Assembly (NCBI GenBank): GCA_045590955.1 | Contig: JAZNSB010000003.1 | Span: 2,888-66,887, forward strand | Direction: 5' to 3' | DNA from: Alphaproteobacteria bacterium | GTDB taxonomy: Bacteria > Pseudomonadota > Alphaproteobacteria > RF32 > CAG-239 | DNA length: 64,000 bases | Shown here: positions 1-64,000 of the stretch, one piece after another | Layout: the number at the start of each line of letters is the position of its first letter | How positions within the stretch are numbered: position 1 is the stretch's first letter | Translations under genes and position numbers: made by a program | Notes under the pieces: model-generated | The model's input: only the letters and a program-made list of their open reading frames with translations | Database searches by the model: none | What the model was told of the DNA's origin: nothing

Positions 1-520
1 ACTGGAAGATGATAGTTTGATTAATGTCTCTTATGATATATCAAACAATTTGGAATTTAAGGGAATGGGTAAAATTCTGATAGAAAAAAATATATTACAA
101 TCAGGTGCGGCAACTTCTTTGCATGTGAAACGCTGGATAAAAAACAACCCTGAAGAAGCAATGAAGTTATTTAATGAAAACAAGCGTTTTGTTTTTCATA
201 AAACAAGCCCATTAAAAAACGTTACAGGGGCTTTTGGAACAGCCTTGTTGGCACAAAGAAGCTTGGCCGTGGATAAAAATTTTATCCCTCTTGGAACATT
301 GTTGTGGTTAGACACAAAAGGTCCGGATAAAGAGAATGTTAAAAAACTTGTTTTTGCTCATGATACCGGAGCAGATATTGTTGGTAAAATCAGAGGAGAC
401 TTGTTTTGGGGTGTGGGAGATGATACTGTGTTAGAAAAATCCGGTAAAATGAAAAATAACGGTTTTTATTACATATTGTTACCAAAAAGCGTTTTGGAGA
501 ATGTTAATGAAAAAAAATAA
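1..520 (+). CDS. mltA: Membrane-bound lytic murein transglycosylase A (MltA), C-terminal part. The 5' end lies upstream of the window.
   Basis: The ORF runs in from the window edge. The C-terminal 3D-domain-like region (GAFGTALLAQRSLAVDKNFIPLGTLLWLD) matches MltA. An Smr gene follows, as in alphaproteobacteria. Confidence 0.7.
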   Translation, partial: LEDDSLINVSYDISNNLEFKGMGKILIEKNILQSGAATSLHVKRWIKNNPEEAMKLFNENKRFVFHKTSPLKNVTGAFGTALLAQRSLAVDKNFIPLGTLLWLDTKGPDKENVKKLVFAHDTGADIVGKIRGDLFWGVGDDTVLEKSGKMKNNGFYYILLPKSVLENVNEKK

Positions 521-1019
521 CAAAGCAGATTTATTAATATACAAAGCCCTAAACAGTGCTTTTAAACAAAACAAATTAAGATTTTATCTTAATTATGAAA
601 AAATTAATCGCCCGGGGTCTCCTGTTTATAATCCTTGGGAGGTCTTGTTGCCCATTTTGGTGCCTGTTGTGCTTGGTGTTATACTTATCTTATGGACAAA
701 CATCCTTGTTGGAATTTTGTTTATTGTGGCGATGTTGTTGCTCTATATTCATTATGTAAAAAAACGCTTTTATTCTAATTTGGTAACTAGAACCAAAAAT
801 ATGATGGAAAAAGATCTTAATAGCTTTAAAACATTGTGGAATTATGGTGGTTTTGTATTGGTAAATGCAGAAAATAAAACTATAGGCTGTGTTGCACCGA
901 AAGGTGATTGGAAAGAGTTTGTTGTGCAAAATTTTGCTGATTTTATGGTTGAAAAAAAAGAAGAAAAAAAAGAAGAAGTTGTTATAGATGAAAAACCAAG
1001 ATCAAGAAGACGAAAATAA
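501..1019 (+). CDS. Hypothetical small membrane protein with two predicted TM helices and a K/E-rich C-terminus.
   Basis: 172-aa ORF with a hydrophobic stretch (LLPILVPVVLGVILILWTNILVGILFIVAMLLLYI). It overlaps the mltA 3' end and the smr 5' end in different frames. No recognisable domain. Confidence 0.4.
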   Translation: MLMKKNNKADLLIYKALNSAFKQNKLRFYLNYEKINRPGSPVYNPWEVLLPILVPVVLGVILILWTNILVGILFIVAMLLLYIHYVKKRFYSNLVTRTKNMMEKDLNSFKTLWNYGGFVLVNAENKTIGCVAPKGDWKEFVVQNFADFMVEKKEEKKEEVVIDEKPRSRRRK

Positions 1020-1470
1020 TTTTCAGGCTCTTATTGAAGGTGTTGAAAAAATAAAAACAAATAGTGTTTTTATTAAACCTAAGCAAATAAAAAAAATAAA
1101 AAAAGACAACAATTTTGTGCCGGAAAAAGATATTTCTGATTTAGGTTTTCTTGATGTTGGAAACCTGTCTTTCGTTGATAGAAATACTGCAAAAAAATTT
1201 AAAACCAGCAAATTAAAAATAGATGCAAGTATTGACTTACACGGTTTAACAGAAAAAGAAGCTTTTTCTGTTGTTTGTGATTTTGTAAAAGATTCTTACT
1301 CTAAGCGGTTTAGAAATATATTGATTATCACCGGAAATGGTGAATGTTTAAAAAACAGACTACCTGAATGGTTAAACACATATTTTAGATCTATTGTTCT
1401 TTGTTTTGTTCATCCTGCACAAAATAAGGGTGGGCAGGGAGCTTTGCAAATTTTATTAAAAAGGCATTAA
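988..1470 (+). CDS. Smr domain protein
   Basis: C-terminal Smr-like block IDLHGLTEKEAFSVVCDFVKDSYSKRFRNILIITGNG. It has the conserved position after mltA. Confidence 0.7.
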   Translation: MKNQDQEDENNFQALIEGVEKIKTNSVFIKPKQIKKIKKDNNFVPEKDISDLGFLDVGNLSFVDRNTAKKFKTSKLKIDASIDLHGLTEKEAFSVVCDFVKDSYSKRFRNILIITGNGECLKNRLPEWLNTYFRSIVLCFVHPAQNKGGQGALQILLKRH

Positions 1471-2153
1471 TTGTTCCATATTGCGTTTTTTAATTTGCTA
1501 TTTAAGAAATTTTCATGATTTTCCATTTCTTCTGCTGTTACATGAAAGTTTCTGGAAGGCTTAAAGCTTCTTTCTACTTCAACAACCAATGTTTGTGCTT
1601 TTTGCTGTACATCTGTTTTTAAAGCAAATACAGGTTCTTTTCCGCCAATGAGTTCAAGATATACCTGAGCAAGTAATTGGGAATCAAGAAGAGCTCCGTG
1701 AGATGTTCTGGAAGAATTGTCAACATTAAATCTTTTACAAAGGGCGTCTAAGTTATTTTTTGATCCTGGAAATTTTTTCTTAGCAATTTCCAGTGTATCT
1801 ATTACTCTTTCCCATGCAAAACCTTCTTTGTTTATATTGCTTAACTCTTGATTTAAAAACTTTATATCAAAAGAAGCATTATGGGCAACAAGCTTGGAAT
1901 CTGTTCCTACAAAATCCAAAAAATCATCTATTATATCTTCAAAAACAGGAAAATCCTGTAAAAATTGAGTTGACAGGCCATGTACTTTAAAAGCTTCTTC
2001 CGGCATGTCTCTTTGTGGATTAATATATTGATGGTATGTTCTTCCTGTAGGAATATGATTTTCTAATTCAACAGCACCTATTTCTACAATTCTATCACCA
2101 TTTTTTTCATCAAAACCTGTTGTTTCCGTATCAAATACAATTTCCCTTACCAT
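1467..2153 (-). CDS. dnaQ: DNA polymerase III epsilon subunit (3'-5' exonuclease)
   Basis: Exo I motif FDTETTG, then HNASFDIKFL and the HGALLDSQLLAQVY Exo III region. It sits upstream of coaE, as in alphaproteobacteria. Confidence 0.9.
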   Translation of the reverse strand: MVREIVFDTETTGFDEKNGDRIVEIGAVELENHIPTGRTYHQYINPQRDMPEEAFKVHGLSTQFLQDFPVFEDIIDDFLDFVGTDSKLVAHNASFDIKFLNQELSNINKEGFAWERVIDTLEIAKKKFPGSKNNLDALCKRFNVDNSSRTSHGALLDSQLLAQVYLELIGGKEPVFALKTDVQQKAQTLVVEVERSFKPSRNFHVTAEEMENHENFLNSKLKNAIWNN

Positions 2154-2731
2154 TATAAAATTCCGTCTATAATTAAAATGATTTCTTGTTTTAGTTTTTG
2201 AATACTTTTGTCTGTATTAATAAGAATATCAACTTTCTCTATTTTGTCTTTATTTTTTTGTTGTATTGTATATATGTTATTAAATTGTGTTTCTGATATT
2301 TTATCTCTGCGTAAAACTCTTTCTTTTTGTTTATCTTTTTCAAGAAAAACACCTATGGTTTTATAACAATATTTATCCCATCCCATTTCATATAAAAGAG
2401 CTAAATCAATAAAAAGAAGCTGACATTTTTTAGTATTTTTTCTTATTGTTGATTTAAGTTTATTAAAAACATATGGATGAATGATGTTTTCCAATGTTTT
2501 TAGTTTGTCGTGATCTTTAAAAACTATTTCTCTTAATGTTTTCTTGTTTATTTTTCCGTTTTCAAACACTTCAGGAAAGTATCTTTTAACGCAAGAAATA
2601 ACCGAAGTATTGCTGTAAGCTTTTCTTCCCCAAAAATCAGCATCAAAAACACAAAAACCCAAGTTTCTTACAATTTTTGCAATTGTTGATTTTCCACATC
2701 CAATAAAGCCGGTAATTCCTATTATTTTCAT
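2153..2731 (-). CDS. coaE: Dephospho-CoA kinase
   Basis: N-terminal P-loop GITGFIGCGKST. Size about 190 aa. Position dnaQ-coaE. Confidence 0.85.
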   Translation of the reverse strand: MKIIGITGFIGCGKSTIAKIVRNLGFCVFDADFWGRKAYSNTSVISCVKRYFPEVFENGKINKKTLREIVFKDHDKLKTLENIIHPYVFNKLKSTIRKNTKKCQLLFIDLALLYEMGWDKYCYKTIGVFLEKDKQKERVLRRDKISETQFNNIYTIQQKNKDKIEKVDILINTDKSIQKLKQEIILIIDGIL

Positions 2732-3199
2732 AAAAACCCTTTATTTTCAAATAGTTATAAATTATCAACAACCCATCTGCTTTTTGTGTATAAGTTACAA
2801 GAATAGTACTTTTTTGATTAATTATTCATGTTTACTTATTTTATTAAACAAAGTTATCCAGATGTGTATATGTTATGTTCACCTATAAGATATGTGAATA
2901 TAACTTTTTTATCAACAGTCTTTTGAGTTTTTTTAATATATTGTTTTCTTTATAAAAACCGCTTTTCTATACACACATTTTTCAACAGTTTTATTTGTGT
3001 GTATATTTCTGTGTATATTTTTTTATTTCACAATTTAACAGCCATCTACTAACAACAACAAATTTTTTAAATTTAAATGATAGGAAGGATTGATTGTGCA
3101 TAAGTTTTGAGTTTGACTTTTTAAAAAAACTAATATATATATGCAGCATATTTAATGTCTTATCCGGTTCCGGAAATTTTCATCAATATAGGAAAAATC

Positions 3200-4453
3200 A
3201 TGAATTTAAAACAGTTAAAAGAAAAAACTCCTCAGGAGTTATTAGAACAAGCTGAATCTTTGGGTATTGAAGATGCATCTTCAATGAGAAAACAAGATTT
3301 AATGTTTAGTATTTTGAAAAAAATAGCTTCTGATGACAGTGCAATTTTGGGCGAAGGCGTTATAGAAGTAATGCAAGATGGTTTTGGTTTCTTGCGTTCA
3401 TTAGAATCTAATTATTTAGCCGGTCCTGACGATATTTATGTATCTCCGGCACAGGTTAGAAAATATGCTTTGAGAACAGGCGATACTGTTGAAGGGGAAA
3501 TTAGAGCGCCAAAAGAAAATGAAAGATATTTTGCTTTAACAAAAATAAATAAGATAAATTTTGAAGATCCGGAACTTTCTAAGTTAAGGGTTAATTTTGA
3601 CAACCTTACACCTTTATATCCTACAAAAAAATTGGATTTTGATGTAATTTGCGGAGATAAAGATTATACGACAAGGGTAATTGATTTAATTGCACCTCAG
3701 GGAAAAGGACAAAGAGGTCTTATTGTTGCTCCTCCTAGAACAGGTAAAACGGTTATGTTGCAAAATATTGCTCATGCAATTGCAACAAAACATCCTGAAG
3801 TTCATCTTATGGTTCTTTTGATTGATGAAAGACCTGAAGAGGTTACGGATATGACGCGTTCTGTTAAAGGAGAGGTTATTTCATCTACCTTTGATGAGCC
3901 GGCATCAAGACACGTTCAGGTTGCTGAAATGTGTATTGAAAAAGCAAAACGTTTGGTAGAAATGAAAAAAGATGTTGTGATTTTGCTTGATTCAATAACT
4001 CGTTTGGGTAGAGCTTATAATACTGTTGTTCCTTCTTCCGGTAAGGTTTTAACCGGTGGTGTTGATGCAAATGCTTTACAAAGACCAAAAAGACTTTTGG
4101 GTGCTGCAAGAAATGTGGAAGAAGGTGGTTCTTTAACAATTATTGCAACAGCTTTGATTGATACAGGTTCAAGAATGGATGAAGTTATTTTTGAAGAATT
4201 TAAAGGAACCGGTAACTCTGAAATTATACTTGATAGAAAACTTACAGATAAAAGATTGTTCCCAACAATTGATATTACACGCTCAGGAACCAGAAAAGAA
4301 GAGCTTTTGGTTGATAAGGCAACTTTATCTAAAATGTGGGTATTAAGAAGAGTTTTAATGCAAATGGGAATGACGGATGGTATGGAATTCTTACTTGATA
4401 AACTCAAAGTAAGCAAAGATAACCAAGATTTTTTTAATACAATGAATCAGTAA
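3200..4453 (+). CDS. rho: Transcription termination factor Rho
   Basis: Full-length Rho: N-terminal [18 protein letters not shown]-binding domain GFGFLRS, Walker [10 protein letters not shown] and R loops. The ATG at 3200 is preceded by a GGAAAAA RBS. The ORF-track start at 3155 is probably too early. Confidence 0.95.
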
Positions 4454-4460
4454 AATAAAG

Positions 4461-4490
4461 AAGAGGGGTTAATAAACCTCTCTTCTTCCT
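4461..4490. terminator. Imperfect hairpin shared by the convergent rho and ftsK 3' ends
   Basis: GAAGAGGGGttaataaaCCTCTCTTC, with a U-rich stretch on the minus strand after the ftsK stop. Confidence 0.4.
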
Positions 4491-6727
4491 ACATGGTCCG
4501 GTTTTGAAATTAAACCTTCTTCTTCCATTCTATCAATCAAAGAAGCTGCTCTGTTATATCCTATGCGAAGCCTTCTTTGTATATAGCTTGTTGAGGCTTT
4601 TTTATCAGCAAGAACAATTTCAACAGCTTGTTTGTATAAATCGTTGTCTGAAGAAATTCCTCCAAAAGACGTATTATCAAAAACAGCAGAACTGTCTCCT
4701 GCAGAAGAAGTTTCTCCTTCTGTAATACCTTCAATATATTCGGGTTGTTTTTGTGTTTTTATAAATTCAACAACTTTTTCTATTTCTGCTTCTTTAACAA
4801 AAGCTCCGTGTATTCTGATAGGTTTTAAACCTGCAGGCATGTATAGCATATCTCCTTTACCAAGGAGTTGTTCTGCACCTTGTTCTCCTAAAATGGTTCT
4901 ACTGTCTATTTTTGATGTTACTTGGAAGGATATTCTTGCAGGGAAGTTGGCTTTTATTGTTCCTGTAATTACATCAACAGAAGGTCTTTGGGTTGACATA
5001 ATCAGGTGAATACCTGCAGCTCTGGCCATTTGAGCAAGTCTTTGAATAGCTGCTTCTACATCTTTTCTGGCAACCAACATTAGATCAGCCATTTCATCAA
5101 CAACCACAACAATGTAAGGAAGCGGAGATAAATCCATTTCTTGTTCTTCATAAATGGGAGCTCCGGTTTCTTTGTCAAAACCTGTTTGAATTGTTCTTTT
5201 ATATGTTTTTCCGCTGGCTTTAATTTCTTCAACTTTTTTATTATAGCCTGTTATATTTTTAACATTTAATTTGGTCATTGCCCTATATCTGTCTTCCATT
5301 TCTTTTACAGCCCATTTAAGGCCTATAACAGCTTTTGACGGATCTGTAATAACCGGTGTGAGCAAATGTGGAATGCCGTTATAAACAGAAAATTCAAGCA
5401 TTTTTGGGTCAATCATAATAAATTTACACTCGTCAGGTGTTTTATTAAATAAAATGGATAATATCATAGAGTTAACACCAACAGATTTACCTGATCCGGT
5501 TGTTCCGGCAACAAGTAAGTGTGGCATACCGGATAGGTCTGCATAAATATTTTTTCCACCTATATCTTTACCAAGAACCACATTTAGATTGTTTTGAGAG
5601 TTTATAAAATTATCATCTTCAAAAAGTTCTCTTAACCACACAGTGTTTCTACTGGAATTGGGTATTTCAATACCTATTGTTTTTGAGCCAGGAATAACAG
5701 CAACCCTGACAGATTGAACACCCATAGATCTGGCAATTTCAGGAGCAAGAACAATAACTCTGGCAATTTTTATTCCTGGAGCAGGTTCAAGTTCATATAA
5801 AGTTACAACAGGCCCCGGATTGGCTTTTACTATTTTACCTTCTACGCCAAATTCTTTTAATACGCTTTCCAATTCAAAAGATGTTTTTTCTAAGTCTTTT
5901 TGCGAAAGAGACGTAACTGAATTTTTATCTTTTGACTTTGTAAGTAATTCAAAAGATGGTTTAACATAAGAATCAACAACAGAAACAACTCTTGTTTTTT
6001 CAATAGGTTGAACAGGTGTTTTTAATGTTTTTTCTTCTTTTTTATTTACTTTCTTTTTAGGTGTTTTGCGCTCAATTCTTGTAGGTGTTTGTCTTTTGAA
6101 AATAATGGACCAGGCAAAAAAACCTATAATCATGATTATTTTGAAAATTAAAAACAAAAATCTGTAGATGTAGTTGCAAATTTTTAACCAAAACTTGTAA
6201 TTTATACCAACGGAAAAATTAAATGACAAAAAGCTTAAGAGTGAAAAAACAGTAATCAAAATATATTTGGTTAAATTTGAAGGATATAGGTTGTTAGCTA
6301 AGCTAAAAACAAACTCTGAAATTTTATATCCGGCAAGCCCGCCTAACTTAAATAAATTAAATTCTGTTGGAATAGAGTTTAACGAAATGGAAAGCGTTAA
6401 CACACCCAAAATAAAGGCAAAAAATCTTGAATAAGGACATATTAGTTCTTCTTTTTTTAAATTACTGTATCCCCAGAATAAAGGTGCAATTAAAAATATA
6501 ATTAGAGAAAAACCAAACCAATGAAGAATAAAGGTGGCAAAATTTGCTCCTGTAGGGCCAAAAAAGTTTTTTACTGGTAGAGAGTTTGAAATTAGAAAAG
6601 AACTGTCTGTAGGGTTGTAAAAAACGCAACTACCCCAACAAAAAACAACAAACATCATAATGCCAAGACCTGTTGCTTGTCTGAGTATTTGTTTAAATAT
6701 GTTTTTTTGTTTTTTGCGTTTTGCCAT
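4469..6727 (-). CDS. ftsK: DNA translocase FtsK
   Basis: N-terminal polytopic membrane region, a linker, then the FtsK/SpoIIIE motor with Walker A GTTGSGKS and a C-terminal gamma (winged-helix) domain. Confidence 0.9.
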   Translation of the reverse strand: MAKRKKQKNIFKQILRQATGLGIMMFVVFCWGSCVFYNPTDSSFLISNSLPVKNFFGPTGANFATFILHWFGFSLIIFLIAPLFWGYSNLKKEELICPYSRFFAFILGVLTLSISLNSIPTEFNLFKLGGLAGYKISEFVFSLANNLYPSNLTKYILITVFSLLSFLSFNFSVGINYKFWLKICNYIYRFLFLIFKIIMIIGFFAWSIIFKRQTPTRIERKTPKKKVNKKEEKTLKTPVQPIEKTRVVSVVDSYVKPSFELLTKSKDKNSVTSLSQKDLEKTSFELESVLKEFGVEGKIVKANPGPVVTLYELEPAPGIKIARVIVLAPEIARSMGVQSVRVAVIPGSKTIGIEIPNSSRNTVWLRELFEDDNFINSQNNLNVVLGKDIGGKNIYADLSGMPHLLVAGTTGSGKSVGVNSMILSILFNKTPDECKFIMIDPKMLEFSVYNGIPHLLTPVITDPSKAVIGLKWAVKEMEDRYRAMTKLNVKNITGYNKKVEEIKASGKTYKRTIQTGFDKETGAPIYEEQEMDLSPLPYIVVVVDEMADLMLVARKDVEAAIQRLAQMARAAGIHLIMSTQRPSVDVITGTIKANFPARISFQVTSKIDSRTILGEQGAEQLLGKGDMLYMPAGLKPIRIHGAFVKEAEIEKVVEFIKTQKQPEYIEGITEGETSSAGDSSAVFDNTSFGGISSDNDLYKQAVEIVLADKKASTSYIQRRLRIGYNRAASLIDRMEEEGLISKPDHVGRREVY

Positions 6728-6843
6728 GTTTTTCTCCTTATAAACAGTGTTATTCTAATCTTTATAAATTAACATCAGATTAAAAACTTGACTTTTTTAC
6801 AATAATAATTCACCCTGTTTTTGAAACTTTTGAAAGGATATTT

Positions 6844-7797
6844 ATGACAAATGCTTTTGTTTTCCCGGGACAGGGATCTCAGTATATTGGGATGGGAAAA
6901 TCTCTGTATGAAAATTTTTCTTCTGCAAAAAATGTGTTTGAAAGAGTTAATAATGCGCTTTCTCAAAATCTTACAAAAATAATGTTTGAAGGACCGGCAA
7001 ATGATTTGTCTTTAACAGCAAATACACAGCCTGCTATTATGGCTGTTTCTATGGCGGTAACAGAGGTTTTGAAAAAAGATTTTGATTACGATATTACAAA
7101 AAAAGCAAAATTTTTTGCCGGTCATTCTTTGGGAGAATATTCTGCGCTATGTGCAACTCAAATGTTTGATTTGGAAGATACAGCTAAGTTACTCAAAATA
7201 AGAGGAGAAGCAATGCAAGAAGCTGTTCCTTTAGGGAAAGGCGGAATGGTTGCTGTTTTGGGGGTTGGTGTAAAAGATATTGGTGATTTGATAAAAAATG
7301 CTTCTGATGATAAGTTTTTTTGTGTAATGGCTAACGATAATGCCGACGGACAAGTGGTGTTGTCAGGTCATACAGAGGCAATAGACAAAGTGTGTGCTTT
7401 AGCGCCGGAATATGGTGCAAAAAGATGTATTAAACTGCCAGTTTCTGCGCCGTTTCATAGTCCTTTGATGCAAAAAGCTGCAGAAAAAATGGCAGAAGCG
7501 TTAAACAATGTTAGAGTTTATAAACCGCTGGTACCTGTGGTTGAAAATGTTGTGGTAACACCGTTAGAAAACGAACATGAAATTATAACAAGATTAATAG
7601 AGCAGGTTGTGTGTCCGGTAAGGTGGAGAGAAACAATGACCTTTTTTGAAGAAGAAGGTATAAATAAATTTATAGAGCTTGGTGCCGGAAAGGTTTTAAC
7701 AACAATAGCAAAAAGAAACATGAACAATGTAATTTGTATAAATTTAGAAAAACCGGAAGATATAGAGGTTTTTGTTAGAGGAGAAGAAAATGTTTAG
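6844..7797 (+). CDS. fabD: Malonyl-CoA:ACP transacylase
   Basis: FVFPGQGSQYIGMG and the active-site GHSLGEYSAL. Confidence 0.9.
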   Translation: MTNAFVFPGQGSQYIGMGKSLYENFSSAKNVFERVNNALSQNLTKIMFEGPANDLSLTANTQPAIMAVSMAVTEVLKKDFDYDITKKAKFFAGHSLGEYSALCATQMFDLEDTAKLLKIRGEAMQEAVPLGKGGMVAVLGVGVKDIGDLIKNASDDKFFCVMANDNADGQVVLSGHTEAIDKVCALAPEYGAKRCIKLPVSAPFHSPLMQKAAEKMAEALNNVRVYKPLVPVVENVVVTPLENEHEIITRLIEQVVCPVRWRETMTFFEEEGINKFIELGAGKVLTTIAKRNMNNVICINLEKPEDIEVFVRGEENV

Positions 7798-8527
7798 ATT
7801 AGACGGAAAAAAAGCTTTAGTAACCGGAGCCGCAGGCGGATTAGGCGATAAAATCGTTAGAACACTTCATTCTTTGGGAGCAACAGTTGTTTTAACAGAT
7901 ATGAATGCTCAACCAATGAATGAGATTAAAGAAGATCTCAAAGAAAGAGTTTTTGTTTTTGCAGCAAATCTGTCAAACGATGAAGAAGTAAACAATATGG
8001 TAAAAAGTATTGAGGAACAAGTTGGAACAATTGATATATTGATTAACAACGCCGGGCTTACCAGAGACAATTTGTTTATGAGAATGTCTGATGAAGAGTG
8101 GCAACTTGTTTTGGATGTTAATTTAACGGCAGGTTTTAAGTTAGCACGAAAGCTGATTAGACCGATGATGAAAAACAGATGGGGAAGAATTATAGGAATA
8201 GCATCCGTTGTTGGAGCAATGGGCAATCTTGGACAAGCAAATTATGCTGCTTCAAAAGCAGGAATGGTTGCTATGAATAAATGTTTGGCTCAAGAAATTG
8301 GTTCTAGAAACATTACTGTTAATTCTGTTGCTCCAGGGTTTATCAGAACAAAAATGACAGATGTATTGCCAGAGAATGTTAAAGAAGAATTGATGAAAAA
8401 AATTCCTTTAGCTCGACTTGGCGAGGCCCAGGATGTTGCAAATGCTGTTGCTTTTTTGGCATCTGAAGAAGCAGCATATATTACAGGACAAACAATTCAC
8501 ATAAATGGTGGAATGGCAATGATTTAA
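7790..8527 (+). CDS. fabG: 3-oxoacyl-ACP reductase
   Basis: SDR TGAAGGLG Rossmann motif and the YAASKAG catalytic motif. The ATG at 7790 follows a GAGGAG RBS and overlaps the fabD stop. Confidence 0.9.
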   Translation: MFRLDGKKALVTGAAGGLGDKIVRTLHSLGATVVLTDMNAQPMNEIKEDLKERVFVFAANLSNDEEVNNMVKSIEEQVGTIDILINNAGLTRDNLFMRMSDEEWQLVLDVNLTAGFKLARKLIRPMMKNRWGRIIGIASVVGAMGNLGQANYAASKAGMVAMNKCLAQEIGSRNITVNSVAPGFIRTKMTDVLPENVKEELMKKIPLARLGEAQDVANAVAFLASEEAAYITGQTIHINGGMAMI

Positions 8528-8546
8528 GTCAAAAAAGGTATTAAAA

Positions 8547-8574
8547 AACCCCGCATTTTGCGGGGTTTTGTTTT
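8547..8574. terminator. Bidirectional rho-independent terminator between the convergent fabG and hydA genes.
   Basis: AAAAAACCCCGCAttttGCGGGGTTTTGTTTTT: a 6-7 bp GC stem flanked by an A-run and a T-run. Confidence 0.75.
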
Positions 8575-10346
8575 TATCTTTTAGCATATTTTGCTCTTGG
8601 AACATAATGCGTATGCAATAGTTCGTGAGCTTTGCCTTTTCCTGCTTCTCCCAAAAATTCTGTATATACTTGTTTTACAGATTCATTGTGGTGAGATAAT
8701 CTATTTGATGAATTTAGATCTTCTTTTAATAGACCTTGAGCTCTTTTTGCTCTGATTTCATCTGTAATTCCTCGGGGTTTTGGTTGATCAGGAAGCATTA
8801 CCCTTGGTTGTCCGCCACCGGCGATACAACCGCCACGGCAAGCCATAACCTCTACAAAGTGGTATGGAAGCTCTTCATTGTTTGCTTTTGCGTTGCGAAT
8901 CTGGTCTAACACTGTTTCAACATTTTTTGCACCGTGAGCAACTGCAATACGAACCTTTGTTCCGTTAATGTCTATTTCTGCTTTTTTGATACCGTCAAGA
9001 CCAACCACATCAACAAAATCTATGTTTCCAAGCTCTTTGCCTGTTACATAAAAGTATGCGGTTCTCAATGCTGCGGTCATTACGCCGCCGGTTACTCCAA
9101 AAATGGTGCCGGCACCGGTGTATTCTCCAAGAGGAGAATCTGCCGGTTCTTCAGGAAGTTTTCTGAAAGCAATACCGGCTTGTTTTATCATGCGACAAAG
9201 CTCTCTTGTGGTAAGAGAAACGTCAACATCTTGATAACCGGAAGAAGACATGTCTTCAGAACGCTGAATCTCCCATTTTTTGGCAGTGCAGGGCATAACC
9301 GAAATCACACGAATGTTTGCCGGATCAAGATTCATTTTTTGAGCATAATATGTTTTTGCTAAAGCACCAACCATTGCTTGAGGTGATTTGCATGTAGAGA
9401 AGTTTGGTATCATATCTTGATGATATTTTTCCATAAGATCAACCCATGCAGGACAACAAGATGTCATCAACGGCAGTTTTTCAGGTTCTGATGTAAATCT
9501 TTTTACAAATTCTGTTGCTTCTTCAATAATTGTTAAGTCAGCACCAAAGTTTGTGTCAAAAACCTTGTCAAAACCAAGTCTGCGCAATGCTGCATATGTT
9601 TTTCCTGTTAAATTTTCTCCAAAATCATAGCCGAACTCTTCGCCAATTGCTACTCTTACGGCAGGAGCAATTTGAACAATGGTTGTTATGTTTGGGTCAT
9701 TTATCATGTCCCAAACTTTTTGTGTTTCGTCATATTCAACAATTGCACCTGTCGGACAGTGAGCAGAACATTGTCCACATTTTATGCAAGGGCTGTCTGC
9801 TAAAGGAATGCCACCGGCGGCAGAAATTCTTGTGGCAAGACCTCTGTTTAAGAAGCTTAGAGCCCAAACGTTTTGTTGGTTTTGACAAACGTCTACACAG
9901 CGTCCACAAAGCACACATTTATCTGGGTGTAAAACAATAGATTTAGTAGAATCGTCGGAAGGCAACCCTTTTACCAAAGATGGCAAATCTTCATTTTCAA
10001 TACCGAAAGAGTGTGCCAAATCTTGCAATTCACAATGTCCTGAGCGCAAACACGTTAAACACTGATTAGGGTGTGCTGACAAAATAAGCTCTAAAACAGA
10101 TCTGCGAACAGAAACAATTTCTGGATCTGAGGTGATAATTTTCATTCCTTCAGCAACAGGTGTGCAACAAGATCTTAAAATTCTACCATTAACCTTTACA
10201 ATGCATATACCACAACCGGCAGAAGGGTCTACATCGGGGTGCTTACAAAGGGTTGGAATATCAATTTGAACGGTTCTTGCGGCTTCTAAAATGGTTGTAC
10301 CCTCAGGAACATCTACTTCAAATTTATCAATTGTGATTTTTACCAT
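8574..10346 (-). CDS. hydA: [FeFe]-hydrogenase catalytic subunit (group A, M3 architecture)
   Basis: N-terminal plant-type 2Fe-2S domain. The His-ligated cluster HPNQCLTCLRSGHC. Two ferredoxin-like CxxCxxCxxxCP motifs. H-cluster motifs L1 TSCCPAWV, L2 MPCTAKKWE and L3 EVMACRGGCIAGGGQP. The ATG at 10346 sits 1 nt after the hydB stop, with a GGAGGA RBS. Confidence 0.9.
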   Translation of the reverse strand: MVKITIDKFEVDVPEGTTILEAARTVQIDIPTLCKHPDVDPSAGCGICIVKVNGRILRSCCTPVAEGMKIITSDPEIVSVRRSVLELILSAHPNQCLTCLRSGHCELQDLAHSFGIENEDLPSLVKGLPSDDSTKSIVLHPDKCVLCGRCVDVCQNQQNVWALSFLNRGLATRISAAGGIPLADSPCIKCGQCSAHCPTGAIVEYDETQKVWDMINDPNITTIVQIAPAVRVAIGEEFGYDFGENLTGKTYAALRRLGFDKVFDTNFGADLTIIEEATEFVKRFTSEPEKLPLMTSCCPAWVDLMEKYHQDMIPNFSTCKSPQAMVGALAKTYYAQKMNLDPANIRVISVMPCTAKKWEIQRSEDMSSSGYQDVDVSLTTRELCRMIKQAGIAFRKLPEEPADSPLGEYTGAGTIFGVTGGVMTAALRTAYFYVTGKELGNIDFVDVVGLDGIKKAEIDINGTKVRIAVAHGAKNVETVLDQIRNAKANNEELPYHFVEVMACRGGCIAGGGQPRVMLPDQPKPRGITDEIRAKRAQGLLKEDLNSSNRLSHHNESVKQVYTEFLGEAGKGKAHELLHTHYVPRAKYAKR

Positions 10347-10347
10347 A

Positions 10348-12024
10348 TTATTTTTCCTCCTTTGCTTCTTCATTAACCTTTTCCAGATATTCATTTTCAT
10401 AGAAATGAAGTGTGGAAAGAACGGGGTTTGGAGCTGTTTGACCTAAACCACACAAAGAAGCTTTTTGCATTGCTGTTGCAATTTGTTTAAGTTTTTCAAT
10501 GTCTTTTTTTGTTGCTTCACCGTCATTTATTTTTTTGAGCAAAGACAACATCTGTTTTCCACCAATTCTGCATGGAGCGCATTTACCACAAGATTCATCT
10601 ACTGTAAAGTCAAGATAGAAACTGGCAAGCTTTACCATGTCTTGAGTGTCATCAATAACAATCATACCGCCTGAACCCATAATAGACCCAACCTCTTTTA
10701 AGGCATCATAACAAACACCAAGGTCAAGTTTGTCGGCCGGAATCACACCTCCCGAAGGGCCTCCTGTTTGTACAGCTTTTAATTTTTTACCACTGGGAAC
10801 ACCACCGCCAATTTCGTTTACAATTTCATTTATGGAAGTACCCATTGGAATTTCTATTAATCCGGAATGTTCAACTTGTCCGGTTAAAGCAAAAACCTTG
10901 GTTCCTTTTGAGGTTGCGGTTCCAAAAGATGCAAACCAATCGGCACCCTTTAATATAATAGAAGGAATGTTGCCCAAAGTTTCAACATTGTTTACACAAC
11001 TTGGCTTGTCCCACAATCCTTTGTTTGTAGGATAAGGAGGTCTTGGACGAGGAGTTCCTCTGTGTCCTTCTATTGAACGGATTAAAGCTGTTTCTTCTCC
11101 GCAAACAAAAGCTCCGGCACCAAGACGAATATCTATATCAAAAGAAAAGTCTGTACCCATAATGTTTTTGCCAAGCAAAAGAGTTTTTTTGCAACTTTTT
11201 ATTGCTTTACTAATTCTTTCCACGGCAAGAGGATATTCTGCTCTGATATAGAACCAACCTTGTGTTGCGCCAGTAGCATATGCAGCAATCATCATACCCT
11301 CAATAACAGCATGAGGGTCTCCCTCTAAGATACTTCTGTCCATGTATGCGCCAGGGTCTCCTTCGTCACCATTACAGATAATAAATTTTTCATCAACGGT
11401 TGGAACTTTTGCTGCAAGCTCCCACTTCATGCCGGTGGAGAATCCACCACCACCACGACCGCGTAGGCCTGATTTTTTGATTTCTTCAACAACTTGAGCC
11501 GGTGTCATGGTTTTCAAAACTTTTTCTAAAGCCAAATATCCGCCCCTGGCAATATATTCTTGAATATCTTCCGGGTTAATAAGACCGGCGTTTTGAAGAA
11601 CAACCTTCTTTTGTTTTGTAAAGAAAGGCAGTTCTAAAGAAAGGATGTGTTGTTCTAATTTTTCCGGCATTTTGTATTGTTCATCTTTAACGGCAGGAAC
11701 AACGTATTCTAACATGATTTCTTTGAGGCTTTCAGCTGTTAATCTTTTGAACAAAACATCTTTTCTGCCTTTTATTTCTACCCTAACAAGAGGTCCTTGA
11801 GCACACAAGCCCATACAACCTGTTGGAACAAGACGTATTTTATCCTGAAGACCTTGCTCCTCAATAATAGAGCTCATTTCTGTCAAAAGGTCATCTGCAC
11901 CGGAAGATTTACATCCGGTTGAGTGGCAACAATAAAGGTGGGCAACAAAGGAATCCAGTTCGTTTTTTTTGTTTTGCGCAATTGCATGAATGTTAAATCT
12001 TGGGTCGTTTTGTAAATCTACCAT
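10348..12024 (-). CDS. hydB: NuoF-like NADH-binding flavoprotein subunit of the trimeric [FeFe]-hydrogenase (HydB)
   Basis: N-terminal thioredoxin-like 2Fe-2S domain (CCHSTGC...GCMGLC). NuoF core with GRGGGGFSTG and the FMN/NADH motifs. C-terminal 4Fe-4S CGKCAPCR. Confidence 0.9.
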   Translation of the reverse strand: MVDLQNDPRFNIHAIAQNKKNELDSFVAHLYCCHSTGCKSSGADDLLTEMSSIIEEQGLQDKIRLVPTGCMGLCAQGPLVRVEIKGRKDVLFKRLTAESLKEIMLEYVVPAVKDEQYKMPEKLEQHILSLELPFFTKQKKVVLQNAGLINPEDIQEYIARGGYLALEKVLKTMTPAQVVEEIKKSGLRGRGGGGFSTGMKWELAAKVPTVDEKFIICNGDEGDPGAYMDRSILEGDPHAVIEGMMIAAYATGATQGWFYIRAEYPLAVERISKAIKSCKKTLLLGKNIMGTDFSFDIDIRLGAGAFVCGEETALIRSIEGHRGTPRPRPPYPTNKGLWDKPSCVNNVETLGNIPSIILKGADWFASFGTATSKGTKVFALTGQVEHSGLIEIPMGTSINEIVNEIGGGVPSGKKLKAVQTGGPSGGVIPADKLDLGVCYDALKEVGSIMGSGGMIVIDDTQDMVKLASFYLDFTVDESCGKCAPCRIGGKQMLSLLKKINDGEATKKDIEKLKQIATAMQKASLCGLGQTAPNPVLSTLHFYENEYLEKVNEEAKEEK

Positions 12025-12027
12025 GTT

Positions 12028-12510
12028 CTACTCCTTTGTTTCTTGAGCAAAAGTGTCTTTCCACTCTTGGATAATATCTTTAACCATGTCGGGGGTTACT
12101 CGACCATAAGTTTTTCCGTTGATAACACAAACAGGCGCAAGACCACAACAACCAACACAGCGCACACATTGTAGGTGGAACATTTTATCGTTTGTGGATT
12201 GACCTTCTTGTATGCCAAGCTCTTTTTTAAATTCTTCTAAAACGGCATCGTTGCCTTTTAAGAAGCACGCAGTTCCTGTGCAAACAGAAATTACGGCTTT
12301 TCCAGGACTTTCAAGTTTAAACAAATTATAAAAAGTTAAAACTTCATAGACCTTTGCCAAAGGAACATTCATGTGTTCGGCAAGCTCTGCGGCGTCTTCC
12401 CAGGGAACATACCCTTTTATATCTTGGATTTCGTGGAGGGCCATAATAAGAGAACCTCTCTTTTTTGCCCATTTTTTTGCGGTTTGTACTGCAATACTTG
12501 TGTCTGTCAT
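12028..12510 (-). CDS. hydC: NuoE-like 2Fe-2S subunit of the trimeric [FeFe]-hydrogenase (HydC)
   Basis: Thioredoxin-like ferredoxin fold with CTGTAC...CVRCVGCCGLAP. The ATG at 12510 is preferred over the TTG at 12531 used by the ORF track. Confidence 0.8.
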   Translation of the reverse strand: MTDTSIAVQTAKKWAKKRGSLIMALHEIQDIKGYVPWEDAAELAEHMNVPLAKVYEVLTFYNLFKLESPGKAVISVCTGTACFLKGNDAVLEEFKKELGIQEGQSTNDKMFHLQCVRCVGCCGLAPVCVINGKTYGRVTPDMVKDIIQEWKDTFAQETKE

Positions 12511-12670
12511 ATTTTTTTCTTTCAAAATCAAAAAACAATGTGTTTTATTGTAACCGTTATTTGTTAAAATGCACTTAAATTTTTATTTTGATAAACCATT
12601 TTTTACAAAAAAATAAGAAATTTTGTTTTTTTTAGTTTTATTATAAGAAAATGCGGTTATAATCACTCCC

Positions 12671-13795
12671 ATGAAAAAAATAACATGGTATATTGCAAAA
12701 CAAACAATAGTTGGTTTTTGTGTGGTGTGTTTCTCTTTGATGTCAGTGTTGTGGCTTACACAATCACTGCGTTTTGTTGAGCTTATCACAAACAAAGGAA
12801 TCTCAATGAGCATCTTTGCAGAGCTTACAACTTTATTGATGCCTAGAATTTTTGTTGTTTTGGCACCACTATCTGTTTTTGCTGCCGTAATGTTTACCTA
12901 TAACAGAATGCTGTCAGACAGAGAGTTGGTGGTAATTAAATCTGCCGGAATTTCTTCTTGGCAAATTGTTAAACCGGCGTTGCTTGTTGGTTTTGTTCTG
13001 TCTTTTGTCTGTTTGTTTGTATACAATATTACAATTCCGTGGGCAGAAGTTAAGTTTAGGGAATTGCAGTGGAAGGTTGAACATGACGTGTCTCATCTTA
13101 TGTTTAGAGAGGGTGAGTTTGTAAGCTTGCAACCGAGGTTGATGGTGTTTATTGCGTCGCACGAAAAAGATGGTGCGGTTAAGGGTGTTTTGGTAAATGA
13201 CGAAAGAAAACCAACAAAAAAAGTAACGCTTTCTGCTGAACTTGGCAGGGTGATTTATACAGATAAAGGACCAAAGGTTTTGTTGGTAAATGGTTCAAGA
13301 CAAGAGCTTGATCTAGACACAAAACAGTTTTCCAGCCTTTTCTTTGAAAGACATTCTATGGATTTTGGGGAGGGTTTTGAAAAAAACAAAAGAACACGTA
13401 TAAGTCCGAGAGAAAAAAGTTTATATGAATTGCTGACAGCCTCTAATGATAAAACGCTATCAAAAACAGATATAAACAAATACTTGGTTGAGGGAAACAA
13501 AAGGTTGTTTGCAGCGTTTTATAATATACTTTTTGCTCTGTTGGGCTGTTTAGGTCTGGTTTTAGGCAACTTTAACAGAAGGGGGCAGATTAAAACAATT
13601 TCTATATCTATTTTTGCGATGGTATTTGTTTTAGCGCTGGATTTAATGTTACAAAATATGGCGGCTAAACACATTTTTTTATTGCCGGTGTTGTATGCAA
13701 ACCTTTTGTTGCCAATGTCTTTTTGTTTGTTTTTGCTCTTTTTTTATACCCCGGGAATGTTTCAAAAACTGCGGAGATCGGTGCATGAAAAATAA
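12671..13795 (+). CDS. lptG: LPS export ABC permease, LptF/LptG family; probably LptG given its position directly upstream of lptD.
   Basis: YjgP/YjgQ-family topology. The MKKITWYIAKQ N-terminus is typical of the family. It overlaps the lptD start. Confidence 0.75.
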   Translation: MKKITWYIAKQTIVGFCVVCFSLMSVLWLTQSLRFVELITNKGISMSIFAELTTLLMPRIFVVLAPLSVFAAVMFTYNRMLSDRELVVIKSAGISSWQIVKPALLVGFVLSFVCLFVYNITIPWAEVKFRELQWKVEHDVSHLMFREGEFVSLQPRLMVFIASHEKDGAVKGVLVNDERKPTKKVTLSAELGRVIYTDKGPKVLLVNGSRQELDLDTKQFSSLFFERHSMDFGEGFEKNKRTRISPREKSLYELLTASNDKTLSKTDINKYLVEGNKRLFAAFYNILFALLGCLGLVLGNFNRRGQIKTISISIFAMVFVLALDLMLQNMAAKHIFLLPVLYANLLLPMSFCLFLLFFYTPGMFQKLRRSVHEK

Positions 13796-16013
13796 GCTTT
13801 TGTTGTCCGCTGTTTGTTTTTGTTTGTTGTGTCCGCAATATGCAAACGCTCAAAGAAAGGTTGTGGCCGGAACTCGTCTTGATGGAAGCGAATTAAATCC
13901 TCATGCGGGTGTGGAAATGACAAAAAATATTGCAGATGTTTTTTCTCCAAAGGTTTCTGATGAAAACACAGACACATTTTTTTCTGCCGATGAAATAGAG
14001 AGCGATGAACAGCTTGGAACTATTGTGGCAAAAGGCAATGTAAATTTACAAAGACAAAATGTTACTCTTGTTGCTGATAAGATTGTTTATAACCAAAAAG
14101 AAGACGTTGTAACAGCGGTTGGAAATGTAGTGATTTTAGAGGAATCGGGAAATGTTGTTTTTTCTGATTATTCAGAATTGTCAAACAGGATGTCAGAAGC
14201 AGAAATGAGAAATCTAAAGGTCTTGTTGAAAGACAAAACCAGAATGTCGGCAAGTTCTGCAAAAAAAGACGCGGATGATAATAAGGTTTTGGAAAATGCA
14301 ACATATACACCTTGTGATACGTGTAAAAGCTCTGCTCCGTTGTGGAGTTTGAGGGCTACAGAGGTAAAACACGACGCAAAGGCTCAAGATGTTTATTATA
14401 AGCACGCTTTTTTAGACATAAAAGGTGTTCCTGTTTTCTATATGCCATTTTTCACACATCCAGACCCAACAGTAAAAAAACGTTCAGGATTTTTACCGCC
14501 GACAATTAAAACAACAAGCTATTTGGGACCGGCTTTTCAGGCCAGGTATTTCTTTGATATATCCGATAATGACAGTTTTGTTTTTTCTCCTATTATTTCA
14601 AGCAAAAAAGGAGGGGTGCTTGCAGGTAATTATACAAAATATATGTATGACGGAAACTTTGATATAACTGGGAACGTTTTAAAAGATACTGATACAAACA
14701 AATGGCGCGGAAATTTGTTTGCAACAGCAAGACAAGAGGTTAATGATTATTGGTTGGCGGATGCCAATTTAAATTATGTTTCAGACAGATCTTTTTTAAA
14801 AGACTTATCTTTACCCAAAAAGAACGACACATGGCTTACCTCCAGTGTTGCTTTGCAAGGGTTTGACGATAGAAATTATGCAAATCTTTCAGCATATTAT
14901 TACTATATGCTAAGTAATAATTTGAAAGATTATGATAAGCCGTTAGTTTTACCATTTTTTGAATATGAAAATTATGGTGACCTTCAGCCTTTTGGCGCTT
15001 TTATGAAAACAAACATAAGCGCAGCTTCTGTTTTACATGAAGAAGATTCTGACGCACAAAGAATATCAATGATAAATTCTTGGATTTTACCATATACAAG
15101 CCCATATGGAGAAAAATATAAACTTTCTGCGTCTGTAAAATCTGACGTGTATTATGTTGATGATTATGTTGGAGAAGAAAACAAAAAGTTTGAAGGAGCG
15201 GTGGCAAGAGTGTTTCCTCAGCTGGGTTTAGAGTGGCGAATGCCCTTTATTAAGGTTGGAGAAACAACCAGACATATTTTGGAACCGGTTTTGGTTGGTG
15301 TTTTGGCTCCAAATGGAGGAAACAAGGCCAACAAAATACCAAATGACGACAGTTTGGGTATGTTGTTGGATGACACAAACGTACTAAGCTTGGATAGATT
15401 TTCCGGCTATGATAGAAACGATACGGGAAGCAGAATCAGCTATGGCTTTAACTGGAATTCTTACGGAACAAAATATGGTCACACCTCTGTTTTTATTGCA
15501 CAAAGCTATGAGTTTAATGGGGGAGATGAGTTTAAGATAAACAATGATGTAAATTCAAGGTGGTCAGACTATGTGGGTAGGGCATATTTGGCACCAAACG
15601 ATAGTTTTGCTCTGGATTATCGTTTTAGAGCAGATAAAGATGATTTAAGTATTAATTATAGTGAGCTGGGAACATTCTTTGGTCCGGATATGTTAAGGTT
15701 TTATGTTTCTTATATTTATTTGGCTCAAAACAACAATTTGTCTTTTGTTGACGGGTTGGAAAGAAACGAACTATATACATCTTTGAGTGCCAAAGTTTCA
15801 AAAGATTGGACTTTGACTTTGTTTAACAGACAAGATTTGGCAGAACAAAAATCATCTTTGGAACACGGTGGAGAGCTTATATATGAAGATGAATGCTTAA
15901 AACTTATAAACTATATAAAAAGAACGAACTCAACTGATCCGGAAGATGATAATGACTTTGAGTTTGGTGTGACCTTTTTCTTAAAAACGCTTGGCGGCGC
16001 CGGAGCAAAATAG
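13785..16013 (+). CDS. lptD: LPS assembly outer-membrane protein LptD
   Basis: Signal peptide MKNKLLLSAVCFCLLCPQYANA. An OstA-like N-terminal domain. A large C-terminal beta-barrel rich in aromatic/Gly alternation. lptD-surA-rsmA synteny. Confidence 0.85.
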   Translation: MKNKLLLSAVCFCLLCPQYANAQRKVVAGTRLDGSELNPHAGVEMTKNIADVFSPKVSDENTDTFFSADEIESDEQLGTIVAKGNVNLQRQNVTLVADKIVYNQKEDVVTAVGNVVILEESGNVVFSDYSELSNRMSEAEMRNLKVLLKDKTRMSASSAKKDADDNKVLENATYTPCDTCKSSAPLWSLRATEVKHDAKAQDVYYKHAFLDIKGVPVFYMPFFTHPDPTVKKRSGFLPPTIKTTSYLGPAFQARYFFDISDNDSFVFSPIISSKKGGVLAGNYTKYMYDGNFDITGNVLKDTDTNKWRGNLFATARQEVNDYWLADANLNYVSDRSFLKDLSLPKKNDTWLTSSVALQGFDDRNYANLSAYYYYMLSNNLKDYDKPLVLPFFEYENYGDLQPFGAFMKTNISAASVLHEEDSDAQRISMINSWILPYTSPYGEKYKLSASVKSDVYYVDDYVGEENKKFEGAVARVFPQLGLEWRMPFIKVGETTRHILEPVLVGVLAPNGGNKANKIPNDDSLGMLLDDTNVLSLDRFSGYDRNDTGSRISYGFNWNSYGTKYGHTSVFIAQSYEFNGGDEFKINNDVNSRWSDYVGRAYLAPNDSFALDYRFRADKDDLSINYSELGTFFGPDMLRFYVSYIYLAQNNNLSFVDGLERNELYTSLSAKVSKDWTLTLFNRQDLAEQKSSLEHGGELIYEDECLKLINYIKRTNSTDPEDDNDFEFGVTFFLKTLGGAGAK

Positions 16014-16021
16014 GAGGAAAA

Positions 16022-16993
16022 ATGAAAAAAACAATATTTTTAACAATGCTTTTTTGTTGTATAAGTTCAGCGGCAACAGCTCAGTTTGTGAGTCAGTTGG
16101 CGACGATTAGTCCTGTTGCGGAGGAAGGTAAAGACGGACCAATAAGCTTTTCTATTGCCGCGATTGTAAATGGAGAGATTGTGTCCTCTCAAGACATGAA
16201 AAGCAGAATTAAGTTTTTGTCTTTTGTTAGCGAAATTCCTATTAACTCCCAAACGGAGCAAATGTTAAAAAGCCAAGCTCTACATTCTTTGGTGGACGAA
16301 AAAATAAAAAGACAAGAGGCCAAAAAACAGGGAATATCTATCCCTAAGTCAGAAATTGAAGATGCGGTGAAATTTTTTGCAGAATCTAAGAATATGAAAA
16401 CAGAAGATCTGGAACAAACCATGAAAGACAAAGAGATTTCTTTGGAATACTTTAAGTCTCAGTTGGAACTAGATATGCTGTGGGCAAGAATGGTAAAGAG
16501 AAACGCAGGAGCAGAAATGGTTGTAAGACCGCAAGAGGTTGAGGAAGCTTATAAAAAAGCTTTGCAAGAAGCAAAAATAAAAAAATATATGATTTCTGAA
16601 ATTTTTATTAGCAAAGAAAAGGCACAGGATTTAGATCAGTTGGTTAAAAACGTTAGAGGTGATAATCGTTTTGCCCTTTATGCAATGCAATTTTCTGAGG
16701 CACCAAGCGTGGTAAACGGTGGAAATATAGGTTGGGTAAAAAGCGGACAGCTGGATACAAAAATAGATGACGCATTAAAAAACATGAAAGATGGCGATAT
16801 TTCTGATCCAATAAAGGTTGAAAATGGTTTTTACATTATCAAGCTGGAAAAAACTTACGATCCAAATAAAACCAAGGCCGTTCCCGACAAAACAGAGGTT
16901 GAAAGAATGTTGCAAAACGCAAAAACAGAGGCGTTTGCCCAAAAGTTTTTGCAAAAAATAAGACAACAAGCTGTAGTTGAGATTAGAAACTAA
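16022..16993 (+). CDS. surA: Periplasmic chaperone/PPIase SurA-like protein with a single parvulin domain
   Basis: Signal peptide. SurA N-domain-like region. A parvulin block GGNIGWVKSGQLD...GDISDPIKVENGFYIIKLE. Position between lptD and rsmA. Confidence 0.75.
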   Translation: MKKTIFLTMLFCCISSAATAQFVSQLATISPVAEEGKDGPISFSIAAIVNGEIVSSQDMKSRIKFLSFVSEIPINSQTEQMLKSQALHSLVDEKIKRQEAKKQGISIPKSEIEDAVKFFAESKNMKTEDLEQTMKDKEISLEYFKSQLELDMLWARMVKRNAGAEMVVRPQEVEEAYKKALQEAKIKKYMISEIFISKEKAQDLDQLVKNVRGDNRFALYAMQFSEAPSVVNGGNIGWVKSGQLDTKIDDALKNMKDGDISDPIKVENGFYIIKLEKTYDPNKTKAVPDKTEVERMLQNAKTEAFAQKFLQKIRQQAVVEIRN

Positions 16994-16994
16994 G

Positions 16995-17834
16995 ATGTTT
17001 GAAAATTTTGAAACATTACACGAAACTGTAAATCGCCACAATCTCTGGGCAGAAAAGTCTCTGGGTCAGAATTTTTTATTAGATAAAAACGTTTTAGATA
17101 AAATTATCAATACGTCTTTACAAAAGCAAGGAAGACAAAGTTTTGATGGTTGTAACGTCTTTGAAATAGGCTGTGGTCCGGGTGGTTTGACACGGGCAAT
17201 TTTAGAAAAAAAACCAGCATCGCTTACCATAATAGAAATGGATGAGCGTTGTGTTAACATTGCCCAAGAACTTAAAGAGTTTAGCGGAATTTCAATGGAC
17301 ATCATCCACGGAGATGCTATGAAAACAAAGGTGGAAGTGTCGGACAAGCCCCATAAACACATAGTAAGCAATCTGCCTTATAATATATCCGTTGCGTTGT
17401 TGACCGGTTGGTTAAAAAATATGTCTTCTTTTGAAAGCTTAACGCTGATGTTTCAAAAAGAGGTTGCAGACAGAATTGTTGCAAAGCCAAATTCAAAAAC
17501 ATATGGAAAACTTTCTGTTTTGACACAATTAATAGCAGAGGTTGAAATTTTGTTTGACTTAAATCCAAAGTGTTTTGTTCCTGCGCCAAAAGTTTGGTCT
17601 TCTGTCTTGCTGTTCAGACCAAAAAATGACATGATTTTTGGGGAAGATGTTGCAAGGTTAGAACAATTAACTACAGCGGCTTTCGGACAGAGAAGAAAGA
17701 TGATTAGGCAAAGTCTAAAAGCATATAAAAATTTGCAAGAGGTTTGCGAAAAAACGGGTGTTTTACCAACACATAGGCCTGAACAAATATCTCCGGAACA
17801 GTTTTTACAGATGTCAAGACTTCTGTTTTTTTAA
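16995..17834 (+). CDS. rsmA: 16S rRNA (adenine1518/1519-N6)-dimethyltransferase
   Basis: LGQNFLLD and the SAM motif FEIGCGPGGLT. The ATG at 16995 comes right after the surA stop. Confidence 0.9.
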   Translation: MFENFETLHETVNRHNLWAEKSLGQNFLLDKNVLDKIINTSLQKQGRQSFDGCNVFEIGCGPGGLTRAILEKKPASLTIIEMDERCVNIAQELKEFSGISMDIIHGDAMKTKVEVSDKPHKHIVSNLPYNISVALLTGWLKNMSSFESLTLMFQKEVADRIVAKPNSKTYGKLSVLTQLIAEVEILFDLNPKCFVPAPKVWSSVLLFRPKNDMIFGEDVARLEQLTTAAFGQRRKMIRQSLKAYKNLQEVCEKTGVLPTHRPEQISPEQFLQMSRLLFF

Positions 17835-18707
17835 AGCTAAGGGGTGTTTGTTTTTTACCTCATTAATTAACTCTTCTGATAAAATATGGGTGTATATTTC
17901 AGTGGTTGCAATATTTTCGTGGCCAAGCAATGTTTGAACAACCCTAAGGTCTGCATTATTGTTGAGCATGTGAGTTGCAAAACTGTGGCGAAGGCTGTGA
18001 GGAGAAATTCTTGAGGGGCTGATACCAGCGTCTATGGCAAGTTTTGAAAGATTTTTAAAGAAACCATCTCGGGTAATGTGTCCGCTTTTGGATGTGGGGG
18101 AAGGAAATAGCCATGGAGATTTTTTGTTTGTACCGGCAAAATCAAGACGTTTTGTCAGGTATTTTTGTATATCGGAGATAATTTTATTTGAAATAGGAAC
18201 AACCCTTTCTTTTGCGCCCTTTCCATTAATACGAAGTGTTTTTTTATTAAGATTAAGGTTTTCTGTTTTTATAGAAACAAGTTCCGAAACCCTTAAACCG
18301 CAAACGTACATGAGTTTACACATTGCAATAGTGCGTTGGTGGTGAGGGTTTTTTGCAACCACACCAATTAAATTTTTTGCTTCTGTTTTTGAAAGAAAAC
18401 GAGGAAGCTTCTTTTCTTCTTTTGGGCGAATCAGATTGGCACAAGGGTTATTTGATATAATTTTTTCTGATATTAAAAATTTACAAAAAGAGTTTATGCT
18501 TGTGATTTTGCGATTTATGGTTTTTGAGGACATTCCTTTGTTTGAAAGGTGTAAAAAAAAGTTTTCAACATTTTCTGAAGAAAACTTACCGTCTTTTATA
18601 AAATCAAAAAACTGTTGTAAATCAACAGAATAAGCAGAAATTGTGTTTGGCAAAACACCTTTTTCTGCCAAAAGAGTATCTAAAAAATCAGAAACAAAAC
18701 CCCTCAT
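17814..18707 (-). CDS. xerD: Tyrosine site-specific recombinase of the XerC/XerD family
   Basis: C-terminal catalytic box HSLRHSFATHML...LLGHENIATTEIYTHI. Its neighbours rsmA and aroK are housekeeping genes, so it is chromosomal rather than phage-borne. Confidence 0.85.
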   Translation of the reverse strand: MRGFVSDFLDTLLAEKGVLPNTISAYSVDLQQFFDFIKDGKFSSENVENFFLHLSNKGMSSKTINRKITSINSFCKFLISEKIISNNPCANLIRPKEEKKLPRFLSKTEAKNLIGVVAKNPHHQRTIAMCKLMYVCGLRVSELVSIKTENLNLNKKTLRINGKGAKERVVPISNKIISDIQKYLTKRLDFAGTNKKSPWLFPSPTSKSGHITRDGFFKNLSKLAIDAGISPSRISPHSLRHSFATHMLNNNADLRVVQTLLGHENIATTEIYTHILSEELINEVKNKHPLALKKQKS

Positions 18708-18717
18708 CTTGTTATTT

Positions 18718-18849
18718 TATGTTTACATTTATGTTTTGTTCAACCGTTTGTGTTTTTACCGGCATTTCTATAATCATTAATGCAATAAGGGCCAAAATTG
18801 ACATTCCAATTACGGCAAAAAGGACAACCGGGTTTTTCTTTTGTCTCAT
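18718..18849 (-). CDS. Putative small single-pass membrane protein of about 44 aa (MRQKKNPVVLFAVIGMSILALIALMIIEMPVKTQTVEQNINVNIK)
   Basis: An ATG with a basic N-terminus followed by a 20-residue hydrophobic helix. Same orientation as xerD and immediately upstream of it. Below the 60-aa ORF-track cutoff. Confidence 0.3.
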
Positions 18850-18931
18850 ATAAACCTCTCAAAAAACAATTGATAAAATTTATTTTCTTTATATTATGCC
18901 TATAATAGTAATGTGTAAAGATTTATAAAAA

Positions 18932-19468
18932 ATGAAAGAAATAAAAAAAATAATTTTATTAGTCGGTCTTATGGGAGCCGGTAAAACGAGCGTGGGAAAG
19001 CGCTTGGCAAAAAAGCTGAATCTTCCCTTTGTTGATGGAGACAGGGAGGTGGAAAAAGCTGCGGGTTTGTCACTAATTGACATATTAAAGTGTTTTGGAC
19101 AAGAAGAGTATAGAGCCGGAGAAACCAGGGTAATGAAAAGACTTTTATCAGGTAAGCCGTGTGTGTTGGCTTCCGGAGGTGGCTCTTTTGTGGCAGAAGA
19201 AACCAGAAAAATGGCAAAAGAAAACGCAATAACCGTGTGGTTAAAGGCAGATGCAGATGTTTTGTATAGCAGAACAGCCGGGAGAAAACACAGGCCCTTT
19301 ATTGAGGGGAATGACGAACATTTAAAAAGCAAATTAGAAAAATATATAAGTGAAGAATATCCTTATTATGAAAAGGCAGATATTGTTGTTCAAACAAAGC
19401 AAGAATTTGTTGGCAACACTGTAAAAAGAGTGCTGGCGGCAGTTAATGCTTTTGTTGAAAAAAACTAG
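18932..19468 (+). CDS. aroK: Shikimate kinase
   Basis: P-loop GLMGAGKTSVGKRLA. Size about 178 aa. Confidence 0.85.
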   Translation: MKEIKKIILLVGLMGAGKTSVGKRLAKKLNLPFVDGDREVEKAAGLSLIDILKCFGQEEYRAGETRVMKRLLSGKPCVLASGGGSFVAEETRKMAKENAITVWLKADADVLYSRTAGRKHRPFIEGNDEHLKSKLEKYISEEYPYYEKADIVVQTKQEFVGNTVKRVLAAVNAFVEKN

Positions 19469-21501
19469 ATGTGTCCGTTTTTGAGCAGATTGTAGTATTT
19501 GAATAAAGACCCCGTTTGAGCAACAGACCAACCAAAATCTTTTTGCATAGCAGCTTTGGTCATGGCTTTTAGAGTTTTAGGTTCTTTGTAGAAGGTGTTA
19601 AGGGCTTTTTCAAGGGTTTCGGCATAAGCTCTTTCGTTGGTTTTTAGTCTTTTTGCGGTAATGTTATTTCCGTATACATGTCTCTTTTCGCCAAAAAACA
19701 CTTCTGTTCTAAATCCGTTTATGCCGTCATCAATGGTATCAACAAGACCCCCGGTAGATGTTGCTATAGGAACAGCACCTTTTGCCATGGCTTCCATTTG
19801 AGTTAAGCCACATGGCTCAAAATGTGACGGCATTAAATAAAAATCCGAAGCCAACTGAATTGCATAGGCAAATTCATCTTTATATCCTCTGAACACAAAA
19901 ATTCTTTTGGCTGCTTTTGGGTTTTTCTCTGCAAGACGGTCTTTTAGTTTTGTGAGCATGGTAAAGTTTGTATCATCTCCGGCACCACCCATTATAAAGA
20001 AAGGCGGTTCTTTATAGTCTGAATTTTCCAGCAAATTTAATATAGATTGGCAAGCAATGTCATATCCTTTTTGTTCCACCAAACGACTGGTGGCGCAGAA
20101 AACAGGAATGTTGTCAGAATCATTTATTGCTGATTTATCGGCTTCAAATTTGTATGTTTCAATTAGTGGAATTTTTTTATTTTTATATTCCTTATCGGAG
20201 GCAAGCTTTGATAAAAGTTTTAAAAATTCTTTTTTATTGTGATTTTTAATATCTATACTGTTTTCATCAAAAACTTTGAAGTTTGTGTCTTCAAAGAATG
20301 AGTTTATTTTTTCAATTTTTTGTGCATTTGGAGATATTAGAGCCTTTTCATAACCGTTTACAATGCCAAAAAAGTTTCTGTGGTCTTTTCTTATTTTTAA
20401 GATGTCTCTAAAATCAAAACCAAAAGCCAGATCTTTTGAAACTTCGTCCATATAATTTTTTGATACAGTAACAACCTTATCAGCTAACATCAGATTACAT
20501 CCTGCCTGATTATAACAATCGTGAATAATCAGACAGTTGGTTGCTCTTGGGTTTGAGTTTTTAATAGCTTTTGCGTTTTTATAAACCATTGAGGCGGTAT
20601 CTTCATATAGCGAATTTAAAAGTTTTGATGTGTTTTCATAGTCCCATCCTTGATATCCCAGGTGATGAACAATGTGAATTATCGGAATTTGAGATAGTTC
20701 TTGTGCCAAAGAAAGCTCCATTTTTCCAATTTCTGATTGAGCGAATCCAAAATATTTTAATAAACCGCTCAAGGCTCCTGCGTGCCAGTCATTGGCAATG
20801 AGAGATGTTGGTTTTTGTAAAGAACACCTGTGGTCGCAAATTTGTTTAAGCAATACAAAAACAGCCTTTGATAAAAAAGCAAAACGTTCAACCTCGTTTA
20901 TGTTAAATTCGTTACAAACATAACATCCGTCTTGTGCAGGACTGTTGTTTGCCGAAGGGTTTATGCTGAAAAATCTGTCACATTTCAGGAAAATATATTC
21001 TGTGTGTTCAAATGTGCCGGAATAAACATCTACAGTATGTTTTACCAGGGTGTTTTTTTCTCCGTAAAAGGGAACCTGAAGGGTGCAAACCTTAGAAACA
21101 TCTATGTTTTTTTGTTCTGCACCTGTATATGTTTTGCCGTCAAAAGATGTTTTTTTCTTTCCTGTATTGCCAAGGTACATTGGGGTAACAACAACCGCTT
21201 TTTCTTGGTTTTGGTTGAAAAGAATGTTAAAATTTTCAGGAAGCTCTGATGCAATCATGCCCAAGCCGCCCCATTTCATGAAAGTGGCGGTTTCTGCCGT
21301 AATCATCCAAACGTTTAGTTTTTCAACATTTGTCCAGGGCTCTTTCCCTAAACACTGTTTTTTTGACAAGTTTTGCAGATATTGAAGTGTTCTGTTGTTT
21401 GTGGTCGGGTATTTTTGGTAAACCTTTTTCTTGTTGAAGTTTTTGTACAGAAACCCTGTTAGTTGAGAATCGATGGGTTGGGCGGTTTCTTTTTTTGTCA
21501 T
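19465..21501 (-). CDS. GT5-family glycogen/starch synthase-like glycosyltransferase; unusually long at 678 aa.
   Basis: KWGGLG (equivalent to KTGGL), IANDWHAG, SRLVEQKG, MPSHFEPCGLTQ and STGGLVDT match GlgA catalytic motifs. It has an N-terminal extension and internal insertions. Confidence 0.6.
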   Translation of the reverse strand: MTKKETAQPIDSQLTGFLYKNFNKKKVYQKYPTTNNRTLQYLQNLSKKQCLGKEPWTNVEKLNVWMITAETATFMKWGGLGMIASELPENFNILFNQNQEKAVVVTPMYLGNTGKKKTSFDGKTYTGAEQKNIDVSKVCTLQVPFYGEKNTLVKHTVDVYSGTFEHTEYIFLKCDRFFSINPSANNSPAQDGCYVCNEFNINEVERFAFLSKAVFVLLKQICDHRCSLQKPTSLIANDWHAGALSGLLKYFGFAQSEIGKMELSLAQELSQIPIIHIVHHLGYQGWDYENTSKLLNSLYEDTASMVYKNAKAIKNSNPRATNCLIIHDCYNQAGCNLMLADKVVTVSKNYMDEVSKDLAFGFDFRDILKIRKDHRNFFGIVNGYEKALISPNAQKIEKINSFFEDTNFKVFDENSIDIKNHNKKEFLKLLSKLASDKEYKNKKIPLIETYKFEADKSAINDSDNIPVFCATSRLVEQKGYDIACQSILNLLENSDYKEPPFFIMGGAGDDTNFTMLTKLKDRLAEKNPKAAKRIFVFRGYKDEFAYAIQLASDFYLMPSHFEPCGLTQMEAMAKGAVPIATSTGGLVDTIDDGINGFRTEVFFGEKRHVYGNNITAKRLKTNERAYAETLEKALNTFYKEPKTLKAMTKAAMQKDFGWSVAQTGSLFKYYNLLKNGHI

Positions 21502-21630
21502 AGCGTTCCTTTTACCAAAAATTACTTAAGCATATTGTTGTGATGTTACTCTTGACTTGTAAAAAATTAGTTACTAAATTTCAATTATTATAAAAATATA
21601 CAAAAGCAAGCAAATTTTAAAGAGGAAAAA

Positions 21631-22167
21631 ATGAAAAAAGATAAAAAAATTGCTCAAGATGATGAAAATAAAACAGAAGAAGAGGTTTTGGATTTAAAAA
21701 CTGATGAAGAAAAACAAAATCAGGAAGAAAAAAACGAAGACTTTAAAGACAATTATCTCAGAGCATTGGCCGAACTGGAAAATACAAAAAAACGCTGTGC
21801 GACCGAAATTGAAAAAAACTCTAAATACGCAATAGCTTCATTTGCAAAAGATTTGCTTGTGGTGGCCGACAACCTAAACAGAGCTATAAGCGCCGTTAAG
21901 CCGGAAGAAGAGCAAAATTGTGCAGCTGTTTTGGAAGGAGTAAAGCTTACAGAACATGAGCTTTCAAAGGTGTTCAAAAAACATGGAGTGGAAAAAATGG
22001 ATATATTAAATACCGTTTTTGATCCAAACTTTCACCAGGTGGTTCAAGAGATTCCAGATGAAACAAAACCTGCAGGAACGGTGATTGCGGAAATTCAGAC
22101 AGGATACACGATAAACGACAGAATTTTGCGTGAAGCAATGGTTGTTGTAACAAAGAACAAAGCTTAA
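21631..22167 (+). CDS. grpE: Nucleotide exchange factor GrpE
   Basis: Acidic N-terminus. LRALAELENTKKR coiled-coil. A C-terminal beta-domain. Confidence 0.9.
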   Translation: MKKDKKIAQDDENKTEEEVLDLKTDEEKQNQEEKNEDFKDNYLRALAELENTKKRCATEIEKNSKYAIASFAKDLLVVADNLNRAISAVKPEEEQNCAAVLEGVKLTEHELSKVFKKHGVEKMDILNTVFDPNFHQVVQEIPDETKPAGTVIAEIQTGYTINDRILREAMVVVTKNKA

Positions 22168-22234
22168 AAAATCTTTGATTTGATATTTTTTTTGATTTAC
22201 ACTTATAACAAGTTTAAATTTTAAGAGGGTTGTT

Positions 22235-22945
22235 ATGAGAGAATCAAAAAGAAAAAACGATCAACTGAGAAATGTTGAAATAATTCCTGACTTTAATCCT
22301 TACGCAGAGGGTTCTTGCCTGATTAAGTGTGGAAACACCCACGTTGTTTGCACAGCTTCGGTTGACGATAAACTTCCGTCTTGGTTGAAGGGACAAAATC
22401 GCGGTTGGATTACTGCAGAATATGCGATGTTGCCAAGAGCCAACAGAACAAGAGTACCAAGAGAAAACTCAAAACCTTCTGGAAGAACCCAAGAAATACA
22501 ACGTTTGATAGGGCGTTCTTTGCGTGCGGTAGTGGACTTGGAAAAACTGAAAAATTTTTCAATTTGTATTGATTGCGATGTGTTGCAGGCAGATGGAGGA
22601 ACAAGAACGGCGTCTATTACCGGTGCGTTTGTTGCTCTATCTTTGGCAATTAGAAAAATGTTGGCAGAAAGAAAAATTTCTTCAAATCCCATTAGAGAAT
22701 ATGTGGCAGCTGTTTCTTGTGCTGTTTTTAACGGAGAGGCTATTTTGGATGTGGATTATGGAGAAGATTCAAACTCTCAGGCAGATATGAATTTTGTGTT
22801 ATCAGAATCTGGCAAAATTATAGAAATACAAGGAACTGCAGAACAAAAACCTTTTTCTGAAGAAGAGTTTTCCGAGTTGTTTGCCTTGGCTAAAAAGGGA
22901 ATTTCTGAATTAATGGAAAAACAAAAACAAGCTTTGGGTTTTTAG
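22235..22945 (+). CDS. rph: Ribonuclease PH
   Basis: A 236-aa RNase PH-fold protein. Conserved grpE/rph-rdgB neighbourhood. Confidence 0.9.
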
Positions 22946-22946
22946 T

Positions 22947-23531
22947 ATGAACACACTAATTTTTGCATCTAAAAATGCCGGAAAAATAAAAGAAATAAAA
23001 CAGATTTTAGCCCCTTTTCAAATAGAGGTAAAAACAGCTTTGGATTTTAACCTGCCAGACGTTGAAGAGACGGGAAAAACTTTTGTTCAAAATGCTCTGT
23101 TGAAAGCCGAAACAATAGCAGAAATTATGAAAATGCCGGTGTTGGCAGATGACAGTGGTTTGTGTGTTGATGCTTTAGGCGGAGCTCCGGGAGTGTTTTC
23201 TGCCAGATATGCACCAACATCCGAAGAAGCAAACAAGAAGCTGATACAAGAGTTAAAAGCATTGCAAACAAACAATCTTTCGGCACATTTTGAGTGTGTA
23301 ATGGCGCTGGTTGTTCCCGGTAAAGACAGTTTTGTTTTTGATGGGCGGGTTGATGGAAAAATTGTTTTTGAACCCAGAGGAACGGGATTTGGTTATGATC
23401 CGATTTTTGTTCCTGAAGGTTACAATGAAACATTTGGACAGATGTTGCCAGAACAGAAGAATAAAATTTCTCACAGAGGAAGGGCTATGCAGAAGTTTAT
23501 AGGATTTTTAAATGAAACGAAAACTTTTTAA
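22947..23531 (+). CDS. rdgB: dITP/XTP pyrophosphatase (RdgB/Ham1)
   Basis: FASKNAGKIKEI N-terminus and the Ham1 family motifs SGRGTGFGYDPIF-like (EPRGTGFGYDPIF). Confidence 0.9.
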   Translation: MNTLIFASKNAGKIKEIKQILAPFQIEVKTALDFNLPDVEETGKTFVQNALLKAETIAEIMKMPVLADDSGLCVDALGGAPGVFSARYAPTSEEANKKLIQELKALQTNNLSAHFECVMALVVPGKDSFVFDGRVDGKIVFEPRGTGFGYDPIFVPEGYNETFGQMLPEQKNKISHRGRAMQKFIGFLNETKTF

Positions 23532-26403
23532 TGTTCCTTTAAGTTGTGATTTTGTTAATGTTTTAGCTCATAGCTTTTTGCAAAAGTATGCACAAAACCT
23601 TACAGATCTTGCGGATGTTTTGTTTATTTTGCCGTCACAGAGGGCAATTAAAGAATTGCAGACGGCTTTTTTTGAAAGAATGGGAAATAAGACCATCTTT
23701 TTACCACAAATGGTGGCAATCGGCAACATAGAACAAGAGGATGTTTTTGCCGACGTTTTTGATAACGAAGTGCTGATAAAGAGCTTATGTCCCACAATAA
23801 ACAAGACGCAAAGACTTTTTTCTTTTGTTAAACTAATTCAAAAAATGATGGCACAACAACCCGACGAAAGGGTTTCTTTGAAGCAAGCATTCTTTTTGGC
23901 AAATTCTTTGGCAAAGCTAACGGATACTGTAAATAATGAAGAACTTTCTTTTGATTGTTTGCAAAATTTGGTTCCCGAAGAATATGCCGAGCACTGGCAA
24001 AAAACTTTGGATTTTTTGAAAATAATTACACAGTTTTGGCCACAAATTCTAAGAGAAAAGGGTTTGCAAGATGCCACATTTAACCAGGTTTTAATGCTTA
24101 AAACACAAGCAGAGATTTGGAAAAAACAGAATACAAAAAAGAAGATTGTGGTAGCTGGAACAACAGCAACATTTCCTGCAATGAAAAGTTTTGTTAAAAC
24201 CGTGTTAGAACTTGAAAACGGAGAGGTATATTTGTATGGTTTGGACAAACATCTTTCTCCAGAAGATTGGGATAAGATAGATATTACCCATCCCCAGTTT
24301 GAACTAAAAGAGTTGTTGTTTTTTTTGCAAGAAGACAGAGAAGGTGTGGCAGATGTTTGTTTGCCAAAAAACAGCACCAGGGAAGATTTTCTCAGTGAAG
24401 TGATGCGACCGGCGGCAACAACCCAAAAGTGGAGAAGTGTGCAAAAAAATACAGATTTGTTCTCCGGAATAGACATGGTTGTTTGTAAAGAACCGCAAGA
24501 AGAAGCTTCTGTTATTTCTTTAATTTTGAGAGAAGCCTTACAGCACAATAAAACAGCAAGATTGGTTACAACAGACAGGGGGTTGTCTCGCAGGGTGGTT
24601 GGCGAGCTGAAAAGGTGGAATATTGAGGTAGATGATTCTGCAGGATATCCGCTGTTAACAACTCCGGTGGGAACTTTTTTGCGGCTGATATATAACTATG
24701 TTTTGTCCGGTTTTTCAAAAATTGAAACATTGGCGCTTTTGAAACACCCCTTTTGTGCGCTGGAACAAGATTATGCAGACATAAGGCTTTTGACCAGAAA
24801 AATGGAAATAGAGCTGTATAGAAAAAACAAAGAAGATTCACAATTGCAACACTTGGAACAAACACTCAAGGTGTTTGCAGAACCGTTAAGATGTTTGTTG
24901 CAAGAAAAGGCAACAAATCTTTCTGATTTGCTTAATGCGCATATTGTGGTTGCAGAAAAAATCGCCTCAACATCTGATAAAGATGGTGCAAGTGTTTTGT
25001 GGAAGGGGTCGGATGGTGAAGCTTGTGCAAAAATGTTTGCAGATATTTTGGAAAACGCAGACGCTCTGGGAGAGATTGAAACAGAAGAGTATATTGGTTT
25101 AATTGAAGCAATGATGTCTTTTGTGATGATTAGAAACAAGTATCAAACAAGCGAACAAATTAAGATTTTGGGGCCGATTGAGGCCAGATTAACGCAGGCC
25201 GATATAACCATTGTTGGCGGACTTAACGAGGGATGTTTCCCCTTAACCCCAGAAACAGATCCTTGGATGTCAAGAGGAATGAAAAAAGACTTTGGATTGC
25301 CTCTACAGGAAAAAAGCATTGGAATTTTGGCGCATGATTTTTGTGCAATGACAGCATCCGGCAAAGTATATTTGACCAGATCTGAGAGAGTTGATGGCGC
25401 ACCAGCATCTTGTTCCAGGTGGATTATGCGTATGCAAACAGTAATTGAGGCGCTTGGCGGAAATGTGGAAGAATGGCAAAAACAAGCACAAAGATATAAA
25501 GATTGGGCACAAAAACTTTTTGAGCCCGACAAGATTTATACAATAGCACCTCCTTCACCAAGGCCTCCGGTAAAAAGCAGACCAAGAGAATTGTCTGCAA
25601 CAAACGTAGAAAAACTTGTGAGAGATCCATATCAGATTTTTGCATCAAAAATTTTGGGATTAAAAAAACTGGAGGATGTACAAAAAGATCCTTCTCAGGC
25701 TGATTATGGCAGCATTATTCATAAAATTTTACAAAAGTTTAACGAAAAATATCCTAAAAAGTTGCCAGAAAACGCCAAGCACGAACTTTTGGATTTGGGA
25801 AAAGAAATGTTTGCTCATAATTTATTATCGGCAGAAAAAATGGCTTTTTGGTGGCCAATGTTTGAGCAAACGGTGGATTGGTATTTGGAAACAGAACAAG
25901 AATACAGAGAAAAAATTTGCAAAACATTTGCAGAACAAGAAGGTGAATATCTTTTCAACACATCTTATGCTCCGTTTAAACTTACGGCAAAAGCAGACAG
26001 AATAGATTGGACGGTAGAAAACGAGCTTAATATTATAGATTATAAAACAGGTAAACTTCCTTCAAAAGCAGATGTAAAAAACGGCTGGTCTCCTCAGCTT
26101 GTGGTTGAGGCAATTATCGCAAAAAATAATGGTTTTAAAAATCTACCGCAAAATGTTGCAATTGGACAGCTTGCATATTGGAAACCAAAAACAAAGCCAA
26201 CGATTTTAGATGGGGGTGTAGATGCTTTTGTGCAGGAAAGAGAGTTGGCAATTAAAAAAATGATTGAAGAATATGACGAGCAGTCTAAACCTTATGAGTG
26301 TCGTCCGGTTCCTAAAAAAGCTCCAAGCTATTCGGATTATGAACACTTGGCCAGAGTGGATGAGTGGAGCGCAAAGGGTGAGGAGGAAGAAGATGACAAC
26401 TGA
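23512..26403 (+). CDS. addB: Double-strand break repair protein AddB (alphaproteobacterial type)
   Basis: 963 aa. A C-terminal PD-(D/E)XK nuclease with IIDYKTGK. Immediately upstream of addA and overlapping it. Confidence 0.8.
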   Translation: MKRKLFNVPLSCDFVNVLAHSFLQKYAQNLTDLADVLFILPSQRAIKELQTAFFERMGNKTIFLPQMVAIGNIEQEDVFADVFDNEVLIKSLCPTINKTQRLFSFVKLIQKMMAQQPDERVSLKQAFFLANSLAKLTDTVNNEELSFDCLQNLVPEEYAEHWQKTLDFLKIITQFWPQILREKGLQDATFNQVLMLKTQAEIWKKQNTKKKIVVAGTTATFPAMKSFVKTVLELENGEVYLYGLDKHLSPEDWDKIDITHPQFELKELLFFLQEDREGVADVCLPKNSTREDFLSEVMRPAATTQKWRSVQKNTDLFSGIDMVVCKEPQEEASVISLILREALQHNKTARLVTTDRGLSRRVVGELKRWNIEVDDSAGYPLLTTPVGTFLRLIYNYVLSGFSKIETLALLKHPFCALEQDYADIRLLTRKMEIELYRKNKEDSQLQHLEQTLKVFAEPLRCLLQEKATNLSDLLNAHIVVAEKIASTSDKDGASVLWKGSDGEACAKMFADILENADALGEIETEEYIGLIEAMMSFVMIRNKYQTSEQIKILGPIEARLTQADITIVGGLNEGCFPLTPETDPWMSRGMKKDFGLPLQEKSIGILAHDFCAMTASGKVYLTRSERVDGAPASCSRWIMRMQTVIEALGGNVEEWQKQAQRYKDWAQKLFEPDKIYTIAPPSPRPPVKSRPRELSATNVEKLVRDPYQIFASKILGLKKLEDVQKDPSQADYGSIIHKILQKFNEKYPKKLPENAKHELLDLGKEMFAHNLLSAEKMAFWWPMFEQTVDWYLETEQEYREKICKTFAEQEGEYLFNTSYAPFKLTAKADRIDWTVENELNIIDYKTGKLPSKADVKNGWSPQLVVEAIIAKNNGFKNLPQNVAIGQLAYWKPKTKPTILDGGVDAFVQERELAIKKMIEEYDEQSKPYECRPVPKKAPSYSDYEHLARVDEWSAKGEEEEDDN

Positions 26404-29400
26404 TGTTTTGCAAAAGAAAAAAGAAGTAAAACTCCAAATTGCACAAAAACAGCAGAGACAGGCATCAGACCCTGATTTTTCTGTGTGGGTAGAGGCTTCG
26501 GCAGGAACCGGCAAAACCAAGGTTTTAACAGATAGAGTATTAAGGCTTTTGTTGAGAGGTGTAAATCCGGCAAAAATTTTGTGTTTGACATATACCAAGG
26601 CAGCAGCTGTGGAAATGGCGGAAAGAATTGCAAAAAAACTGTCTTTTTGGACAATATGTGATGAGCTTGTGTTGCTTGAAGAATTGGAAAAATTGTTTGG
26701 TTACCCACCCACAGAAGAACAAACCTCTTTTGCCAGAAGACTTTTTGCAAAAACATTGGAGCTATTAAAGGGAATGAGAATCCAAACAATTCATAGTTTT
26801 TGCCAAGAGGTATTAAAAAAATTTCCATTTGAAGCAAATATATCTCCATACTTTGAGGTGATGGACGATAGAGCTTCCAGCCAAGCGTTAGCTGAAATCA
26901 AAAAACAAATGTTTGAAGATTTGTATAAGCAAAACAACCTTAAAGAGGCTGATGCGCTAGGGGTTTTGCTGTCACAGCTTTCCGAAAAACAACTCTTGGA
27001 GGTGTTGGGGTTTATTACTGTAAACAGAATAAAAATTACGGAATTGTTGCAAAAAAAAGACGCAGAAAAACTGCTTGTGGACTTGCAAGAGGAGTTAAAT
27101 GTTGACCCTTTGCAGACAAAAGAAGAGGTTTTGAAAGATTTTTTTGCAAGGCAGAACATGCAAGAAATTTGCAAATCTTGTGTTCATATTAATAAAATTA
27201 CAGCACAACAGCTTGGAAAAATAAACCAAGCACCTAGTAAGGCGTTAAAGTTTAGTAAACTTTTAGATTGTTTGTTCAAAGAAAAGGATGGACGAAGGGC
27301 TATTAACAAAACGGCTTCAACGGAAGATGTGTTGATAATAAACACACTTATGCAAGACTGCGAACAAACCATAGAACATCTAAAGGCAATGGACTTGTAT
27401 GCGGCAACATCGGCGGTTTTGTTGTTGGCTAACTATATGATAAAAGCGTATGCTGATTTTAAACAACAAAATACAAAATACGATTATGAAGACCTGATTG
27501 TTATTACTAAAAATTTGTTGGAAAACAAAAGTGTAAAAGATTGGGTTTTGTATAAACTGGATGATGGAATAGACCATATTTTGATTGACGAAGCTCAAGA
27601 TACATCCCCATTGCAATGGAGTATAGTGAGCTCTTTGACAGATAACTTTTTTGCAGAAGAAAATTCTGGTAAAACGTTGTTTGTGGTAGGGGATAGAAAA
27701 CAGTCAATATACAGCTTTCAAGGAGCTGACATAAATGTTTTTGAAAATATGCGACAAAAGTTTTTGAAACACAAATCTTTTCAAGAGGTAAAGCTGGATA
27801 TTTCTTTTAGGTCTGTTTCTGCGGTTATGGATGTGGTAAACCATGTTTTTAATGGCGAAAACATGCAACAAGCTGTTGGGCAACAGGTTTTTCATGATCC
27901 TGCAAGAGAAGGTGAGGCCGGAAGGGTTGAGTTGTGGAAAATTCCTACAAAAGAAGAGCTTCTTTTTACTCATAAAACAGTGTTTTTGGCTAGGAAGATT
28001 GTGGCAAAAATCAAAAAAATGGTGGCTGAAAAAGAAATGCTTCAATCTCAGGGGCGGCCGGTAACTTTTGGTGATTTTTTGGTTTTGGTGCGAACAAGAG
28101 GTGATTTTGCAGATAACTTTATTAAAGAATGTAAGTCTCAAAATGTGCCGGTTTCAGGTGCAGACAGGCTTTTTGTTATGAAAGAAGTGGCTGTAAAAGA
28201 CCTGATGTGTTTGGCAAATTTTTTGCTGCTACCTCAAGATGATTTGAATTTGGCAACACTGTTAAAATCTCCGTTGTTTGGGCTTAATGATGACGATTTG
28301 TTTGAACTTTGTTACAAAAGATATCCACTTTCTTTGTGGCAAAGATTATCTCATAACGAAAGATTTAAAAACACATACAAAGAGCTGCAACAGCTTTTAG
28401 ACATGACAGATTTTGTACGCCCTTATGAGCTTTTTTCTTTTGTGCTAATCAATATGAGAGGAAAACAAAAGTTTGTTGAAAGACTGGGTTTTGAGTGTTT
28501 GGATGCTATTGAAGAGTTTTTGAATCTGGCTTTGCAATTTGAAAAAGAAAATCCCCCGTCTTTGCAAAAATTTGTGGAATGGGCAAAAGGGGGTGATTTG
28601 CAAATTAAAAGAGATATGGACGGAGGAAACAATAATTTTGTGCGGATAATGACGGTTCATGCATCAAAGGGGTTGCAGGCTCCGATTGTTATTTTGCCGG
28701 ATACAACATCTTTCCCCTCTTCAAGTAAGATAAAAAGAATGTTGTGGGACAAAGATTTGTTTTATGTGCCATTGTCTGCAGCTCAGTATGAAAAAACAAC
28801 AACAGATTTGTTAAAAAAATTGGCTCAAAACGAACATCAAGAGTATTTGCGGTTGTTGTATGTGGCAATGACAAGGGCTGAAGACAGGCTGTGTATTTGC
28901 GCTCATTCTCAAGAAAAAGCCACTTCCTGGTATGATTTTTGTAAAAAATCATTATTAAAAATAGGGTCTGAAACATTAGATGGCGAGTTGGTTTGTGATT
29001 GTGAACAGCAAAAAGAGGTTAAAGAATCTGCAATAAAAAAGAAGACTGTTGCGCAAGAAGATGTGCCTGATTGGTTGTTTGTTGAGCCGGAAAAACAACC
29101 GACAAAAGTTGTTGTAATTAATCCGTCGGTTGTTGATGATGAAGATGTGGCGGTTTCTCCACGAGAACAAAACATATATTTAAGAGGAAATGCAATACAC
29201 AAGCTTTTGCAAACAATAGGCTCTGTGAAAAAAGAAAGCAGACCAAGATTTATTAAAGAATTTTTATCAAAACAACTTCCGGAAGTAACGCAAAAAGTGG
29301 TTATGAAAATAGCTGAAGACGTGGAAGAATTGTTAAACAAATATGGTTTTCTTTTTGGGGACAATTCCAGAGCGGAAATGCCTGTTGTGGGCGAGCTTGA

Positions 29401-29632
29401 TGATAAAATTGTAATGGGTCAAATTGATAGGGTTGTTTTTCAAGAAAACAAGATAATTATAATAGACTATAAAACTAACAGAGAGGCCGCACAGACGATC
29501 AATGATGTGCCTAAAAAATATATTAAGCAAATGAATTTATATAGCCAATTGGTAGAAAAAATGTTTCCGGATAAAAAGATTGAGGCATATATTTTATGGG
29601 TTGCGTCTTGCGATTTGATGAAGATTTTTTAA
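26393..29632 (+). CDS. addA: Double-strand break repair helicase-nuclease AddA (UvrD-like)
   Basis: Walker A EASAGTGKTKVLTDR. UvrD helicase motifs. A C-terminal nuclease with IIDYKTNRE. The ATG at 26393 follows an AGGAGGAAG RBS. Confidence 0.85.
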   Translation: MTTDVLQKKKEVKLQIAQKQQRQASDPDFSVWVEASAGTGKTKVLTDRVLRLLLRGVNPAKILCLTYTKAAAVEMAERIAKKLSFWTICDELVLLEELEKLFGYPPTEEQTSFARRLFAKTLELLKGMRIQTIHSFCQEVLKKFPFEANISPYFEVMDDRASSQALAEIKKQMFEDLYKQNNLKEADALGVLLSQLSEKQLLEVLGFITVNRIKITELLQKKDAEKLLVDLQEELNVDPLQTKEEVLKDFFARQNMQEICKSCVHINKITAQQLGKINQAPSKALKFSKLLDCLFKEKDGRRAINKTASTEDVLIINTLMQDCEQTIEHLKAMDLYAATSAVLLLANYMIKAYADFKQQNTKYDYEDLIVITKNLLENKSVKDWVLYKLDDGIDHILIDEAQDTSPLQWSIVSSLTDNFFAEENSGKTLFVVGDRKQSIYSFQGADINVFENMRQKFLKHKSFQEVKLDISFRSVSAVMDVVNHVFNGENMQQAVGQQVFHDPAREGEAGRVELWKIPTKEELLFTHKTVFLARKIVAKIKKMVAEKEMLQSQGRPVTFGDFLVLVRTRGDFADNFIKECKSQNVPVSGADRLFVMKEVAVKDLMCLANFLLLPQDDLNLATLLKSPLFGLNDDDLFELCYKRYPLSLWQRLSHNERFKNTYKELQQLLDMTDFVRPYELFSFVLINMRGKQKFVERLGFECLDAIEEFLNLALQFEKENPPSLQKFVEWAKGGDLQIKRDMDGGNNNFVRIMTVHASKGLQAPIVILPDTTSFPSSSKIKRMLWDKDLFYVPLSAAQYEKTTTDLLKKLAQNEHQEYLRLLYVAMTRAEDRLCICAHSQEKATSWYDFCKKSLLKIGSETLDGELVCDCEQQKEVKESAIKKKTVAQEDVPDWLFVEPEKQPTKVVVINPSVVDDEDVAVSPREQNIYLRGNAIHKLLQTIGSVKKESRPRFIKEFLSKQLPEVTQKVVMKIAEDVEELLNKYGFLFGDNSRAEMPVVGELDDKIVMGQIDRVVFQENKIIIIDYKTNREAAQTINDVPKKYIKQMNLYSQLVEKMFPDKKIEAYILWVASCDLMKIF

Positions 29633-29694
29633 TTTTGTGCTTTAATCTAAAAAAATACATGTTATATTGATTGCACAAGAAAAGGAGAAAAAAT

Positions 29695-30009
29695 ATGGAA
29701 AGCATAAACGATTTGCAATTAGAGGATAAGGTTTTGAATTCAAAGGGTTTGACGGTAATTGATTTTTGGGCAGAGTGGTGCGGCCCGTGTCGTCAACTTT
29801 TGCCTATTATGGAAGAGGTTTCAAAAGAAATGGGTGATAAAGTAAAAATTTATAAAATGAATGTAGATGAATCCCCGGAATCTGCCGCAAAATTTGGAAT
29901 TAGAAGCATTCCTTCTGTTTTTTTGTTTAAAGACGGAAAACAGGTTGATGTAAGGGTTGGTTTAAATTCAAAAGAAACGATGGTTTCTTGGATTAAAGAG
30001 CATATGTAG
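29695..30009 (+). CDS. trxA: Thioredoxin
   Basis: Active site WAEWCGPCRQL. Size about 104 aa. AAGGAG RBS. Confidence 0.9.
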   Translation: MESINDLQLEDKVLNSKGLTVIDFWAEWCGPCRQLLPIMEEVSKEMGDKVKIYKMNVDESPESAAKFGIRSIPSVFLFKDGKQVDVRVGLNSKETMVSWIKEHM

Positions 30010-30038
30010 AAAAAAGCCCCGAAAGGGGCTTTTTTTAT
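30009..30038. terminator. Bidirectional rho-independent terminator between the convergent trxA and clpA-like genes.
   Basis: AAAAAAGCCCCgaaaGGGGCTTTTTTT. Confidence 0.8.
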
Positions 30039-32539
30039 CATCTGGTATTTTCTTGTAACACTTGTGTTTTTGTTTGTTCCGGAATAAACGGTTGTGTATC
30101 GGAGCAAATTTTGTTGTCTTTGCAACTTAAAAACAATGTTTTTCCGCGAGAACATTCATCAGAAATAAGTTTTTCTGCAATCTCTCCGATTACGTGTTCA
30201 TTGATATAAGATTTTAAGTTCCTGGCCCCTAGTTTTTGGTTAAACCCTCTTTGGGTTATGTGGCTGACCAACTCTTCATCAAAACGGATAGTTAAACCAT
30301 GTGTTTGAGCAATGTTTTTGCTGATGGAATCTAAGTTAAAACGAACAATTTCTCTGCACACATCTTGGGTTAAAGGATTGAAAGCAAGAATGTTGGAATC
30401 GCCAATTCTACCAAGAAATTCCGGTGGAAATTTTGCCAACAAAGCAGCCATGAAAGCTTTTTTATTAAGCTCTTCAGAAGGTTTGGGCTGACAATAACCT
30501 ATTGTGCGGTTGTCTGATGCGTTTGAAATAACATTTGATGTTAAAATAATGATATTATTATTAAAACTTGCGCAAACACCTTGCGAATCTGTTATTTTTC
30601 CTTCATCCATTACAGATAATAAAATTTTATAAATATCAGGATGTGCTTTTTCTATTTCATCAAATAAAATGACCGCGTTCGGATTGTTTCTTGTTTTGTT
30701 GACCAGGGCTCCACCCTCGGAACTGCCGACATAGCCGGGAGCACTTCCCAAAAGCTTGTTTACATCAGTATCTTTGGTAAACTCGGCCATGTTGAAAACA
30801 ATTAACTGAGATCCAAAGAATTTTGCCATGTCTTTTGCAACCTGGGTTTTTCCAACCCCGGAGTTTCCACAAAACAAAAAAGTGGCTTTGGGCTTGTTGG
30901 GGTCTGGCAAAACATGGCTGCGTAACAAAATGCGCTGAATGTCAGTTAAAATGCTTTTTTGACCCTTTATGCCTCCGTCTTCAAGTGTTGTGGCAAAGCG
31001 CAACAACCTTCCTTTTTCACTTGTGGTTAAATCTGAAGTGGGGACACCGGAAAGCTCCGACAAGGTGGCGTGAATATCGCCTATTGTTAAAACGTTGCCA
31101 TTGGTAGATGAGCAGCTGTTGTCTAAAAGTTCTTTTGCAGCATCGGGTTGTTTTCGGTCTTTCATGAATCTGGAAGAAAGGCGGATGACTTCTTTTAACA
31201 AAGAGTCGTCTATTTTGATGTCGTGGTGTTTTTCAAATTTTGGTTTTGCTTGTTTTAAAATTTCAAAAATTATTTCGGGGTTTAATTCTGAAATTTCAAG
31301 TTTTTGGAACCTTCTGGCAAAACTTTCTTTGCGCATAATTGTTTTTGCATATTCTTTTGGGGAGGTTATGCCAATTATGGAAAGATTGCTGTCAGATAAC
31401 AAGGGTAACAAAATTTTTGCAACGTCATCTAAACCTTTTTCTCCAGAACCAAACAGCTCATGAATGTTTTCAAAATATAATATGGTGTTAGTGTTATTAT
31501 ATTTGTTAAACAACGCGGTTGTTTTTGCTTCTAAATCTCCAACATATTTTGCGCCGCTTTTTAATATTGAGATATCAACTTTAACAATATCTTTTGCTTT
31601 TAGTTTTGCAGGAATGTTGTTGTTGTCAGGGTCTTGCATATCATAAGCCAAACCTTCAACTAAAGCGGTTTTACCAACACCGGCCTCTCCAACAATTATG
31701 AGAGAGTTTTTTTCAAGCCTTTTTAAAATCCGTATCATTTGCAGTTTTTCCGGACCCCTGCCAACAATTGAACCTATTTTTCCGCTTTTTATCAGAGGAG
31801 CAAGAGGTGTGTCTCCCAAATTTTCTTCTTTTTGAGCTTTGTGGGTTGAGGGAGAAGGTGCTTCTGTTTTGAAAATGTTATGTTGTGAATTGTTTTCAGA
31901 ACCTAAAAAGTCACTAAGAACACTCGGGTTTGAGACAGACTCTTTTATAATTAAACAAGTAACAGCTTCCGCAACAATACTATCTCCTAAAGAAAGGTTG
32001 CTTTTTTTTGTAAATTCTTTGTGAAGAGAGGTGTCAAAAAGACCATCTTCAGAATTAAAAAATTTGTCATAAGAGATGCCAATTTTTTCTAATTCCTCTA
32101 CAACAGTGGTGTTGTCAAATCCAAAAATTAAAGGGGTTGTTGCTCTTTGCTGGTTATATGTTCTTTGGGCGCTTTCAATGGCGTGTAAAGATTCTTTAAA
32201 CAATGCTACATATGCCGCGTTTTTGCTTTTTGGTTGATGCGTTTTTTGAACATATCCGCAAAACCCGGAAAAGTTATCGTGAACACGTAAATCAGAGATG
32301 GAGTTTTTGGGGTTTGTGCTATATGCTTTTTCAGAACGAAGCACACGGTTGGCCCAAGAGACAACAGGAGCTGTATCAATGCCTTTTTGTCTAAGGAGTC
32401 TTAAAACGGCCTTTTGTTTTAACAAACAACAAAGCACCAGTCTTTCGTCAACACTGCCTTCTGCCGAATGCTTAAGTCCAAAACCTAAAATGGTGCTGAC
32501 AGCTTGTGTTGTGTTATTTATGGTATTTTGTTCTGTCAT
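30038..32539 (-). CDS. ClpA-family two-ring AAA+ chaperone with an enlarged, divergent N-terminal domain
   Basis: D1 Walker A IIVGEAGVGKTAL and D2 Walker A FLFCGNSGVGKTQ. The D2 region is ClpA-like. A short D1-D2 linker (no ClpB M-domain). An IGY tripeptide sits where ClpA has its IGL ClpP-docking loop. Confidence 0.7.
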   Translation of the reverse strand: MTEQNTINNTTQAVSTILGFGLKHSAEGSVDERLVLCCLLKQKAVLRLLRQKGIDTAPVVSWANRVLRSEKAYSTNPKNSISDLRVHDNFSGFCGYVQKTHQPKSKNAAYVALFKESLHAIESAQRTYNQQRATTPLIFGFDNTTVVEELEKIGISYDKFFNSEDGLFDTSLHKEFTKKSNLSLGDSIVAEAVTCLIIKESVSNPSVLSDFLGSENNSQHNIFKTEAPSPSTHKAQKEENLGDTPLAPLIKSGKIGSIVGRGPEKLQMIRILKRLEKNSLIIVGEAGVGKTALVEGLAYDMQDPDNNNIPAKLKAKDIVKVDISILKSGAKYVGDLEAKTTALFNKYNNTNTILYFENIHELFGSGEKGLDDVAKILLPLLSDSNLSIIGITSPKEYAKTIMRKESFARRFQKLEISELNPEIIFEILKQAKPKFEKHHDIKIDDSLLKEVIRLSSRFMKDRKQPDAAKELLDNSCSSTNGNVLTIGDIHATLSELSGVPTSDLTTSEKGRLLRFATTLEDGGIKGQKSILTDIQRILLRSHVLPDPNKPKATFLFCGNSGVGKTQVAKDMAKFFGSQLIVFNMAEFTKDTDVNKLLGSAPGYVGSSEGGALVNKTRNNPNAVILFDEIEKAHPDIYKILLSVMDEGKITDSQGVCASFNNNIIILTSNVISNASDNRTIGYCQPKPSEELNKKAFMAALLAKFPPEFLGRIGDSNILAFNPLTQDVCREIVRFNLDSISKNIAQTHGLTIRFDEELVSHITQRGFNQKLGARNLKSYINEHVIGEIAEKLISDECSRGKTLFLSCKDNKICSDTQPFIPEQTKTQVLQENTR

Positions 32540-32660
32540 GTGTCTCCTCCAAAACCGCGTTCGGACAAAATATCACTTATGGAAAATTTTGTCAAACAAA
32601 ACTTTTAAAGTTTCTTTTTTTTATTTTTCTCTTTTGTTTTTTTGGGTTGACAAAAAAAGC

Positions 32661-32688
32661 TTGCATCTTTTTTCTTTTATTATATATT
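32661..32688 (+). promoter_or_regulatory. Candidate sigma70-like promoter of the rpsF-rpsR-rplI operon
   Basis: TTGCAT-16 nt-TATATT located about 90 nt upstream of the rpsF ATG. Confidence 0.35.
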
Positions 32689-32700
32689 TGCCTCGTCCTT

Positions 32701-32721
32701 GTTGCGATGTTTTGTCGCAAC
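32701..32721 (+). promoter_or_regulatory. Stem-loop in the rpsF 5' leader; possibly an S6:S18-binding autoregulatory element.
   Basis: GTTGCGA-tgttttg-TCGCAAC, a perfect 7-bp inverted repeat, 55 nt upstream of the rpsF start. Confidence 0.4.
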
Positions 32722-32775
32722 TATACATTAACCGGTTCTATTGAACCATTGTTGAGAATCCATAAGGAGAAAAAT

Positions 32776-33117
32776 ATGGCATTTTATGAAAGCGTGTTTA
32801 TTGCACGTCAAGACCTTGGTGCCACACAGGTTGCTACTTTGGCAAAAGATTTGTCTGAAGTTGTGGCAAACAACGGTGGCGAGGTTGTTAGAGTTGATAA
32901 CTGGGGTTTGAAAAACCTTGCTTATCGTATCAAAAAAAATCGCAAAGGTTACTATGTAATTCTTAACTTGAATGCAGAATCTAAGGCTGTAAACGAGTTA
33001 GAAAGAGTTATGAGATTTAACGAAGATATTATTCGTTATTTGACCGTTAAAGTTGATGCAATTTCAGAAGAACCAGCTTACAACAGCTCTTCTGTTGCTG
33101 AAGATGTTGAGAAATAG
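32776..33117 (+). CDS. rpsF: 30S ribosomal protein S6
   Basis: [14 protein letters not shown]...[20 protein letters not shown] with an acidic C-terminal tail. AAGGAG RBS. Confidence 0.9.
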
Positions 33118-33127
33118 GAGAAAGAAC

Positions 33128-33352
33128 ATGGTTAAACAAAATTTTTCTAAAAAGAAAAACGAAAATGTTTCTGCCGACGTTTCTTTTAAAGCAGACTATA
33201 AAGATGTGAAATTTTTGTCTCGCTTTATTTCTGAAAAAGGCAAAATCATTCCTTCTCGCATTACAGCAGTATCTGTTAAAAAACAAAGAGATATAGCAAA
33301 AGCAATTAAACGTGCTCGCTATTTGGCTCTTTTACCGTATTCAGCAGATTAA
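33128..33352 (+). CDS. rpsR: 30S ribosomal protein S18
   Basis: [50 protein letters not shown]. Confidence 0.9.
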
Positions 33353-33366
33353 TAGAGGAGGTTAAA

Positions 33367-33855
33367 ATGGAAGTAATTCTTCTTCAACATGTAGAAAAAT
33401 TAGGAAAAATCGGCGATAAAGTAACCGTAAAAAATGGTTATGCCCGTAATTTCCTCTTGCCTCAAAAAAAGGCTTTGCGCGCAACAGAAGCAAACGAAGC
33501 TTTCTTTGAACAACAAAAAGCTGAATTAGAAGCTTACAACAAAAAACTTTTGGATGAAGCAAATGAAAAATTTGAAGCATTAAAGGGTTTTGGTGTTGTT
33601 TTAATCAGACAAGCTGCAGAAACCGGACAATTATACGGTTCTGTATCAATCAGAGATATTGCAGTTGCTGTTAAAGAAGCCGGACACACTATTGAGCGTC
33701 GCCAAATTTATTTGGAAAAACCAATTAAAGATTTGGGTGTGTATGAAGTGAAGATTAATCTTCATCCGGAAGTTTCTCAGACAATTCTTGTAAACATTGC
33801 AAGAACAGCTGATGAAGCAAAGAAACAGTCAAAAGCTTATGAGGCTGCTAATTAG
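33367..33855 (+). CDS. rplI: 50S ribosomal protein L9
   Basis: MEVILLQHVEKLGKIGDKVTVKNGYARNFLLPQKKAL. Confidence 0.9.
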   Translation: MEVILLQHVEKLGKIGDKVTVKNGYARNFLLPQKKALRATEANEAFFEQQKAELEAYNKKLLDEANEKFEALKGFGVVLIRQAAETGQLYGSVSIRDIAVAVKEAGHTIERRQIYLEKPIKDLGVYEVKINLHPEVSQTILVNIARTADEAKKQSKAYEAAN

Positions 33856-33870
33856 TTTTTTGAAAACTAA

Positions 33871-33910
33871 AAAAAATAAACCGCTCGTTTGAGCGGTTTT
33901 TCTTTTTTAT
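33871..33910. terminator. Bidirectional rho-independent terminator between the convergent rplI and cysK genes.
   Basis: AAAAAATAAACCGCTCgtttGAGCGGTTTTTCTTTTTT. Confidence 0.8.
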
Positions 33911-34827
33911 AATAAATCCAAATCTCTTTCTATGCTTCCGGGTAGTAAGACGACAATGTTTTTGTTTTTAAATTCCGGTCTTTGTCCTAAAGATAGGGCA
34001 GCAAACAAAACCGCTCCGGAAGAAACACAAACGGGAAGACCTTCTGTTTTTGCGGTTTCTTTGCAAGTTGTGATGGCTTCTTCGTCGGAAACATCTATGA
34101 TTTCATTTACCAGCATATCTTCATAAAGAGGAGGAACGAATCCGGCTCCAATACCCTCTATTTTATGGGCTCCTGCTGGTTTACCGTTTAATACGGCGCT
34201 GGCGGCAGGCTCTACGCCAACTACATAAATTTTTGGATTAAATTCTTTTAGGGTTTTTGCAATACCGGTTAAAGATCCTGATGTTCCAACACCAACAACT
34301 ATCGCATCTATGTTGCCGTCTGTTTGCTCTAAAATTTCTACGCCCGTGCCAAATTGGTGTGCTTGAACGTTGGCCGGATTTTCAAACTGGTTTAACCAAA
34401 CAAGAGAAGAATCTTGCTCACAAAGTTCTTTTACTTTTTCTATTGATCCTGCCATGCCTTTTTGTGCGTCGGTTAAAATTACTTTTGCTCCAAATGTTTT
34501 TATTAATTTGACTTTTTCTTTGCTTGTGTCCGTCGGCGCAACAATTATCAGGTTATATCCTTTAAAAGCACAAAGTGATGCAAGCGCAACACCGGTGTTT
34601 CCGCTGGTGGCTTCAATAACAACACTTTTGGCAGAAAGTTTGTGTTCAGCTTCTGCCTTTTCAAGCATTTTCAAGGCAATGCGATCTTTGGCAGAAAATA
34701 AAGGGTTGTAAAAATCGCATTTTGCCAAAATTGTGGCGTTGCATTTATATTTGCCTGCCAGTTCTTTTAAGTTGACCATAGGCGTGTTGCCAACCATTTC
34801 TAAAATGTTTTCATAAACTTGTGACAT
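33907..34827 (-). CDS. cysK: Cysteine synthase (O-acetylserine sulfhydrylase)
   Basis: The PLP lysine motif KDRIALKM. SGNTG. A glycine-rich GTSGS loop. Confidence 0.85.
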   Translation of the reverse strand: MSQVYENILEMVGNTPMVNLKELAGKYKCNATILAKCDFYNPLFSAKDRIALKMLEKAEAEHKLSAKSVVIEATSGNTGVALASLCAFKGYNLIIVAPTDTSKEKVKLIKTFGAKVILTDAQKGMAGSIEKVKELCEQDSSLVWLNQFENPANVQAHQFGTGVEILEQTDGNIDAIVVGVGTSGSLTGIAKTLKEFNPKIYVVGVEPAASAVLNGKPAGAHKIEGIGAGFVPPLYEDMLVNEIIDVSDEEAITTCKETAKTEGLPVCVSSGAVLFAALSLGQRPEFKNKNIVVLLPGSIERDLDLL

Positions 34828-34928
34828 AGTGTATCCTTTCTTTGTTTATAAGCATAAAAATGTCTTTGCTCAAAATCTTCTTTTATATATATATTAAAGA
34901 CATATATAGGATGCTTTAAGATTTAACA

Positions 34929-35495
34929 ATGAAAACTTTTATTTTTTTTGTATTTTTAATTACGGTGATTTTTTGCGGAGAGGCGTTTGCTCAAATAGCA
35001 AGCGTTGATGCTTTGTATAGAAATTTAGTAAGATCCGATAATAGCGGATATTTACCAAATTATGTACAAAACAGGGGTGCAGAAATTGATGTTTCTCCAA
35101 AAGACGGCGCTTTATTGCCTAAAACAGATGTGGAAAAGCAAGCTCAGGAAATTATAGAACTGGAAAATGTGAGAAGAGCAAAAAGGCTGGCGGCAAAAAA
35201 AGAACGGGAAAAATGGAATAAGACAGTGGAAGCAGCAAAAAACAATTCTCTAACCCCGGCACATATTCAAGAAATTGCTAAAAGAGCAAAAGAAAACGAT
35301 CCACAGGCATTGGAAATTTTTGCATTTTTAAATGCCAGAGGTCAGGGAATGAAACAAAATCTGACAGAGGCATATGTGGCTTACTCAAAGGCTGCAAAAT
35401 TGGGTGTGAAAAAAGCCGAGGAAAATGCTAAGGCTGTTTATGGCGCAATGAACGCACAACAAAGAGCAGAGCTAGAAGCCCAAAATCTTAGATAA
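34929..35495 (+). CDS. Hypothetical exported protein with one Sel1-like repeat
   Basis: Signal peptide MKTFIFFVFLITVIFCGEAFA. A helical, Lys/Ala-rich body. A single Sel1-like segment (FAFLNARGQGMKQNLTEAYVAYSKAAKLG). Confidence 0.5.
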   Translation: MKTFIFFVFLITVIFCGEAFAQIASVDALYRNLVRSDNSGYLPNYVQNRGAEIDVSPKDGALLPKTDVEKQAQEIIELENVRRAKRLAAKKEREKWNKTVEAAKNNSLTPAHIQEIAKRAKENDPQALEIFAFLNARGQGMKQNLTEAYVAYSKAAKLGVKKAEENAKAVYGAMNAQQRAELEAQNLR

Positions 35496-35963
35496 AGCCT
35501 GTTTGTGCATGTAGTTAAGAGGAACATTTCCTGTTAAAAAATCATGTTTACTATACCAACCTGCATAACCGCCTTCAGGTGTTTGCCACGGAAAAGATGG
35601 TTGAGAAATGTTTAGTTTGTTAAAATCAAAAAACAGAAAAATTTGTCGGTAATTCCAAAATTCACCGTTTGGACGAATGTCGTCGGCAAAATATAAAACG
35701 TCTTGAGTAAGCTGTTTAGAGCTTTTACCAAACTCAATGTTTAATCCGGTTTCTTCAAAAAATTCTCTGGATAAAGAGGTTTCCAGCCCCTCCCCCCTCT
35801 CAACAAAACCGCCGGGAAATTCTCCCACAATTTGTTTTTTCGGAAAGGTTAATAAAATTTTTTCATCTTTTTCAATTATGGCAAAACATGATTTTTTAGT
35901 GGCAAAATAACCGGTATCATTTATGTGTGTGTTTCCGTGCCTGTCTATGTATAGGTTAGTCAT
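35472..35963 (-). CDS. NUDIX hydrolase
   Basis: Nudix box GGFVERGEGLETSLSREFFEETGL. Confidence 0.8.
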   Translation of the reverse strand: MTNLYIDRHGNTHINDTGYFATKKSCFAIIEKDEKILLTFPKKQIVGEFPGGFVERGEGLETSLSREFFEETGLNIEFGKSSKQLTQDVLYFADDIRPNGEFWNYRQIFLFFDFNKLNISQPSFPWQTPEGGYAGWYSKHDFLTGNVPLNYMHKQALSKILGF

Positions 35964-36615
35964 TTTGGCTCTCTTTTATCAGTTCTTTAACAAATCTTTT
36001 TAAGCGAAGTTGTCTTGTGCGTTTCATTCTTTCGCTCGCAAAAATGGTCTGTATTTTTTGAATGGAAGCTTCAAGGTTGTCATTAATGATAACGTAATCA
36101 AATTCGTTCCAATGTTTTATTTTATCTACAATGAGGCTCATGCGTTTTTCTATAATTTCCGGAGTATCAGCCCCTCTGTTTTCAAGTCGGCGACGTAATT
36201 CTTTTATTGAAGGGGGCAATAAATAAATTGTTACAACGTTATCGGGAGCTCGGCTTCGCATTTGTCTGGCACCATCCCAGTCCATGTCAAACAAAACATC
36301 AATCCCGGCATTAATGTAAGAGTCAACTTCAGACTTTAAGGTTCCATAACGGTTACCGTATTGAGAATTTACATATTCATAAAAAGCATCTTGAGCAACA
36401 TAGGTGTTGTATTGTTCGTCGCTGATAAAGTAGTAATCAACCCCTTCTTGTTCTCCGGGGCGCATGGGCCTTGTGGTTGCAGAAATGGAAAATTTAAGGT
36501 TATCATCTCTTTTTAACAATTCTTTGCAAATAGTTCCCTTGCCGGTTCCTGATGGTGCTTCAATGATAAACATGGCTCCTTTTCTAACAGGGGAGATTAT
36601 ATCGTTTGTGTTCAT
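35956..36615 (-). CDS. gmk: Guanylate kinase
   Basis: P-loop APSGTGKGT and the GMP-binding SISATTRPMRPGEQEGVDYYF. Confidence 0.9.
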   Translation of the reverse strand: MNTNDIISPVRKGAMFIIEAPSGTGKGTICKELLKRDDNLKFSISATTRPMRPGEQEGVDYYFISDEQYNTYVAQDAFYEYVNSQYGNRYGTLKSEVDSYINAGIDVLFDMDWDGARQMRSRAPDNVVTIYLLPPSIKELRRRLENRGADTPEIIEKRMSLIVDKIKHWNEFDYVIINDNLEASIQKIQTIFASERMKRTRQLRLKRFVKELIKESQND

Positions 36616-36627
36616 ATTTATATGCTC

Positions 36628-37530
36628 CTATTCAATGTTTTGGACTTGCTCTCGGAATTGTTCCGTAAGAACTTTTATTTCTATGGCAGATTGCGTTATT
36701 TGCAAGTCCGTAGATTTTGAACAAGTGGTGTTTGCTTCTCGGTTTAGTTCTTGGCAAAGAAAGTCTAAACGTCTACCGACAGGAGTGTTCTGCTTAAATA
36801 ATTCTTTGCATGTTTTAATGTGGGCTGACAATCTTTCTCTTTCTTCAGAAGTATCTGCCTTGTTGATGATGAGAAGAGCTTCTTGCGCCAAGCGCTCTTC
36901 TGACGGCATATCTTTGTTTTGTGCCAGAAGTTGTATTTGAGCAAACAATTTTTCTTTTAATTTTTGAGGTTGTTGATCTGCTATGATTTGTAATTTTTTG
37001 ACCTCTGTTTCTATTTGTTCTAAAATTTTTAAAAGAATATCTTTGAGTTTTGCCCCCTCTCTTTTTCTGTCTTCTGCAAATAAAACACAAGCTTTTTCAA
37101 AACTTTGGAGCAATTCTTGGGTAAGAGCAAGGTTTTCTTGTTCGTCAAGAGATGTTTCTTTGTTTTCTATAACACCTTTACAGTTTAATAGTTGGGCAAC
37201 AGAAGAGGGGCATAAGCGTTTATATGTGTTTTCCATGCTTTGAGAAACATCTATCAGCTGTTTAAGAAGTTCTTGGTTGACATTATAAGAGATGTTTTCA
37301 TTTTCTTTTTTGATGTCAAGAAAAACACTTATAGTGCCTCTGCTAATGTATTTCTCAATTTCTTTTTTTAGTTGCGGATGAAGATGCTCAAACGCCATTG
37401 GAGTTTTGATTTTTATATCTAAAGATTTGGCGTTTACACTTTTTATTTCCCAAGACCAGTCAAACCTTTGTTCTTTTGTTGTAAAACTGCCGGTATTTCT
37501 GGCAAATCCTGTCATGCTTTGAAGTGTCAA
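36628..37530 (-). CDS. yicC: YicC-family stress-induced protein
   Basis: MTLQSMTGFAR N-terminus. The conserved gmk-yicC pairing. Confidence 0.85.
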   Translation of the reverse strand: MTLQSMTGFARNTGSFTTKEQRFDWSWEIKSVNAKSLDIKIKTPMAFEHLHPQLKKEIEKYISRGTISVFLDIKKENENISYNVNQELLKQLIDVSQSMENTYKRLCPSSVAQLLNCKGVIENKETSLDEQENLALTQELLQSFEKACVLFAEDRKREGAKLKDILLKILEQIETEVKKLQIIADQQPQKLKEKLFAQIQLLAQNKDMPSEERLAQEALLIINKADTSEERERLSAHIKTCKELFKQNTPVGRRLDFLCQELNREANTTCSKSTDLQITQSAIEIKVLTEQFREQVQNIE

Positions 37531-37604
37531 AAAAATTCTCCTTTACCTTATTTTTTTTTAAGTTACTCTATATATAATACAAGTTTATTAAAAAGGAGAT
37601 AATA

Positions 37605-38363
37605 ATGCAATCTATTTTAATCACAGGTGCAAGTTCAGGAATTGGTGAGGCTTTGGCTTGCCATTATGCTTCTGTAGGTGTAAAAAACTTGTTTATTTGC
37701 GGAAGAAACAAAGAGCGTCTGGAGGCGGTAAAACAAAAATGTGAAAAAATTGGAGCCAATGTTGAGGCGGTAGTTTTGGATGTTACCGACAGAGAAAACA
37801 CCCAAAAATGGATTTTAGAGGCAAATAAAAAACATCCTCTGGATTTGGTTGTGGCAAATGCCGGCGTTTCAACAACCCAAGGCGGAGAAGACGCTGTTTA
37901 TAAAACGTTTAATACAAATGTGTTTGGTGTTTTAAATACCATTCATCCGGCGCTTGATGTGTTTTTGGCGAGGAAAAAATCTGAAAAAAGCAATGCCCAG
38001 ATAGCAATTGTTGCGTCAATAGCCGGATATCACGGCTTGGCAAGTTGTCCAAGTTATTCTGCCTCAAAGGCTTGCGTGAAGGCTTATGGCGAGGCTTTGA
38101 GAGTGAGATATGCTCCGGATAAAATAAAGATAAATGTTATTTGTCCGGGGTTTGTGCATTCAAGAATTACTCAAAAAAATAAATTTCCAATGCCCTTTAT
38201 TATGGATGCAGATAAAGCAGCAAAAATTATTGCGAAGGGAATCGAAAAAAACAAAGCAATTATTTCCTTTCCTTCTTTGATTAGGTTTGCAACGTGGTTT
38301 ATTTCTATATTACCAAATGCTTTGAGCGACAAAATCTATGCAATTATGCCTTATAAAGTATAA
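37605..38363 (+). CDS. Short-chain dehydrogenase/reductase-family oxidoreductase
   Basis: TGASSGIGEA Rossmann motif and the YSASKA catalytic motif. Confidence 0.8.
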   Translation: MQSILITGASSGIGEALACHYASVGVKNLFICGRNKERLEAVKQKCEKIGANVEAVVLDVTDRENTQKWILEANKKHPLDLVVANAGVSTTQGGEDAVYKTFNTNVFGVLNTIHPALDVFLARKKSEKSNAQIAIVASIAGYHGLASCPSYSASKACVKAYGEALRVRYAPDKIKINVICPGFVHSRITQKNKFPMPFIMDADKAAKIIAKGIEKNKAIISFPSLIRFATWFISILPNALSDKIYAIMPYKV

Positions 38364-38437
38364 GCATAGAAAGTGTTTGATTAAAAAAATGTTTTTGTTT
38401 ATGGTATAAAAAGCTGTAAATCAACAGAGGAACAAAT

Positions 38438-39547
38438 ATGAATCCGAAATCTATATTGGGTAAATATGTAATAAAGCAAATGATGGTGTATTTTTTGTCT
38501 GTGCTTTTAATGGTGGCGGGCATAATTGCTTTGTTTGATATTGTGGAAATGCTGAGAAAGTTTTCCAGCAATCCGTCTGTAACTATGTTGATGATTATAC
38601 AGCTAACAATTACAAAAATACCATATACAATGGAAAAAATATTTCCGTTTGTGGTTATGGTGTCTGCAATGGCTACTTTTTGGAAGTTTAGCAAAACAAA
38701 CGAGTTTGTGGTGATTAAAGCTTCCGGAGTGTCTGTTTGGAAGTTTTTGTGTCCTGCTCTGTTTTTGGCTTTTTTAATCGGGATTGTAAATGTTACAACA
38801 ATCAACCCCATATCTGCAAAAATGACTGAGTTTTATGAGACAATCAGATACAGAATAAAAACAAAGAATCCAACAGCAATTTTGTTTTCAACAAAAGGTT
38901 TATGGCTCAGAGAAGCAATGGACGAAGAAACTTTTGTGGTGCTGTCTGCAAAATCTGTGCGACAAGAACCAGAGGGTTTACTTTTAAGAGAAGTAACACT
39001 GCTTGAATTGGATAGACATTCATTGTTATTGAAAAGAATAGAAGCTTTTGCGGCAATGCTAAAAAATGATGTTTTTGAGCTAAAAGATGTATCTGTTTTT
39101 ATTCCGGGAGAGCCAACATCATCTTTGCCTCAGCTAACATATAAAACATCTATTACAACAGATAGAATTAAAGAAAACTTTATAGAGCCTGATGCAATTT
39201 CTTTTTGGAATTTGCCGGAAACAATAGCTTTTTATGAAAATTCAGGCTTTTCTGCTTTAAAACACAAAATGCGTTTTATGAATCTGTTGGCATCTCCTTT
39301 TTTGCTTATGGCCATGGTTTTTGTGGCGGCAATTTTTGCGTTGCGACCAAATAACCGAAGAGGAGGAATGCTGTTTTTAATTGTGGGCGGTATAATGAGC
39401 GGATTTATTATCTTCTTTTTGTCGCAAGTTATATATGCTTTTGGCTTAAATAAAGAACTTCCGATTTTCTTTGCGGTTTGGATCCCTATAATCATTGTTT
39501 ATTTAATTTGCATTACGGTGATGTTGCAGTTAGAGGAAGAAAAATGA
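38438..39547 (+). CDS. lptF: LPS export ABC permease of the LptF/LptG family; probably LptF.
   Basis: A YjgP/YjgQ-family six-TM protein with a periplasmic beta-jellyroll region. Second copy of the family in the window. Confidence 0.75.
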   Translation: MNPKSILGKYVIKQMMVYFLSVLLMVAGIIALFDIVEMLRKFSSNPSVTMLMIIQLTITKIPYTMEKIFPFVVMVSAMATFWKFSKTNEFVVIKASGVSVWKFLCPALFLAFLIGIVNVTTINPISAKMTEFYETIRYRIKTKNPTAILFSTKGLWLREAMDEETFVVLSAKSVRQEPEGLLLREVTLLELDRHSLLLKRIEAFAAMLKNDVFELKDVSVFIPGEPTSSLPQLTYKTSITTDRIKENFIEPDAISFWNLPETIAFYENSGFSALKHKMRFMNLLASPFLLMAMVFVAAIFALRPNNRRGGMLFLIVGGIMSGFIIFFLSQVIYAFGLNKELPIFFAVWIPIIIVYLICITVMLQLEEEK

Positions 39548-40218
39548 GAAAAAACACTTTGTGGATGTTGTTTTTGGGATCGCTATTTTCTGTTTATTTG
39601 TTGGGATTTTTTGACATTGTTTTTAGTCAGATGTTTTTTAAAGACGGCAAGTTTCTTTTACAAAACAATGATGTTGTTTTAGTCGTTGAATGGCTGTTGC
39701 CGTGGCTCTTGGTTTTGATTGCTCTAATATGTTTTGCTTTATGGGTGTATGGAAAAATATGTGGCAAACCAAAAATTTCTACAGAAAAAATGGCTTTTGT
39801 GTGTCTGTCAATGGTGCTGGCTCCGGGACTGATTGTAAATTTGATTTTCAAAACATTTTGGGGAAGAGCAAGACCGGTTGATTTGCAAATTTTTGGTGGA
39901 GATAAAGAATTTTCTATGCCTTTTGAAATTGCAGACCAGTGTAATTTGGATTGTTCTTTTATGTCCGGACATACTTCTGTGGCATTTTGGATGTTGGTGT
40001 TGGTTTTGGCATCTAATGTGAAAAAGAAACAAAATTTGTTTGTTGTTGTTTTTTTTATTGCTGCATTGGTTGCTTTAATGCGTGTGGCTCAAGGAAAACA
40101 CTTTTTATCTGATGTTGTTGCAGCGGCAACAATAACTTTGATGGTTGTATATTGGTGTTATCAAAAATTGCTGATTAAGGAGCAGTCAAAAGAAGATCAA
40201 GATTTTCGCCAAAAGTAG
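39544..40218 (+). CDS. PAP2-family membrane phosphatase; candidate lipid A phosphatase of the LpxE/LpxF type.
   Basis: KTFWGRARP (the KxxxxxxRP motif), a SGH motif in FMSGHTS, and a downstream SRxxxxxH-like region. The start overlaps the lptF stop as ATGA. Confidence 0.7.
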   Translation: MRKNTLWMLFLGSLFSVYLLGFFDIVFSQMFFKDGKFLLQNNDVVLVVEWLLPWLLVLIALICFALWVYGKICGKPKISTEKMAFVCLSMVLAPGLIVNLIFKTFWGRARPVDLQIFGGDKEFSMPFEIADQCNLDCSFMSGHTSVAFWMLVLVLASNVKKKQNLFVVVFFIAALVALMRVAQGKHFLSDVVAAATITLMVVYWCYQKLLIKEQSKEDQDFRQK

Positions 40219-41263
40219 AAACGGCATGTTTGGTTACATCTGTTGGTGCAGCAACAAATCTTGCAGCGTTTTCCTGTGCAATTAGAATATCTTCTTTTTT
40301 TAAGAACTGAGTGGTTTCTTCTCTTTTTTCTCCGGCATCCGGTCTGCCGTTAACGGATGCTATATTATACCAAGCATGCGCGTTTATAAAGTTTTTTTCA
40401 AAGGCAACGCCTGAAGCAAGTGCGTCGGCCAGCAAAACCATGGCGTTAACATTGCCTTGTTTGGCGGCGGCAAGCAAGTTATTTTGCGCAGAAACATAGT
40501 TTTGAGTTGTACCAATTCCATCAAAATACATTTTTGCAACCTGTATTTGTGCCAGATCATAACCTGCTTTGGCAGAAGATTGTATTAAAGAAAATGCTAA
40601 GTTGTCATTTTTTGGTAATCCAATTCCGTTAAGATATGCCACACCCAGCATATATTGAGAAATGGGATTGCCAAAGTCTGCTGATTTTCTTATGTAGGAT
40701 AAAGCCTTATCAACATCTTTTGGTAAGTATTGCTCTGTTAGATACAAAAAAGCAAGGTTTAGTGTTGCTGAATCGTCCCCTCTGTCTGAGGCTGCCTGAA
40801 ACAATTCTATGGACAAAGGAATGTCTTTTATGCCCGCAGAACCGTTAAACAGCAACGAGCCAAGATTGTTTAAAGCAACGGCATTTCCTTGCATAGCGGC
40901 AAGAGAATAAAACTTAAGAGCCTGTTTTTGGTCGCTTGGAAAATTGTTAGCGCCATATAAGTAACTGTATGCTAAAAATAACTGGGCATCAACATCACCC
41001 TCTTGAGCAAGACGAAGCTTTTTTTGTTCCGGAGTTTCTTTTTTGACGCTTTCTGCTTGTTTGTGGTTTTGCGCATCTTCAAAAGAAACCAACTTTTTTA
41101 TTTTATCAAAAAAAGAAAGGTCGTTTTTGCCATCAGTTTCCGGTGATTGTTTAGTTGTGTTGTCAAAAAGCAAGTTATTGGCATCGTTGTTTGCGGAAAC
41201 GCTGAAAGAAACTAAACTTAAACAAAAAACAGAACAACATGATAAGTAAAAAATTTTTTTCAT
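40175..41263 (-). CDS. Secreted Sel1-repeat (TPR-like) protein
   Basis: Signal peptide MKKIFYLSCCSVFCLSLVSFSVSA, followed by six or more Sel1 repeats (for example GNAVALNNLGSLLFNG, GDDSATLNLAFLY, GNPISQYMLGVAYLNG). Confidence 0.75.
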   Translation of the reverse strand: MKKIFYLSCCSVFCLSLVSFSVSANNDANNLLFDNTTKQSPETDGKNDLSFFDKIKKLVSFEDAQNHKQAESVKKETPEQKKLRLAQEGDVDAQLFLAYSYLYGANNFPSDQKQALKFYSLAAMQGNAVALNNLGSLLFNGSAGIKDIPLSIELFQAASDRGDDSATLNLAFLYLTEQYLPKDVDKALSYIRKSADFGNPISQYMLGVAYLNGIGLPKNDNLAFSLIQSSAKAGYDLAQIQVAKMYFDGIGTTQNYVSAQNNLLAAAKQGNVNAMVLLADALASGVAFEKNFINAHAWYNIASVNGRPDAGEKREETTQFLKKEDILIAQENAARFVAAPTDVTKHAVSTFGENLDLLLTAP

Positions 41264-41270
41264 GGCAAAA

Positions 41271-42536
41271 CTACCTTGTGTTTTGAATGTGTTGAGTAAT
41301 GATGTCATTATTTATATCACGCATATATTTTTGTGCCAAGATTTTTTTATAACGGTTGAATATTTCTGTTTGTTCTTCTGTGGCACGAGGAAACGGGTGT
41401 TGCAAATTGATTTTAGTATTTGGATATACCAAAAAGTTTTTTTGCAAAAAGTCGCAACATTCCGGATATGTGCCATCCGGGTCTTGCTGTATTCCTAAAA
41501 TTTTAAATTGACGCTCCATGCGCATAACTTTTTCTATTACATCTTTAGAGTTGTAATTGTTTATGGCGTTGAGGTTGATAACAGCAATTTGGTGGTTAAG
41601 TTTTTTTATGAGTAGTTGTTTTCTTTGAATTTCAACCTCGTCTTTGCAAAAAGAAATTTCATCTTTTAATTTGCGGATTTCTCTGTAAATGGGATGAGTT
41701 TGTTTATCTCCTTTTTCAAGAGACGTTATTTTAATTTGTACTTCAACAGTAAAATGTCCGCCAGGTTTGTTGGTGTTGGGAATAGAAAGATACAACACAA
41801 GGTTTCTAAAATCTTTGTTGCTAAATCTTTCTGTATTGTCTAAACAGTTATTGCAAAACTTATCTTTTTTGAGGCTCTGCATTGAAGCGTTTGGGAGGTT
41901 GTTAAAGATCTGTTCCCAAAACAAAACATCTTCATATCTCTTAACGCTTAAAGAAAAGCGCAAAACATCCCTTAATCTCTCGTGGGGTTTTTCAGGGCGA
42001 TTTTCGCTTGGGGTATAGGCCGAGCCAAAAGCATCTTTTTGATAAGCAAGATCATACAATCCGCCACATTTAACTTTTTCTATGGCTCTGTTGATGTTTT
42101 TTATTCCGGGCAAAGTTATGTATAACGGATTGTTTTTGCTGTCTGTTTGGGTTATTACAATGCGAGTGTTCGGCGTAATATATTTTATGTCATCTGTTTT
42201 TTCAATGATAGTTTCTTCTGTTATTGGGTCAATCACAGAAAAGGTGAAGTTGCTGAATTTTTCATATCCGCCAAAAGAGTTTACAACCAAACGGAACAAC
42301 TGTCTGTAAGCTTCCATTTGGTCTTCGTAATAAAACTCAAGATGTTCTTTAGTTTCTTTGCCTATTTTTCCGTCAAGATAAGCTTGCTCAATCAGCTCTA
42401 AACATTCTCGGTTGTTTTGTTCTTGCTGAGAGTTAATTGCAGCCCTGCTTTGCAGGTAGTCTTCTTTAGAAAAAGGGGAAGAAACAAAGGAAGAAAAACT
42501 GTCTTGAGCCAAATATGTATCTTGTATTTCTTGCAT
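41271..42536 (-). CDS. Hypothetical cytoplasmic protein (421 aa) with no confidently recognisable domain.
   Basis: A long ORF with no signal peptide or TM helix. There is a weak resemblance to nucleotidyltransferase/RelA-SpoT synthetase motifs (GGHFTVEVQIKITSL...HPIYREIRK), but it is not convincing. Confidence 0.5.
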   Translation of the reverse strand: MQEIQDTYLAQDSFSSFVSSPFSKEDYLQSRAAINSQQEQNNRECLELIEQAYLDGKIGKETKEHLEFYYEDQMEAYRQLFRLVVNSFGGYEKFSNFTFSVIDPITEETIIEKTDDIKYITPNTRIVITQTDSKNNPLYITLPGIKNINRAIEKVKCGGLYDLAYQKDAFGSAYTPSENRPEKPHERLRDVLRFSLSVKRYEDVLFWEQIFNNLPNASMQSLKKDKFCNNCLDNTERFSNKDFRNLVLYLSIPNTNKPGGHFTVEVQIKITSLEKGDKQTHPIYREIRKLKDEISFCKDEVEIQRKQLLIKKLNHQIAVINLNAINNYNSKDVIEKVMRMERQFKILGIQQDPDGTYPECCDFLQKNFLVYPNTKINLQHPFPRATEEQTEIFNRYKKILAQKYMRDINNDIITQHIQNTR

Positions 42537-42655
42537 TTGTATTCCTCAAGGAAGAAGAACTATGACACAAAAAAATTTATAAACAAGAACTTTTTGCTTT
42601 ATTTTTAAAATTTATGTGATATACAGTAGGTATAACTTTCATAAATTTGTAGAAA

Positions 42656-42681
42656 GTGGGGCAAATGCCCCGCTTTTTTGT
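42656..42681 (+). terminator. Terminator-like hairpin plus T-run in the rimP-nusA leader; candidate attenuator.
   Basis: GTGGGGCaaatGCCCCGCTTTTTTG, located 11 nt upstream of the rimP ATG. Confidence 0.5.
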
Positions 42682-42691
42682 TAGGAAAAAT

Positions 42692-43156
42692 ATGCAAAAA
42701 CACGAATTAAATGATATGCTGGAACCTGTTGTGGAGGGCTTGGGATATGAGCTGGTAAGGGTGATTACTCTTGGCCAGGTAAATCCGACGTTGCAGGTTA
42801 TGATAGATAGAATCGACGGCAAAATTGTGGATGTGGAAGATTGTGCAAAAGTTAGCAGAAAAATTTCTGAACTTTTGGATGAAAAAGACCCGATTGTCGG
42901 TGAATATACTTTGGAGGTTTCTTCTCCGGGAGTGGACAGACCTTTAACAAAGTTTTCTCACTTTGAAAAATTTGTGGGACACAATGTAAAGGTGGAATTG
43001 TCTGAAGAAGTTAATGCCAGAAAAAGAATTAAGGGATTGCTCGTAAAAACAGACGAGAAAAAAACGGTTTTTGTTCAGGCGGGAGAAACGGTTTTTGAAA
43101 TTCCGTTTGAAAAGATCAATAAAGCTAAAATAATTTTAACTCAAGAGGATGAATAA
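42692..43156 (+). CDS. rimP: Ribosome maturation factor RimP
   Basis: LEPVVEGLGYELVRV...EVSSPGVDRPL. Directly upstream of nusA. Confidence 0.85.
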   Translation: MQKHELNDMLEPVVEGLGYELVRVITLGQVNPTLQVMIDRIDGKIVDVEDCAKVSRKISELLDEKDPIVGEYTLEVSSPGVDRPLTKFSHFEKFVGHNVKVELSEEVNARKRIKGLLVKTDEKKTVFVQAGETVFEIPFEKINKAKIILTQEDE

Positions 43157-44664
43157 TGCAGAACATTGAAAATATGCCAAGACCAGAGGTCTTGTTAGTG
43201 GCAGACACAGTTGCTCGTGAAAAAAACATTGATAGAGAAGAAGTTTTTGTGGCAATGGAAATTGCAATACAAAAAGCAGGTCGTTCAAAATATGGCTTTG
43301 AGCACGATGTTAGAGCTTCTATTGACAGAAAAACAGGCGCAATTTCTTTGTCAAGATATCGTGAAGTTGTGGCGGAAATTGATCCGGATGCAGAGTTTTC
43401 TCAAATTACATTAAAGCAAGCAAAGGCAATTGATGCTTCTTATAAGCTTGGAGATTTTGTGGTAGATGCTTTGCCTTCAATAGACTTTGGACGTATTGCC
43501 GCTCAAACCGCAAAACAAGTAATTGTGCAAAAAGTAAGAGATGCAGAGCGCAATAAACAATATGAAGAATATAAAGAAAAAATCGGAACAATTGTAAACG
43601 GAACGGTTAAAAGGCTTGAGTTTGGAAATGTTGTGTTAGATATTGGCAAAACAGAAGCAATTTTGACCAGAAACGAAATTATTCCAAGAGAAAAATTTAA
43701 ACCCGGTGACAGAATTAGAGCATATGTTTTGGATGTAAGAAAAGAAAACAGAGGACCGCAAGTGTTCTTGTCAAGAACATGTCCTGAATTCATGGCAAAG
43801 TTGTTTACTTCCGAAGTGCCTGAAATTTACGATGGAATCGTGGAAATTATGGGCGTGGCAAGAGATCCCGGTTCAAAGGCAAAAATTGCCGTAAGAACAG
43901 ATGACGTTACAGTAGATGCCGTTGGTGCTTGTGTGGGATTGCGCGGAATTAGAGTGCAAGAAGTTGTAAAAGAACTTCAGGGAGAAAAGATTGATATTGT
44001 TTCTTATTCTGAAGATAAGGCAAAATATGTTGTTGCAGCGCTGGCTCCTGCAGAAGTTGTTAAGGTGGTGCTTGATGAAGATAACAACAAGATTGAAGTT
44101 GTTGTGCCGCAAGAACAATTTTCTATTGCAATCGGAAGGCGTGGCCAAAATGTTAAATTGGCTTCTCAATTGTTGGGTTGTGACATTGATGTGTTGACGG
44201 AAGAACAAGAGCAAGAGAGAAGAGCCAATGAAAACAAAGTCAAACTTCAACGTTTTATGGAAGCTTTGGATGTTGATGAAATGATTGCACATCTTTTGAT
44301 TGCTGAAGGATTTTCTAAGGTTGATGAAATTGCAATGATAGAGTTGTCTGAATTGGCCGAAATTGAAGGTTTTGATGCTGATGTGGCTGCAGAATTGCAA
44401 TCCAGAGCAAAAGCTTTTGTTGAAAAAAGAAATGAAGAGTTTGCTCAAAAGAGTAAGTCTTTGGGAATAGATGAAAGCATTAAAACAATTGCCGGATTAG
44501 ATCAGGATATGATTTTGGCTTTGGCAAATAACAATGTTAAAAACATTGAAGATTTGGCAGATTTGGCTTCTGATGAACTCAGAGAAATTCTGGGTGTTGA
44601 TGTTATAACAGAGGCAGAGGCAAACAGAATCATTATGGATGCAAGAGCGCACTGGTTTGAATAA
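43156..44664 (+). CDS. nusA: Transcription elongation/termination factor NusA
   Basis: An N-terminal domain, S1, two KH domains and C-terminal acidic repeats (AR1/AR2). 502 aa. Confidence 0.95.
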   Translation: MQNIENMPRPEVLLVADTVAREKNIDREEVFVAMEIAIQKAGRSKYGFEHDVRASIDRKTGAISLSRYREVVAEIDPDAEFSQITLKQAKAIDASYKLGDFVVDALPSIDFGRIAAQTAKQVIVQKVRDAERNKQYEEYKEKIGTIVNGTVKRLEFGNVVLDIGKTEAILTRNEIIPREKFKPGDRIRAYVLDVRKENRGPQVFLSRTCPEFMAKLFTSEVPEIYDGIVEIMGVARDPGSKAKIAVRTDDVTVDAVGACVGLRGIRVQEVVKELQGEKIDIVSYSEDKAKYVVAALAPAEVVKVVLDEDNNKIEVVVPQEQFSIAIGRRGQNVKLASQLLGCDIDVLTEEQEQERRANENKVKLQRFMEALDVDEMIAHLLIAEGFSKVDEIAMIELSELAEIEGFDADVAAELQSRAKAFVEKRNEEFAQKSKSLGIDESIKTIAGLDQDMILALANNNVKNIEDLADLASDELREILGVDVITEAEANRIIMDARAHWFE

Positions 44665-44674
44665 GGACAAAAGT

Positions 44675-45238
44675 ATGGCAGTAAGCGGTTCGTCAAATAC
44701 AAGAAAGTGCATTGTTGAAGGCAGCACAAAAGAGAAAAAATCTCTTTTGCGCTTTGCCGCAACAAAAGAAAACAATGTGGTGCCGGATTTTGATAAAAAG
44801 CAAAAAGGAAAAGGGTTTTGGGTTTCTAATTCAAAAGCTATTCTAAAAAAGGCAATAGAAAAAAACATTTTTGCAAAAGTTGCCAGAAAAAAAATTGTGG
44901 CAGATCAAAATTTGTTGGAACAAACACAAAGCATGTTGTCTGATAAGGCTTTGCAAGCGTTTTCTTTTTTAACACCAAACGATTTTGAGGTGGTGGAAAA
45001 AGCAGACTGTGTTTTTGAATCTGATGTGTTGTGTTTTGTGGTACCGAAAGAAACAACGTTAAAAATTTCTGAAAATACAAACAAAGATGTTTTTGACTGT
45101 TTTTCTGCACAAGAACTGCAAAAAATTGTTGGAAAAAATGTTCTTTTTCTGGCTTTGAAGAATACAAATACAGCAAAAACAGTGTACAATATGTTGAAAA
45201 AGTTTAATACTTTTTCTGCTCTACAAGATGAAAAATAA
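44675..45238 (+). CDS. YlxR (DUF448)-like RNA-binding protein with a C-terminal L7Ae-like extension
   Basis: RKCIVEGSTKEKKSLLRF...GKGFWV matches the YlxR core. It lies between nusA and infB, as does the fused form in alphaproteobacteria. Confidence 0.65.
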   Translation: MAVSGSSNTRKCIVEGSTKEKKSLLRFAATKENNVVPDFDKKQKGKGFWVSNSKAILKKAIEKNIFAKVARKKIVADQNLLEQTQSMLSDKALQAFSFLTPNDFEVVEKADCVFESDVLCFVVPKETTLKISENTNKDVFDCFSAQELQKIVGKNVLFLALKNTNTAKTVYNMLKKFNTFSALQDEK

Positions 45239-45253
45239 AAAAGGAAATAACCT

Positions 45254-47701
45254 ATGACAGAAGAAAGTACAAAAACCAAACTAACATTGTCCGGAAAAAC
45301 AACCCTTACATTGAAATCATTGGGTGATAAAAAAGGATATGAGAGAGACGGAAGAAAGGTTGTGCAGGTTGAAGTGCGCAAAAAGAGAGTAATTCTTGCA
45401 CCGCAAGAAAAGAGTACTTCTGTGGAAATTGATGAAGCAACAGCTGCAAAGTTAAAGTTGATTGAGCAAGCAAAAGAATTTGAAAACCACCGCCAAGAAG
45501 AGTTTCAAAAACAAGAGGCTCAAAGACAAAAGCTAAAACAAGAGCAGGATGAAGCTCGCAGAAAGGCCGAAGAAGAAAGGATTGCTTTGGAAGCAAAAAA
45601 GAAAAAAGAAGCAGAAGAGGCGGCAGAAAAACAAAAGGCTTTAGAACAGCAAAAGGCTCAAGAACAAGATTATCAGAAAAATAAGAAAAATAAGTTTGAT
45701 GAAGATGAAGAAGACGATAGTTTTTCTAAGAAAAATAAAAAATTTAGTGAAAAAGAAGAGGCTTATGACGACAGAAGAAAGGTTACAAAACGTTCTTTTG
45801 AAACGGTAAGAAGAAATAATAACTTTAATATAAACACCATTTCATCCGGCGATGACGATGATGATTATGGCGGTGTATATAGAAGAAGGTTTAAGAAAAA
45901 ACAACCCAAGCCTGCGCAACAAACAGTTGCACCGCAAGAAAAAATTTATAAGGAAGTGGTTGTGCCGGAAGTTATTACTGTTCAGGAATTGGCTAACCGT
46001 ATGGCAGAAAAATCTGCAGACGTTATTAAAAAACTTATGAGTCTTGGCGTAATGGCAACAATTAACCAGCCGATAGATGCCGATACAGCACAAATTGTGG
46101 CAGAGGAATTGGGACATAAGGTAAAACGTGTGGCTGCTTCTGACGTTGAGCTTGGTCTTACCGGTCCGGAAGATAAGCCGGAACAGTTGAAACCACGTCC
46201 TCCTGTTGTAACCGTAATGGGACACGTTGATCATGGTAAAACTTCTTTACTGGATGCTTTAAGAGAAACAAATGTTGTGGCAAAAGAAGCCGGTGGAATT
46301 ACGCAACATATCGGCGCTTATCAAATTGAAGTTGAAAGCGGTAAGAAAATTACCTTTATTGATACTCCCGGTCACGAAGCTTTTTCTGAAATGAGGGCTA
46401 GGGGAGCAAAGGTTACCGATATTGTGGTTTTGGTTGTTGCTGCCAATGATGGAATTATGCCACAAACAGTAGAAGCAATAAGACATGCTCAGGCGGCTCA
46501 GGTGCCAATTGTTGTGGCAATTAATAAAATAGATTTGCCGGGCGCAGATCCAATGCGTGTTAAAACAGAGTTGTTGCAACACGGAATCGCCGTTGAAGAA
46601 ATGGGTGGTGAATGCTTGTGTGCAGAAGTTTCTGCAAAAAAACGCATTAACATTAATGCATTGGTTGAGGCAATTTTATTGCAAGCAGAAATTTTGGATT
46701 TGAAGGCAAATCCTGACAGAGTGGCTGAAGGAACGGTAATTGAAGCCAAAATGGAAAAAGGAAGAGGCTCTGTGGCAACCTTGTTGGTGCAAAGAGGAAC
46801 CTTGAAAATAGGTGATATTATTGTTGCTGGAAAAGAATGGGGCCATGTGAGAGCTATGCTTGATGAACACTCCAGAAAAGTGTTTGAAGCAACCCCCGCA
46901 ACACCAGTGGAAGTGCTTGGTTTGCAAGGAACCCCTGGTGCCGGAGATGACTTGATTGTGGTTGCAGATGAAAATACAGCCAGACAGGTTACAAACTATA
47001 GAATTCAAAAAGAAAGAGAAGCAAAGATTGTTAAATCAGCAAAATCTGCGATGGAGCAAATGCTTGATAAAATTAAATTGGGAGAAGTTAAAAATCTTCC
47101 GGTTATTATCAAAGCTGACGTTCAAGGCTCTATTGAGGCAATTGAAGGAACAATAGGCAAGCTTTCTAACGAAGAAGTAAGTGTTCAAGTTCTTCATTCG
47201 GCCGTTGGCCCTATATCAGAATCTGATATTTCTTTGGCAAAAGCTTCAAATGCATTTATCATTGGATTTAATGTGAGAGCAAATCCGCTTGCCAGAGATA
47301 TGGCAAAACGTGACGGAGTAGATATCAGATATTATTCTATTATTTATGACGTGGCAGATGACGTTAAAAAAGGATTGGAAGGATTGCTTTCTCCAACTCT
47401 TAAAGAAAAACTTTTGGGTTATGCGGAAATTAGAACCGTGTTTAATATAACCGGAGTGGGTAAGGTTGCCGGATGTATGATTACTGAAGGTTTGGTAAAA
47501 CGCGGAGCAAAAATCAGATTGTTGCGTGATAACGTGGTTATTCATGATGGCGAGATTGGTCAACTCAAGAGGTTTAAAGAAGACGTTAGAGAAGTTAAAG
47601 ACGGATATGAGTGCGGAATTAGCTTTGCAAATTATAACGATATTCAGGTAAATGACTTTATTGAGTGTTACGAGATTGAGACAATTGCTGCAACCTTATA
47701 G
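45254..47701 (+). CDS. infB: Translation initiation factor IF-2
   Basis: A K/E/A-rich N-terminal region and the G domain ([24 protein letters not shown]). Confidence 0.95.
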
Positions 47702-47711
47702 GGGAAACAAG

Positions 47712-48092
47712 ATGTATAATAAAGAACCGTCACAGAGACAATTGCAAGTTGGACAAGAGATAAAGAAAATCATTGCCTCAATGGTGCAAAGACAAGAAAT
47801 CAGAAACATACAAGATGTTGATGCGCTGGTAACAATAATGGAGGCGCAAGTTTCTCCGGATTTGAAGTATTGCAATGTATATTTCATTACTTCTGATGCA
47901 GATACAAATCAGACCGTTTTAGAGGGATTGATGTTGGCTCGCAATTATATCAGAAAACAAGTGGGAGCCAGAGCAGGATTAAGATATGTTCCGGAACTGG
48001 TTTTTAGAATTGACGAATCTTTTGCCAGGGTTGATGAAATTGAAAGATTGCTCAGAGATCCAAAGGTTTCTGCTGACCTACAAAAAGAATAA
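47712..48092 (+). CDS. rbfA: Ribosome-binding factor A
   Basis: RQLQVGQEIKKIIASMV...VTIMEAQVSPDLKYCNVYF. Start at the ATG after an AGGGGAAACA RBS. Confidence 0.85.
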   Translation: MYNKEPSQRQLQVGQEIKKIIASMVQRQEIRNIQDVDALVTIMEAQVSPDLKYCNVYFITSDADTNQTVLEGLMLARNYIRKQVGARAGLRYVPELVFRIDESFARVDEIERLLRDPKVSADLQKE

Positions 48093-48104
48093 AGCACAAT
48101 AAAA

Positions 48105-48992
48105 ATGACCAAAAACACTCAAAATATACATGGTTGGATTGTGCTTGATAAGCCTAAAGACATGACTTCAAATGCCGCACTGACAAAAGTGCGACATTTG
48201 TTTAATGTTAAAAAAGCCGGACACGTTGGAACCCTTGATCCTTTTGCCACAGGAGTTTTACCCATAGCTTTGGGAGAAGCAACAAAACTGATTTGTTTGA
48301 TTGAGGGAGGAATAAAAACATATGAGTTTGATTGTCAATTTGGCGAACAAACATCAACGGATGATAATACCGGGGATGTTATAAAAACATGCGAAAAAAT
48401 TCCAACCAAAGAAGAAATTGAGAATGTAATACCGAGTTTTATTGGAAAAATAAAACAAATACCATCAAAATTTTCTGCCATAAAAATAAATGGCAAAAGA
48501 GCATATGATTTGGCCAGAAATGGAGAAGATTTTGAAATGAAATCAAGAGAAGTAGATGTGTTTTCTCTTAAACTTATTTCTTTTGAAAAAGACACAGCAA
48601 CAATGGAGGTTGTTTGTTCTAAAGGAACATATGTGAGAACTCTTGGGGCAGATTTAGCAAAAAAACTTGGCACTTGCGCTCACTTAAAGGCTTTAAGGCG
48701 TAAAAAAAGCGGTTTTTTTGACCTATCACATGCAATAAGTCTTGAAAATTTAAAAGAAATGGTGCATATTAATCAAGCTTTACATCCTGTATTAACACCT
48801 CTGTGCGACATCACGGAGATTGCTGTATCGGATGAGCAGGCTACCAAATTGCGTCAGGGGCAGTCATTGTCTCCAAAAGGCTTTGAAGCTTATAAAAATG
48901 GAGAATTGGTTGCTGTTTGTAACGCAAATCCGGTGGCAATAGTGCGCAAGTCTGAGCGAAAAATTGCTCCGTGGCGCGTGTTTAACTTTTAA
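48105..48992 (+). CDS. truB: tRNA pseudouridine(55) synthase
   Basis: GWIVLDKPKDMTSN and the catalytic HVGTLDPFATGVL, followed by a PUA domain. Confidence 0.9.
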   Translation: MTKNTQNIHGWIVLDKPKDMTSNAALTKVRHLFNVKKAGHVGTLDPFATGVLPIALGEATKLICLIEGGIKTYEFDCQFGEQTSTDDNTGDVIKTCEKIPTKEEIENVIPSFIGKIKQIPSKFSAIKINGKRAYDLARNGEDFEMKSREVDVFSLKLISFEKDTATMEVVCSKGTYVRTLGADLAKKLGTCAHLKALRRKKSGFFDLSHAISLENLKEMVHINQALHPVLTPLCDITEIAVSDEQATKLRQGQSLSPKGFEAYKNGELVAVCNANPVAIVRKSERKIAPWRVFNF

Positions 48993-49009
48993 CTTAAAGG
49001 AAAAATAAG

Positions 49010-49279
49010 ATGTCGTTTACTAATGAAGAAAAACAAAAACTTATCAAAGAATACGGATTGAATCCTAATGATACTGGTTCTCCGGAAGTTCAAATCGCTA
49101 TTTGGACTTTTAGAATCAACAACTTGATTGAACACTTTAATGTGCACAAAAAAGACAAACATTCTCGTTTGGGTTTGATGAAAATGGTTGGTAATCGTCG
49201 TAGATTGCTTGACTATTTGAAAGGAAAGTCTGAAACAAGATATCAATCTCTTATTCAAAAATTAAATATCAGAAAGTAG
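49010..49279 (+). CDS. rpsO: 30S ribosomal protein S15
   Basis: 89 aa; [21 protein letters not shown]...[20 protein letters not shown]. Confidence 0.95.
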
Positions 49280-49291
49280 ATATTTGTTTCA

Positions 49292-49336
49292 AAAAATTTG
49301 CGGAGCAGTTTTGGCTCCGCAAGCTTTTTGTTTTGG
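49292..49336 (+). terminator. rpsO-pnp intercistronic hairpin plus T-run (partial terminator and processing-site region).
   Basis: AAAAAATTTGCGGAGCagttttgGCTCCGCAAGCTTTTTGTTTTGG. Confidence 0.7.
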
Positions 49337-49376
49337 TAGAAAAGATGTATGAAATATAACTTTATAAGGAAAAAAG

Positions 49377-51500
49377 ATGATAAATTTTAATGTTGTAAAA
49401 AAAGAAATGATGTGGGGCGGTCGTCCGCTTACTTTGGAAACAGGTAAAATTGCCAGACAGGCAACAGGTGCTGTAATTGCAACTTATGGTAATACTTCCG
49501 TAATTGCTACGGTTTGTGCCGCAAAAGAAGCAAAACCAGATCAGGATTTCTTTCCATTAACCGTAAACTATCAGGAAAAATACTATTCAACCGGAAAAAT
49601 TCCAGGCGGATATCTTAAAAGAGAAGGAAAACCTTCTGAGCACGAAGTGTTAGTGTCTCGTTTGATTGACAGACCAATTCGTCCGTTGTTCCCTGATGCG
49701 TTTAAAAATGAAGTTCAAATTATTTGCACAACATTGTCTCATGACCAAGAAAATGATTCTGATATTGTGGCAATGATTGCAGCATCTGCAGCTTTGGCAG
49801 TGTCCGGAGTTCCGTTCTTGGGTCCGATTGCATCTGCAAAAGTTGGATACATTAACGGACAATATGTTTTGAATCCAACAATTGAACAATTAAAAGAAAC
49901 AGATTTGGAATTGGTTGTTGCCGGAACAAAACAAGGTGTGCTTATGGTTGAATCTGAAGCACAAGAACTTTCTGAAGAAACAATGTTAAATGCAGTTATG
50001 TTCGGTTTTGAATCTTTCCAAAACGTTATTGATTTAATTTGCCAATTAAAAGAAGAAGCCGGAAAACCAGATTGGGAAAAACCTGAATATCCTGCAGAAT
50101 ATGTTGATTTTTACAACAAAATAGGTGAAAAATTTGCGCCAATGTTTGAAAAGGCTTTTGAAGAAACAGACAAGTTGAAACGTTTGTCTTTGTTGGATGA
50201 GGCAAAAGCCGCTGTTTTGGCAACAATAGATCCTGAAAATGAATTTGAAAACAGATACGTTGTTGATGTTATGGAAAATGTTCAGGCAAAAATTATGCGT
50301 GAAAAAGTTTTGCAAACAGGAAAGCGTATTGACGGTAGAGATACAAAAACAGTTCGCCCAATTCAATGTCAGGTAGATGTTTTGCCAAGAGTTCACGGAT
50401 CTGCTCTGTTTACCAGAGGAGAAACACAGGCTTTGGTTGTAACAACCTTGGGAACAGGTGAAGATGCTCAAATGATTGATGGTTTGATGGAAACATATAA
50501 GCAAGACTTTATGTTGCATTATAACTTTCCGCCATTTTCTGTTGGTGAATGCGGAAAAGTAGGTTCTCCCGGCCGTAGAGAAGTTGGTCACGGAAAACTT
50601 GCTTGGCGTGCAATTCATCCAATGTTGCCAAAAAATAAAGAAGAATTTCCTTATACAATAAGAGTTGTTTCTGATATTATGGAATCCAACGGCTCTTCTT
50701 CAATGGCAACTGTTTGCGGAACAACAATGTCTTTGATGGCAGCCGGTGTGCCAATGCAAAAACCTGTGGCAGGTATTGCAATGGGCTTGATTAAAGAAGA
50801 TGATGGAAGAGTGGCTGTGTTGACCGATATATTGGGCGATGAAGACCACCTTGGCGACATGGACTTTAAAGTGGCAGGAACAAAAGACGGTGTAACCGCT
50901 TTGCAAATGGATATTAAAATTACATCAATAACCAAAGAAATTATGCAAACAGCTTTGGCTCAAGCACATGAAGGAAGAATTCATATCTTAGGCGAAATGG
51001 CAAAGGCTATTGAAGAACCAAGAAAAGAAGTTTCTCCATATGCTCCAAAAATTATATCTATCAAAATACCGGTAGATAAAATTCGTGATGTAATTGGAAC
51101 GGGTGGAAAAATAATTAGAGAAATTGTTGAAAAAACCCATACAAAAGTAGACATTACAGACGATGGAGTGGTTCGTATCGCTGCGTTAAATGCCGAAGAT
51201 GGAAATGCAGCTTTGGAATGGATTAACGGTATTGTTGCAGAACCCGAAGCCGGAAAAATTTATCACGGAACAGTGGTAAAAATTATGGATTTTGGCGCTT
51301 TTGTTAGATTTTTGGGAACAACCGAAGGTCTTGTTCATATTTCTGAGGTAAAACCAGAAAGAATCAATGCCGTTTCAGATTTTTATAAAGAAGGTGATAA
51401 AATCTGGGTTAAGTGTTTAGGCGTAGATAACCGAGGAAAATGGAAACTTTCTGCAAAGAGAGTGGACCAATCTAACGGAACGGATTTAGAAAACAATTAA
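49377..51500 (+). CDS. pnp: Polyribonucleotide nucleotidyltransferase (PNPase)
   Basis: Two RNase PH-like domains, then KH and S1 domains ([15 protein letters not shown]). 707 aa. Confidence 0.95.
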
Positions 51501-51519
51501 TCAGTTTTCTTGTTAAGCA

Positions 51520-51553
51520 AAAAAAGAGCAGACAAGTGTTTGCTCTTTTTTGT
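51520..51553 (+). terminator. Rho-independent terminator after pnp
   Basis: AAAAAGAGCAGACAagtgTTTGCTCTTTTTTG. Confidence 0.7.
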
Positions 51554-51625
51554 TGCAAAAAGGACGAAATGATGCTAAAGTGTTGGCTCAAATGTATTTT
51601 TATTAGACGAATTAAGTTAAACTAA

Positions 51626-52135
51626 TTGACTGAAAAGGCAGTCATAAATAATTGTGTTATGGAAAAAAAACCAATACCGATGCCTCTGGGGTTTAAAGTT
51701 GAAGTAAAATTTCTTGCGGCAGAGCAGGTGTCAAAAAACAACGTGTGCTCTACCATGGTCTTTGAACGAGAAGGAAAATCTTGCTACTGTGTATGGAGTG
51801 GAGATTATACCGGAAAAGGACCTTGCAGGGGCTATTTGGTAAGAAAAACAGACGTTCCCGGCGAATGGATTGTCGCCAAGGGTGAGTTGGTAGAAAAGTA
51901 TCTCCAAGAGGTAAATTTCTGGGTGAAGAAAGCGGTTCAAATCGTAACCGGCAAGGCTGACGTGGAGGTTGATTACTCCTGTGGTCAGACCTTATTCTCT
52001 AACGAACGCAAATATAAGCGTTGCTATGAAATTTTAAATGAAAAACTTGGGTTTCCTCTTGAATGGATGGGGTTGTCTAAAATGGACTATGCCTTGATGA
52101 TTTATGAGAGAAACGGCATTTTTAATGAAATCTGA
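51626..52135 (+). CDS. Hypothetical Cys-rich protein (169 aa) with no recognisable domain.
   Basis: A clean ORF with about ten Cys residues. The local GC is visibly higher than in neighbouring genes. A possible alternative start is MEKKPIP at 51659. Confidence 0.45.
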   Translation: MTEKAVINNCVMEKKPIPMPLGFKVEVKFLAAEQVSKNNVCSTMVFEREGKSCYCVWSGDYTGKGPCRGYLVRKTDVPGEWIVAKGELVEKYLQEVNFWVKKAVQIVTGKADVEVDYSCGQTLFSNERKYKRCYEILNEKLGFPLEWMGLSKMDYALMIYERNGIFNEI

Positions 52136-52136
52136 T

Positions 52137-52637
52137 ATGAAAAAAGAGACATTAAAAAACGAAGTTACGAACGAAACTTATCCTTGTGAAATAAAGGTAA
52201 AATCAGGAAAAGCATTGCGCCTAAAAATTACGGCTGCAATCGGAGATCGTTCGTGTGGAACAGTAATAGCCTCAGGAACGGCTTTACAGTGTTTTATAAA
52301 AGGCCAATTTGCCGTGGGAACAGTTCTTGATGTGTTGCCGATTGAAATTTCGTCAGAAAACGGCATGTGGCAATGCGTTCATTGGTCAAGGGTGATGGAG
52401 GTTGCAAACGCCATTAAAGAGGAGGCCAGAATTATAGATGCGAGATTTGCTTTCGGAAGAGGTAAAGACAGCGAATATGATTTTGAAGATTTTCTTTTTG
52501 CCGGAACAAAAGGATATTTGACATATCTGGAAAAAGTAACAGCTTTGATAGATGTTTTTCCAGAAATTTCAAATTGTACGGCCCCGCTGAAAATGAAAGA
52601 TGCCATACAGGCAATTTTGCGGGAAAACTTGGATTAA
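52137..52637 (+). CDS. Hypothetical protein (about 166 aa) with no recognisable domain, directly coupled to the preceding ORF.
   Basis: ATG 1 nt after the upstream stop (alternative ATGs at 52104 and 52125). Followed by a strong terminator. Elevated GC. Confidence 0.45.
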   Translation: MKKETLKNEVTNETYPCEIKVKSGKALRLKITAAIGDRSCGTVIASGTALQCFIKGQFAVGTVLDVLPIEISSENGMWQCVHWSRVMEVANAIKEEARIIDARFAFGRGKDSEYDFEDFLFAGTKGYLTYLEKVTALIDVFPEISNCTAPLKMKDAIQAILRENLD

Positions 52638-52672
52638 AAACACGGGCTCTCTAAAGAGCCCGTTTTTTTTGC
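52637..52672 (+). terminator. Rho-independent terminator after the two-gene cassette
   Basis: AAAAACACGGGCTCTctaaAGAGCCCGTTTTTTTT. Confidence 0.8.
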
Positions 52673-52766
52673 TTGAATTTTAATTTTTATGTGTTATCAA
52701 CTAAATATCAAAAACACCCCTGGAGGTTTTTGATGATGTAATGTTAATTTTTTGAAAGATACGAAA

Positions 52767-53057
52767 ATGGCAGATATAGTTTTTAATGCTAAGGTTCGCG
52801 AGATAGCAGGTAAGGGGGCAGCTCGTCAATGTCGTCGTGAAGGGCGCGTTCCGGCTGTTATTTACGGCGGTAAAAAAGAACCTTTTATGATTTCTTTAGA
52901 CCCTGTTGAGTTGGAAAAAGCTCTCAATATGGTTGGTTTTTACGACGCAATGATTGAAATTGATGTTGATGGCAAAAAACAAAATGTGGTTTGTCAAAAT
53001 GTTCAATTCCATCCGGTTACAGATGCTCCATTGCACGTTGACTTTTTAAGAAAGTAA
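52767..53057 (+). CDS. rplY: 50S ribosomal protein L25 (short, 5S rRNA-binding form)
   Basis: AKVREIAGKGAARQCRREGRVPAVIYGG. The rplY-pth-ychF synteny. Confidence 0.8.
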   Translation: MADIVFNAKVREIAGKGAARQCRREGRVPAVIYGGKKEPFMISLDPVELEKALNMVGFYDAMIEIDVDGKKQNVVCQNVQFHPVTDAPLHVDFLRK

Positions 53058-53133
53058 GAAAATAACATGTTAAAAGGGGAAACGGGTCTGTAAAACAGTC
53101 GTCTTCCCCTTTTTGTTTTTATACGCGGAAAAA

Positions 53134-53703
53134 ATGTTTTTAATAGTCGGTTTAGGAAATCCTGGAACACAATATGAAAATACCCGCCATAATGTTGGTT
53201 TTATGACGGTGGATTTCTTGTGGGAGACATTCTCTTTTGCTCCGTTTAAGGCAAAGTTTGACGGTTTGATTGCAGAAGGTAATGTTGCCGGAGAAAAAGT
53301 GTTTTTACTTAAACCGCAAACCTTTATGAATTTATCCGGAAATAGTGTGGTAAAAGCTGCAAATTTTTATAAAATCTTACCTCAAAATATAATTGTAATT
53401 CATGATGATGTGGATTTGGTTGTGGGAAAAGTAAAGGCAAAAACCGGTGGTGGAAATGCAGGTCATAACGGGTTAAAATCTGTTGATGCTGCGGTGACGA
53501 CAAACTATCATAGAATTCGAATCGGAGTGGGTTCTGAAGAAAAAAGCAAGATGATAAATCATGTGCTGGGAAGTTTTTCTAAACAGGACAGAACAATAAT
53601 AAATCAAAATATTAAAATGATTGCGGATAATATAGATGTTTTGATTAAATCTGGAATGGCTGATTTTTCTAATAAAATAGGAATGCAACAGCATAAAAAA
53701 TAA
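53134..53703 (+). CDS. pth: Peptidyl-tRNA hydrolase
   Basis: [21 protein letters not shown] and the HNGLKS motif. Confidence 0.9.
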
Positions 53704-53713
53704 GGAGAAGATA

Positions 53714-54820
53714 ATGGGGTTTAATTGCGGAATAGTAGGATTGCCAAATGTTGGAAAATCTACATTATTTAATGCGTTAACGCAGACAATTGCAGCACAA
53801 GCAGCAAATTATCCGTTTTGTACTATTGAGCCAAATACGGGAAGAGTGGCTGTTCCTGATATAAGATTGAATAAATTGGCTCAGATGGTGGCCCCAAAAA
53901 TGGTTACTCCAACATATTTGGAATTTGTAGATATTGCCGGATTAGTTAAAGGTGCTTCAAAAGGCGAGGGTTTGGGAAACCAGTTTTTGGCAAACATTAG
54001 AGAAGTGGATGCTATTGTGCACGTGGTTAGGTGTTTTGATGATGCAAACATTACTCATGTGGAGGGAACGATAGATCCTGTAAGAGATATTGAAATTGTT
54101 GAAACAGAGCTCATGATTGCCGATTTGGAATCGTTGGAAAAAAGATTTGACCAGACAAATAAAAAAGCAAAAGGCGGAGAAAAAGAAGCTGTTTTAAGAT
54201 TGAAGGTAATGACCCCTATTATTGAAGCCTTAAAAGAAGGAAAACCGGCAAGAACTGCCAGACCTGACAAAAATGATAAAGACGCATATAAACAGTATGA
54301 AATGTTGCAATTGTTGACAGCAAAACCGGTGCTGTATGTTTGTAATGTTGAGGAAACTGCCGCAGCAGAAGGAAATGAATTTTCTGAAAAAGTGAAAAAA
54401 TATGCCGAACAAAAAGGTGCTTCTTGTGTGATAATATCTGCTGCAATTGAAGCAGAGGTGGCTCAGCTTGATGAAGAAGAAAGACAGGCTTTTTTGGAAG
54501 ATTTAGGCTTAAAAGAAACCGGTTTGGCAAAAGTAATAAGAGCAGGATATGAGTTACTTGGGCTGGAAACCTATTTTACGGCAGGACCAAAAGAAGTAAG
54601 AGCTTGGACTTTTGTTAAAGGTTCAAAAGCTCCGCAGTGCGCCGGTATAATCCACTCTGATTTTGAAAAAGGATTTATTAGAGCAGAAACAATATCTTAT
54701 GATGATTTTGTAATCTGTGGGGGCGAACAAGGTGCAAAAGAAGCTGGAAAAATGAGGGCCGAGGGAAAAGAATATGTGGTTCAAGATGGTGATTTGCTCA
54801 ACTTTTTGTTTAATGTGTGA
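53714..54820 (+). CDS. ychF: Ribosome-binding ATPase YchF (Obg family)
   Basis: [18 protein letters not shown], followed by a C-terminal TGS domain. Confidence 0.95.
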
Positions 54821-55287
54821 TTGATATGAGACTGGCACTTTTTCAACCCGATATTCCTCAAAACACAGGAACGCTGATGCGTTTGGCGGCTTGTTTGGAT
54901 ATTGGAATAGATATTATTGAGCCTTGCGGATTTGTGTTTTCTGAAAAAAATTTGAAAAGAGCCGGAATGGACTATTTGCAACTGGTAAATTGCAAAAGGC
55001 ATGATTCTTGGCAAGATTTTCTAGATTTTAGAGAGCAAAATAAACAAGAATACGGAAGAATAATTTTGCTTTCTACACATGCTCAAAAGCCGTATTATGA
55101 TTTTGAGTTTTTACCAAATGACATTATTTTAATGGGCAGAGAATCTGCCGGAGTGCCACAAGAAGTGCATGATTTTGCAGATGAAAGATTGATAATTCCC
55201 ATGAATGAAAAAGCAAGATCAATTAATGTGGCAATTTCTGCTGCAATGGCGGTGGGAGAAGCTTTGCGTCAAACAAAATGGCGCTAA
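54817..55287 (+). CDS. trmL: tRNA (cytidine/uridine-2'-O)-methyltransferase TrmL (SpoU/TrmH family)
   Basis: [29 protein letters not shown] and a C-terminal SpoU knot with [20 protein letters not shown] at 54817 or an ATG at 54826. Confidence 0.8.
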
Positions 55288-56000
55288 AATAAAGAACAGA
55301 AATTTTCAAATGAAGAAGCCTGCAAATAGGGGTTGCATTGTTTTTCTAAACCAAGCTCAATCGGGCAAACATATCCCTGTCTTTGTAGACGAGATATGGC
55401 AATTTGTTCGTATTGTGCAAGGGCCTCTTGGTTGAAACATGTTTGTCTTGCATATCCGAAACCGTGAGCAGTGTATTCGTGTCCGGCAAAAAAAGATACA
55501 TCATTAGGGAGTTTTTTGATCCTTTGTAAGGTGTTAAACATATCTTTTTGGGTTCCTTCAAATAATGCGCCAATACCAAAATTAAACAAAACATCTCCGG
55601 TAAAAAGAAGTTTGTCTTGCTCAAAAAGCCATAACAAATCATGTTTTGTGTGGCCACACACTTCTAAAATTTTTGCCTTACTGTTTCCAAGGCAAAAAAT
55701 ATCTTCATCTGAAAGTTCTATATCTATTTGTTCAATTTGTTTTTGTGGAAGTTTTGGGCCAACAATTTTGGCTCCGTAAATTGATTTTAGTTCTTTATTG
55801 CCTTCAACGTGGTCAAAGTGATGATGCGTATTTAATATATATGCAGGGCGGAGGTTGTGCTTTTGAAGCTCTGCTAAAACCGGCGCTGTTTCCGAGGGGT
55901 CTAAGACAGCACAAACTTGCGTATCGGAATCGACCAATATATATGAGAGGTTATCCATTATACCTTGTCTGCACAGAACAGGATAAACTTGAAGTGACAT
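55284..56000 (-). CDS. gloB: Hydroxyacylglutathione hydrolase (glyoxalase II), a metallo-beta-lactamase fold
   Basis: Zn motif ILNTHHHFDHVEGN and a C-terminal HAGH_C-like region. Confidence 0.85.
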   Translation of the reverse strand: MSLQVYPVLCRQGIMDNLSYILVDSDTQVCAVLDPSETAPVLAELQKHNLRPAYILNTHHHFDHVEGNKELKSIYGAKIVGPKLPQKQIEQIDIELSDEDIFCLGNSKAKILEVCGHTKHDLLWLFEQDKLLFTGDVLFNFGIGALFEGTQKDMFNTLQRIKKLPNDVSFFAGHEYTAHGFGYARQTCFNQEALAQYEQIAISRLQRQGYVCPIELGLEKQCNPYLQASSFENFCSLF

Positions 56001-57682
56001 TATAAATAATCTCCGGGGTTTACTTCATCAATTTGTTCCGGTTTTAAGTATTGATATGCATATGTGTTATAAATTTCATTTTCAATGAAAATTTTATATA
56101 AAGCAGGGTCTATATGTCCGGTATTTTTCATATTTTGCATAATACGTAAAGCTTCGGAGAGTTTTTTGGGCTCTTTATAAGGTCTGTCTGAAGCAGTGAG
56201 AGCTTCAAAAATATCTGCAATGGCCATTGCTTTGGCAGGAACAGACATTTGTTCTCCGGTAAGATGGTTGGGATATCCTTTGCCATCAACTCTTTCGTGG
56301 TGGGCTCCGGCATATTCAACAATGTTGGACAATTCTTTTGGGAAGGGAAGAGTTTTGAGCATATCTATGGTAACAACTATATGTTCATTAATTTTTTCTC
56401 TTTCTTCTTTATTGATTGTTCCTTTTGGGATGGAAAGATTATATAATTCTCCGAGATTATATTTGCCCAAGCGGTGATCATCTCTATTTTGAATTAAACT
56501 TTCTATACAAGGATTGGAGTATAGCTCTTTGTCTTTTACATTGTCTCTTTCTGCCCAAGAAAGCCCTTTCATTCTGCTAAAGTGACGAGTGAATTTGTAT
56601 TGAGCAATTTGTTCTAGGCGAATAATTTCTTCATCTGTGAGTTCTTTGTCGCCTATATTACATTGTGCAATAAAATCAAAATCGTCTTCAAGTTGCTGTA
56701 TTTTAACAATAAATTCTTTTTGCAGATTTTCTTGCGTGTCTGTATTTTTGAGGCGCTTTTTAAGGTAGTCTATATGTGCATCTCTTCGCAAAATTTCAAA
56801 TCTGTTTCTTATTTCATGTATGCGGTTATATACTGTTTCAAGCTTTGTGGCTTTGTCTACAACAAATTCCGGGGTGGTGATTTTGCCACAATCATGAAGC
56901 CAAGAAGCAATATGTAATGCGTACCAGTCTGATTCTGACATTGTAAAGTCTTTTAATGCACCTGTTTTTTCTTCAACGGCAGCAGCTGTAATTAACCTTG
57001 CTAAAACAGGAACTCTTTGACAGTGTAGGCCTGTGTATGGAGATTTTGCTTCCAGTGCGTGAGTAAGTGTGCCAATGAAAGACTCTAACAATAAATCATA
57101 ATCTTCTGTTAGAACCCTACACTCTGTTACATGAGAAAGAAGCGAGCTTAAAGAATATAGAGCCTTTGTCGTTTCTGGTGAAAAAATGCATCTGTTGGAG
57201 TTTTTATCCAGAGGATTTATAAATTGCAAAATGCCAATAACTTCCCCTTTTTTGCTGGTTAAAGGAATGGCTAAAACACTTGTGGTTATATAATTGTTTT
57301 TGGAATCAAACTGTTCAAAAAAGTGGTTTTGATATTCTTGAGTTTGTGCAATGTTTGCAACGTTTATAATTTCGTTGTTAATCAAGCAGCGTTCTGCTAT
57401 GGATAATTTTCTTTTTTGTTTAATGTCTGAAATAAATATCGGAGCAAAGTATGAGCCGGTGTCAGCATTGTTTCTGAAAAAATTGATGCTGTTGTATTTC
57501 ATGTATTGCAGAGTTAATACTTTATGGTCTCCGACAACAAAAAAATTAACCCCGTCTATGTTAAATTCACTCAAATAAAAGTCTAAAATGGCAGCGATTT
57601 TTTTGTTAAAACTCTTTTCTTCGTTTAAAAAACCAAGAAGGGAAATAAAATTGGAAGTATTATTGTTAAAAGGTGCTGTCAT
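56000..57682 (-). CDS. GAF-domain-containing HD-GYP phosphodiesterase (c-di-GMP-specific)
   Basis: N-terminal GAF (VLAIPLTSKKGEVIGILQFIN). HD motif WLHDCGKI. HD-GYP signature GAHHERVDGKGYP. Confidence 0.8.
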   Translation of the reverse strand: MTAPFNNNTSNFISLLGFLNEEKSFNKKIAAILDFYLSEFNIDGVNFFVVGDHKVLTLQYMKYNSINFFRNNADTGSYFAPIFISDIKQKRKLSIAERCLINNEIINVANIAQTQEYQNHFFEQFDSKNNYITTSVLAIPLTSKKGEVIGILQFINPLDKNSNRCIFSPETTKALYSLSSLLSHVTECRVLTEDYDLLLESFIGTLTHALEAKSPYTGLHCQRVPVLARLITAAAVEEKTGALKDFTMSESDWYALHIASWLHDCGKITTPEFVVDKATKLETVYNRIHEIRNRFEILRRDAHIDYLKKRLKNTDTQENLQKEFIVKIQQLEDDFDFIAQCNIGDKELTDEEIIRLEQIAQYKFTRHFSRMKGLSWAERDNVKDKELYSNPCIESLIQNRDDHRLGKYNLGELYNLSIPKGTINKEEREKINEHIVVTIDMLKTLPFPKELSNIVEYAGAHHERVDGKGYPNHLTGEQMSVPAKAMAIADIFEALTASDRPYKEPKKLSEALRIMQNMKNTGHIDPALYKIFIENEIYNTYAYQYLKPEQIDEVNPGDYL

Positions 57683-57690
57683 TATTCTCC

Positions 57691-58794
57691 TTATTTAATT
57701 TTAGATATTAGGTATTCAATATCGTTTTCTGATAAGTCTTCAGATGAGCTGGTTAAAGACAAAACTCTTTCCAATACCTTATTTGAGAAGTTGCGCTTAT
57801 TGTTTTGGCAACAATCAAAGCTTACTTTCTTTAAAATTTCAAAGGCATTAAAAATAGCAGGAAATAATGGTTTGGGAACACCGGCTTTTCTGAGTAAATT
57901 TCTTGTCATAAAATCAAGGTGCGAATTAAATAGGATTTTTCTGACTTCGGGTAATGGTGTTTGAGATAAATAAACCAATGAATATTCAAAGAATTTTAGA
58001 TTACCCATACAAATGGAGCGAACGAGCAAAGATGGTGTTAGATTACCGGAGCTGTAAAGTTGGCTTACCAGCTCTTCCATTCTGTCATCTGAACTTTGAT
58101 CTTCTGATATTTGTAGAGCAACCTTTTCTCTTATTTCTTCAATAATATCACATGCTGTATCGTTGGGAACTTTGTGTGTGCTAATGAGCTTTTTCTTTAA
58201 TTCTGAAGACAGCGAAGACAAAATTTTGATAATAATTGAAGAAGGTAGTTCTTTTTTTGAAATTATATGCTCTTTAATGCTTTCGCTATGCATATATTTA
58301 TCTGTGATGATGTTAAATGTGGTTTCATCAAGTTCGCACTTATCATTTTCAAGAAGAGTATTTATTACCTGCTCTTCGCATTTGTCAGCAATATATTGAA
58401 TTATTTCTTCATCAAGGTTTTCTCTTTTTGCAACAGCTTTTTGTTTGTTGGTTTGTTGTGATTTTAAGATTTGCAACATATCATCAACAGTAAAGTTTTC
58501 ATAGTGTTGAATAAAGTGTAAAGACACATTATCCGAATCGTTTATGATGGAGGAAACAATATCTCTGGGAATGTTTTTGCACTCTGAAAGACTTTCTGCT
58601 AAAGTTTTTCTGACTTTTATTTCTACATCTTTAATCATTATTTTAAAGATGCTTTCTGCCAATTTTTTACCGGCAGGAGTTATATGAGCATTGTTATAAT
58701 ACAGGCATATTTTTCCTGCCACTAAAGACTTATTCTCTGCGGAACAGTTTTTTGAAAGTTTTTTAAGGTCTTCATGGCTTAATGCTTCGTTCAT
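57691..58794 (-). CDS. Hypothetical alpha-helical repeat protein, possibly DUF2336-like.
   Basis: 367 aa, all-helical, with repeated LxxLL-type segments. No TM helix or signal peptide. Confidence 0.45.
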   Translation of the reverse strand: MNEALSHEDLKKLSKNCSAENKSLVAGKICLYYNNAHITPAGKKLAESIFKIMIKDVEIKVRKTLAESLSECKNIPRDIVSSIINDSDNVSLHFIQHYENFTVDDMLQILKSQQTNKQKAVAKRENLDEEIIQYIADKCEEQVINTLLENDKCELDETTFNIITDKYMHSESIKEHIISKKELPSSIIIKILSSLSSELKKKLISTHKVPNDTACDIIEEIREKVALQISEDQSSDDRMEELVSQLYSSGNLTPSLLVRSICMGNLKFFEYSLVYLSQTPLPEVRKILFNSHLDFMTRNLLRKAGVPKPLFPAIFNAFEILKKVSFDCCQNNKRNFSNKVLERVLSLTSSSEDLSENDIEYLISKIK

Positions 58795-58871
58795 TCCTTT
58801 ATGCCTTTTTTGTTCTTTGTCTCATACCCTATTGTATTATGCGATTATATTTTATTCTAGTTAAATTTATG

Positions 58872-59717
58872 TTAAATTTTTAATTTTGCATAATCAAGGG
58901 TGTCCAGATTATAAAAAACTATGGTGTAATTTAATAATCCGATAAAATTTTCTATTTTACTGCCAAAATCCAAGGTTTGGGTAACGTTGCTTCCTCTTAG
59001 CACAGATCCTACGTTGTGCATGTTAAATCTGAGACTCCAAAGATGTGCAAAATCTATATTTGAATTTAGTTTTAAAGCATAGTCATCTACGGCGTCTTGC
59101 AAGGTTGGATATTGCTTGATGCGGTATTCTAAATCTTCTTTTTGTCCTTTTGGCAAAAGACCGTCTTTTGTATGCCAAACAAGTTCTTTGAATATGGCGT
59201 TGGCAACATGTGCAGGACGAGATCTTCCCCAATCGCTTTCAATAATGGCGGCGCCTACCAAAATGGAAGCCGGAACAATATCCACTCGCAATACCAAATT
59301 GTTTAATAGATATTCTGTTCTCTGGTTGCCTGTGAATCTGGTAAAAATATCATATTTTTTTGCTTTTGTTTCTATAATCTGAATTTCTTCTTCTGTTAGA
59401 TTGTTGTTTTTTTGAAATTCGTTTTTTAGGGCTAAAATTTCTTTTCTTTCTGCCATAATTTTTTTGTTTGTTCTCATTGCAAGCGGAGACATAATTTGAA
59501 TAAAAAGCCATTCTTTGTCTTTGTCATTGTGGTTTTGCAAATCGGAAGGGAGTTTGTCAAGAAAAATGGCTGGAATTTCTATACCGGTTACTATTTGACG
59601 AGAAAAAGGAACAAAGCCTTGTTTGTTAAATTTTGCCATAATTTCTGCACTGTCTTGTGCCAGACATTCCGGAGCGCTAAAAATAAAAAACAATAAAAAC
59701 AAGCAAAGTTTGAGCAT
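58872..59717 (-). CDS. Secreted GH73/Bax-like glucosaminidase-domain protein (peptidoglycan hydrolase)
   Basis: Signal peptide MLKLCLFLLFFIFSAPECLA. A glucosaminidase motif VGAAIIESDWGRS, compared with the AQAALESGWG consensus. Confidence 0.6.
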   Translation of the reverse strand: MLKLCLFLLFFIFSAPECLAQDSAEIMAKFNKQGFVPFSRQIVTGIEIPAIFLDKLPSDLQNHNDKDKEWLFIQIMSPLAMRTNKKIMAERKEILALKNEFQKNNNLTEEEIQIIETKAKKYDIFTRFTGNQRTEYLLNNLVLRVDIVPASILVGAAIIESDWGRSRPAHVANAIFKELVWHTKDGLLPKGQKEDLEYRIKQYPTLQDAVDDYALKLNSNIDFAHLWSLRFNMHNVGSVLRGSNVTQTLDFGSKIENFIGLLNYTIVFYNLDTLDYAKLKI

Positions 59718-59718
59718 A

Positions 59719-60249
59719 TTATTCTTTCAGATTTTCAACAGATTTAATTTCAGGAATGTAGTGTTTTAAGATTTTTTCAACACCATCTTTGAGTGTTACC
59801 ATTGCATAAGGACAACCTACACAACTGCCTTGCAATTGAACATATACAACGGAATTTTCATATTTAATAAACTCAATATCTCCTCCGTCTTGTCTTATGG
59901 CCGGACGAATGCGGGCATTTAAGAGTGCTTTAATTTTTTGTTCTATATTTTCTTCTGTGTTATCGTTTGATTCAACAGGTTCCGGATTGGTAAGAAATTC
60001 CATAATGGTCGCCATTATTTGAGGGCGCAAAATATCCCAATCGCCCTGCTCTTGTTTGGTTACAGAAATCATTTCAGAGGTGATAAAAACAGAAGCAATG
60101 TCACCTATGTCAAAAATTTTTTCAGCCAAGGGAGATTTGCGAATACTTTTGGAATCTGAAAATTCTGCTTTTCCTGTAGATAAGATGCTTTCTGATGGAA
60201 AAAAGTTAATGGTGTTTTTATCTCCAGTATATCCTGTTTCTATAATCAT
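59719..60249 (-). CDS. Nfu/NifU-like Fe-S cluster carrier (Nfu_N plus the NifU C-terminal CxxC domain)
   Basis: Nfu_N at the N-terminus. C-terminal LQGSCVGCPYAMVTLKDGVE. Confidence 0.8.
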   Translation of the reverse strand: MIIETGYTGDKNTINFFPSESILSTGKAEFSDSKSIRKSPLAEKIFDIGDIASVFITSEMISVTKQEQGDWDILRPQIMATIMEFLTNPEPVESNDNTEENIEQKIKALLNARIRPAIRQDGGDIEFIKYENSVVYVQLQGSCVGCPYAMVTLKDGVEKILKHYIPEIKSVENLKE

Positions 60250-60252
60250 TTA

Positions 60253-61251
60253 TTATTCCTTTGCTGATAAAATGTTGTTAATGCTGTTTATTGTTTTTAC
60301 TCCTTGCAGTTCAAGATATGCAAGGTGGTTGCCACCAAAAGCACTGTTAAAAGATGTGTTACGAATAATTTGAGGTCTTAAAGTTGATGCTGTTTGCAAT
60401 GCTTGGATGGCTGCAGATAAATGATTGTATGCATTTTGTTGTAAAATTGTATTTTTGTAGTCTATCGCTACACTTTTTAATATCATACAATATGTATAAA
60501 ACTTGCCCTGAGTATAATAAAACAAATCATCTGAGTCAAAATCCGCAAAAGAATCTGACTTTTTTTGAATTTGGGTTTCCAGAGAGGCGTTGCTTTGTTC
60601 TAAATCTTGTTTGATGTGGATTAAAAGATTGTTAAAACTTGCTTGGCTGTGGGCCAATTCTTCTATGCTTGGAGTTAAATTGTTGTATAATTTGTTTAAT
60701 GTTTTTCTGCCTTTTTTGTATTGTGTGTTTGAGCTGGGGGCAAACATTTTGCCTGTTTTTGCAATAATCCAAACATCAGGACTGTATGAAACATATTCTG
60801 TGGCTATGCGCAACAATTCTTTGTTGTCGGGGGAAGACAAGTCGTTTGTGCTGTTTAAGGCTTGAAAGGTGTTGGCAATGGCACTCATAATTCCCTTTTG
60901 AAAATTAGGCATATTGTCTAAAAGAGCCGAAGGAAAGAAAAATGGAGTGTTAGGTGTCCAAAGATTTTGGCTTACTTCTCTGTTGATAAGGTGTGTGCTG
61001 GTTTGAATTATTTGAGATTTGCCGACCGGAGCCTGATTGCTCAGGGTGGTGTTTGTGTCTATCTTATTAATCAGAATACCGCCAAGAGGGTAATATAATA
61101 TGAACATAAACAAAATAAAAAACAGCAAGATCTTCCACCAATTGGCAAACACAAAGTCTATACCTTCTTTTTTGTGTGTTAGAACGTATAGACGTCCCTT
61201 TAGATGTTTGCCTTTATTAATAAGAATTTGTTTTAGTTTTTTATCCGGCAT
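60253..61251 (-). CDS. Hypothetical membrane-anchored protein, possibly DUF2333-like.
   Basis: One N-terminal TM helix (WKILLFFILFMFILYYPLGGILI). Its stop overlaps the murJ start. Confidence 0.45.
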   Translation of the reverse strand: MPDKKLKQILINKGKHLKGRLYVLTHKKEGIDFVFANWWKILLFFILFMFILYYPLGGILINKIDTNTTLSNQAPVGKSQIIQTSTHLINREVSQNLWTPNTPFFFPSALLDNMPNFQKGIMSAIANTFQALNSTNDLSSPDNKELLRIATEYVSYSPDVWIIAKTGKMFAPSSNTQYKKGRKTLNKLYNNLTPSIEELAHSQASFNNLLIHIKQDLEQSNASLETQIQKKSDSFADFDSDDLFYYTQGKFYTYCMILKSVAIDYKNTILQQNAYNHLSAAIQALQTASTLRPQIIRNTSFNSAFGGNHLAYLELQGVKTINSINNILSAKE

Positions 61252-62830
61252 GTCTTTGTTTCCTTTTTAAAAGAAGATTAAACAAGTCTTTTACGTCTTG
61301 GTTTTTTAACAATAGTGAGCTTATTAAAAATACAGTGCCTCCGCAACCACAAATAAGAACAAATAAAAATGCTTTATGGTAAAAATCAAGACTAAGCCAA
61401 CCGTCTGTGTAATATGAATTTAAGATATAGTTGCAAAATTTCATTGTACATCCCATTAATGTTGAGCTTAGTAAGATTTTGCAAACCTCAATTTTTAAGG
61501 TTTTTGAAAAGCTCCAAAAGTTTCTCTTTTTTAAGCCTCTAACATATAGCCAAACAGAAATTAATGCAGAGATGCTGGATGCGGTTGCAATTCCGACGTG
61601 CCCGAAAAAATGCATTAAAACAATAGAAAATAGCATATTGGCAATTAAAACAACGGTACTGTATTTTACCGGCGTCTTAGTGTCTCCTCTGGCAAAAAAA
61701 TTTGGTGCAAAAGCTTTGCCCATTACAAACAAAGGAAGCCCAAAAGAATACGCAATAAGCGCCGGAGCGGTTTGCAGGGTTTCATAAGAAGTAAATTTGC
61801 CACGTTCAAACAAAATGTTGATTATCGGGGTGGCCAAAGACATTAAAAACACAGATGAGGGAATGGCTAAAAACAGGCCAAATCTGATGGCTTTATCTTG
61901 GTTGCGTTTTGCCTCTTGTTCGTGTCCGCTTTTAAGAGACTGTGATAAAACAGGCAGAAGAACAACACCAATTGCGGCCCCCACAACACCAATGGGAAGT
62001 TGGTTTAATCTGTTTGCATAATATATCCAAGAAATTGCACCTGTTCCAAGCAAAGACACCAAAATAAGATCAACCACCATGTTTACTTGATAAATTCCGG
62101 CACCAAAAATTCCCGGCCCCATTCTTTTAAATAGAGTTTTTATTTCTTTGTCTTTTAATGCTTTAAAGGTGTTAATTTGCAATGGAAGACGCACATTTTG
62201 TCTGCGCAAAAAAATGTATAGATAAACAAACTGTATTATGCCGGAAACAGTTATGGCAATGGAAAGAGAATATGCAGGATTTGCTCCAAACGGAACAAAG
62301 ATAAGCACAGACAAAATCATGGTAATGTTTAAAATTATTGGTGCTGACGCAGGTGCGGCAAATTTGCCTAAAGAGTTTAAAATACCGGATTGAAAAGACA
62401 CAATGGAAATAAACAGCAAAAACGGAAAAGTAATGCGGGTCAGGTTAACGGCAAGTGCTGTTTTTTGTGTGTCGTTAATAAATCCGGGAGCCATTAAATA
62501 TACTACATATGGCATAAAAATTTCTGTGATAATCACCAACAGAACAACAAACACGCTTAAAACACAGATGGCCTTGGCTGCAAACTTAAAAGCACTTTCT
62601 TTGCTGTCCGATACAAGTTTGTGAGAGAGCATGGGGACAAAGGCCGATGTAAAAGCTCCTTCCGCAAAAAGGTTGCGAAAAAGGTTGGGCATACGCATGG
62701 CTACAAAAAAAGCATCTGATACCATGCCCGCACCAAGAAAGTTGGCAATGGTAACATCTCTTAAAAAGCCGGTAATTCTGCTTAATAACGTAAATCCACC
62801 AAAAGTTGTTACAGATTTTATTAAAGACAC
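61241..62830 (-). CDS. murJ: Lipid II flippase MurJ (MviN)
   Basis: 529 aa with 14 TM helices. N-terminus of the MurJ type: LSRITGFLRDVTIANFLGAGMVSDAFFVAMRMPNLFR. Confidence 0.9.
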   Translation of the reverse strand: MSLIKSVTTFGGFTLLSRITGFLRDVTIANFLGAGMVSDAFFVAMRMPNLFRNLFAEGAFTSAFVPMLSHKLVSDSKESAFKFAAKAICVLSVFVVLLVIITEIFMPYVVYLMAPGFINDTQKTALAVNLTRITFPFLLFISIVSFQSGILNSLGKFAAPASAPIILNITMILSVLIFVPFGANPAYSLSIAITVSGIIQFVYLYIFLRRQNVRLPLQINTFKALKDKEIKTLFKRMGPGIFGAGIYQVNMVVDLILVSLLGTGAISWIYYANRLNQLPIGVVGAAIGVVLLPVLSQSLKSGHEQEAKRNQDKAIRFGLFLAIPSSVFLMSLATPIINILFERGKFTSYETLQTAPALIAYSFGLPLFVMGKAFAPNFFARGDTKTPVKYSTVVLIANMLFSIVLMHFFGHVGIATASSISALISVWLYVRGLKKRNFWSFSKTLKIEVCKILLSSTLMGCTMKFCNYILNSYYTDGWLSLDFYHKAFLFVLICGCGGTVFLISSLLLKNQDVKDLFNLLLKRKQRHAG

Positions 62831-62905
62831 TTTTTTGCTCCATAGACATTTGTTTTATTTATTATAATAAAAAAAATAAATAATACAATTTTCTTACAAA
62901 AGATA

Positions 62906-62934
62906 TTGACAAACTACGTTTTTGCAATATATGT
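62906..62934 (+). promoter_or_regulatory. Candidate sigma70-like promoter
   Basis: TTGACA-16/17 nt-TATATG, about 35 nt upstream of the small ORF at 62969. Confidence 0.4.
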
Positions 62935-62968
62935 TTAGACAAATGAGACAAAAAAGAAAGGTTTTGCA

Positions 62969-63208
62969 ATGATAAAACTTCCTGAGACTGTAAAAAGACA
63001 AAAAATTTCAGCAAAAAGCGTGAAGGTTGCTTCTGAAAAGTTGTTTTTAGACGGAGTTTCTTTAGGTAAAGCAACGCAAAAGGGTGTTCATATTAACTTA
63101 AACAGGTTAAACAAATATCTTTGCGGAAAAGAAGGTGTTGAAAAATTGGCACAACAAGAAAAAGCAAAGAATTTGACAATGGCAAATGCAAGAGCAGGCG
63201 GACGCTAA
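62969..63208 (+). CDS. Hypothetical small basic protein (79 aa)
   Basis: An isolated ORF with a promoter-like element upstream and an intrinsic terminator downstream. Lys-rich. No known domain recognised. Confidence 0.4.
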   Translation: MIKLPETVKRQKISAKSVKVASEKLFLDGVSLGKATQKGVHINLNRLNKYLCGKEGVEKLAQQEKAKNLTMANARAGGR

Positions 63209-63223
63209 TTTTGAAAATTGATA

Positions 63224-63256
63224 ATAAAAAAACCCTCAAATTTGAGGGTTTTTTAT
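63224..63256. terminator. Bidirectional rho-independent terminator between the small ORF and fdxA
   Basis: AAAAAAACCCTCAAAtTTGAGGGTTTTTT. Confidence 0.8.
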
Positions 63257-63259
63257 TGC

Positions 63260-63496
63260 TTATTCAGCAGATGGCCATTCTTGAGATTTTTCAGCGTTGA
63301 ATTTGATCCATTTTTCATCTGCTTCATCTTCTGATGTGATTGCTTCTTGTGGGCATTCAGAAAGACAAGCACCACAGTCAATGCATGTTTCCGGATTGAT
63401 TACAAGCATTGTGTCGCCTTCGTGGAAAGCGCCAACAGGGCATACGCCAACACAAGATTTACATTTCATACAAGCATCATTTACTACAGAAGTCAT
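63260..63496 (-). CDS. fdxA: Ferredoxin of the 7Fe (3Fe-4S plus 4Fe-4S) FdxA type
   Basis: CMKCKSCVGVCPVGAF...CIDCGACLSECPQEAI. Size and cysteine pattern match Azotobacter FdI-type ferredoxins. Confidence 0.85.
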   Translation of the reverse strand: MTSVVNDACMKCKSCVGVCPVGAFHEGDTMLVINPETCIDCGACLSECPQEAITSEDEADEKWIKFNAEKSQEWPSAE

Positions 63497-63628
63497 TGTT
63501 TTATCTCCTATCTATGATTAAAAATCGTTCTTAATTTATCCATATGTAAAATAAAATCAAGTTAAATGTTGCGATTTTAAAAATAAATTCCCATATTAAC
63601 CATAATTGCTAATTAACAGGAGGAAAAA

Positions 63629-64000
63629 ATGTCGGAAAAAATAATGTTTCAAGCAGAAGTGGGCAAAATGTTGGATATTGTTATCAACTCACTTTATACA
63701 GAAAAACAAATTTTTTTAAGAGAGTTGGTTTCTAATGCTTCTGATGCTTGTGATAAATTAAAGTATATGGCATTGATTAATCCTGATATTATATCTACCG
63801 GAGATTTTAAAATTTCTTTGACTGCTGATGAAAAAAATAAAACATTAGTGGTTTCAGATAATGGAATCGGTATGAATAAAGAGGATCTTATTACTCACTT
63901 GGGTACAATTGCAAAATCCGGCACGGCAGAGTTTGTAAAAAATGTGTCTGATAACGGGTCGGTGTTTGATTTGATAGGTCAGTTTGGTGTTGGTTTTTAT
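63629..64000 (+). CDS. htpG: Chaperone HtpG (Hsp90), N-terminal part. The 3' end lies beyond the window.
   Basis: [32 protein letters not shown]: the Bergerat ATP-binding N-terminus. AGGAGGAAAAAATG RBS. Confidence 0.9.

Follow-up and report, generated by a model that had tools for sequence, protein, structure and literature searches.

The analysed window, a 64-kb stretch of DNA, encodes an intact three-gene iron-only hydrogenase operon, hydC-hydB-hydA. Inspection of the reading frames confirmed the complete operon described in an earlier note on this DNA, with three co-directional genes on the minus strand:

hydC, 12028..12510, minus strand: NuoE-like thioredoxin-fold [2Fe-2S] subunit, 160 aa from the ATG at 12510
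hydB, 10348..12024, minus strand: NuoF-like FMN/NAD(P)H flavoprotein, 558 aa, with an N-terminal thioredoxin-like [2Fe-2S] and a core [4Fe-4S], without a C-terminal 2x[4Fe-4S]
hydA, 8574..10346, minus strand: M3-type group A [FeFe]-hydrogenase catalytic subunit, 590 aa
AAGGAG ribosome-binding site for hydB, 12031..12036, minus strand: in the hydC 3' end, read from the sequence as ...AAGGAGTAG AAC ATG...
GGAGG ribosome-binding site for hydA, 10356..10360, minus strand: in the hydB 3' end, read from the sequence as ...AAGGAGGAAAAATAA T ATG...
G+C-rich symmetric hairpin, 8545..8569, no strand assigned: A and T runs on either side, from a terminator scan

The trio is translationally coupled, with the tight spacing and internal GGAGG site noted earlier: the hydC stop (TAG, 12028-12030) lies 3 nt from the hydB ATG at 12024, and the hydB stop (TAA, 10348-10350) 1 nt from the hydA ATG at 10346. 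Two gene boundaries were revised. The longest hydC frame starts at TTG 12531 and encodes 167 aa, but ATG 12510 is probably the true start; the 608-aa HydA claimed previously is likewise only the longest open reading frame, and the protein is 590 aa from 10346, as in an identical database copy (P0001). The hairpin, located between the convergent genes fabG and hydA, has an 11-bp stem with 6 GC pairs (AAAACCCCGCATTTTGCGGGGTTTT then GTTTTTAT), and is a probable bidirectional intrinsic terminator closing the hyd transcript.

HydA contains all three H-cluster motifs quoted in the earlier note: TSCCPAW (residues 295-301 of 590), MPCTAKKWE (351-359) and EVMACRGGCIAGGGQP (499-514), encoded at 9444-9464, 9270-9296 and 8805-8852. 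It also carries a 2Fe-2S motif, a His-ligated 4Fe-4S motif and two CxxCxxCxxxC motifs; the F-cluster motifs are encoded at 10164-10247, 10032-10073, 9885-9917 and 9756-9788. Together with the Pfam domains (Fer2_4, NADH-G_4Fe-4S_3, two Fer4, Fe_hyd_lg_C and Fe_hyd_SSU), these agree with the proposed M3 type. In the recommended HMM check of its identity, HydA scored above cut-off for both NCBIfam TIGR02512 ([FeFe] group A; 510 bits, cut-off 406) and NF040763 (“NADH-dependent [FeFe] hydrogenase, group A6”; 780.2 bits, cut-off 765), and its H-cluster cysteine motifs are intact. Among solved structures, HydA is closest to the HydA1 subunits of Thermoanaerobacter kivui and Acetobacterium woodii (E about 5e-174) and shares their M3 architecture; the additional domain that T. 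maritima HydA carries at its C-terminus is missing.

The two partner subunits were also correctly recognized. HydC is a NuoE-like 2Fe-2S_thioredx protein (Pfam, 163 bits) homologous to A. woodii and T. kivui HydC (best solved relative T. kivui 8a6t_C, E 8e-39), with Cys77/82/118/122 invariant in 77 of 77 orthologues. HydB begins with the extra thioredoxin-like 2Fe-2S domain that had been claimed for it (residues 29-106), followed by Complex1_51K, SLBB and NADH_4Fe-4S (466-548) domains. It contains the signatures GDPGAYMDR (222-230), GAGAFVCGEE (from 302) and GGPSG (421-425), and its ligand cysteines 33/38/70/74/479/482/485/525 are invariant across orthologues. Cofactor ligands of all three subunits are intact and invariant in ~77 orthologues.

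The earlier note likened this subunit set to that of hydrogenosomes. The 51-kDa and 24-kDa NuoF/NuoE proteins of hydrogenosomes and mitochondria (Trichomonas, anaerobic fungi; PMC13556243) belong to the same superfamily and share the general principle of a flavoprotein module that oxidises NADH and supplies a hydrogenase. We rejected orthology of HydB/HydC with hydrogenosomal or complex-I NuoF/NuoE: HydB scores 652 bits against bifurcating-type HydB (E 6e-195 against T. kivui/A. woodii HydB) versus about 290 bits against mitochondrial NDUFV1, and falls below both NCBIfam NuoF equivalog cut-offs (470.9 < 558.65 and 381.3 < 389). Complex-I NuoF lacks the N-terminal 2Fe-2S domain that HydB has, and in published trees eukaryotic NuoE/F group with complex I, distant from HydB/C (PMC7449678, PMC13556243).

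The three-subunit make-up matches the bifurcating HydABC complexes of A. woodii and T. kivui (PDB 7q4v/8a5e, 8a6t), and HydB has in common with theirs the N-terminal 2Fe-2S, the FMN/NADH site (A-x-M, F), GGPSG and the B1 cluster. The C-terminus differs. HydB stops at residue 558, about 7 residues beyond the NuoF core, with no Fer4 Pfam domain after NADH_4Fe-4S. It aligns to residues 8-529 of 599 in A. woodii HydB, up to 560 of 630 in T. kivui HydB and up to 559 of 626 in T. maritima HydB, leaving the last ~70 residues of each unmatched; in A. woodii and T. kivui this extension holds the two [4Fe-4S] clusters B3/B4, where the ferredoxin branch has been proposed or observed. The short form occurs in 78/78 orthologues, all ending ≤11 residues past the core, and a C-terminal Fer4 dicluster is present in the canonical neighbours P0127 and P0153 and absent from P0125, P0131, P0132 and P0174. 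The B3/B4 (C-terminal 2x[4Fe-4S]) module is missing from the whole HydB clade. The earlier note overlooked this absence, and the available portions of a study of related genomes (PMC4967309) remark that HymB-like subunits have an additional N-terminal 2Fe-2S but do not mention the missing C-terminal ferredoxin domain.

In other respects HydB resembles bifurcating enzymes. Losey et al. (2020; PMC7311640) proposed residue-level markers for these enzymes (A..M, Phe, GGPSG), and 79-80 of 80 HydB sequences carry them: Ala and Met in GDPG-AYM-DR, Phe in GAGA-F, and GGPSG. A bootstrapped neighbour-joining tree split non-bifurcating (T/K/Y-type) subunits from all others, including this clade, in 187 of 200 replicates. 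By sequence, HydB falls within the bifurcating (Bfu/HydB) branch of the NuoF superfamily. Of the electron-bifurcating architecture claimed earlier, the N-terminal 2Fe-2S and signature residues hold up and the C-terminal 2x[4Fe-4S] does not.

The reading we prefer, at about even odds, is that the locus encodes a cytoplasmic heterotrimeric HydABC acting as a reversible NAD(P)H:H+ oxidoreductase in which a tightly coupled ferredoxin branch is not obligatory, since B3/B4, the low-potential path and ferredoxin dock of characterised enzymes, is missing. The enzyme most likely derives from the bifurcating family. A proposed functional analogue is the non-bifurcating, NADH-dependent Syntrophomonas wolfei Hyd1ABC and Syntrophus aciditrophicus HydAB (Losey 2017, 2020; PMC7311640), trimeric or fused assemblies of HydA with NuoF-like and NuoE-like parts, whose beta subunit, like HydB, has no C-terminal Fe-S clusters. 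Those beta subunits, in contrast to HydB, also lack the N-terminal [2Fe-2S] and GGPSG, and have T/S..K and Tyr in place of A..M and Phe. Similar reasoning from a missing domain led to eukaryotic long hydrogenases being called NADH-only (PMC10579272).

The main competing reading, which we consider a serious though somewhat weaker candidate, is a bona fide bifurcating/confurcating HydABC that couples oxidation of NADH and reduced ferredoxin to H2, with a free 2x[4Fe-4S] ferredoxin standing in for the lost tethered ferredoxin-like domain and docking straight onto the HydC/HydB surface. Every Losey et al. marker, the N-terminal [2Fe-2S] and the 187/200 split count for it and against an NAD(P)H-only enzyme; the flavobicluster parts (FMN, B1, C1) are conserved, and for each of the three subunits the nearest solved structure comes from a bifurcating enzyme. 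A T. kivui HydB deleted for P565-G630 has low bifurcation activity but retains some (PMC10021017), and a direct C1-to-ferredoxin route is conceivable. H2 production from NADH only is thermodynamically feasible just at very low H2, 2-40 Pa (PMC7311640), a limit ill suited to a gut fermenter unless H2 uptake is the main direction of catalysis. A small 2x[4Fe-4S] ferredoxin gene lies in the window (63260-63496), relatives are reported to possess PFOR (PMC4967309), and standard gut surveys would class the operon as group A3 “bifurcating” from its adjoining NuoF-domain gene (10.64898/2026.06.24.733704). Against this reading stands the clade-wide absence of B3/B4, which is conserved in all enzymes characterised structurally or biochemically as bifurcating, belongs to the Bfu family definition via IPR017896 (PMC9304861), and carries electrons along C1->B3->B4->Fd, with ferredoxin seen to dock on the BfuB Fd-like domain (PMC12018979); its deletion in T. 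kivui strongly lowers bifurcation.

That the hydrogenase is non-functional in this genome for want of maturases is very improbable. As the earlier note stated, no HydE/F/G gene was found in the 64-kb window, by family scans of the open reading frames tested or by tblastn with relatives' HydF and HydG. The window, however, covers only 64 kb of the genome and maturases are usually unlinked; relatives encode HydF (L035) and HydG (L080), and all three maturases are reported for CAG:239, CAG:260, CAG:977 and CAG:267 (PMC4967309). All ligands and motifs are intact, with purifying selection across orthologues. The ferredoxin and Nfu-like genes described earlier as nearby do exist, but they lie 47-51 kb from the operon and both score below their NCBIfam cut-offs.

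The contig is alphaproteobacterial and the hyd genes are native, because AddA and AddB pass alpha-specific equivalogs, LPS-export genes (lptF, lptD, surA) are present, and codon usage is native: GC3 of the hyd genes is 0.276-0.333 (window median 0.2975) and their codon-usage distance 0.114-0.177 (median 0.157), values that match the rest of the window. Of the typical synteny noted before, AddAB, lptD and surA are confirmed; the gene adjoining hydC is lptF-like rather than lptG. A mis-binned or chimeric Firmicute fragment or very recent horizontal gain, which would make the operon uninformative about alphaproteobacterial physiology, is effectively refuted: although the HydA and HydB families are mostly from Firmicutes and Thermotogae, operon GC (0.39-0.40) slightly exceeds the window median (0.363) and one related MAG (L045) is labelled Lactobacillaceae, housekeeping genes flank both sides on one contig, the operon keeps a conserved chromosomal position beside lptF-lptD-surA-rsmA in ~47/80 related genomes, and clade HydB is at most ~50% identical to anything beyond the clade and its sister P0125, so any transfer is therefore ancient.

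The best explanation of the host is an uncultured, strictly anaerobic gut alphaproteobacterium of the lineage of “Azospirillum sp. CAG:239”, “Proteobacteria bacterium CAG:495” and Ca. Scatocola, which we take to be GTDB order RF32. Related MAGs include “Azospirillum sp.” and CAG:495 records with 76-80% HydA identity. Among the matches listed, apart from the identical copy, the closest HydA is 81% identical; the organism is a different species from the MAGs of PMC4967309. The anaerobic host that had been claimed agrees with the published classification of close relatives as strictly anaerobic and devoid of terminal oxidases (PMC6431628). The supposed rarity of the operon does not stand: it is common in this lineage, carried by at least 80 species-level MAGs of Alphaproteobacteria from gut or rumen (HydA identity 64-81%; the sample being the best 80 GTDB species genomes with the operon, all of this kind), and has been known since 2016, when Degli Esposti et al. 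(PMC4967309) described the M3 [FeFe]-hydrogenase with its NuoE/NuoF-like trio and the maturases for this same lineage (Azospirillum sp. CAG:239, Acetobacter sp. CAG:977). They argued for a place of these anaerobes in mitochondrial ancestry and in the origin of eukaryotic hydrogenases; the earlier note pointed to hydrogen-based scenarios of mitochondrial or hydrogenosomal origin.

Under the reversible NAD(P)H:H+ oxidoreductase reading, electrons would pass between the H-cluster, the HydA accessory clusters, the HydB [4Fe-4S] cluster B1, FMN and NAD(P)+/NAD(P)H, with the HydC [2Fe-2S] (C1) and the N-terminal HydB [2Fe-2S] on the flanks of the flavin. Such an enzyme would fall outside the canonical confurcating hydrogenases. 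It may instead serve as a redox valve, converting H2 to NAD(P)H or back as set by the H2 partial pressure; under gut conditions, H2 uptake would often be favoured thermodynamically, or H2 would be released only where its concentration stays low.

The hydrogenase genes lie on the minus strand in the order hydC, hydB, hydA, and end at a hairpin identified in a terminator scan:

12028-12531 by longest open reading frame, minus strand: hydC, NuoE-like subunit (likely start ATG 12510, 160 aa)
10348-12024, minus strand: hydB, NuoF-like flavoprotein (558 aa)
8574-10400 by longest open reading frame, minus strand: hydA, catalytic subunit (actual start ATG 10346, 590 aa)
8545-8569: hairpin AAAACCCCGC-ATTTT-GCGGGGTTTT, perfectly symmetric, with an 11-bp stem and A and T runs on its flanks

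The 590-aa HydA is present verbatim in public data as the database copy P0001. Three nucleotides separate the TAG stop of hydC from the hydB ATG, with AAGGAG within the end of hydC, and a single nucleotide separates the TAA stop of hydB from the hydA ATG, with GGAGG at 10356-10360 within hydB; an earlier note on this DNA had described the junctions in the same way (gaps of 1-3 nt, the hydA GGAGG inside hydB). The hairpin sits between the convergent genes fabG (stop at 8527) and hydA (stop at 8574), and is probably a bidirectional intrinsic terminator that ends both transcripts. A promoter scan of the 139-bp hydC-lptF intergenic region returned no match, and the 14 promoter-like matches found overall, against 9.7 +/- 2.9 expected, are not a convincing enrichment. 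We rejected a small conserved minus-strand ORF at 12583-12813 (35 tblastn matches), taking it for a shadow of lptF, whose conserved 5' region lies on the opposite strand.

Judged by its sequence, HydA is the catalytic subunit of a group A [FeFe]-hydrogenase with an M3-type (CpI-like) F-domain, having the features that define both. Pfam searches identified Fer2_4, NADH-G_4Fe-4S_3, two Fer4, Fe_hyd_lg_C (PF02906, 323 bits) and small-subunit (PF02256, 74 bits) domains, and HydA exceeds the cut-offs of the NCBIfam models TIGR02512 (510 bits, cut-off 406) and NF040763 (780.2 bits, cut-off 765). All three H-cluster signatures named in the earlier note were found, as L1 TSCCPxW (aa 295-301), L2 MPCxxKxxE (aa 351-359) and L3 ExMACxxGCxxGGGQP (aa 499-514), and their cysteines are invariant in 78/78 orthologues. 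Accessory motifs at aa 34-61, 92-105, 144-154 and 187-197 correspond to an N-terminal [2Fe-2S] cluster, a His-ligated [4Fe-4S] cluster (HxxxCxxCxxxxxC) and two ferredoxin-type [4Fe-4S] clusters. Among solved structures, the T. kivui and A. woodii catalytic subunits, both from bifurcating enzymes, come closest (E ~5e-174), with Clostridium pasteurianum CpI next (E ~1e-140). HydA does not fall with NuoG or formate dehydrogenases, the placement that the note had held up against its own reading, and is a genuine [FeFe]-hydrogenase. HydC, a NuoE-like 2Fe-2S protein with a thioredoxin fold (PF01257, 163 bits), is nearest to T. kivui HydC, and the Hyd proteins share about 50% identity with the solved complexes.

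HydDB-style group A3 requires a group A HydA and a gene for a NuoF-domain protein (HydB) within two genes, a rule that tests adjacency and not bifurcation (10.64898/2026.06.24.733704); here hydB lies directly upstream of hydA with a 1-nt gap, which places the operon in A3. We set aside the 'group A6' label of NF040763 as evidence of mechanism, since it has no traceable definition dividing bifurcating from non-bifurcating enzymes, and 'A6' is used for acetogen enzymes in one preprint and for NADH-dependent ones in another paper (10.64898/2026.06.24.733704; PMC10579272).

HydB contains a thioredoxin-like 2Fe-2S domain (residues 29-106, PF01257, 29 bits), a Nuo51 FMN-binding domain (PF01512, 149 bits), an SLBB domain (PF10531/PF22461) and the Nuo51 4Fe-4S region (PF10589, residues 466-548, 104 bits), and the protein ends at residue 558. 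By these Pfam equivalents it carries the FMN-binding, SLBB and Nuo51 4Fe-4S domains of BfuB (IPR011538, IPR019554, IPR019575), the flavoprotein of the electron-bifurcating Bfu family, and the thioredoxin-like [2Fe-2S] of HydC (IPR002023) and the HydB N-terminal [2Fe-2S] are both present. The BfuB C-terminal 4Fe-4S ferredoxin-type domain (IPR017896) with clusters B3/B4 is missing. This domain is part of the Bfu definition, and the additional clusters are absent in non-bifurcating homologues (Schut et al. 2022, PMC9304861). A search of HydB for Fer4-family Pfam domains found none, with the protein ending ~7-10 residues past NADH_4Fe-4S, and the final ~70 residues of 7q4v_B, 8a6t_B and 7p5h_B have no counterpart in it. 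All bifurcating HydBs of known structure run on for about 70 residues past its end (A. woodii, 599 aa; T. kivui, 630 aa; T. maritima, 626 aa; the NiFe-HydB of A. mobile, 597 aa). In related genomes, 78/78 orthologous HydB ORFs end no more than 11 residues past the conserved NPVLSTLxFxxxEY helix. Because all of these orthologues are short and hydA starts 1 base after the hydB stop, the short protein is no assembly or frameshift artefact. The 'bifurcating architecture' of the earlier note therefore holds for the core domains, HydC, the N-terminal 2Fe-2S and the signature residues, but not for the B3/B4 domain, which is absent by Pfam, by alignment and across the orthologues.

We classified HydB tails among database representatives from BLAST-delimited cores and Pfam. 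Nearly all representatives with the bifurcating signature have a ~65-residue tail with two CxxCxxCxxxC motifs, and Pfam finds the C-terminal domain in the canonical neighbours P0127 and P0153. The tail is absent from P0125, P0131, P0132 and P0174, in agreement with Pfam. The nearest relatives outside the gut and rumen alphaproteobacterial orthologues (the gut clade) also include modular C-termini (P0129, P0126, P0130, P0142, P0146): P0129 (1034 aa) has a HydB core fused to GltD-like Fer4_20 and Pyr_redox_2 domains, and P0126 has a second NADH_4Fe-4S stretch at its C-terminus. In the HydB family, the site that follows the NuoF core seems to be a domain-swapping hotspot.

Residue markers place HydB with the bifurcating enzymes. 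In the scheme proposed by Losey et al. 2020 (PMC7311640), these combine A/E and M close to the NADH site with F beside FMN and a GGPSG motif in the SLBB region, and non-bifurcating enzymes have T/S, K/S/A, Y and no GGPSG; the positions are T. maritima HydB 232/234, 367 and 427-431, which we matched by motif and not by formal alignment. HydB reads GDPG-A-Y-M-DR, GAGA-F-VCGEE and GGPSG, all of bifurcating type, as do 79-80/80 clade members. It thus departs from the S. wolfei Hyd1ABC type (T/S, K/S/A, Y, no GGPSG, B1 only): the missing C-terminal clusters are the only match to that beta subunit, whereas the N-terminal 2Fe-2S is present and the residues are bifurcating-type. Across 77-78 orthologues, the four HydB N-terminal cysteines, four HydB core cysteines, four HydC cysteines and every HydA ligand tested are fully or almost fully conserved, and the eight cysteines of the HydB N-terminal [2Fe-2S] and HydC are conserved in 76-77/77. 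Mean identity to the window's HydB is 59% in the N-terminal domain versus 84% in the core.

When 1.84 billion cluster representatives were searched exhaustively, the closest relative outside the clade was P0125 (565 aa, also short), at 62% identity, below which HydB identity falls to ~50%. In a bootstrapped neighbor-joining tree of the NuoF core (200 replicates), which is not a likelihood analysis, the gut clade is supported in 200/200 replicates, the clade plus P0125 in 193/200, and the clade plus P0125 and P0131 in 157/200. Non-bifurcating T/K/Y-type sequences separate from all others, including the gut clade, in 187/200. P0153 is sister to the short-tail clade in 85/200, too few to fix the sister group. 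The simplest reading of these sequences is that HydB became short when a bifurcating-type ancestor secondarily lost the ferredoxin-like domain; given the tree method and the unsettled sister group, such a loss is favoured rather than demonstrated.

The operon sits among housekeeping genes. To its left are rho, ftsK, fabD and fabG; lptF-like, lptD, surA-like, rsmA, xerD, glgA-like, grpE, rph and rdgB follow it, and further along are addB, addA, clpA-like, cysK, lptG, nusA, infB, truB, pnp, pth, ychF, gloB and murJ. Four of these genes bear on the host or on the reading of the neighbourhood:

12671-13795: lptF-like, adjoining hydC (TIGR04407, 218.8 bits, just below the cut-off of 230)
38438-39547: lptG (243.7 bits, cut-off 240)
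23512-26403: addB
26264-29632 by longest open reading frame (TTG 26264): addA, overlapping addB by 140 nt

The alignment to addA_alphas begins at residue 63, so the actual addA start is probably ~180 nt downstream. The alphaproteobacterial AddB (TIGR02786) and AddA (TIGR02784) models score 820 bits (cut-off 486) and 990 bits (cut-off 861), versus only 279 bits for the Gram-positive AddA model (cut-off 708), and the LPS-export genes on the contig exclude a Firmicute origin. Compared with the rest of the window, the hyd genes have typical GC3 (0.276-0.333; window median 0.2975) and codon usage. A scan that took a single genome for each GTDB species turned up relatives on at least 534 stretches of contig. 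The best 80 of these (HydA identity 64-81%) all belong to gut or rumen MAGs, with titles including Alphaproteobacteria bacterium, uncultured Azospirillum sp., Azospirillum sp. 51_20, Proteobacteria bacterium CAG:495, Rhodospirillales and Ca. Scatocola; we take their taxa to be the GTDB order RF32, family CAG-239. Among these 80, hydC-hydB-hydA are adjacent in 76-78, and the lptF-lptD-surA-rsmA side is syntenic in ~47. The alphaproteobacterial host proposed in the earlier note is borne out by the AddA and AddB equivalogs, the LPS-export genes and the titles of syntenic relatives. On synteny, codon usage and alpha-type AddAB we rejected contamination or recent horizontal transfer of the operon, a minor rival; with the LPS genes and the relatives, we conclude that the operon is old and vertically inherited in this lineage.

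Two neighbours named in that note need comment: the gene beside hydC is lptF-like, with the true lptG 25 kb away, so that lptF and lptG are unlinked in the source genome; and rplY was not confirmed among the ORFs upstream of pth at the NCBIfam threshold used. NCBIfam gave no match for ORFs at 41271-42536 (minus, 421 aa), 60253-61251 (minus, 332 aa), 51626-52135 (plus, 169 aa) and 52104-52637 (plus, 177 aa), and tRNA and Rfam searches of the window were empty. GC content is 0.28-0.29 at 1001-4000 versus ~0.36 elsewhere, and the ORF at 2153-2731 has GC 0.25 and GC3 0.16. One related locus, L045 (JAISVX010000001.1), is titled 'Lactobacillaceae bacterium' and carries the same hydCBA with 76% HydA identity and a clade-typical short HydB; the record is probably taxonomically mislabelled.

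Maturase genes are encoded near the operon in some relatives, and two candidate iron-sulfur proteins are encoded in the window:

L035:13045-14244, minus strand: hydF in a related-genome locus (511 bits, cut-off 326)
L080:2202-3617, minus strand: hydG in a related-genome locus (898 bits, cut-off 312)
L077:2-619: partial maturase-gene copy in a related-genome locus, listed beside the L080 hydG
63260-63496, minus strand: 78-aa 2x[4Fe-4S] ferredoxin (proteobacterial FdxA model, 96.9 bits, below the cut-off of 135)
59719-60249, minus strand: 'Nfu' protein (C-terminal NifU-like domain only, 50 bits, cut-off 269)

Family scans of plausible ORFs found no HydE, HydF or HydG in the 64-kb window, and tblastn with the HydF and HydG of relatives hit nothing beyond GTPase-domain noise on infB and ychF, upholding the earlier note on this point. 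In some related MAGs hydF or hydG is encoded a few kb or less from hydCBA; most loci, the window included, show no such linkage. The nearby FdxA-type ferredoxin and Nfu of the note correspond to these two genes, but both score below the model cut-offs, and at 47-51 kb from the operon their linkage is no evidence of a partnership with it.

By homology to the solved complexes, electrons would move between the H-cluster, the HydA accessory clusters, cluster B1 of the HydB core, FMN and NAD(P)(H), with cluster C1 of HydC and the HydB N-terminal 2Fe-2S predicted to lie near the flavin. The low-potential path runs C1->B3->B4->Fd, and ferredoxin docking has been observed between the BfuC C-terminal domain and the BfuB Fd-like domain (Xiao et al. 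2025, PMC12018979). Katsyv et al. 2023 (PMC10021017) likewise placed the ferredoxin branch in the C-terminal domain, and found that T. kivui HydB with P565-G630 deleted had low bifurcation activity. On current understanding of the ferredoxin branch, that branch is physically missing here. We therefore favour, with evenly balanced confidence, a hydrogenase that works reversibly with NAD(P)H and in which coupling to ferredoxin is not obligatory. A study of Pelomyxa reasoned likewise about eukaryotic long hydrogenases in which the extra cluster(s) are missing (PMC10579272). NADH-driven H2 formation is feasible only at 2-40 Pa H2 (Losey 2020, PMC7311640), and in the gut HydABC would act as a redox valve, perhaps often in the direction of H2 uptake.

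The main rival is that confurcation was kept, with a free 2x[4Fe-4S] ferredoxin docking where the tethered domain once was. The bifurcation-type residues and N-terminal cluster retained in HydB, the residual activity of the T. kivui deletion, the PFOR of relatives and the candidate ferredoxin at 63260-63496 all speak for it, and we regard it as a real possibility that stops short of an even balance. We also suggest, tentatively and with some doubt, that the clade together with P0125 (193/200) and, less securely, P0131 (157/200) represents a natural 'C-terminal-deletion' HydB, with the full Bfu flavobicluster core (FMN, B1 and C1), the N-terminal 2Fe-2S, every bifurcation-type signature residue and no B3/B4, and is either a minimal bifurcator or an intermediate. 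HydABC is intact, conserved and translationally coupled, with all cofactor sites; that the hydrogenase is inactive in the source genome is a minor alternative.

The earlier note equated the three subunits with the set that operates in hydrogenosomes. HydB scored 652 bits against A. woodii HydB and ~290 bits against mitochondrial NDUFV1, and fell below the cut-offs of all NuoF equivalogs (TIGR01959, 470.9 versus 558.65; NF010120, 381.3 versus 389; NF008436, 376.5 versus 749). Unlike HydB, the 51-kDa NuoF of complex I and hydrogenosomes has no N-terminal 2Fe-2S domain. HydB is thus nearer to bifurcating HydB, and its likeness to the hydrogenosomal 24/51-kDa module is one of kind, not orthology. 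Published phylogenies group eukaryotic NuoE/NuoF with alphaproteobacterial complex I, with HydB/HydC distant and eukaryotic HydA polyphyletic (PMC7449678), and fungal hydrogenosomal NuoF clusters with mitochondrial complex I, not HydB (PMC13556243). The operon opens no new line on mitochondrial origins, and these later phylogenies tie neither eukaryotic NuoE/F nor HydA firmly to it.

Nor is the operon rare, as had been supposed: it is common in gut and rumen Alphaproteobacteria, judged from the best 80 of at least 534 contig stretches. Degli Esposti et al. 2016 (PMC4967309) had already described an M3-type [FeFe]-hydrogenase with NuoE-like and NuoF-like genes, the three Hyd maturases, PFOR and also a short ferredoxin in MAGs from the human gut (Azospirillum sp. 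CAG:239 and CAG:260, Acetobacter sp. CAG:977 and CAG:267), and argued on this basis for alphaproteobacterial ancestry of eukaryotic hydrogenases. CAG:239 was described in a 2019 paper as a strict anaerobe without any terminal oxidase (PMC6431628). A literature search on RF32 or CAG-239 plus hydrogenase returned survey papers only. The operon adds a new species-level member to a set that was already in print, and an anaerobic H2-metabolising alphaproteobacterium as such is nothing new, the lineage, trio, maturases and evolutionary argument having appeared in 2016.

Only one feature merits specialist attention, the short HydB found across the clade. In genome surveys, every group A hydrogenase beside a NuoF-like gene is called 'electron-bifurcating A3', a label that one survey of 2026 applied to 26% of human gut species (10.64898/2026.06.24.733704). 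Because HydB is short throughout the clade, this automatic label may be wrong for the gut alphaproteobacterial lineage, and the clade shows that it can hide enzymes without a ferredoxin branch. If the clade enzyme still bifurcates or confurcates through a free ferredoxin on HydC/HydB, it would be a minimal bifurcating hydrogenase, and B3/B4 would be dispensable, contrary to how the Bfu family is now defined. Otherwise it would be an intermediate caught between bifurcating and NADH-only hydrogenases; residue-level markers would then be unreliable for genome-based prediction, and many 'group A3' calls in gut data would be wrong. The widespread, naturally short HydB offers an inexpensive natural test of the role of B3/B4 in the still-debated Bfu mechanism, and also bears on whether abundant gut Alphaproteobacteria produce or consume H2.

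Follow-up and report, generated by a model that had tools for sequence, protein, structure and literature searches.

The 64,000-nt stretch of DNA analysed here (the window) contains two adjoining same-strand ORFs between pnp and rplY, enclosed by two strong intrinsic terminators, and the question was what these two genes are and how they came to lie at this position. The host is an uncultured gut-type alphaproteobacterium, in which the slot is bordered by the pnp terminator on one side and the promoter region of rplY on the other. A sequence-only reading had placed the pair between the blocks nusA...rpsO-pnp and rplY-pth-ychF. Pfam identified S15 (rpsO) and PNPase (pnp) before the pair and L25, Pth, YchF and a SpoU methylase after it, so the rpsO-pnp and rplY-pth-ychF parts of this description were borne out. 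The same reading had described two back-to-back ORFs enclosed by the pnp terminator and a strong terminator of their own. The data agreed with this, because the frame opened at TTG 51626 encodes 169 aa, that opened at ATG 52137 encodes 166 aa, the junction reads TGAtATG with ORF2 starting 1 nt past the ORF1 stop, and both terminators were supported by folding dG and z scores (Table 1). Rfam and tRNA scans of the window detected no RNA gene. By our own calculation, about 7% stop codons are expected at 36% GC, which gives a random open frame of 160-170 codons a probability of about 5e-6. Two such frames fill the space between the terminators, and therefore they did not arise by chance.

Table 1. 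Coordinates of the features at the pnp-rplY junction, numbered from the first nucleotide of the window
Feature	Position	Strand	Description
pnp intrinsic terminator	51520..51551	+	15-nt arms, 93% complementary; dG -19.8 kcal/mol, z -4.1
Promoter-like site	51553..51581	+	TTGCAA 51553-51558, 17-nt spacer, extended -10 TGcTAAAGT 51573-51581
Island of divergence	51584..52640	+	from the leader through both ORFs into the terminator stem, part of which is included; ~1.06 kb
5' leader hairpin/palindrome	51627..51644	+	TGACTG-AAAAGG-CAGTCA; dG -7.1 kcal/mol
ORF1	51659..52135	+	158 aa; alternative starts TTG 51626, ATG 51680; TGA 52133-52135
ORF2	52137..52637	+	166 aa; ATG start
Cassette intrinsic terminator	52636..52670	+	stem 52642-52663 + 8 T; dG -17.5 kcal/mol, z -5.1

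Relatives of the two proteins were sought in large protein and metagenome collections. A word-index protein search matched only the window's own proteins, but an exhaustive phmmer search with ORF1 against 1.84 billion representatives returned a single homologue cluster, P0003, with 60% identity; this exhaustive search covered ORF1, and ORF2 was searched by other means. P0003 is encoded on contig L162 (Logan SRR29277954, 3.46 kb), which carries rpsO'-pnp-ORF1'-ORF2' in the same order as the window, and contig L168, from the same sequencing run, continues into rplY-pth-ychF'. The evidence for joining L162 to L168 is an overlap of 21 nt at the terminator palindrome in one sample. A two-sequence ORF2 profile detected P0005 on a further contig, L163 (ENA ERZ28436051, 750 bp), in which the 3' part of ORF1 is followed by an ORF2, a terminator and the window's rplY-upstream sequence. 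All four cassette proteins that were looked up were singletons in a collection of 15 billion proteins. Exact-sequence look-ups of the window RplY, YchF and PNPase gave no additional strains, and that of RpsO gave four short contigs, all of which end before the cassette. The species occurs in samples SRR29277954, ERZ28436051, ERZ27297776, ERZ28633555, ERZ28653810 and SRR12711095. The known family consists of three alleles at one locus in one lineage, and two of these alleles are on short contigs.

Comparison of the conspecific strains showed that the cassette is an island of divergence within nearly identical chromosomes. The pnp genes of the window and L162 were 96.8% identical at the nucleotide level and 99.6% at the amino acid level (dS 0.153, dN 0.003), and the right flank, rplY-pth-ychF', was 98.0% identical between the window and L168 over 1458 nt, with Pth 100% identical in amino acid sequence. 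Inside these 97-98% identical flanks, the cassette as a whole had only about 55-60% nucleotide identity between the window and L162. ORF1 was 58-60% identical in amino acid sequence to P0003 of L162 (dN 0.35, dS about 2.3), and ORF2 was 52-56% identical to P0004 of L162 (dN 0.36-0.41, dS saturated). In the comparison of the window with L163, ORF1 was 83% identical over the C-terminal 82 aa and ORF2 was 48% identical to P0005; at equal dS, dN was 0.40 for ORF2 and 0.076 for the conserved part of ORF1. Identity per 100 nt of the island was mostly 34-67%, with a single value of 79% at the 3' end of ORF1. At the left border of the island, identity between the window and L162 collapses directly past the promoter-like site, and the right border falls within the terminator stem. 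The cassette dS is saturated beside a flank dS of 0.15, and therefore the alleles are far older than the split of the strains. An age of this order points either to alleles being replaced through recombination in the flanks, or to a long-kept polymorphism.

The same comparison bears on whether the ORFs are genes at all. Spurious or decaying, non-functional frames would fit the lack of a clear Shine-Dalgarno sequence in the window, the first 45 or so codons of ORF1, in which pN is about equal to pS, and the low confidence of the predicted structures. However, none of the three alleles interrupts either frame, although their nucleotide sequences diverge by 40-45%, and dN/dS was 0.06-0.33 in all six pairwise comparisons (0.06-0.15 for ORF1; 0.17-0.33, or with saturated dS, for ORF2), so both ORFs are protein-coding and constrained. 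The gene order is also kept across three types of junction: the two genes are 1 nt apart in the window and 6 nt apart in L162, and in L163 they overlap by 20 nt. Conservation of ORF1 rises from the N to the C terminus, with about 45 variable N-terminal aa followed by about 110 conserved C-terminal aa, and in ORF2 the N-terminal half is variable and the C-terminal 65 or so aa are conserved. The ORF2 of the window also has an insertion of about 21-24 aa in the N-terminal half relative to the other alleles. Both genes are thus shown to be under purifying selection, with N-terminal parts that are nearly free to vary. With C-terminal halves this strongly conserved, and a good ribosome-binding box in L163 (see below), non-functional frames are very improbable.

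We then considered whether the pair is an ancestral housekeeping component of the lineage, a view consistent with its presence, with order and position unchanged, in two other strains. For this purpose, 160 pnp-containing loci were fetched from genomes and metagenomes. Besides the cassette-bearing strains, only 2 of the 160 (L004 and L082) have rplY-pth-ychF after pnp, so the adjacency of pnp and rplY, which it had been proposed to look for in relatives, is not a conserved alphaproteobacterial arrangement. In L082, whose pnp product is 80% identical in amino acid sequence, the gap holds two paralogous membrane proteins, and in L004 (75% identical) it holds a 361-aa minus-strand ORF and a small membrane ORF. 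The window ORFs had no resemblance to these slot genes of L004 and L082; a 'YCVW...' stretch seen by eye in ORF1 and the small ORF of L004 gave a Smith-Waterman z of only 0.4 and was rejected. Different genes follow pnp in the other close relatives, L001-L003 and L083. The cassette is missing from L004, L082 and every other alphaproteobacterial pnp locus fetched. The pattern that the sequence-only reading had expected of housekeeping genes, recurrence of the pair at matching GC across many related genomes, was therefore not observed. Because the genes after pnp in L082 and L004 are unrelated to the pair, and those in the other close relatives are different, the site is a slot of small size and variable content, and the cassette does not belong to the housekeeping genes. 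Absence from two sister species with the same junction, amino acid identities of 52-58% in the cassette beside 99.6% in pnp and 100% in pth, and the lack of any match to a conserved family make an ancestral housekeeping origin the most improbable of the explanations considered. The small variable slot between pnp and rplY is now documented.

Base composition was also analyzed, since the sequence-only reading had taken a clearly elevated GC as a sign of horizontal acquisition. The GC content of the region was 40.3%, compared with a window mean of 36.0% (sd 2.7), which is the 96th percentile for segments of the same length. The elevation in overall GC had been overstated, because the neighbouring genes are at 38-40% (pnp 38.2%, rplY 39.5-40.6% and ychF 38.8%), but GC3 was indeed raised, at 0.45 in ORF1 and 0.33 in ORF2 compared with 0.26-0.29 in pnp, rplY and ychF. 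The GC3 of both other alleles was also high (0.41-0.45). The claim of a foreign or horizontally exchanged module was supported by the absence of the cassette in sister species, by the sharp island and by the raised GC3 in all three alleles. Composition judged by eye was a weak guide, and it was the strain comparison that revealed an exchangeable accessory cassette.

A GC3 above that of core genes and absence from sister species would also be expected of a recent acquisition that a mobile element had carried in or left behind, for example the remnant of a prophage or of an integrative element. The surroundings of the cassette were inspected, and no integrase, transposase, tRNA, att-like or flanking direct repeat or IS-type inverted repeat was found there. 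Phage, plasmid and IMG/VR collections contained no relatives of the cassette; the sole IMG/VR match, L081, is a phage portal protein that shares the search 8-mer QEVNFWVK and was taken as a chance match. Moreover, the three diverged alleles all occupy one and the same position, and their borders at the promoter and the terminator are conserved, which argues for long residence and exchange through the flanks and against insertion. Mobile-element cargo is therefore improbable. A lineage-restricted accessory operon in a replaceable slot, with deeply diverged alleles at one site, is very probably the correct evolutionary description of the locus, and the cassette appears to be a replaceable allelic unit that would be swapped via its conserved flanks.

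The regulatory sequences at the borders of the cassette were compared between the alleles. The pnp terminator forms the left border of the cassette and is kept in L162. The promoter-like site directly downstream of it was read directly from the sequence and has 8 of 12 consensus matches, compared with a scan threshold of 9 of 12; L162 has a promoter-like site at the same place (TTGCAA-N17-TGtTATAGT). Positions 51553-51581 would be the putative promoter of the cassette. The leader palindrome, 15 nt ahead of ATG 51659, does not cover the promoter but lies downstream of the -10. Its counterpart in L162 is AGGCTG-AAAAGG-CAGCCT, in which the loop is identical and 2 of the 6 stem pairs are changed on both sides. 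The palindrome may be an RNA hairpin or a DNA operator, and the two sequences fit either. Paired changes were also found in the cassette terminator, whose stems in L163 and L168 differ from that of the window, and past the T run of the terminator the sequence is near-identical in all strains.

The two encoded proteins and their probable start codons were examined. Neither product has a TM helix, as had been claimed (the maximum 19-residue Kyte-Doolittle score was 1.3), and both are soluble. The claim that no motif can be recognised in them also held, as neither protein had a family match. The two small soluble products belong to a very narrow family that had not been described before. The description of the first product as Cys-rich stood only in part: ORF1 has 6 Cys in 158 aa, but the feature is weak, with 3 Cys conserved between alleles and no CxxC. 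ORF1 is basic, with a pI of 8.1 in the window (8.1-8.3 across alleles), and ORF2 is acidic, with a pI of 5.6 in the window (4.8-5.6 across alleles). The true start of ORF1 is more likely ATG 51659 or ATG 51680 than TTG 51626. ATG 51659 is the NCBI-annotated start (158 aa), ATG 51680 matches the L162 start MGIKV, and the start-region motif ATG..GGGnTTAAAGTTG is common to the window and L162. For ORF2, the MKKE start at 52137 is common to L163 (ATG 251), and the longer NCBI model (177 aa, from 52104) is unlikely. The analysis thus mends the probable start codons of both genes.

No clear Shine-Dalgarno sequence was found before the ORF1 and ORF2 starts in the window, and one is also missing before the ORF2 start in L162, though host genes use one. 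An ORF2 start of this kind in the window and L162 fits reinitiation past the ORF1 stop, and the TGAtATG junction suggests that translation of ORF2 may be coupled to that of ORF1. L163 has a strong GGGAGGA box, and 8 nt downstream of it is an internal ATG in frame with ORF2. Paralogy of ORF1 and ORF2 was considered but not supported, as BLASTP gave an E of 3.7 and the hhalign score of 16 was matched by 36 of 300 column shuffles.

Homology searches were performed with all three alleles against Pfam, NCBIfam, PADLOC, PHROGs and PDB, and no significant match was obtained. The sequence-only reading had proposed a toxin-antitoxin or a compact defence or stress module and suggested a check against defence models, which yielded no significant match for any allele. 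The window proteins had no match at E<=1 among 5,027 PADLOC-DB v2 models, and the single match of the other alleles was to a ThsB TIR-like model, with L162 ORF1 alone (E 0.036, 11.9 bits). Two further sub-threshold matches were obtained, to Latrotoxin_C in one ORF2 allele (E 0.0037, 17.5 bits, cut-off 25) and to ANAPC3 in the C-terminal part of ORF1 (E 0.0035 and 0.096), the latter being a weak hint of a single TPR-like helical hairpin. The Latrotoxin_C, ANAPC3 and ThsB matches disagree between alleles. For known toxin superfamilies (RelE/ParE, MazF/CcdB, PIN, HipA, Fic/Doc, GNAT, HicA and MqsR), no near-threshold family-model match was found in the three alleles, and neither protein matched a DNA-binding family (HTH, RHH, AbrB or Phd). 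A full-text literature search returned nothing relevant to the pair.

Sequence and profile searches of PDB gave ThrRS 6vu9, the CHK2 FHA domain, PGM and RelE at E 0.008-2, and profiles strengthened these matches marginally at most. Among toxin folds, the PDB profile search returned RelE 7etr alone (E 2). The match of ORF1 to one chain of 6vu9 (E 0.008-0.009 with a single-sequence query) was considered as a sign of a class II aaRS anticodon-binding domain. It was rejected, because the match was gone with a 2-sequence profile and had an E of 0.13 with a 3-sequence profile, and Pfam HGTP_anticodon was not found. A fragment of alpha-D-phosphohexomutase (PGM) domain III/IV was similarly considered for ORF2, which contains the PGM-like motif G.W....W-x22-FGR-x5-YD[YF]E and gave a PDB profile E of 0.06-1.4. 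This candidate was also rejected, since there was no Pfam PGM match at E<=10, and a real PGM of a related species (L002) scored only 8 bits against ORF2. AlphaFold2 run without an alignment gave uninformative models, with pLDDT values of 43 and 35 for the two proteins, and Foldseek comparison of these models with PDB gave nothing below E 0.97, as expected for models of pLDDT 35-43.

Two explanations for the function of the pair were weighed. The main rival to a conflict module is that the pair is accessory and lineage-specific, evolves fast in a permissive slot and has a role outside conflict, such as that of an adaptor or regulator pair. The absence of homology to conflict systems, the very narrow distribution, the purifying selection on both genes and the weak ANAPC3 TPR-like hint in ORF1 all suit this explanation, as does the filling of the slot of sister species with other orphan genes. 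However, fast protein evolution by itself cannot explain a dS above 1.2-2.3 beside a flank dS of 0.15. The strains split far more recently than the cassette alleles diverged, and so the non-conflict explanation, too, calls for exchange or a maintained polymorphism. We regard this explanation as a real possibility, though not a probable one.

The most plausible specific mechanism is a toxin/antidote-like one, which we put forward tentatively and consider somewhat doubtful. The circumstantial evidence for it is the coupling, the co-divergence of the two genes, the basic/acidic pair, the variable slot and the palindrome that covaries with the allele. Whole alleles would be exchanged by homologous recombination in the conserved flanks, and the incoming alleles would come from unsampled relatives or represent an old polymorphism held within the species. 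The products would be a cognate, co-evolving pair kept in a fixed proportion through translational coupling. The toxin/antidote-like pair would be in reverse order, in which the basic, more conserved ORF1 product would act as the effector and the acidic, faster-evolving ORF2 product would neutralise it, and the allele-specific leader palindrome would be a possible autoregulatory site. Toxin-antitoxin and defence families are usually broad and mobile. Counted against the mechanism are the lack of a match to known toxin, antitoxin, immunity or defence families, the narrow family, the absence of mobility genes, the size of the proteins (about 150-166 aa) without a recognisable DNA-binding domain, and a palindrome that lies downstream of the -10 and is present in two sequences only. 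Taken as a whole, the reading that blends both parts, a genuine bicistronic operon with its own putative promoter, exchanged alleles and a toxin/antidote-like pair of products, has a little under an even chance of being correct.

The cassette was compared with known systems. It resembles type II TA modules in which the toxin gene comes first (HigBA, HicAB and MqsRA) in having small, adjacent, coupled cytoplasmic genes with one promoter-like site and a terminator, a basic, conserved first product and an acidic, faster-evolving second product, a palindrome near the promoter and an accessory, strain-variable locus. However, it has no sequence similarity to toxin or antitoxin superfamilies and no recognisable DNA-binding domain, its proteins are larger than typical antitoxins, and it is present at one locus in one lineage and is not widespread and mobile. 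In polymorphic toxins, the N-terminal trafficking part is conserved, the C-terminal toxin domain varies, and an immunity gene comes next. The cassette is the opposite of such toxin/immunity pairs, as the N terminus is variable and the C terminus conserved in both proteins, and no secretion signal or trafficking domain was found in either. Chromosomal hotspots between core genes hold defence or accessory cargo. The slot differs from these in the size of its cargo (1-2 kb) and in having cargo proteins that fall outside all 5,027 PADLOC models, but resembles them in its fixed core-gene site, its unrelated cargo in the window, L082 and L004, and the absence of an integrase.

Should the cassette prove to be a toxin/antidote or specificity module of cognate partners, bacterial conflict systems would gain a new protein family, and the locus would provide a clean case of idiomorph-like alleles at a core-genome site in the poorly studied gut alphaproteobacteria. 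It is speculative, and rather unlikely, that the locus is a founding example of strain-specific cognate pairs (toxin/antidote or intracellular self/non-self) whose ancient balanced alleles move by flank recombination alone, with no mobile-element machinery. The Staphylococcus agr groups and the Bacillus comQXP pherotypes are allelic specificity loci with conserved flanks, whose products are a secreted peptide, the enzyme that processes it and a membrane receptor. The cassette differs from agr and comQXP in that both of its products are soluble, without a signal peptide or TM helix, and no homology to these loci was found. However, it resembles them in forming a sharply bounded hypervariable segment in near-identical chromosomes, in which the genes co-diverge and the alleles are older than the strains that carry them.

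The cassette terminator was compared among three alleles, those of the window, of contig L163 and of contig L168, which comes from the same sequencing run as contig L162 and, like it, carries the second allele. The stems differed by paired substitutions that preserved the hairpin, and the T run and the downstream sequence were near-identical across all three. The leader palindrome of the window had the same loop as that of L162, with both strands of the stem altered at two of the six pairs. The element may form a hairpin in the RNA or serve as a DNA operator co-varying with the allele. Immediately 3' of the pnp terminator lay a promoter-like site, and the identity between the window and L162 strains dropped sharply just past it.

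Coordinates of features in the cassette and in the pnp-rplY gap (slot) of sister species
Feature	Contig or locus	Position	Description
Promoter-like site	window	51553-51581	extended -10, TTGCAA-N17-TGnTAnAGT; conserved between window and L162
Promoter-like site	L162	about 2444-2472	
Leader hairpin/palindrome	window	51627-51644	TGACTG-AAAAGG-CAGTCA
Leader hairpin/palindrome	L162	2507-2524	AGGCTG-AAAAGG-CAGCCT
Inverted repeat	window	52516-52574	20 nt, 90% complementary; within ORF2
Terminator stem	window	52642-52663	
Terminator stem	L163	about 689-709	
Terminator stem	L168	about 12-32	
Slot contents	L082	6152-7594	two tandem paralogous membrane proteins
Slot contents	L004	8185-9796	361-aa ORF, opposite strand, and 112-aa ORF

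In the public annotation, ORF2 (P0002) encodes 177 aa from ATG 52104. This start is probably too early; the L163 allele shares the MKKE start at 52137 instead. The inverted repeat overlaps the conserved LEK and VFPE codons (GGAAAA/TTTTCC) and is therefore probably incidental to the coding sequence. P0003, the ORF1 homologue on L162 (60% identical), was missed by the word-index protein search and recovered by exhaustive phmmer; negatives of the word-index search call for caution.

The slot was also analyzed in two sister-species loci that share the pnp-rplY junction. The L082 membrane proteins were related to each other with a Smith-Waterman z of 32, and both terminated in a ...SFHPFR... motif; family matches were found for neither. 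The 112-aa ORF of L004 had a single N-terminal hydrophobic segment, and neither it nor the 361-aa ORF gave family matches.

The RpsO protein was identical in three metagenome contigs (L164-L166), whose nucleotide identity to the window was just 85-88%. All three stopped at one point, about 90 nt inside pnp (window-equivalent 49465), where variation among strains may have broken the assembly.
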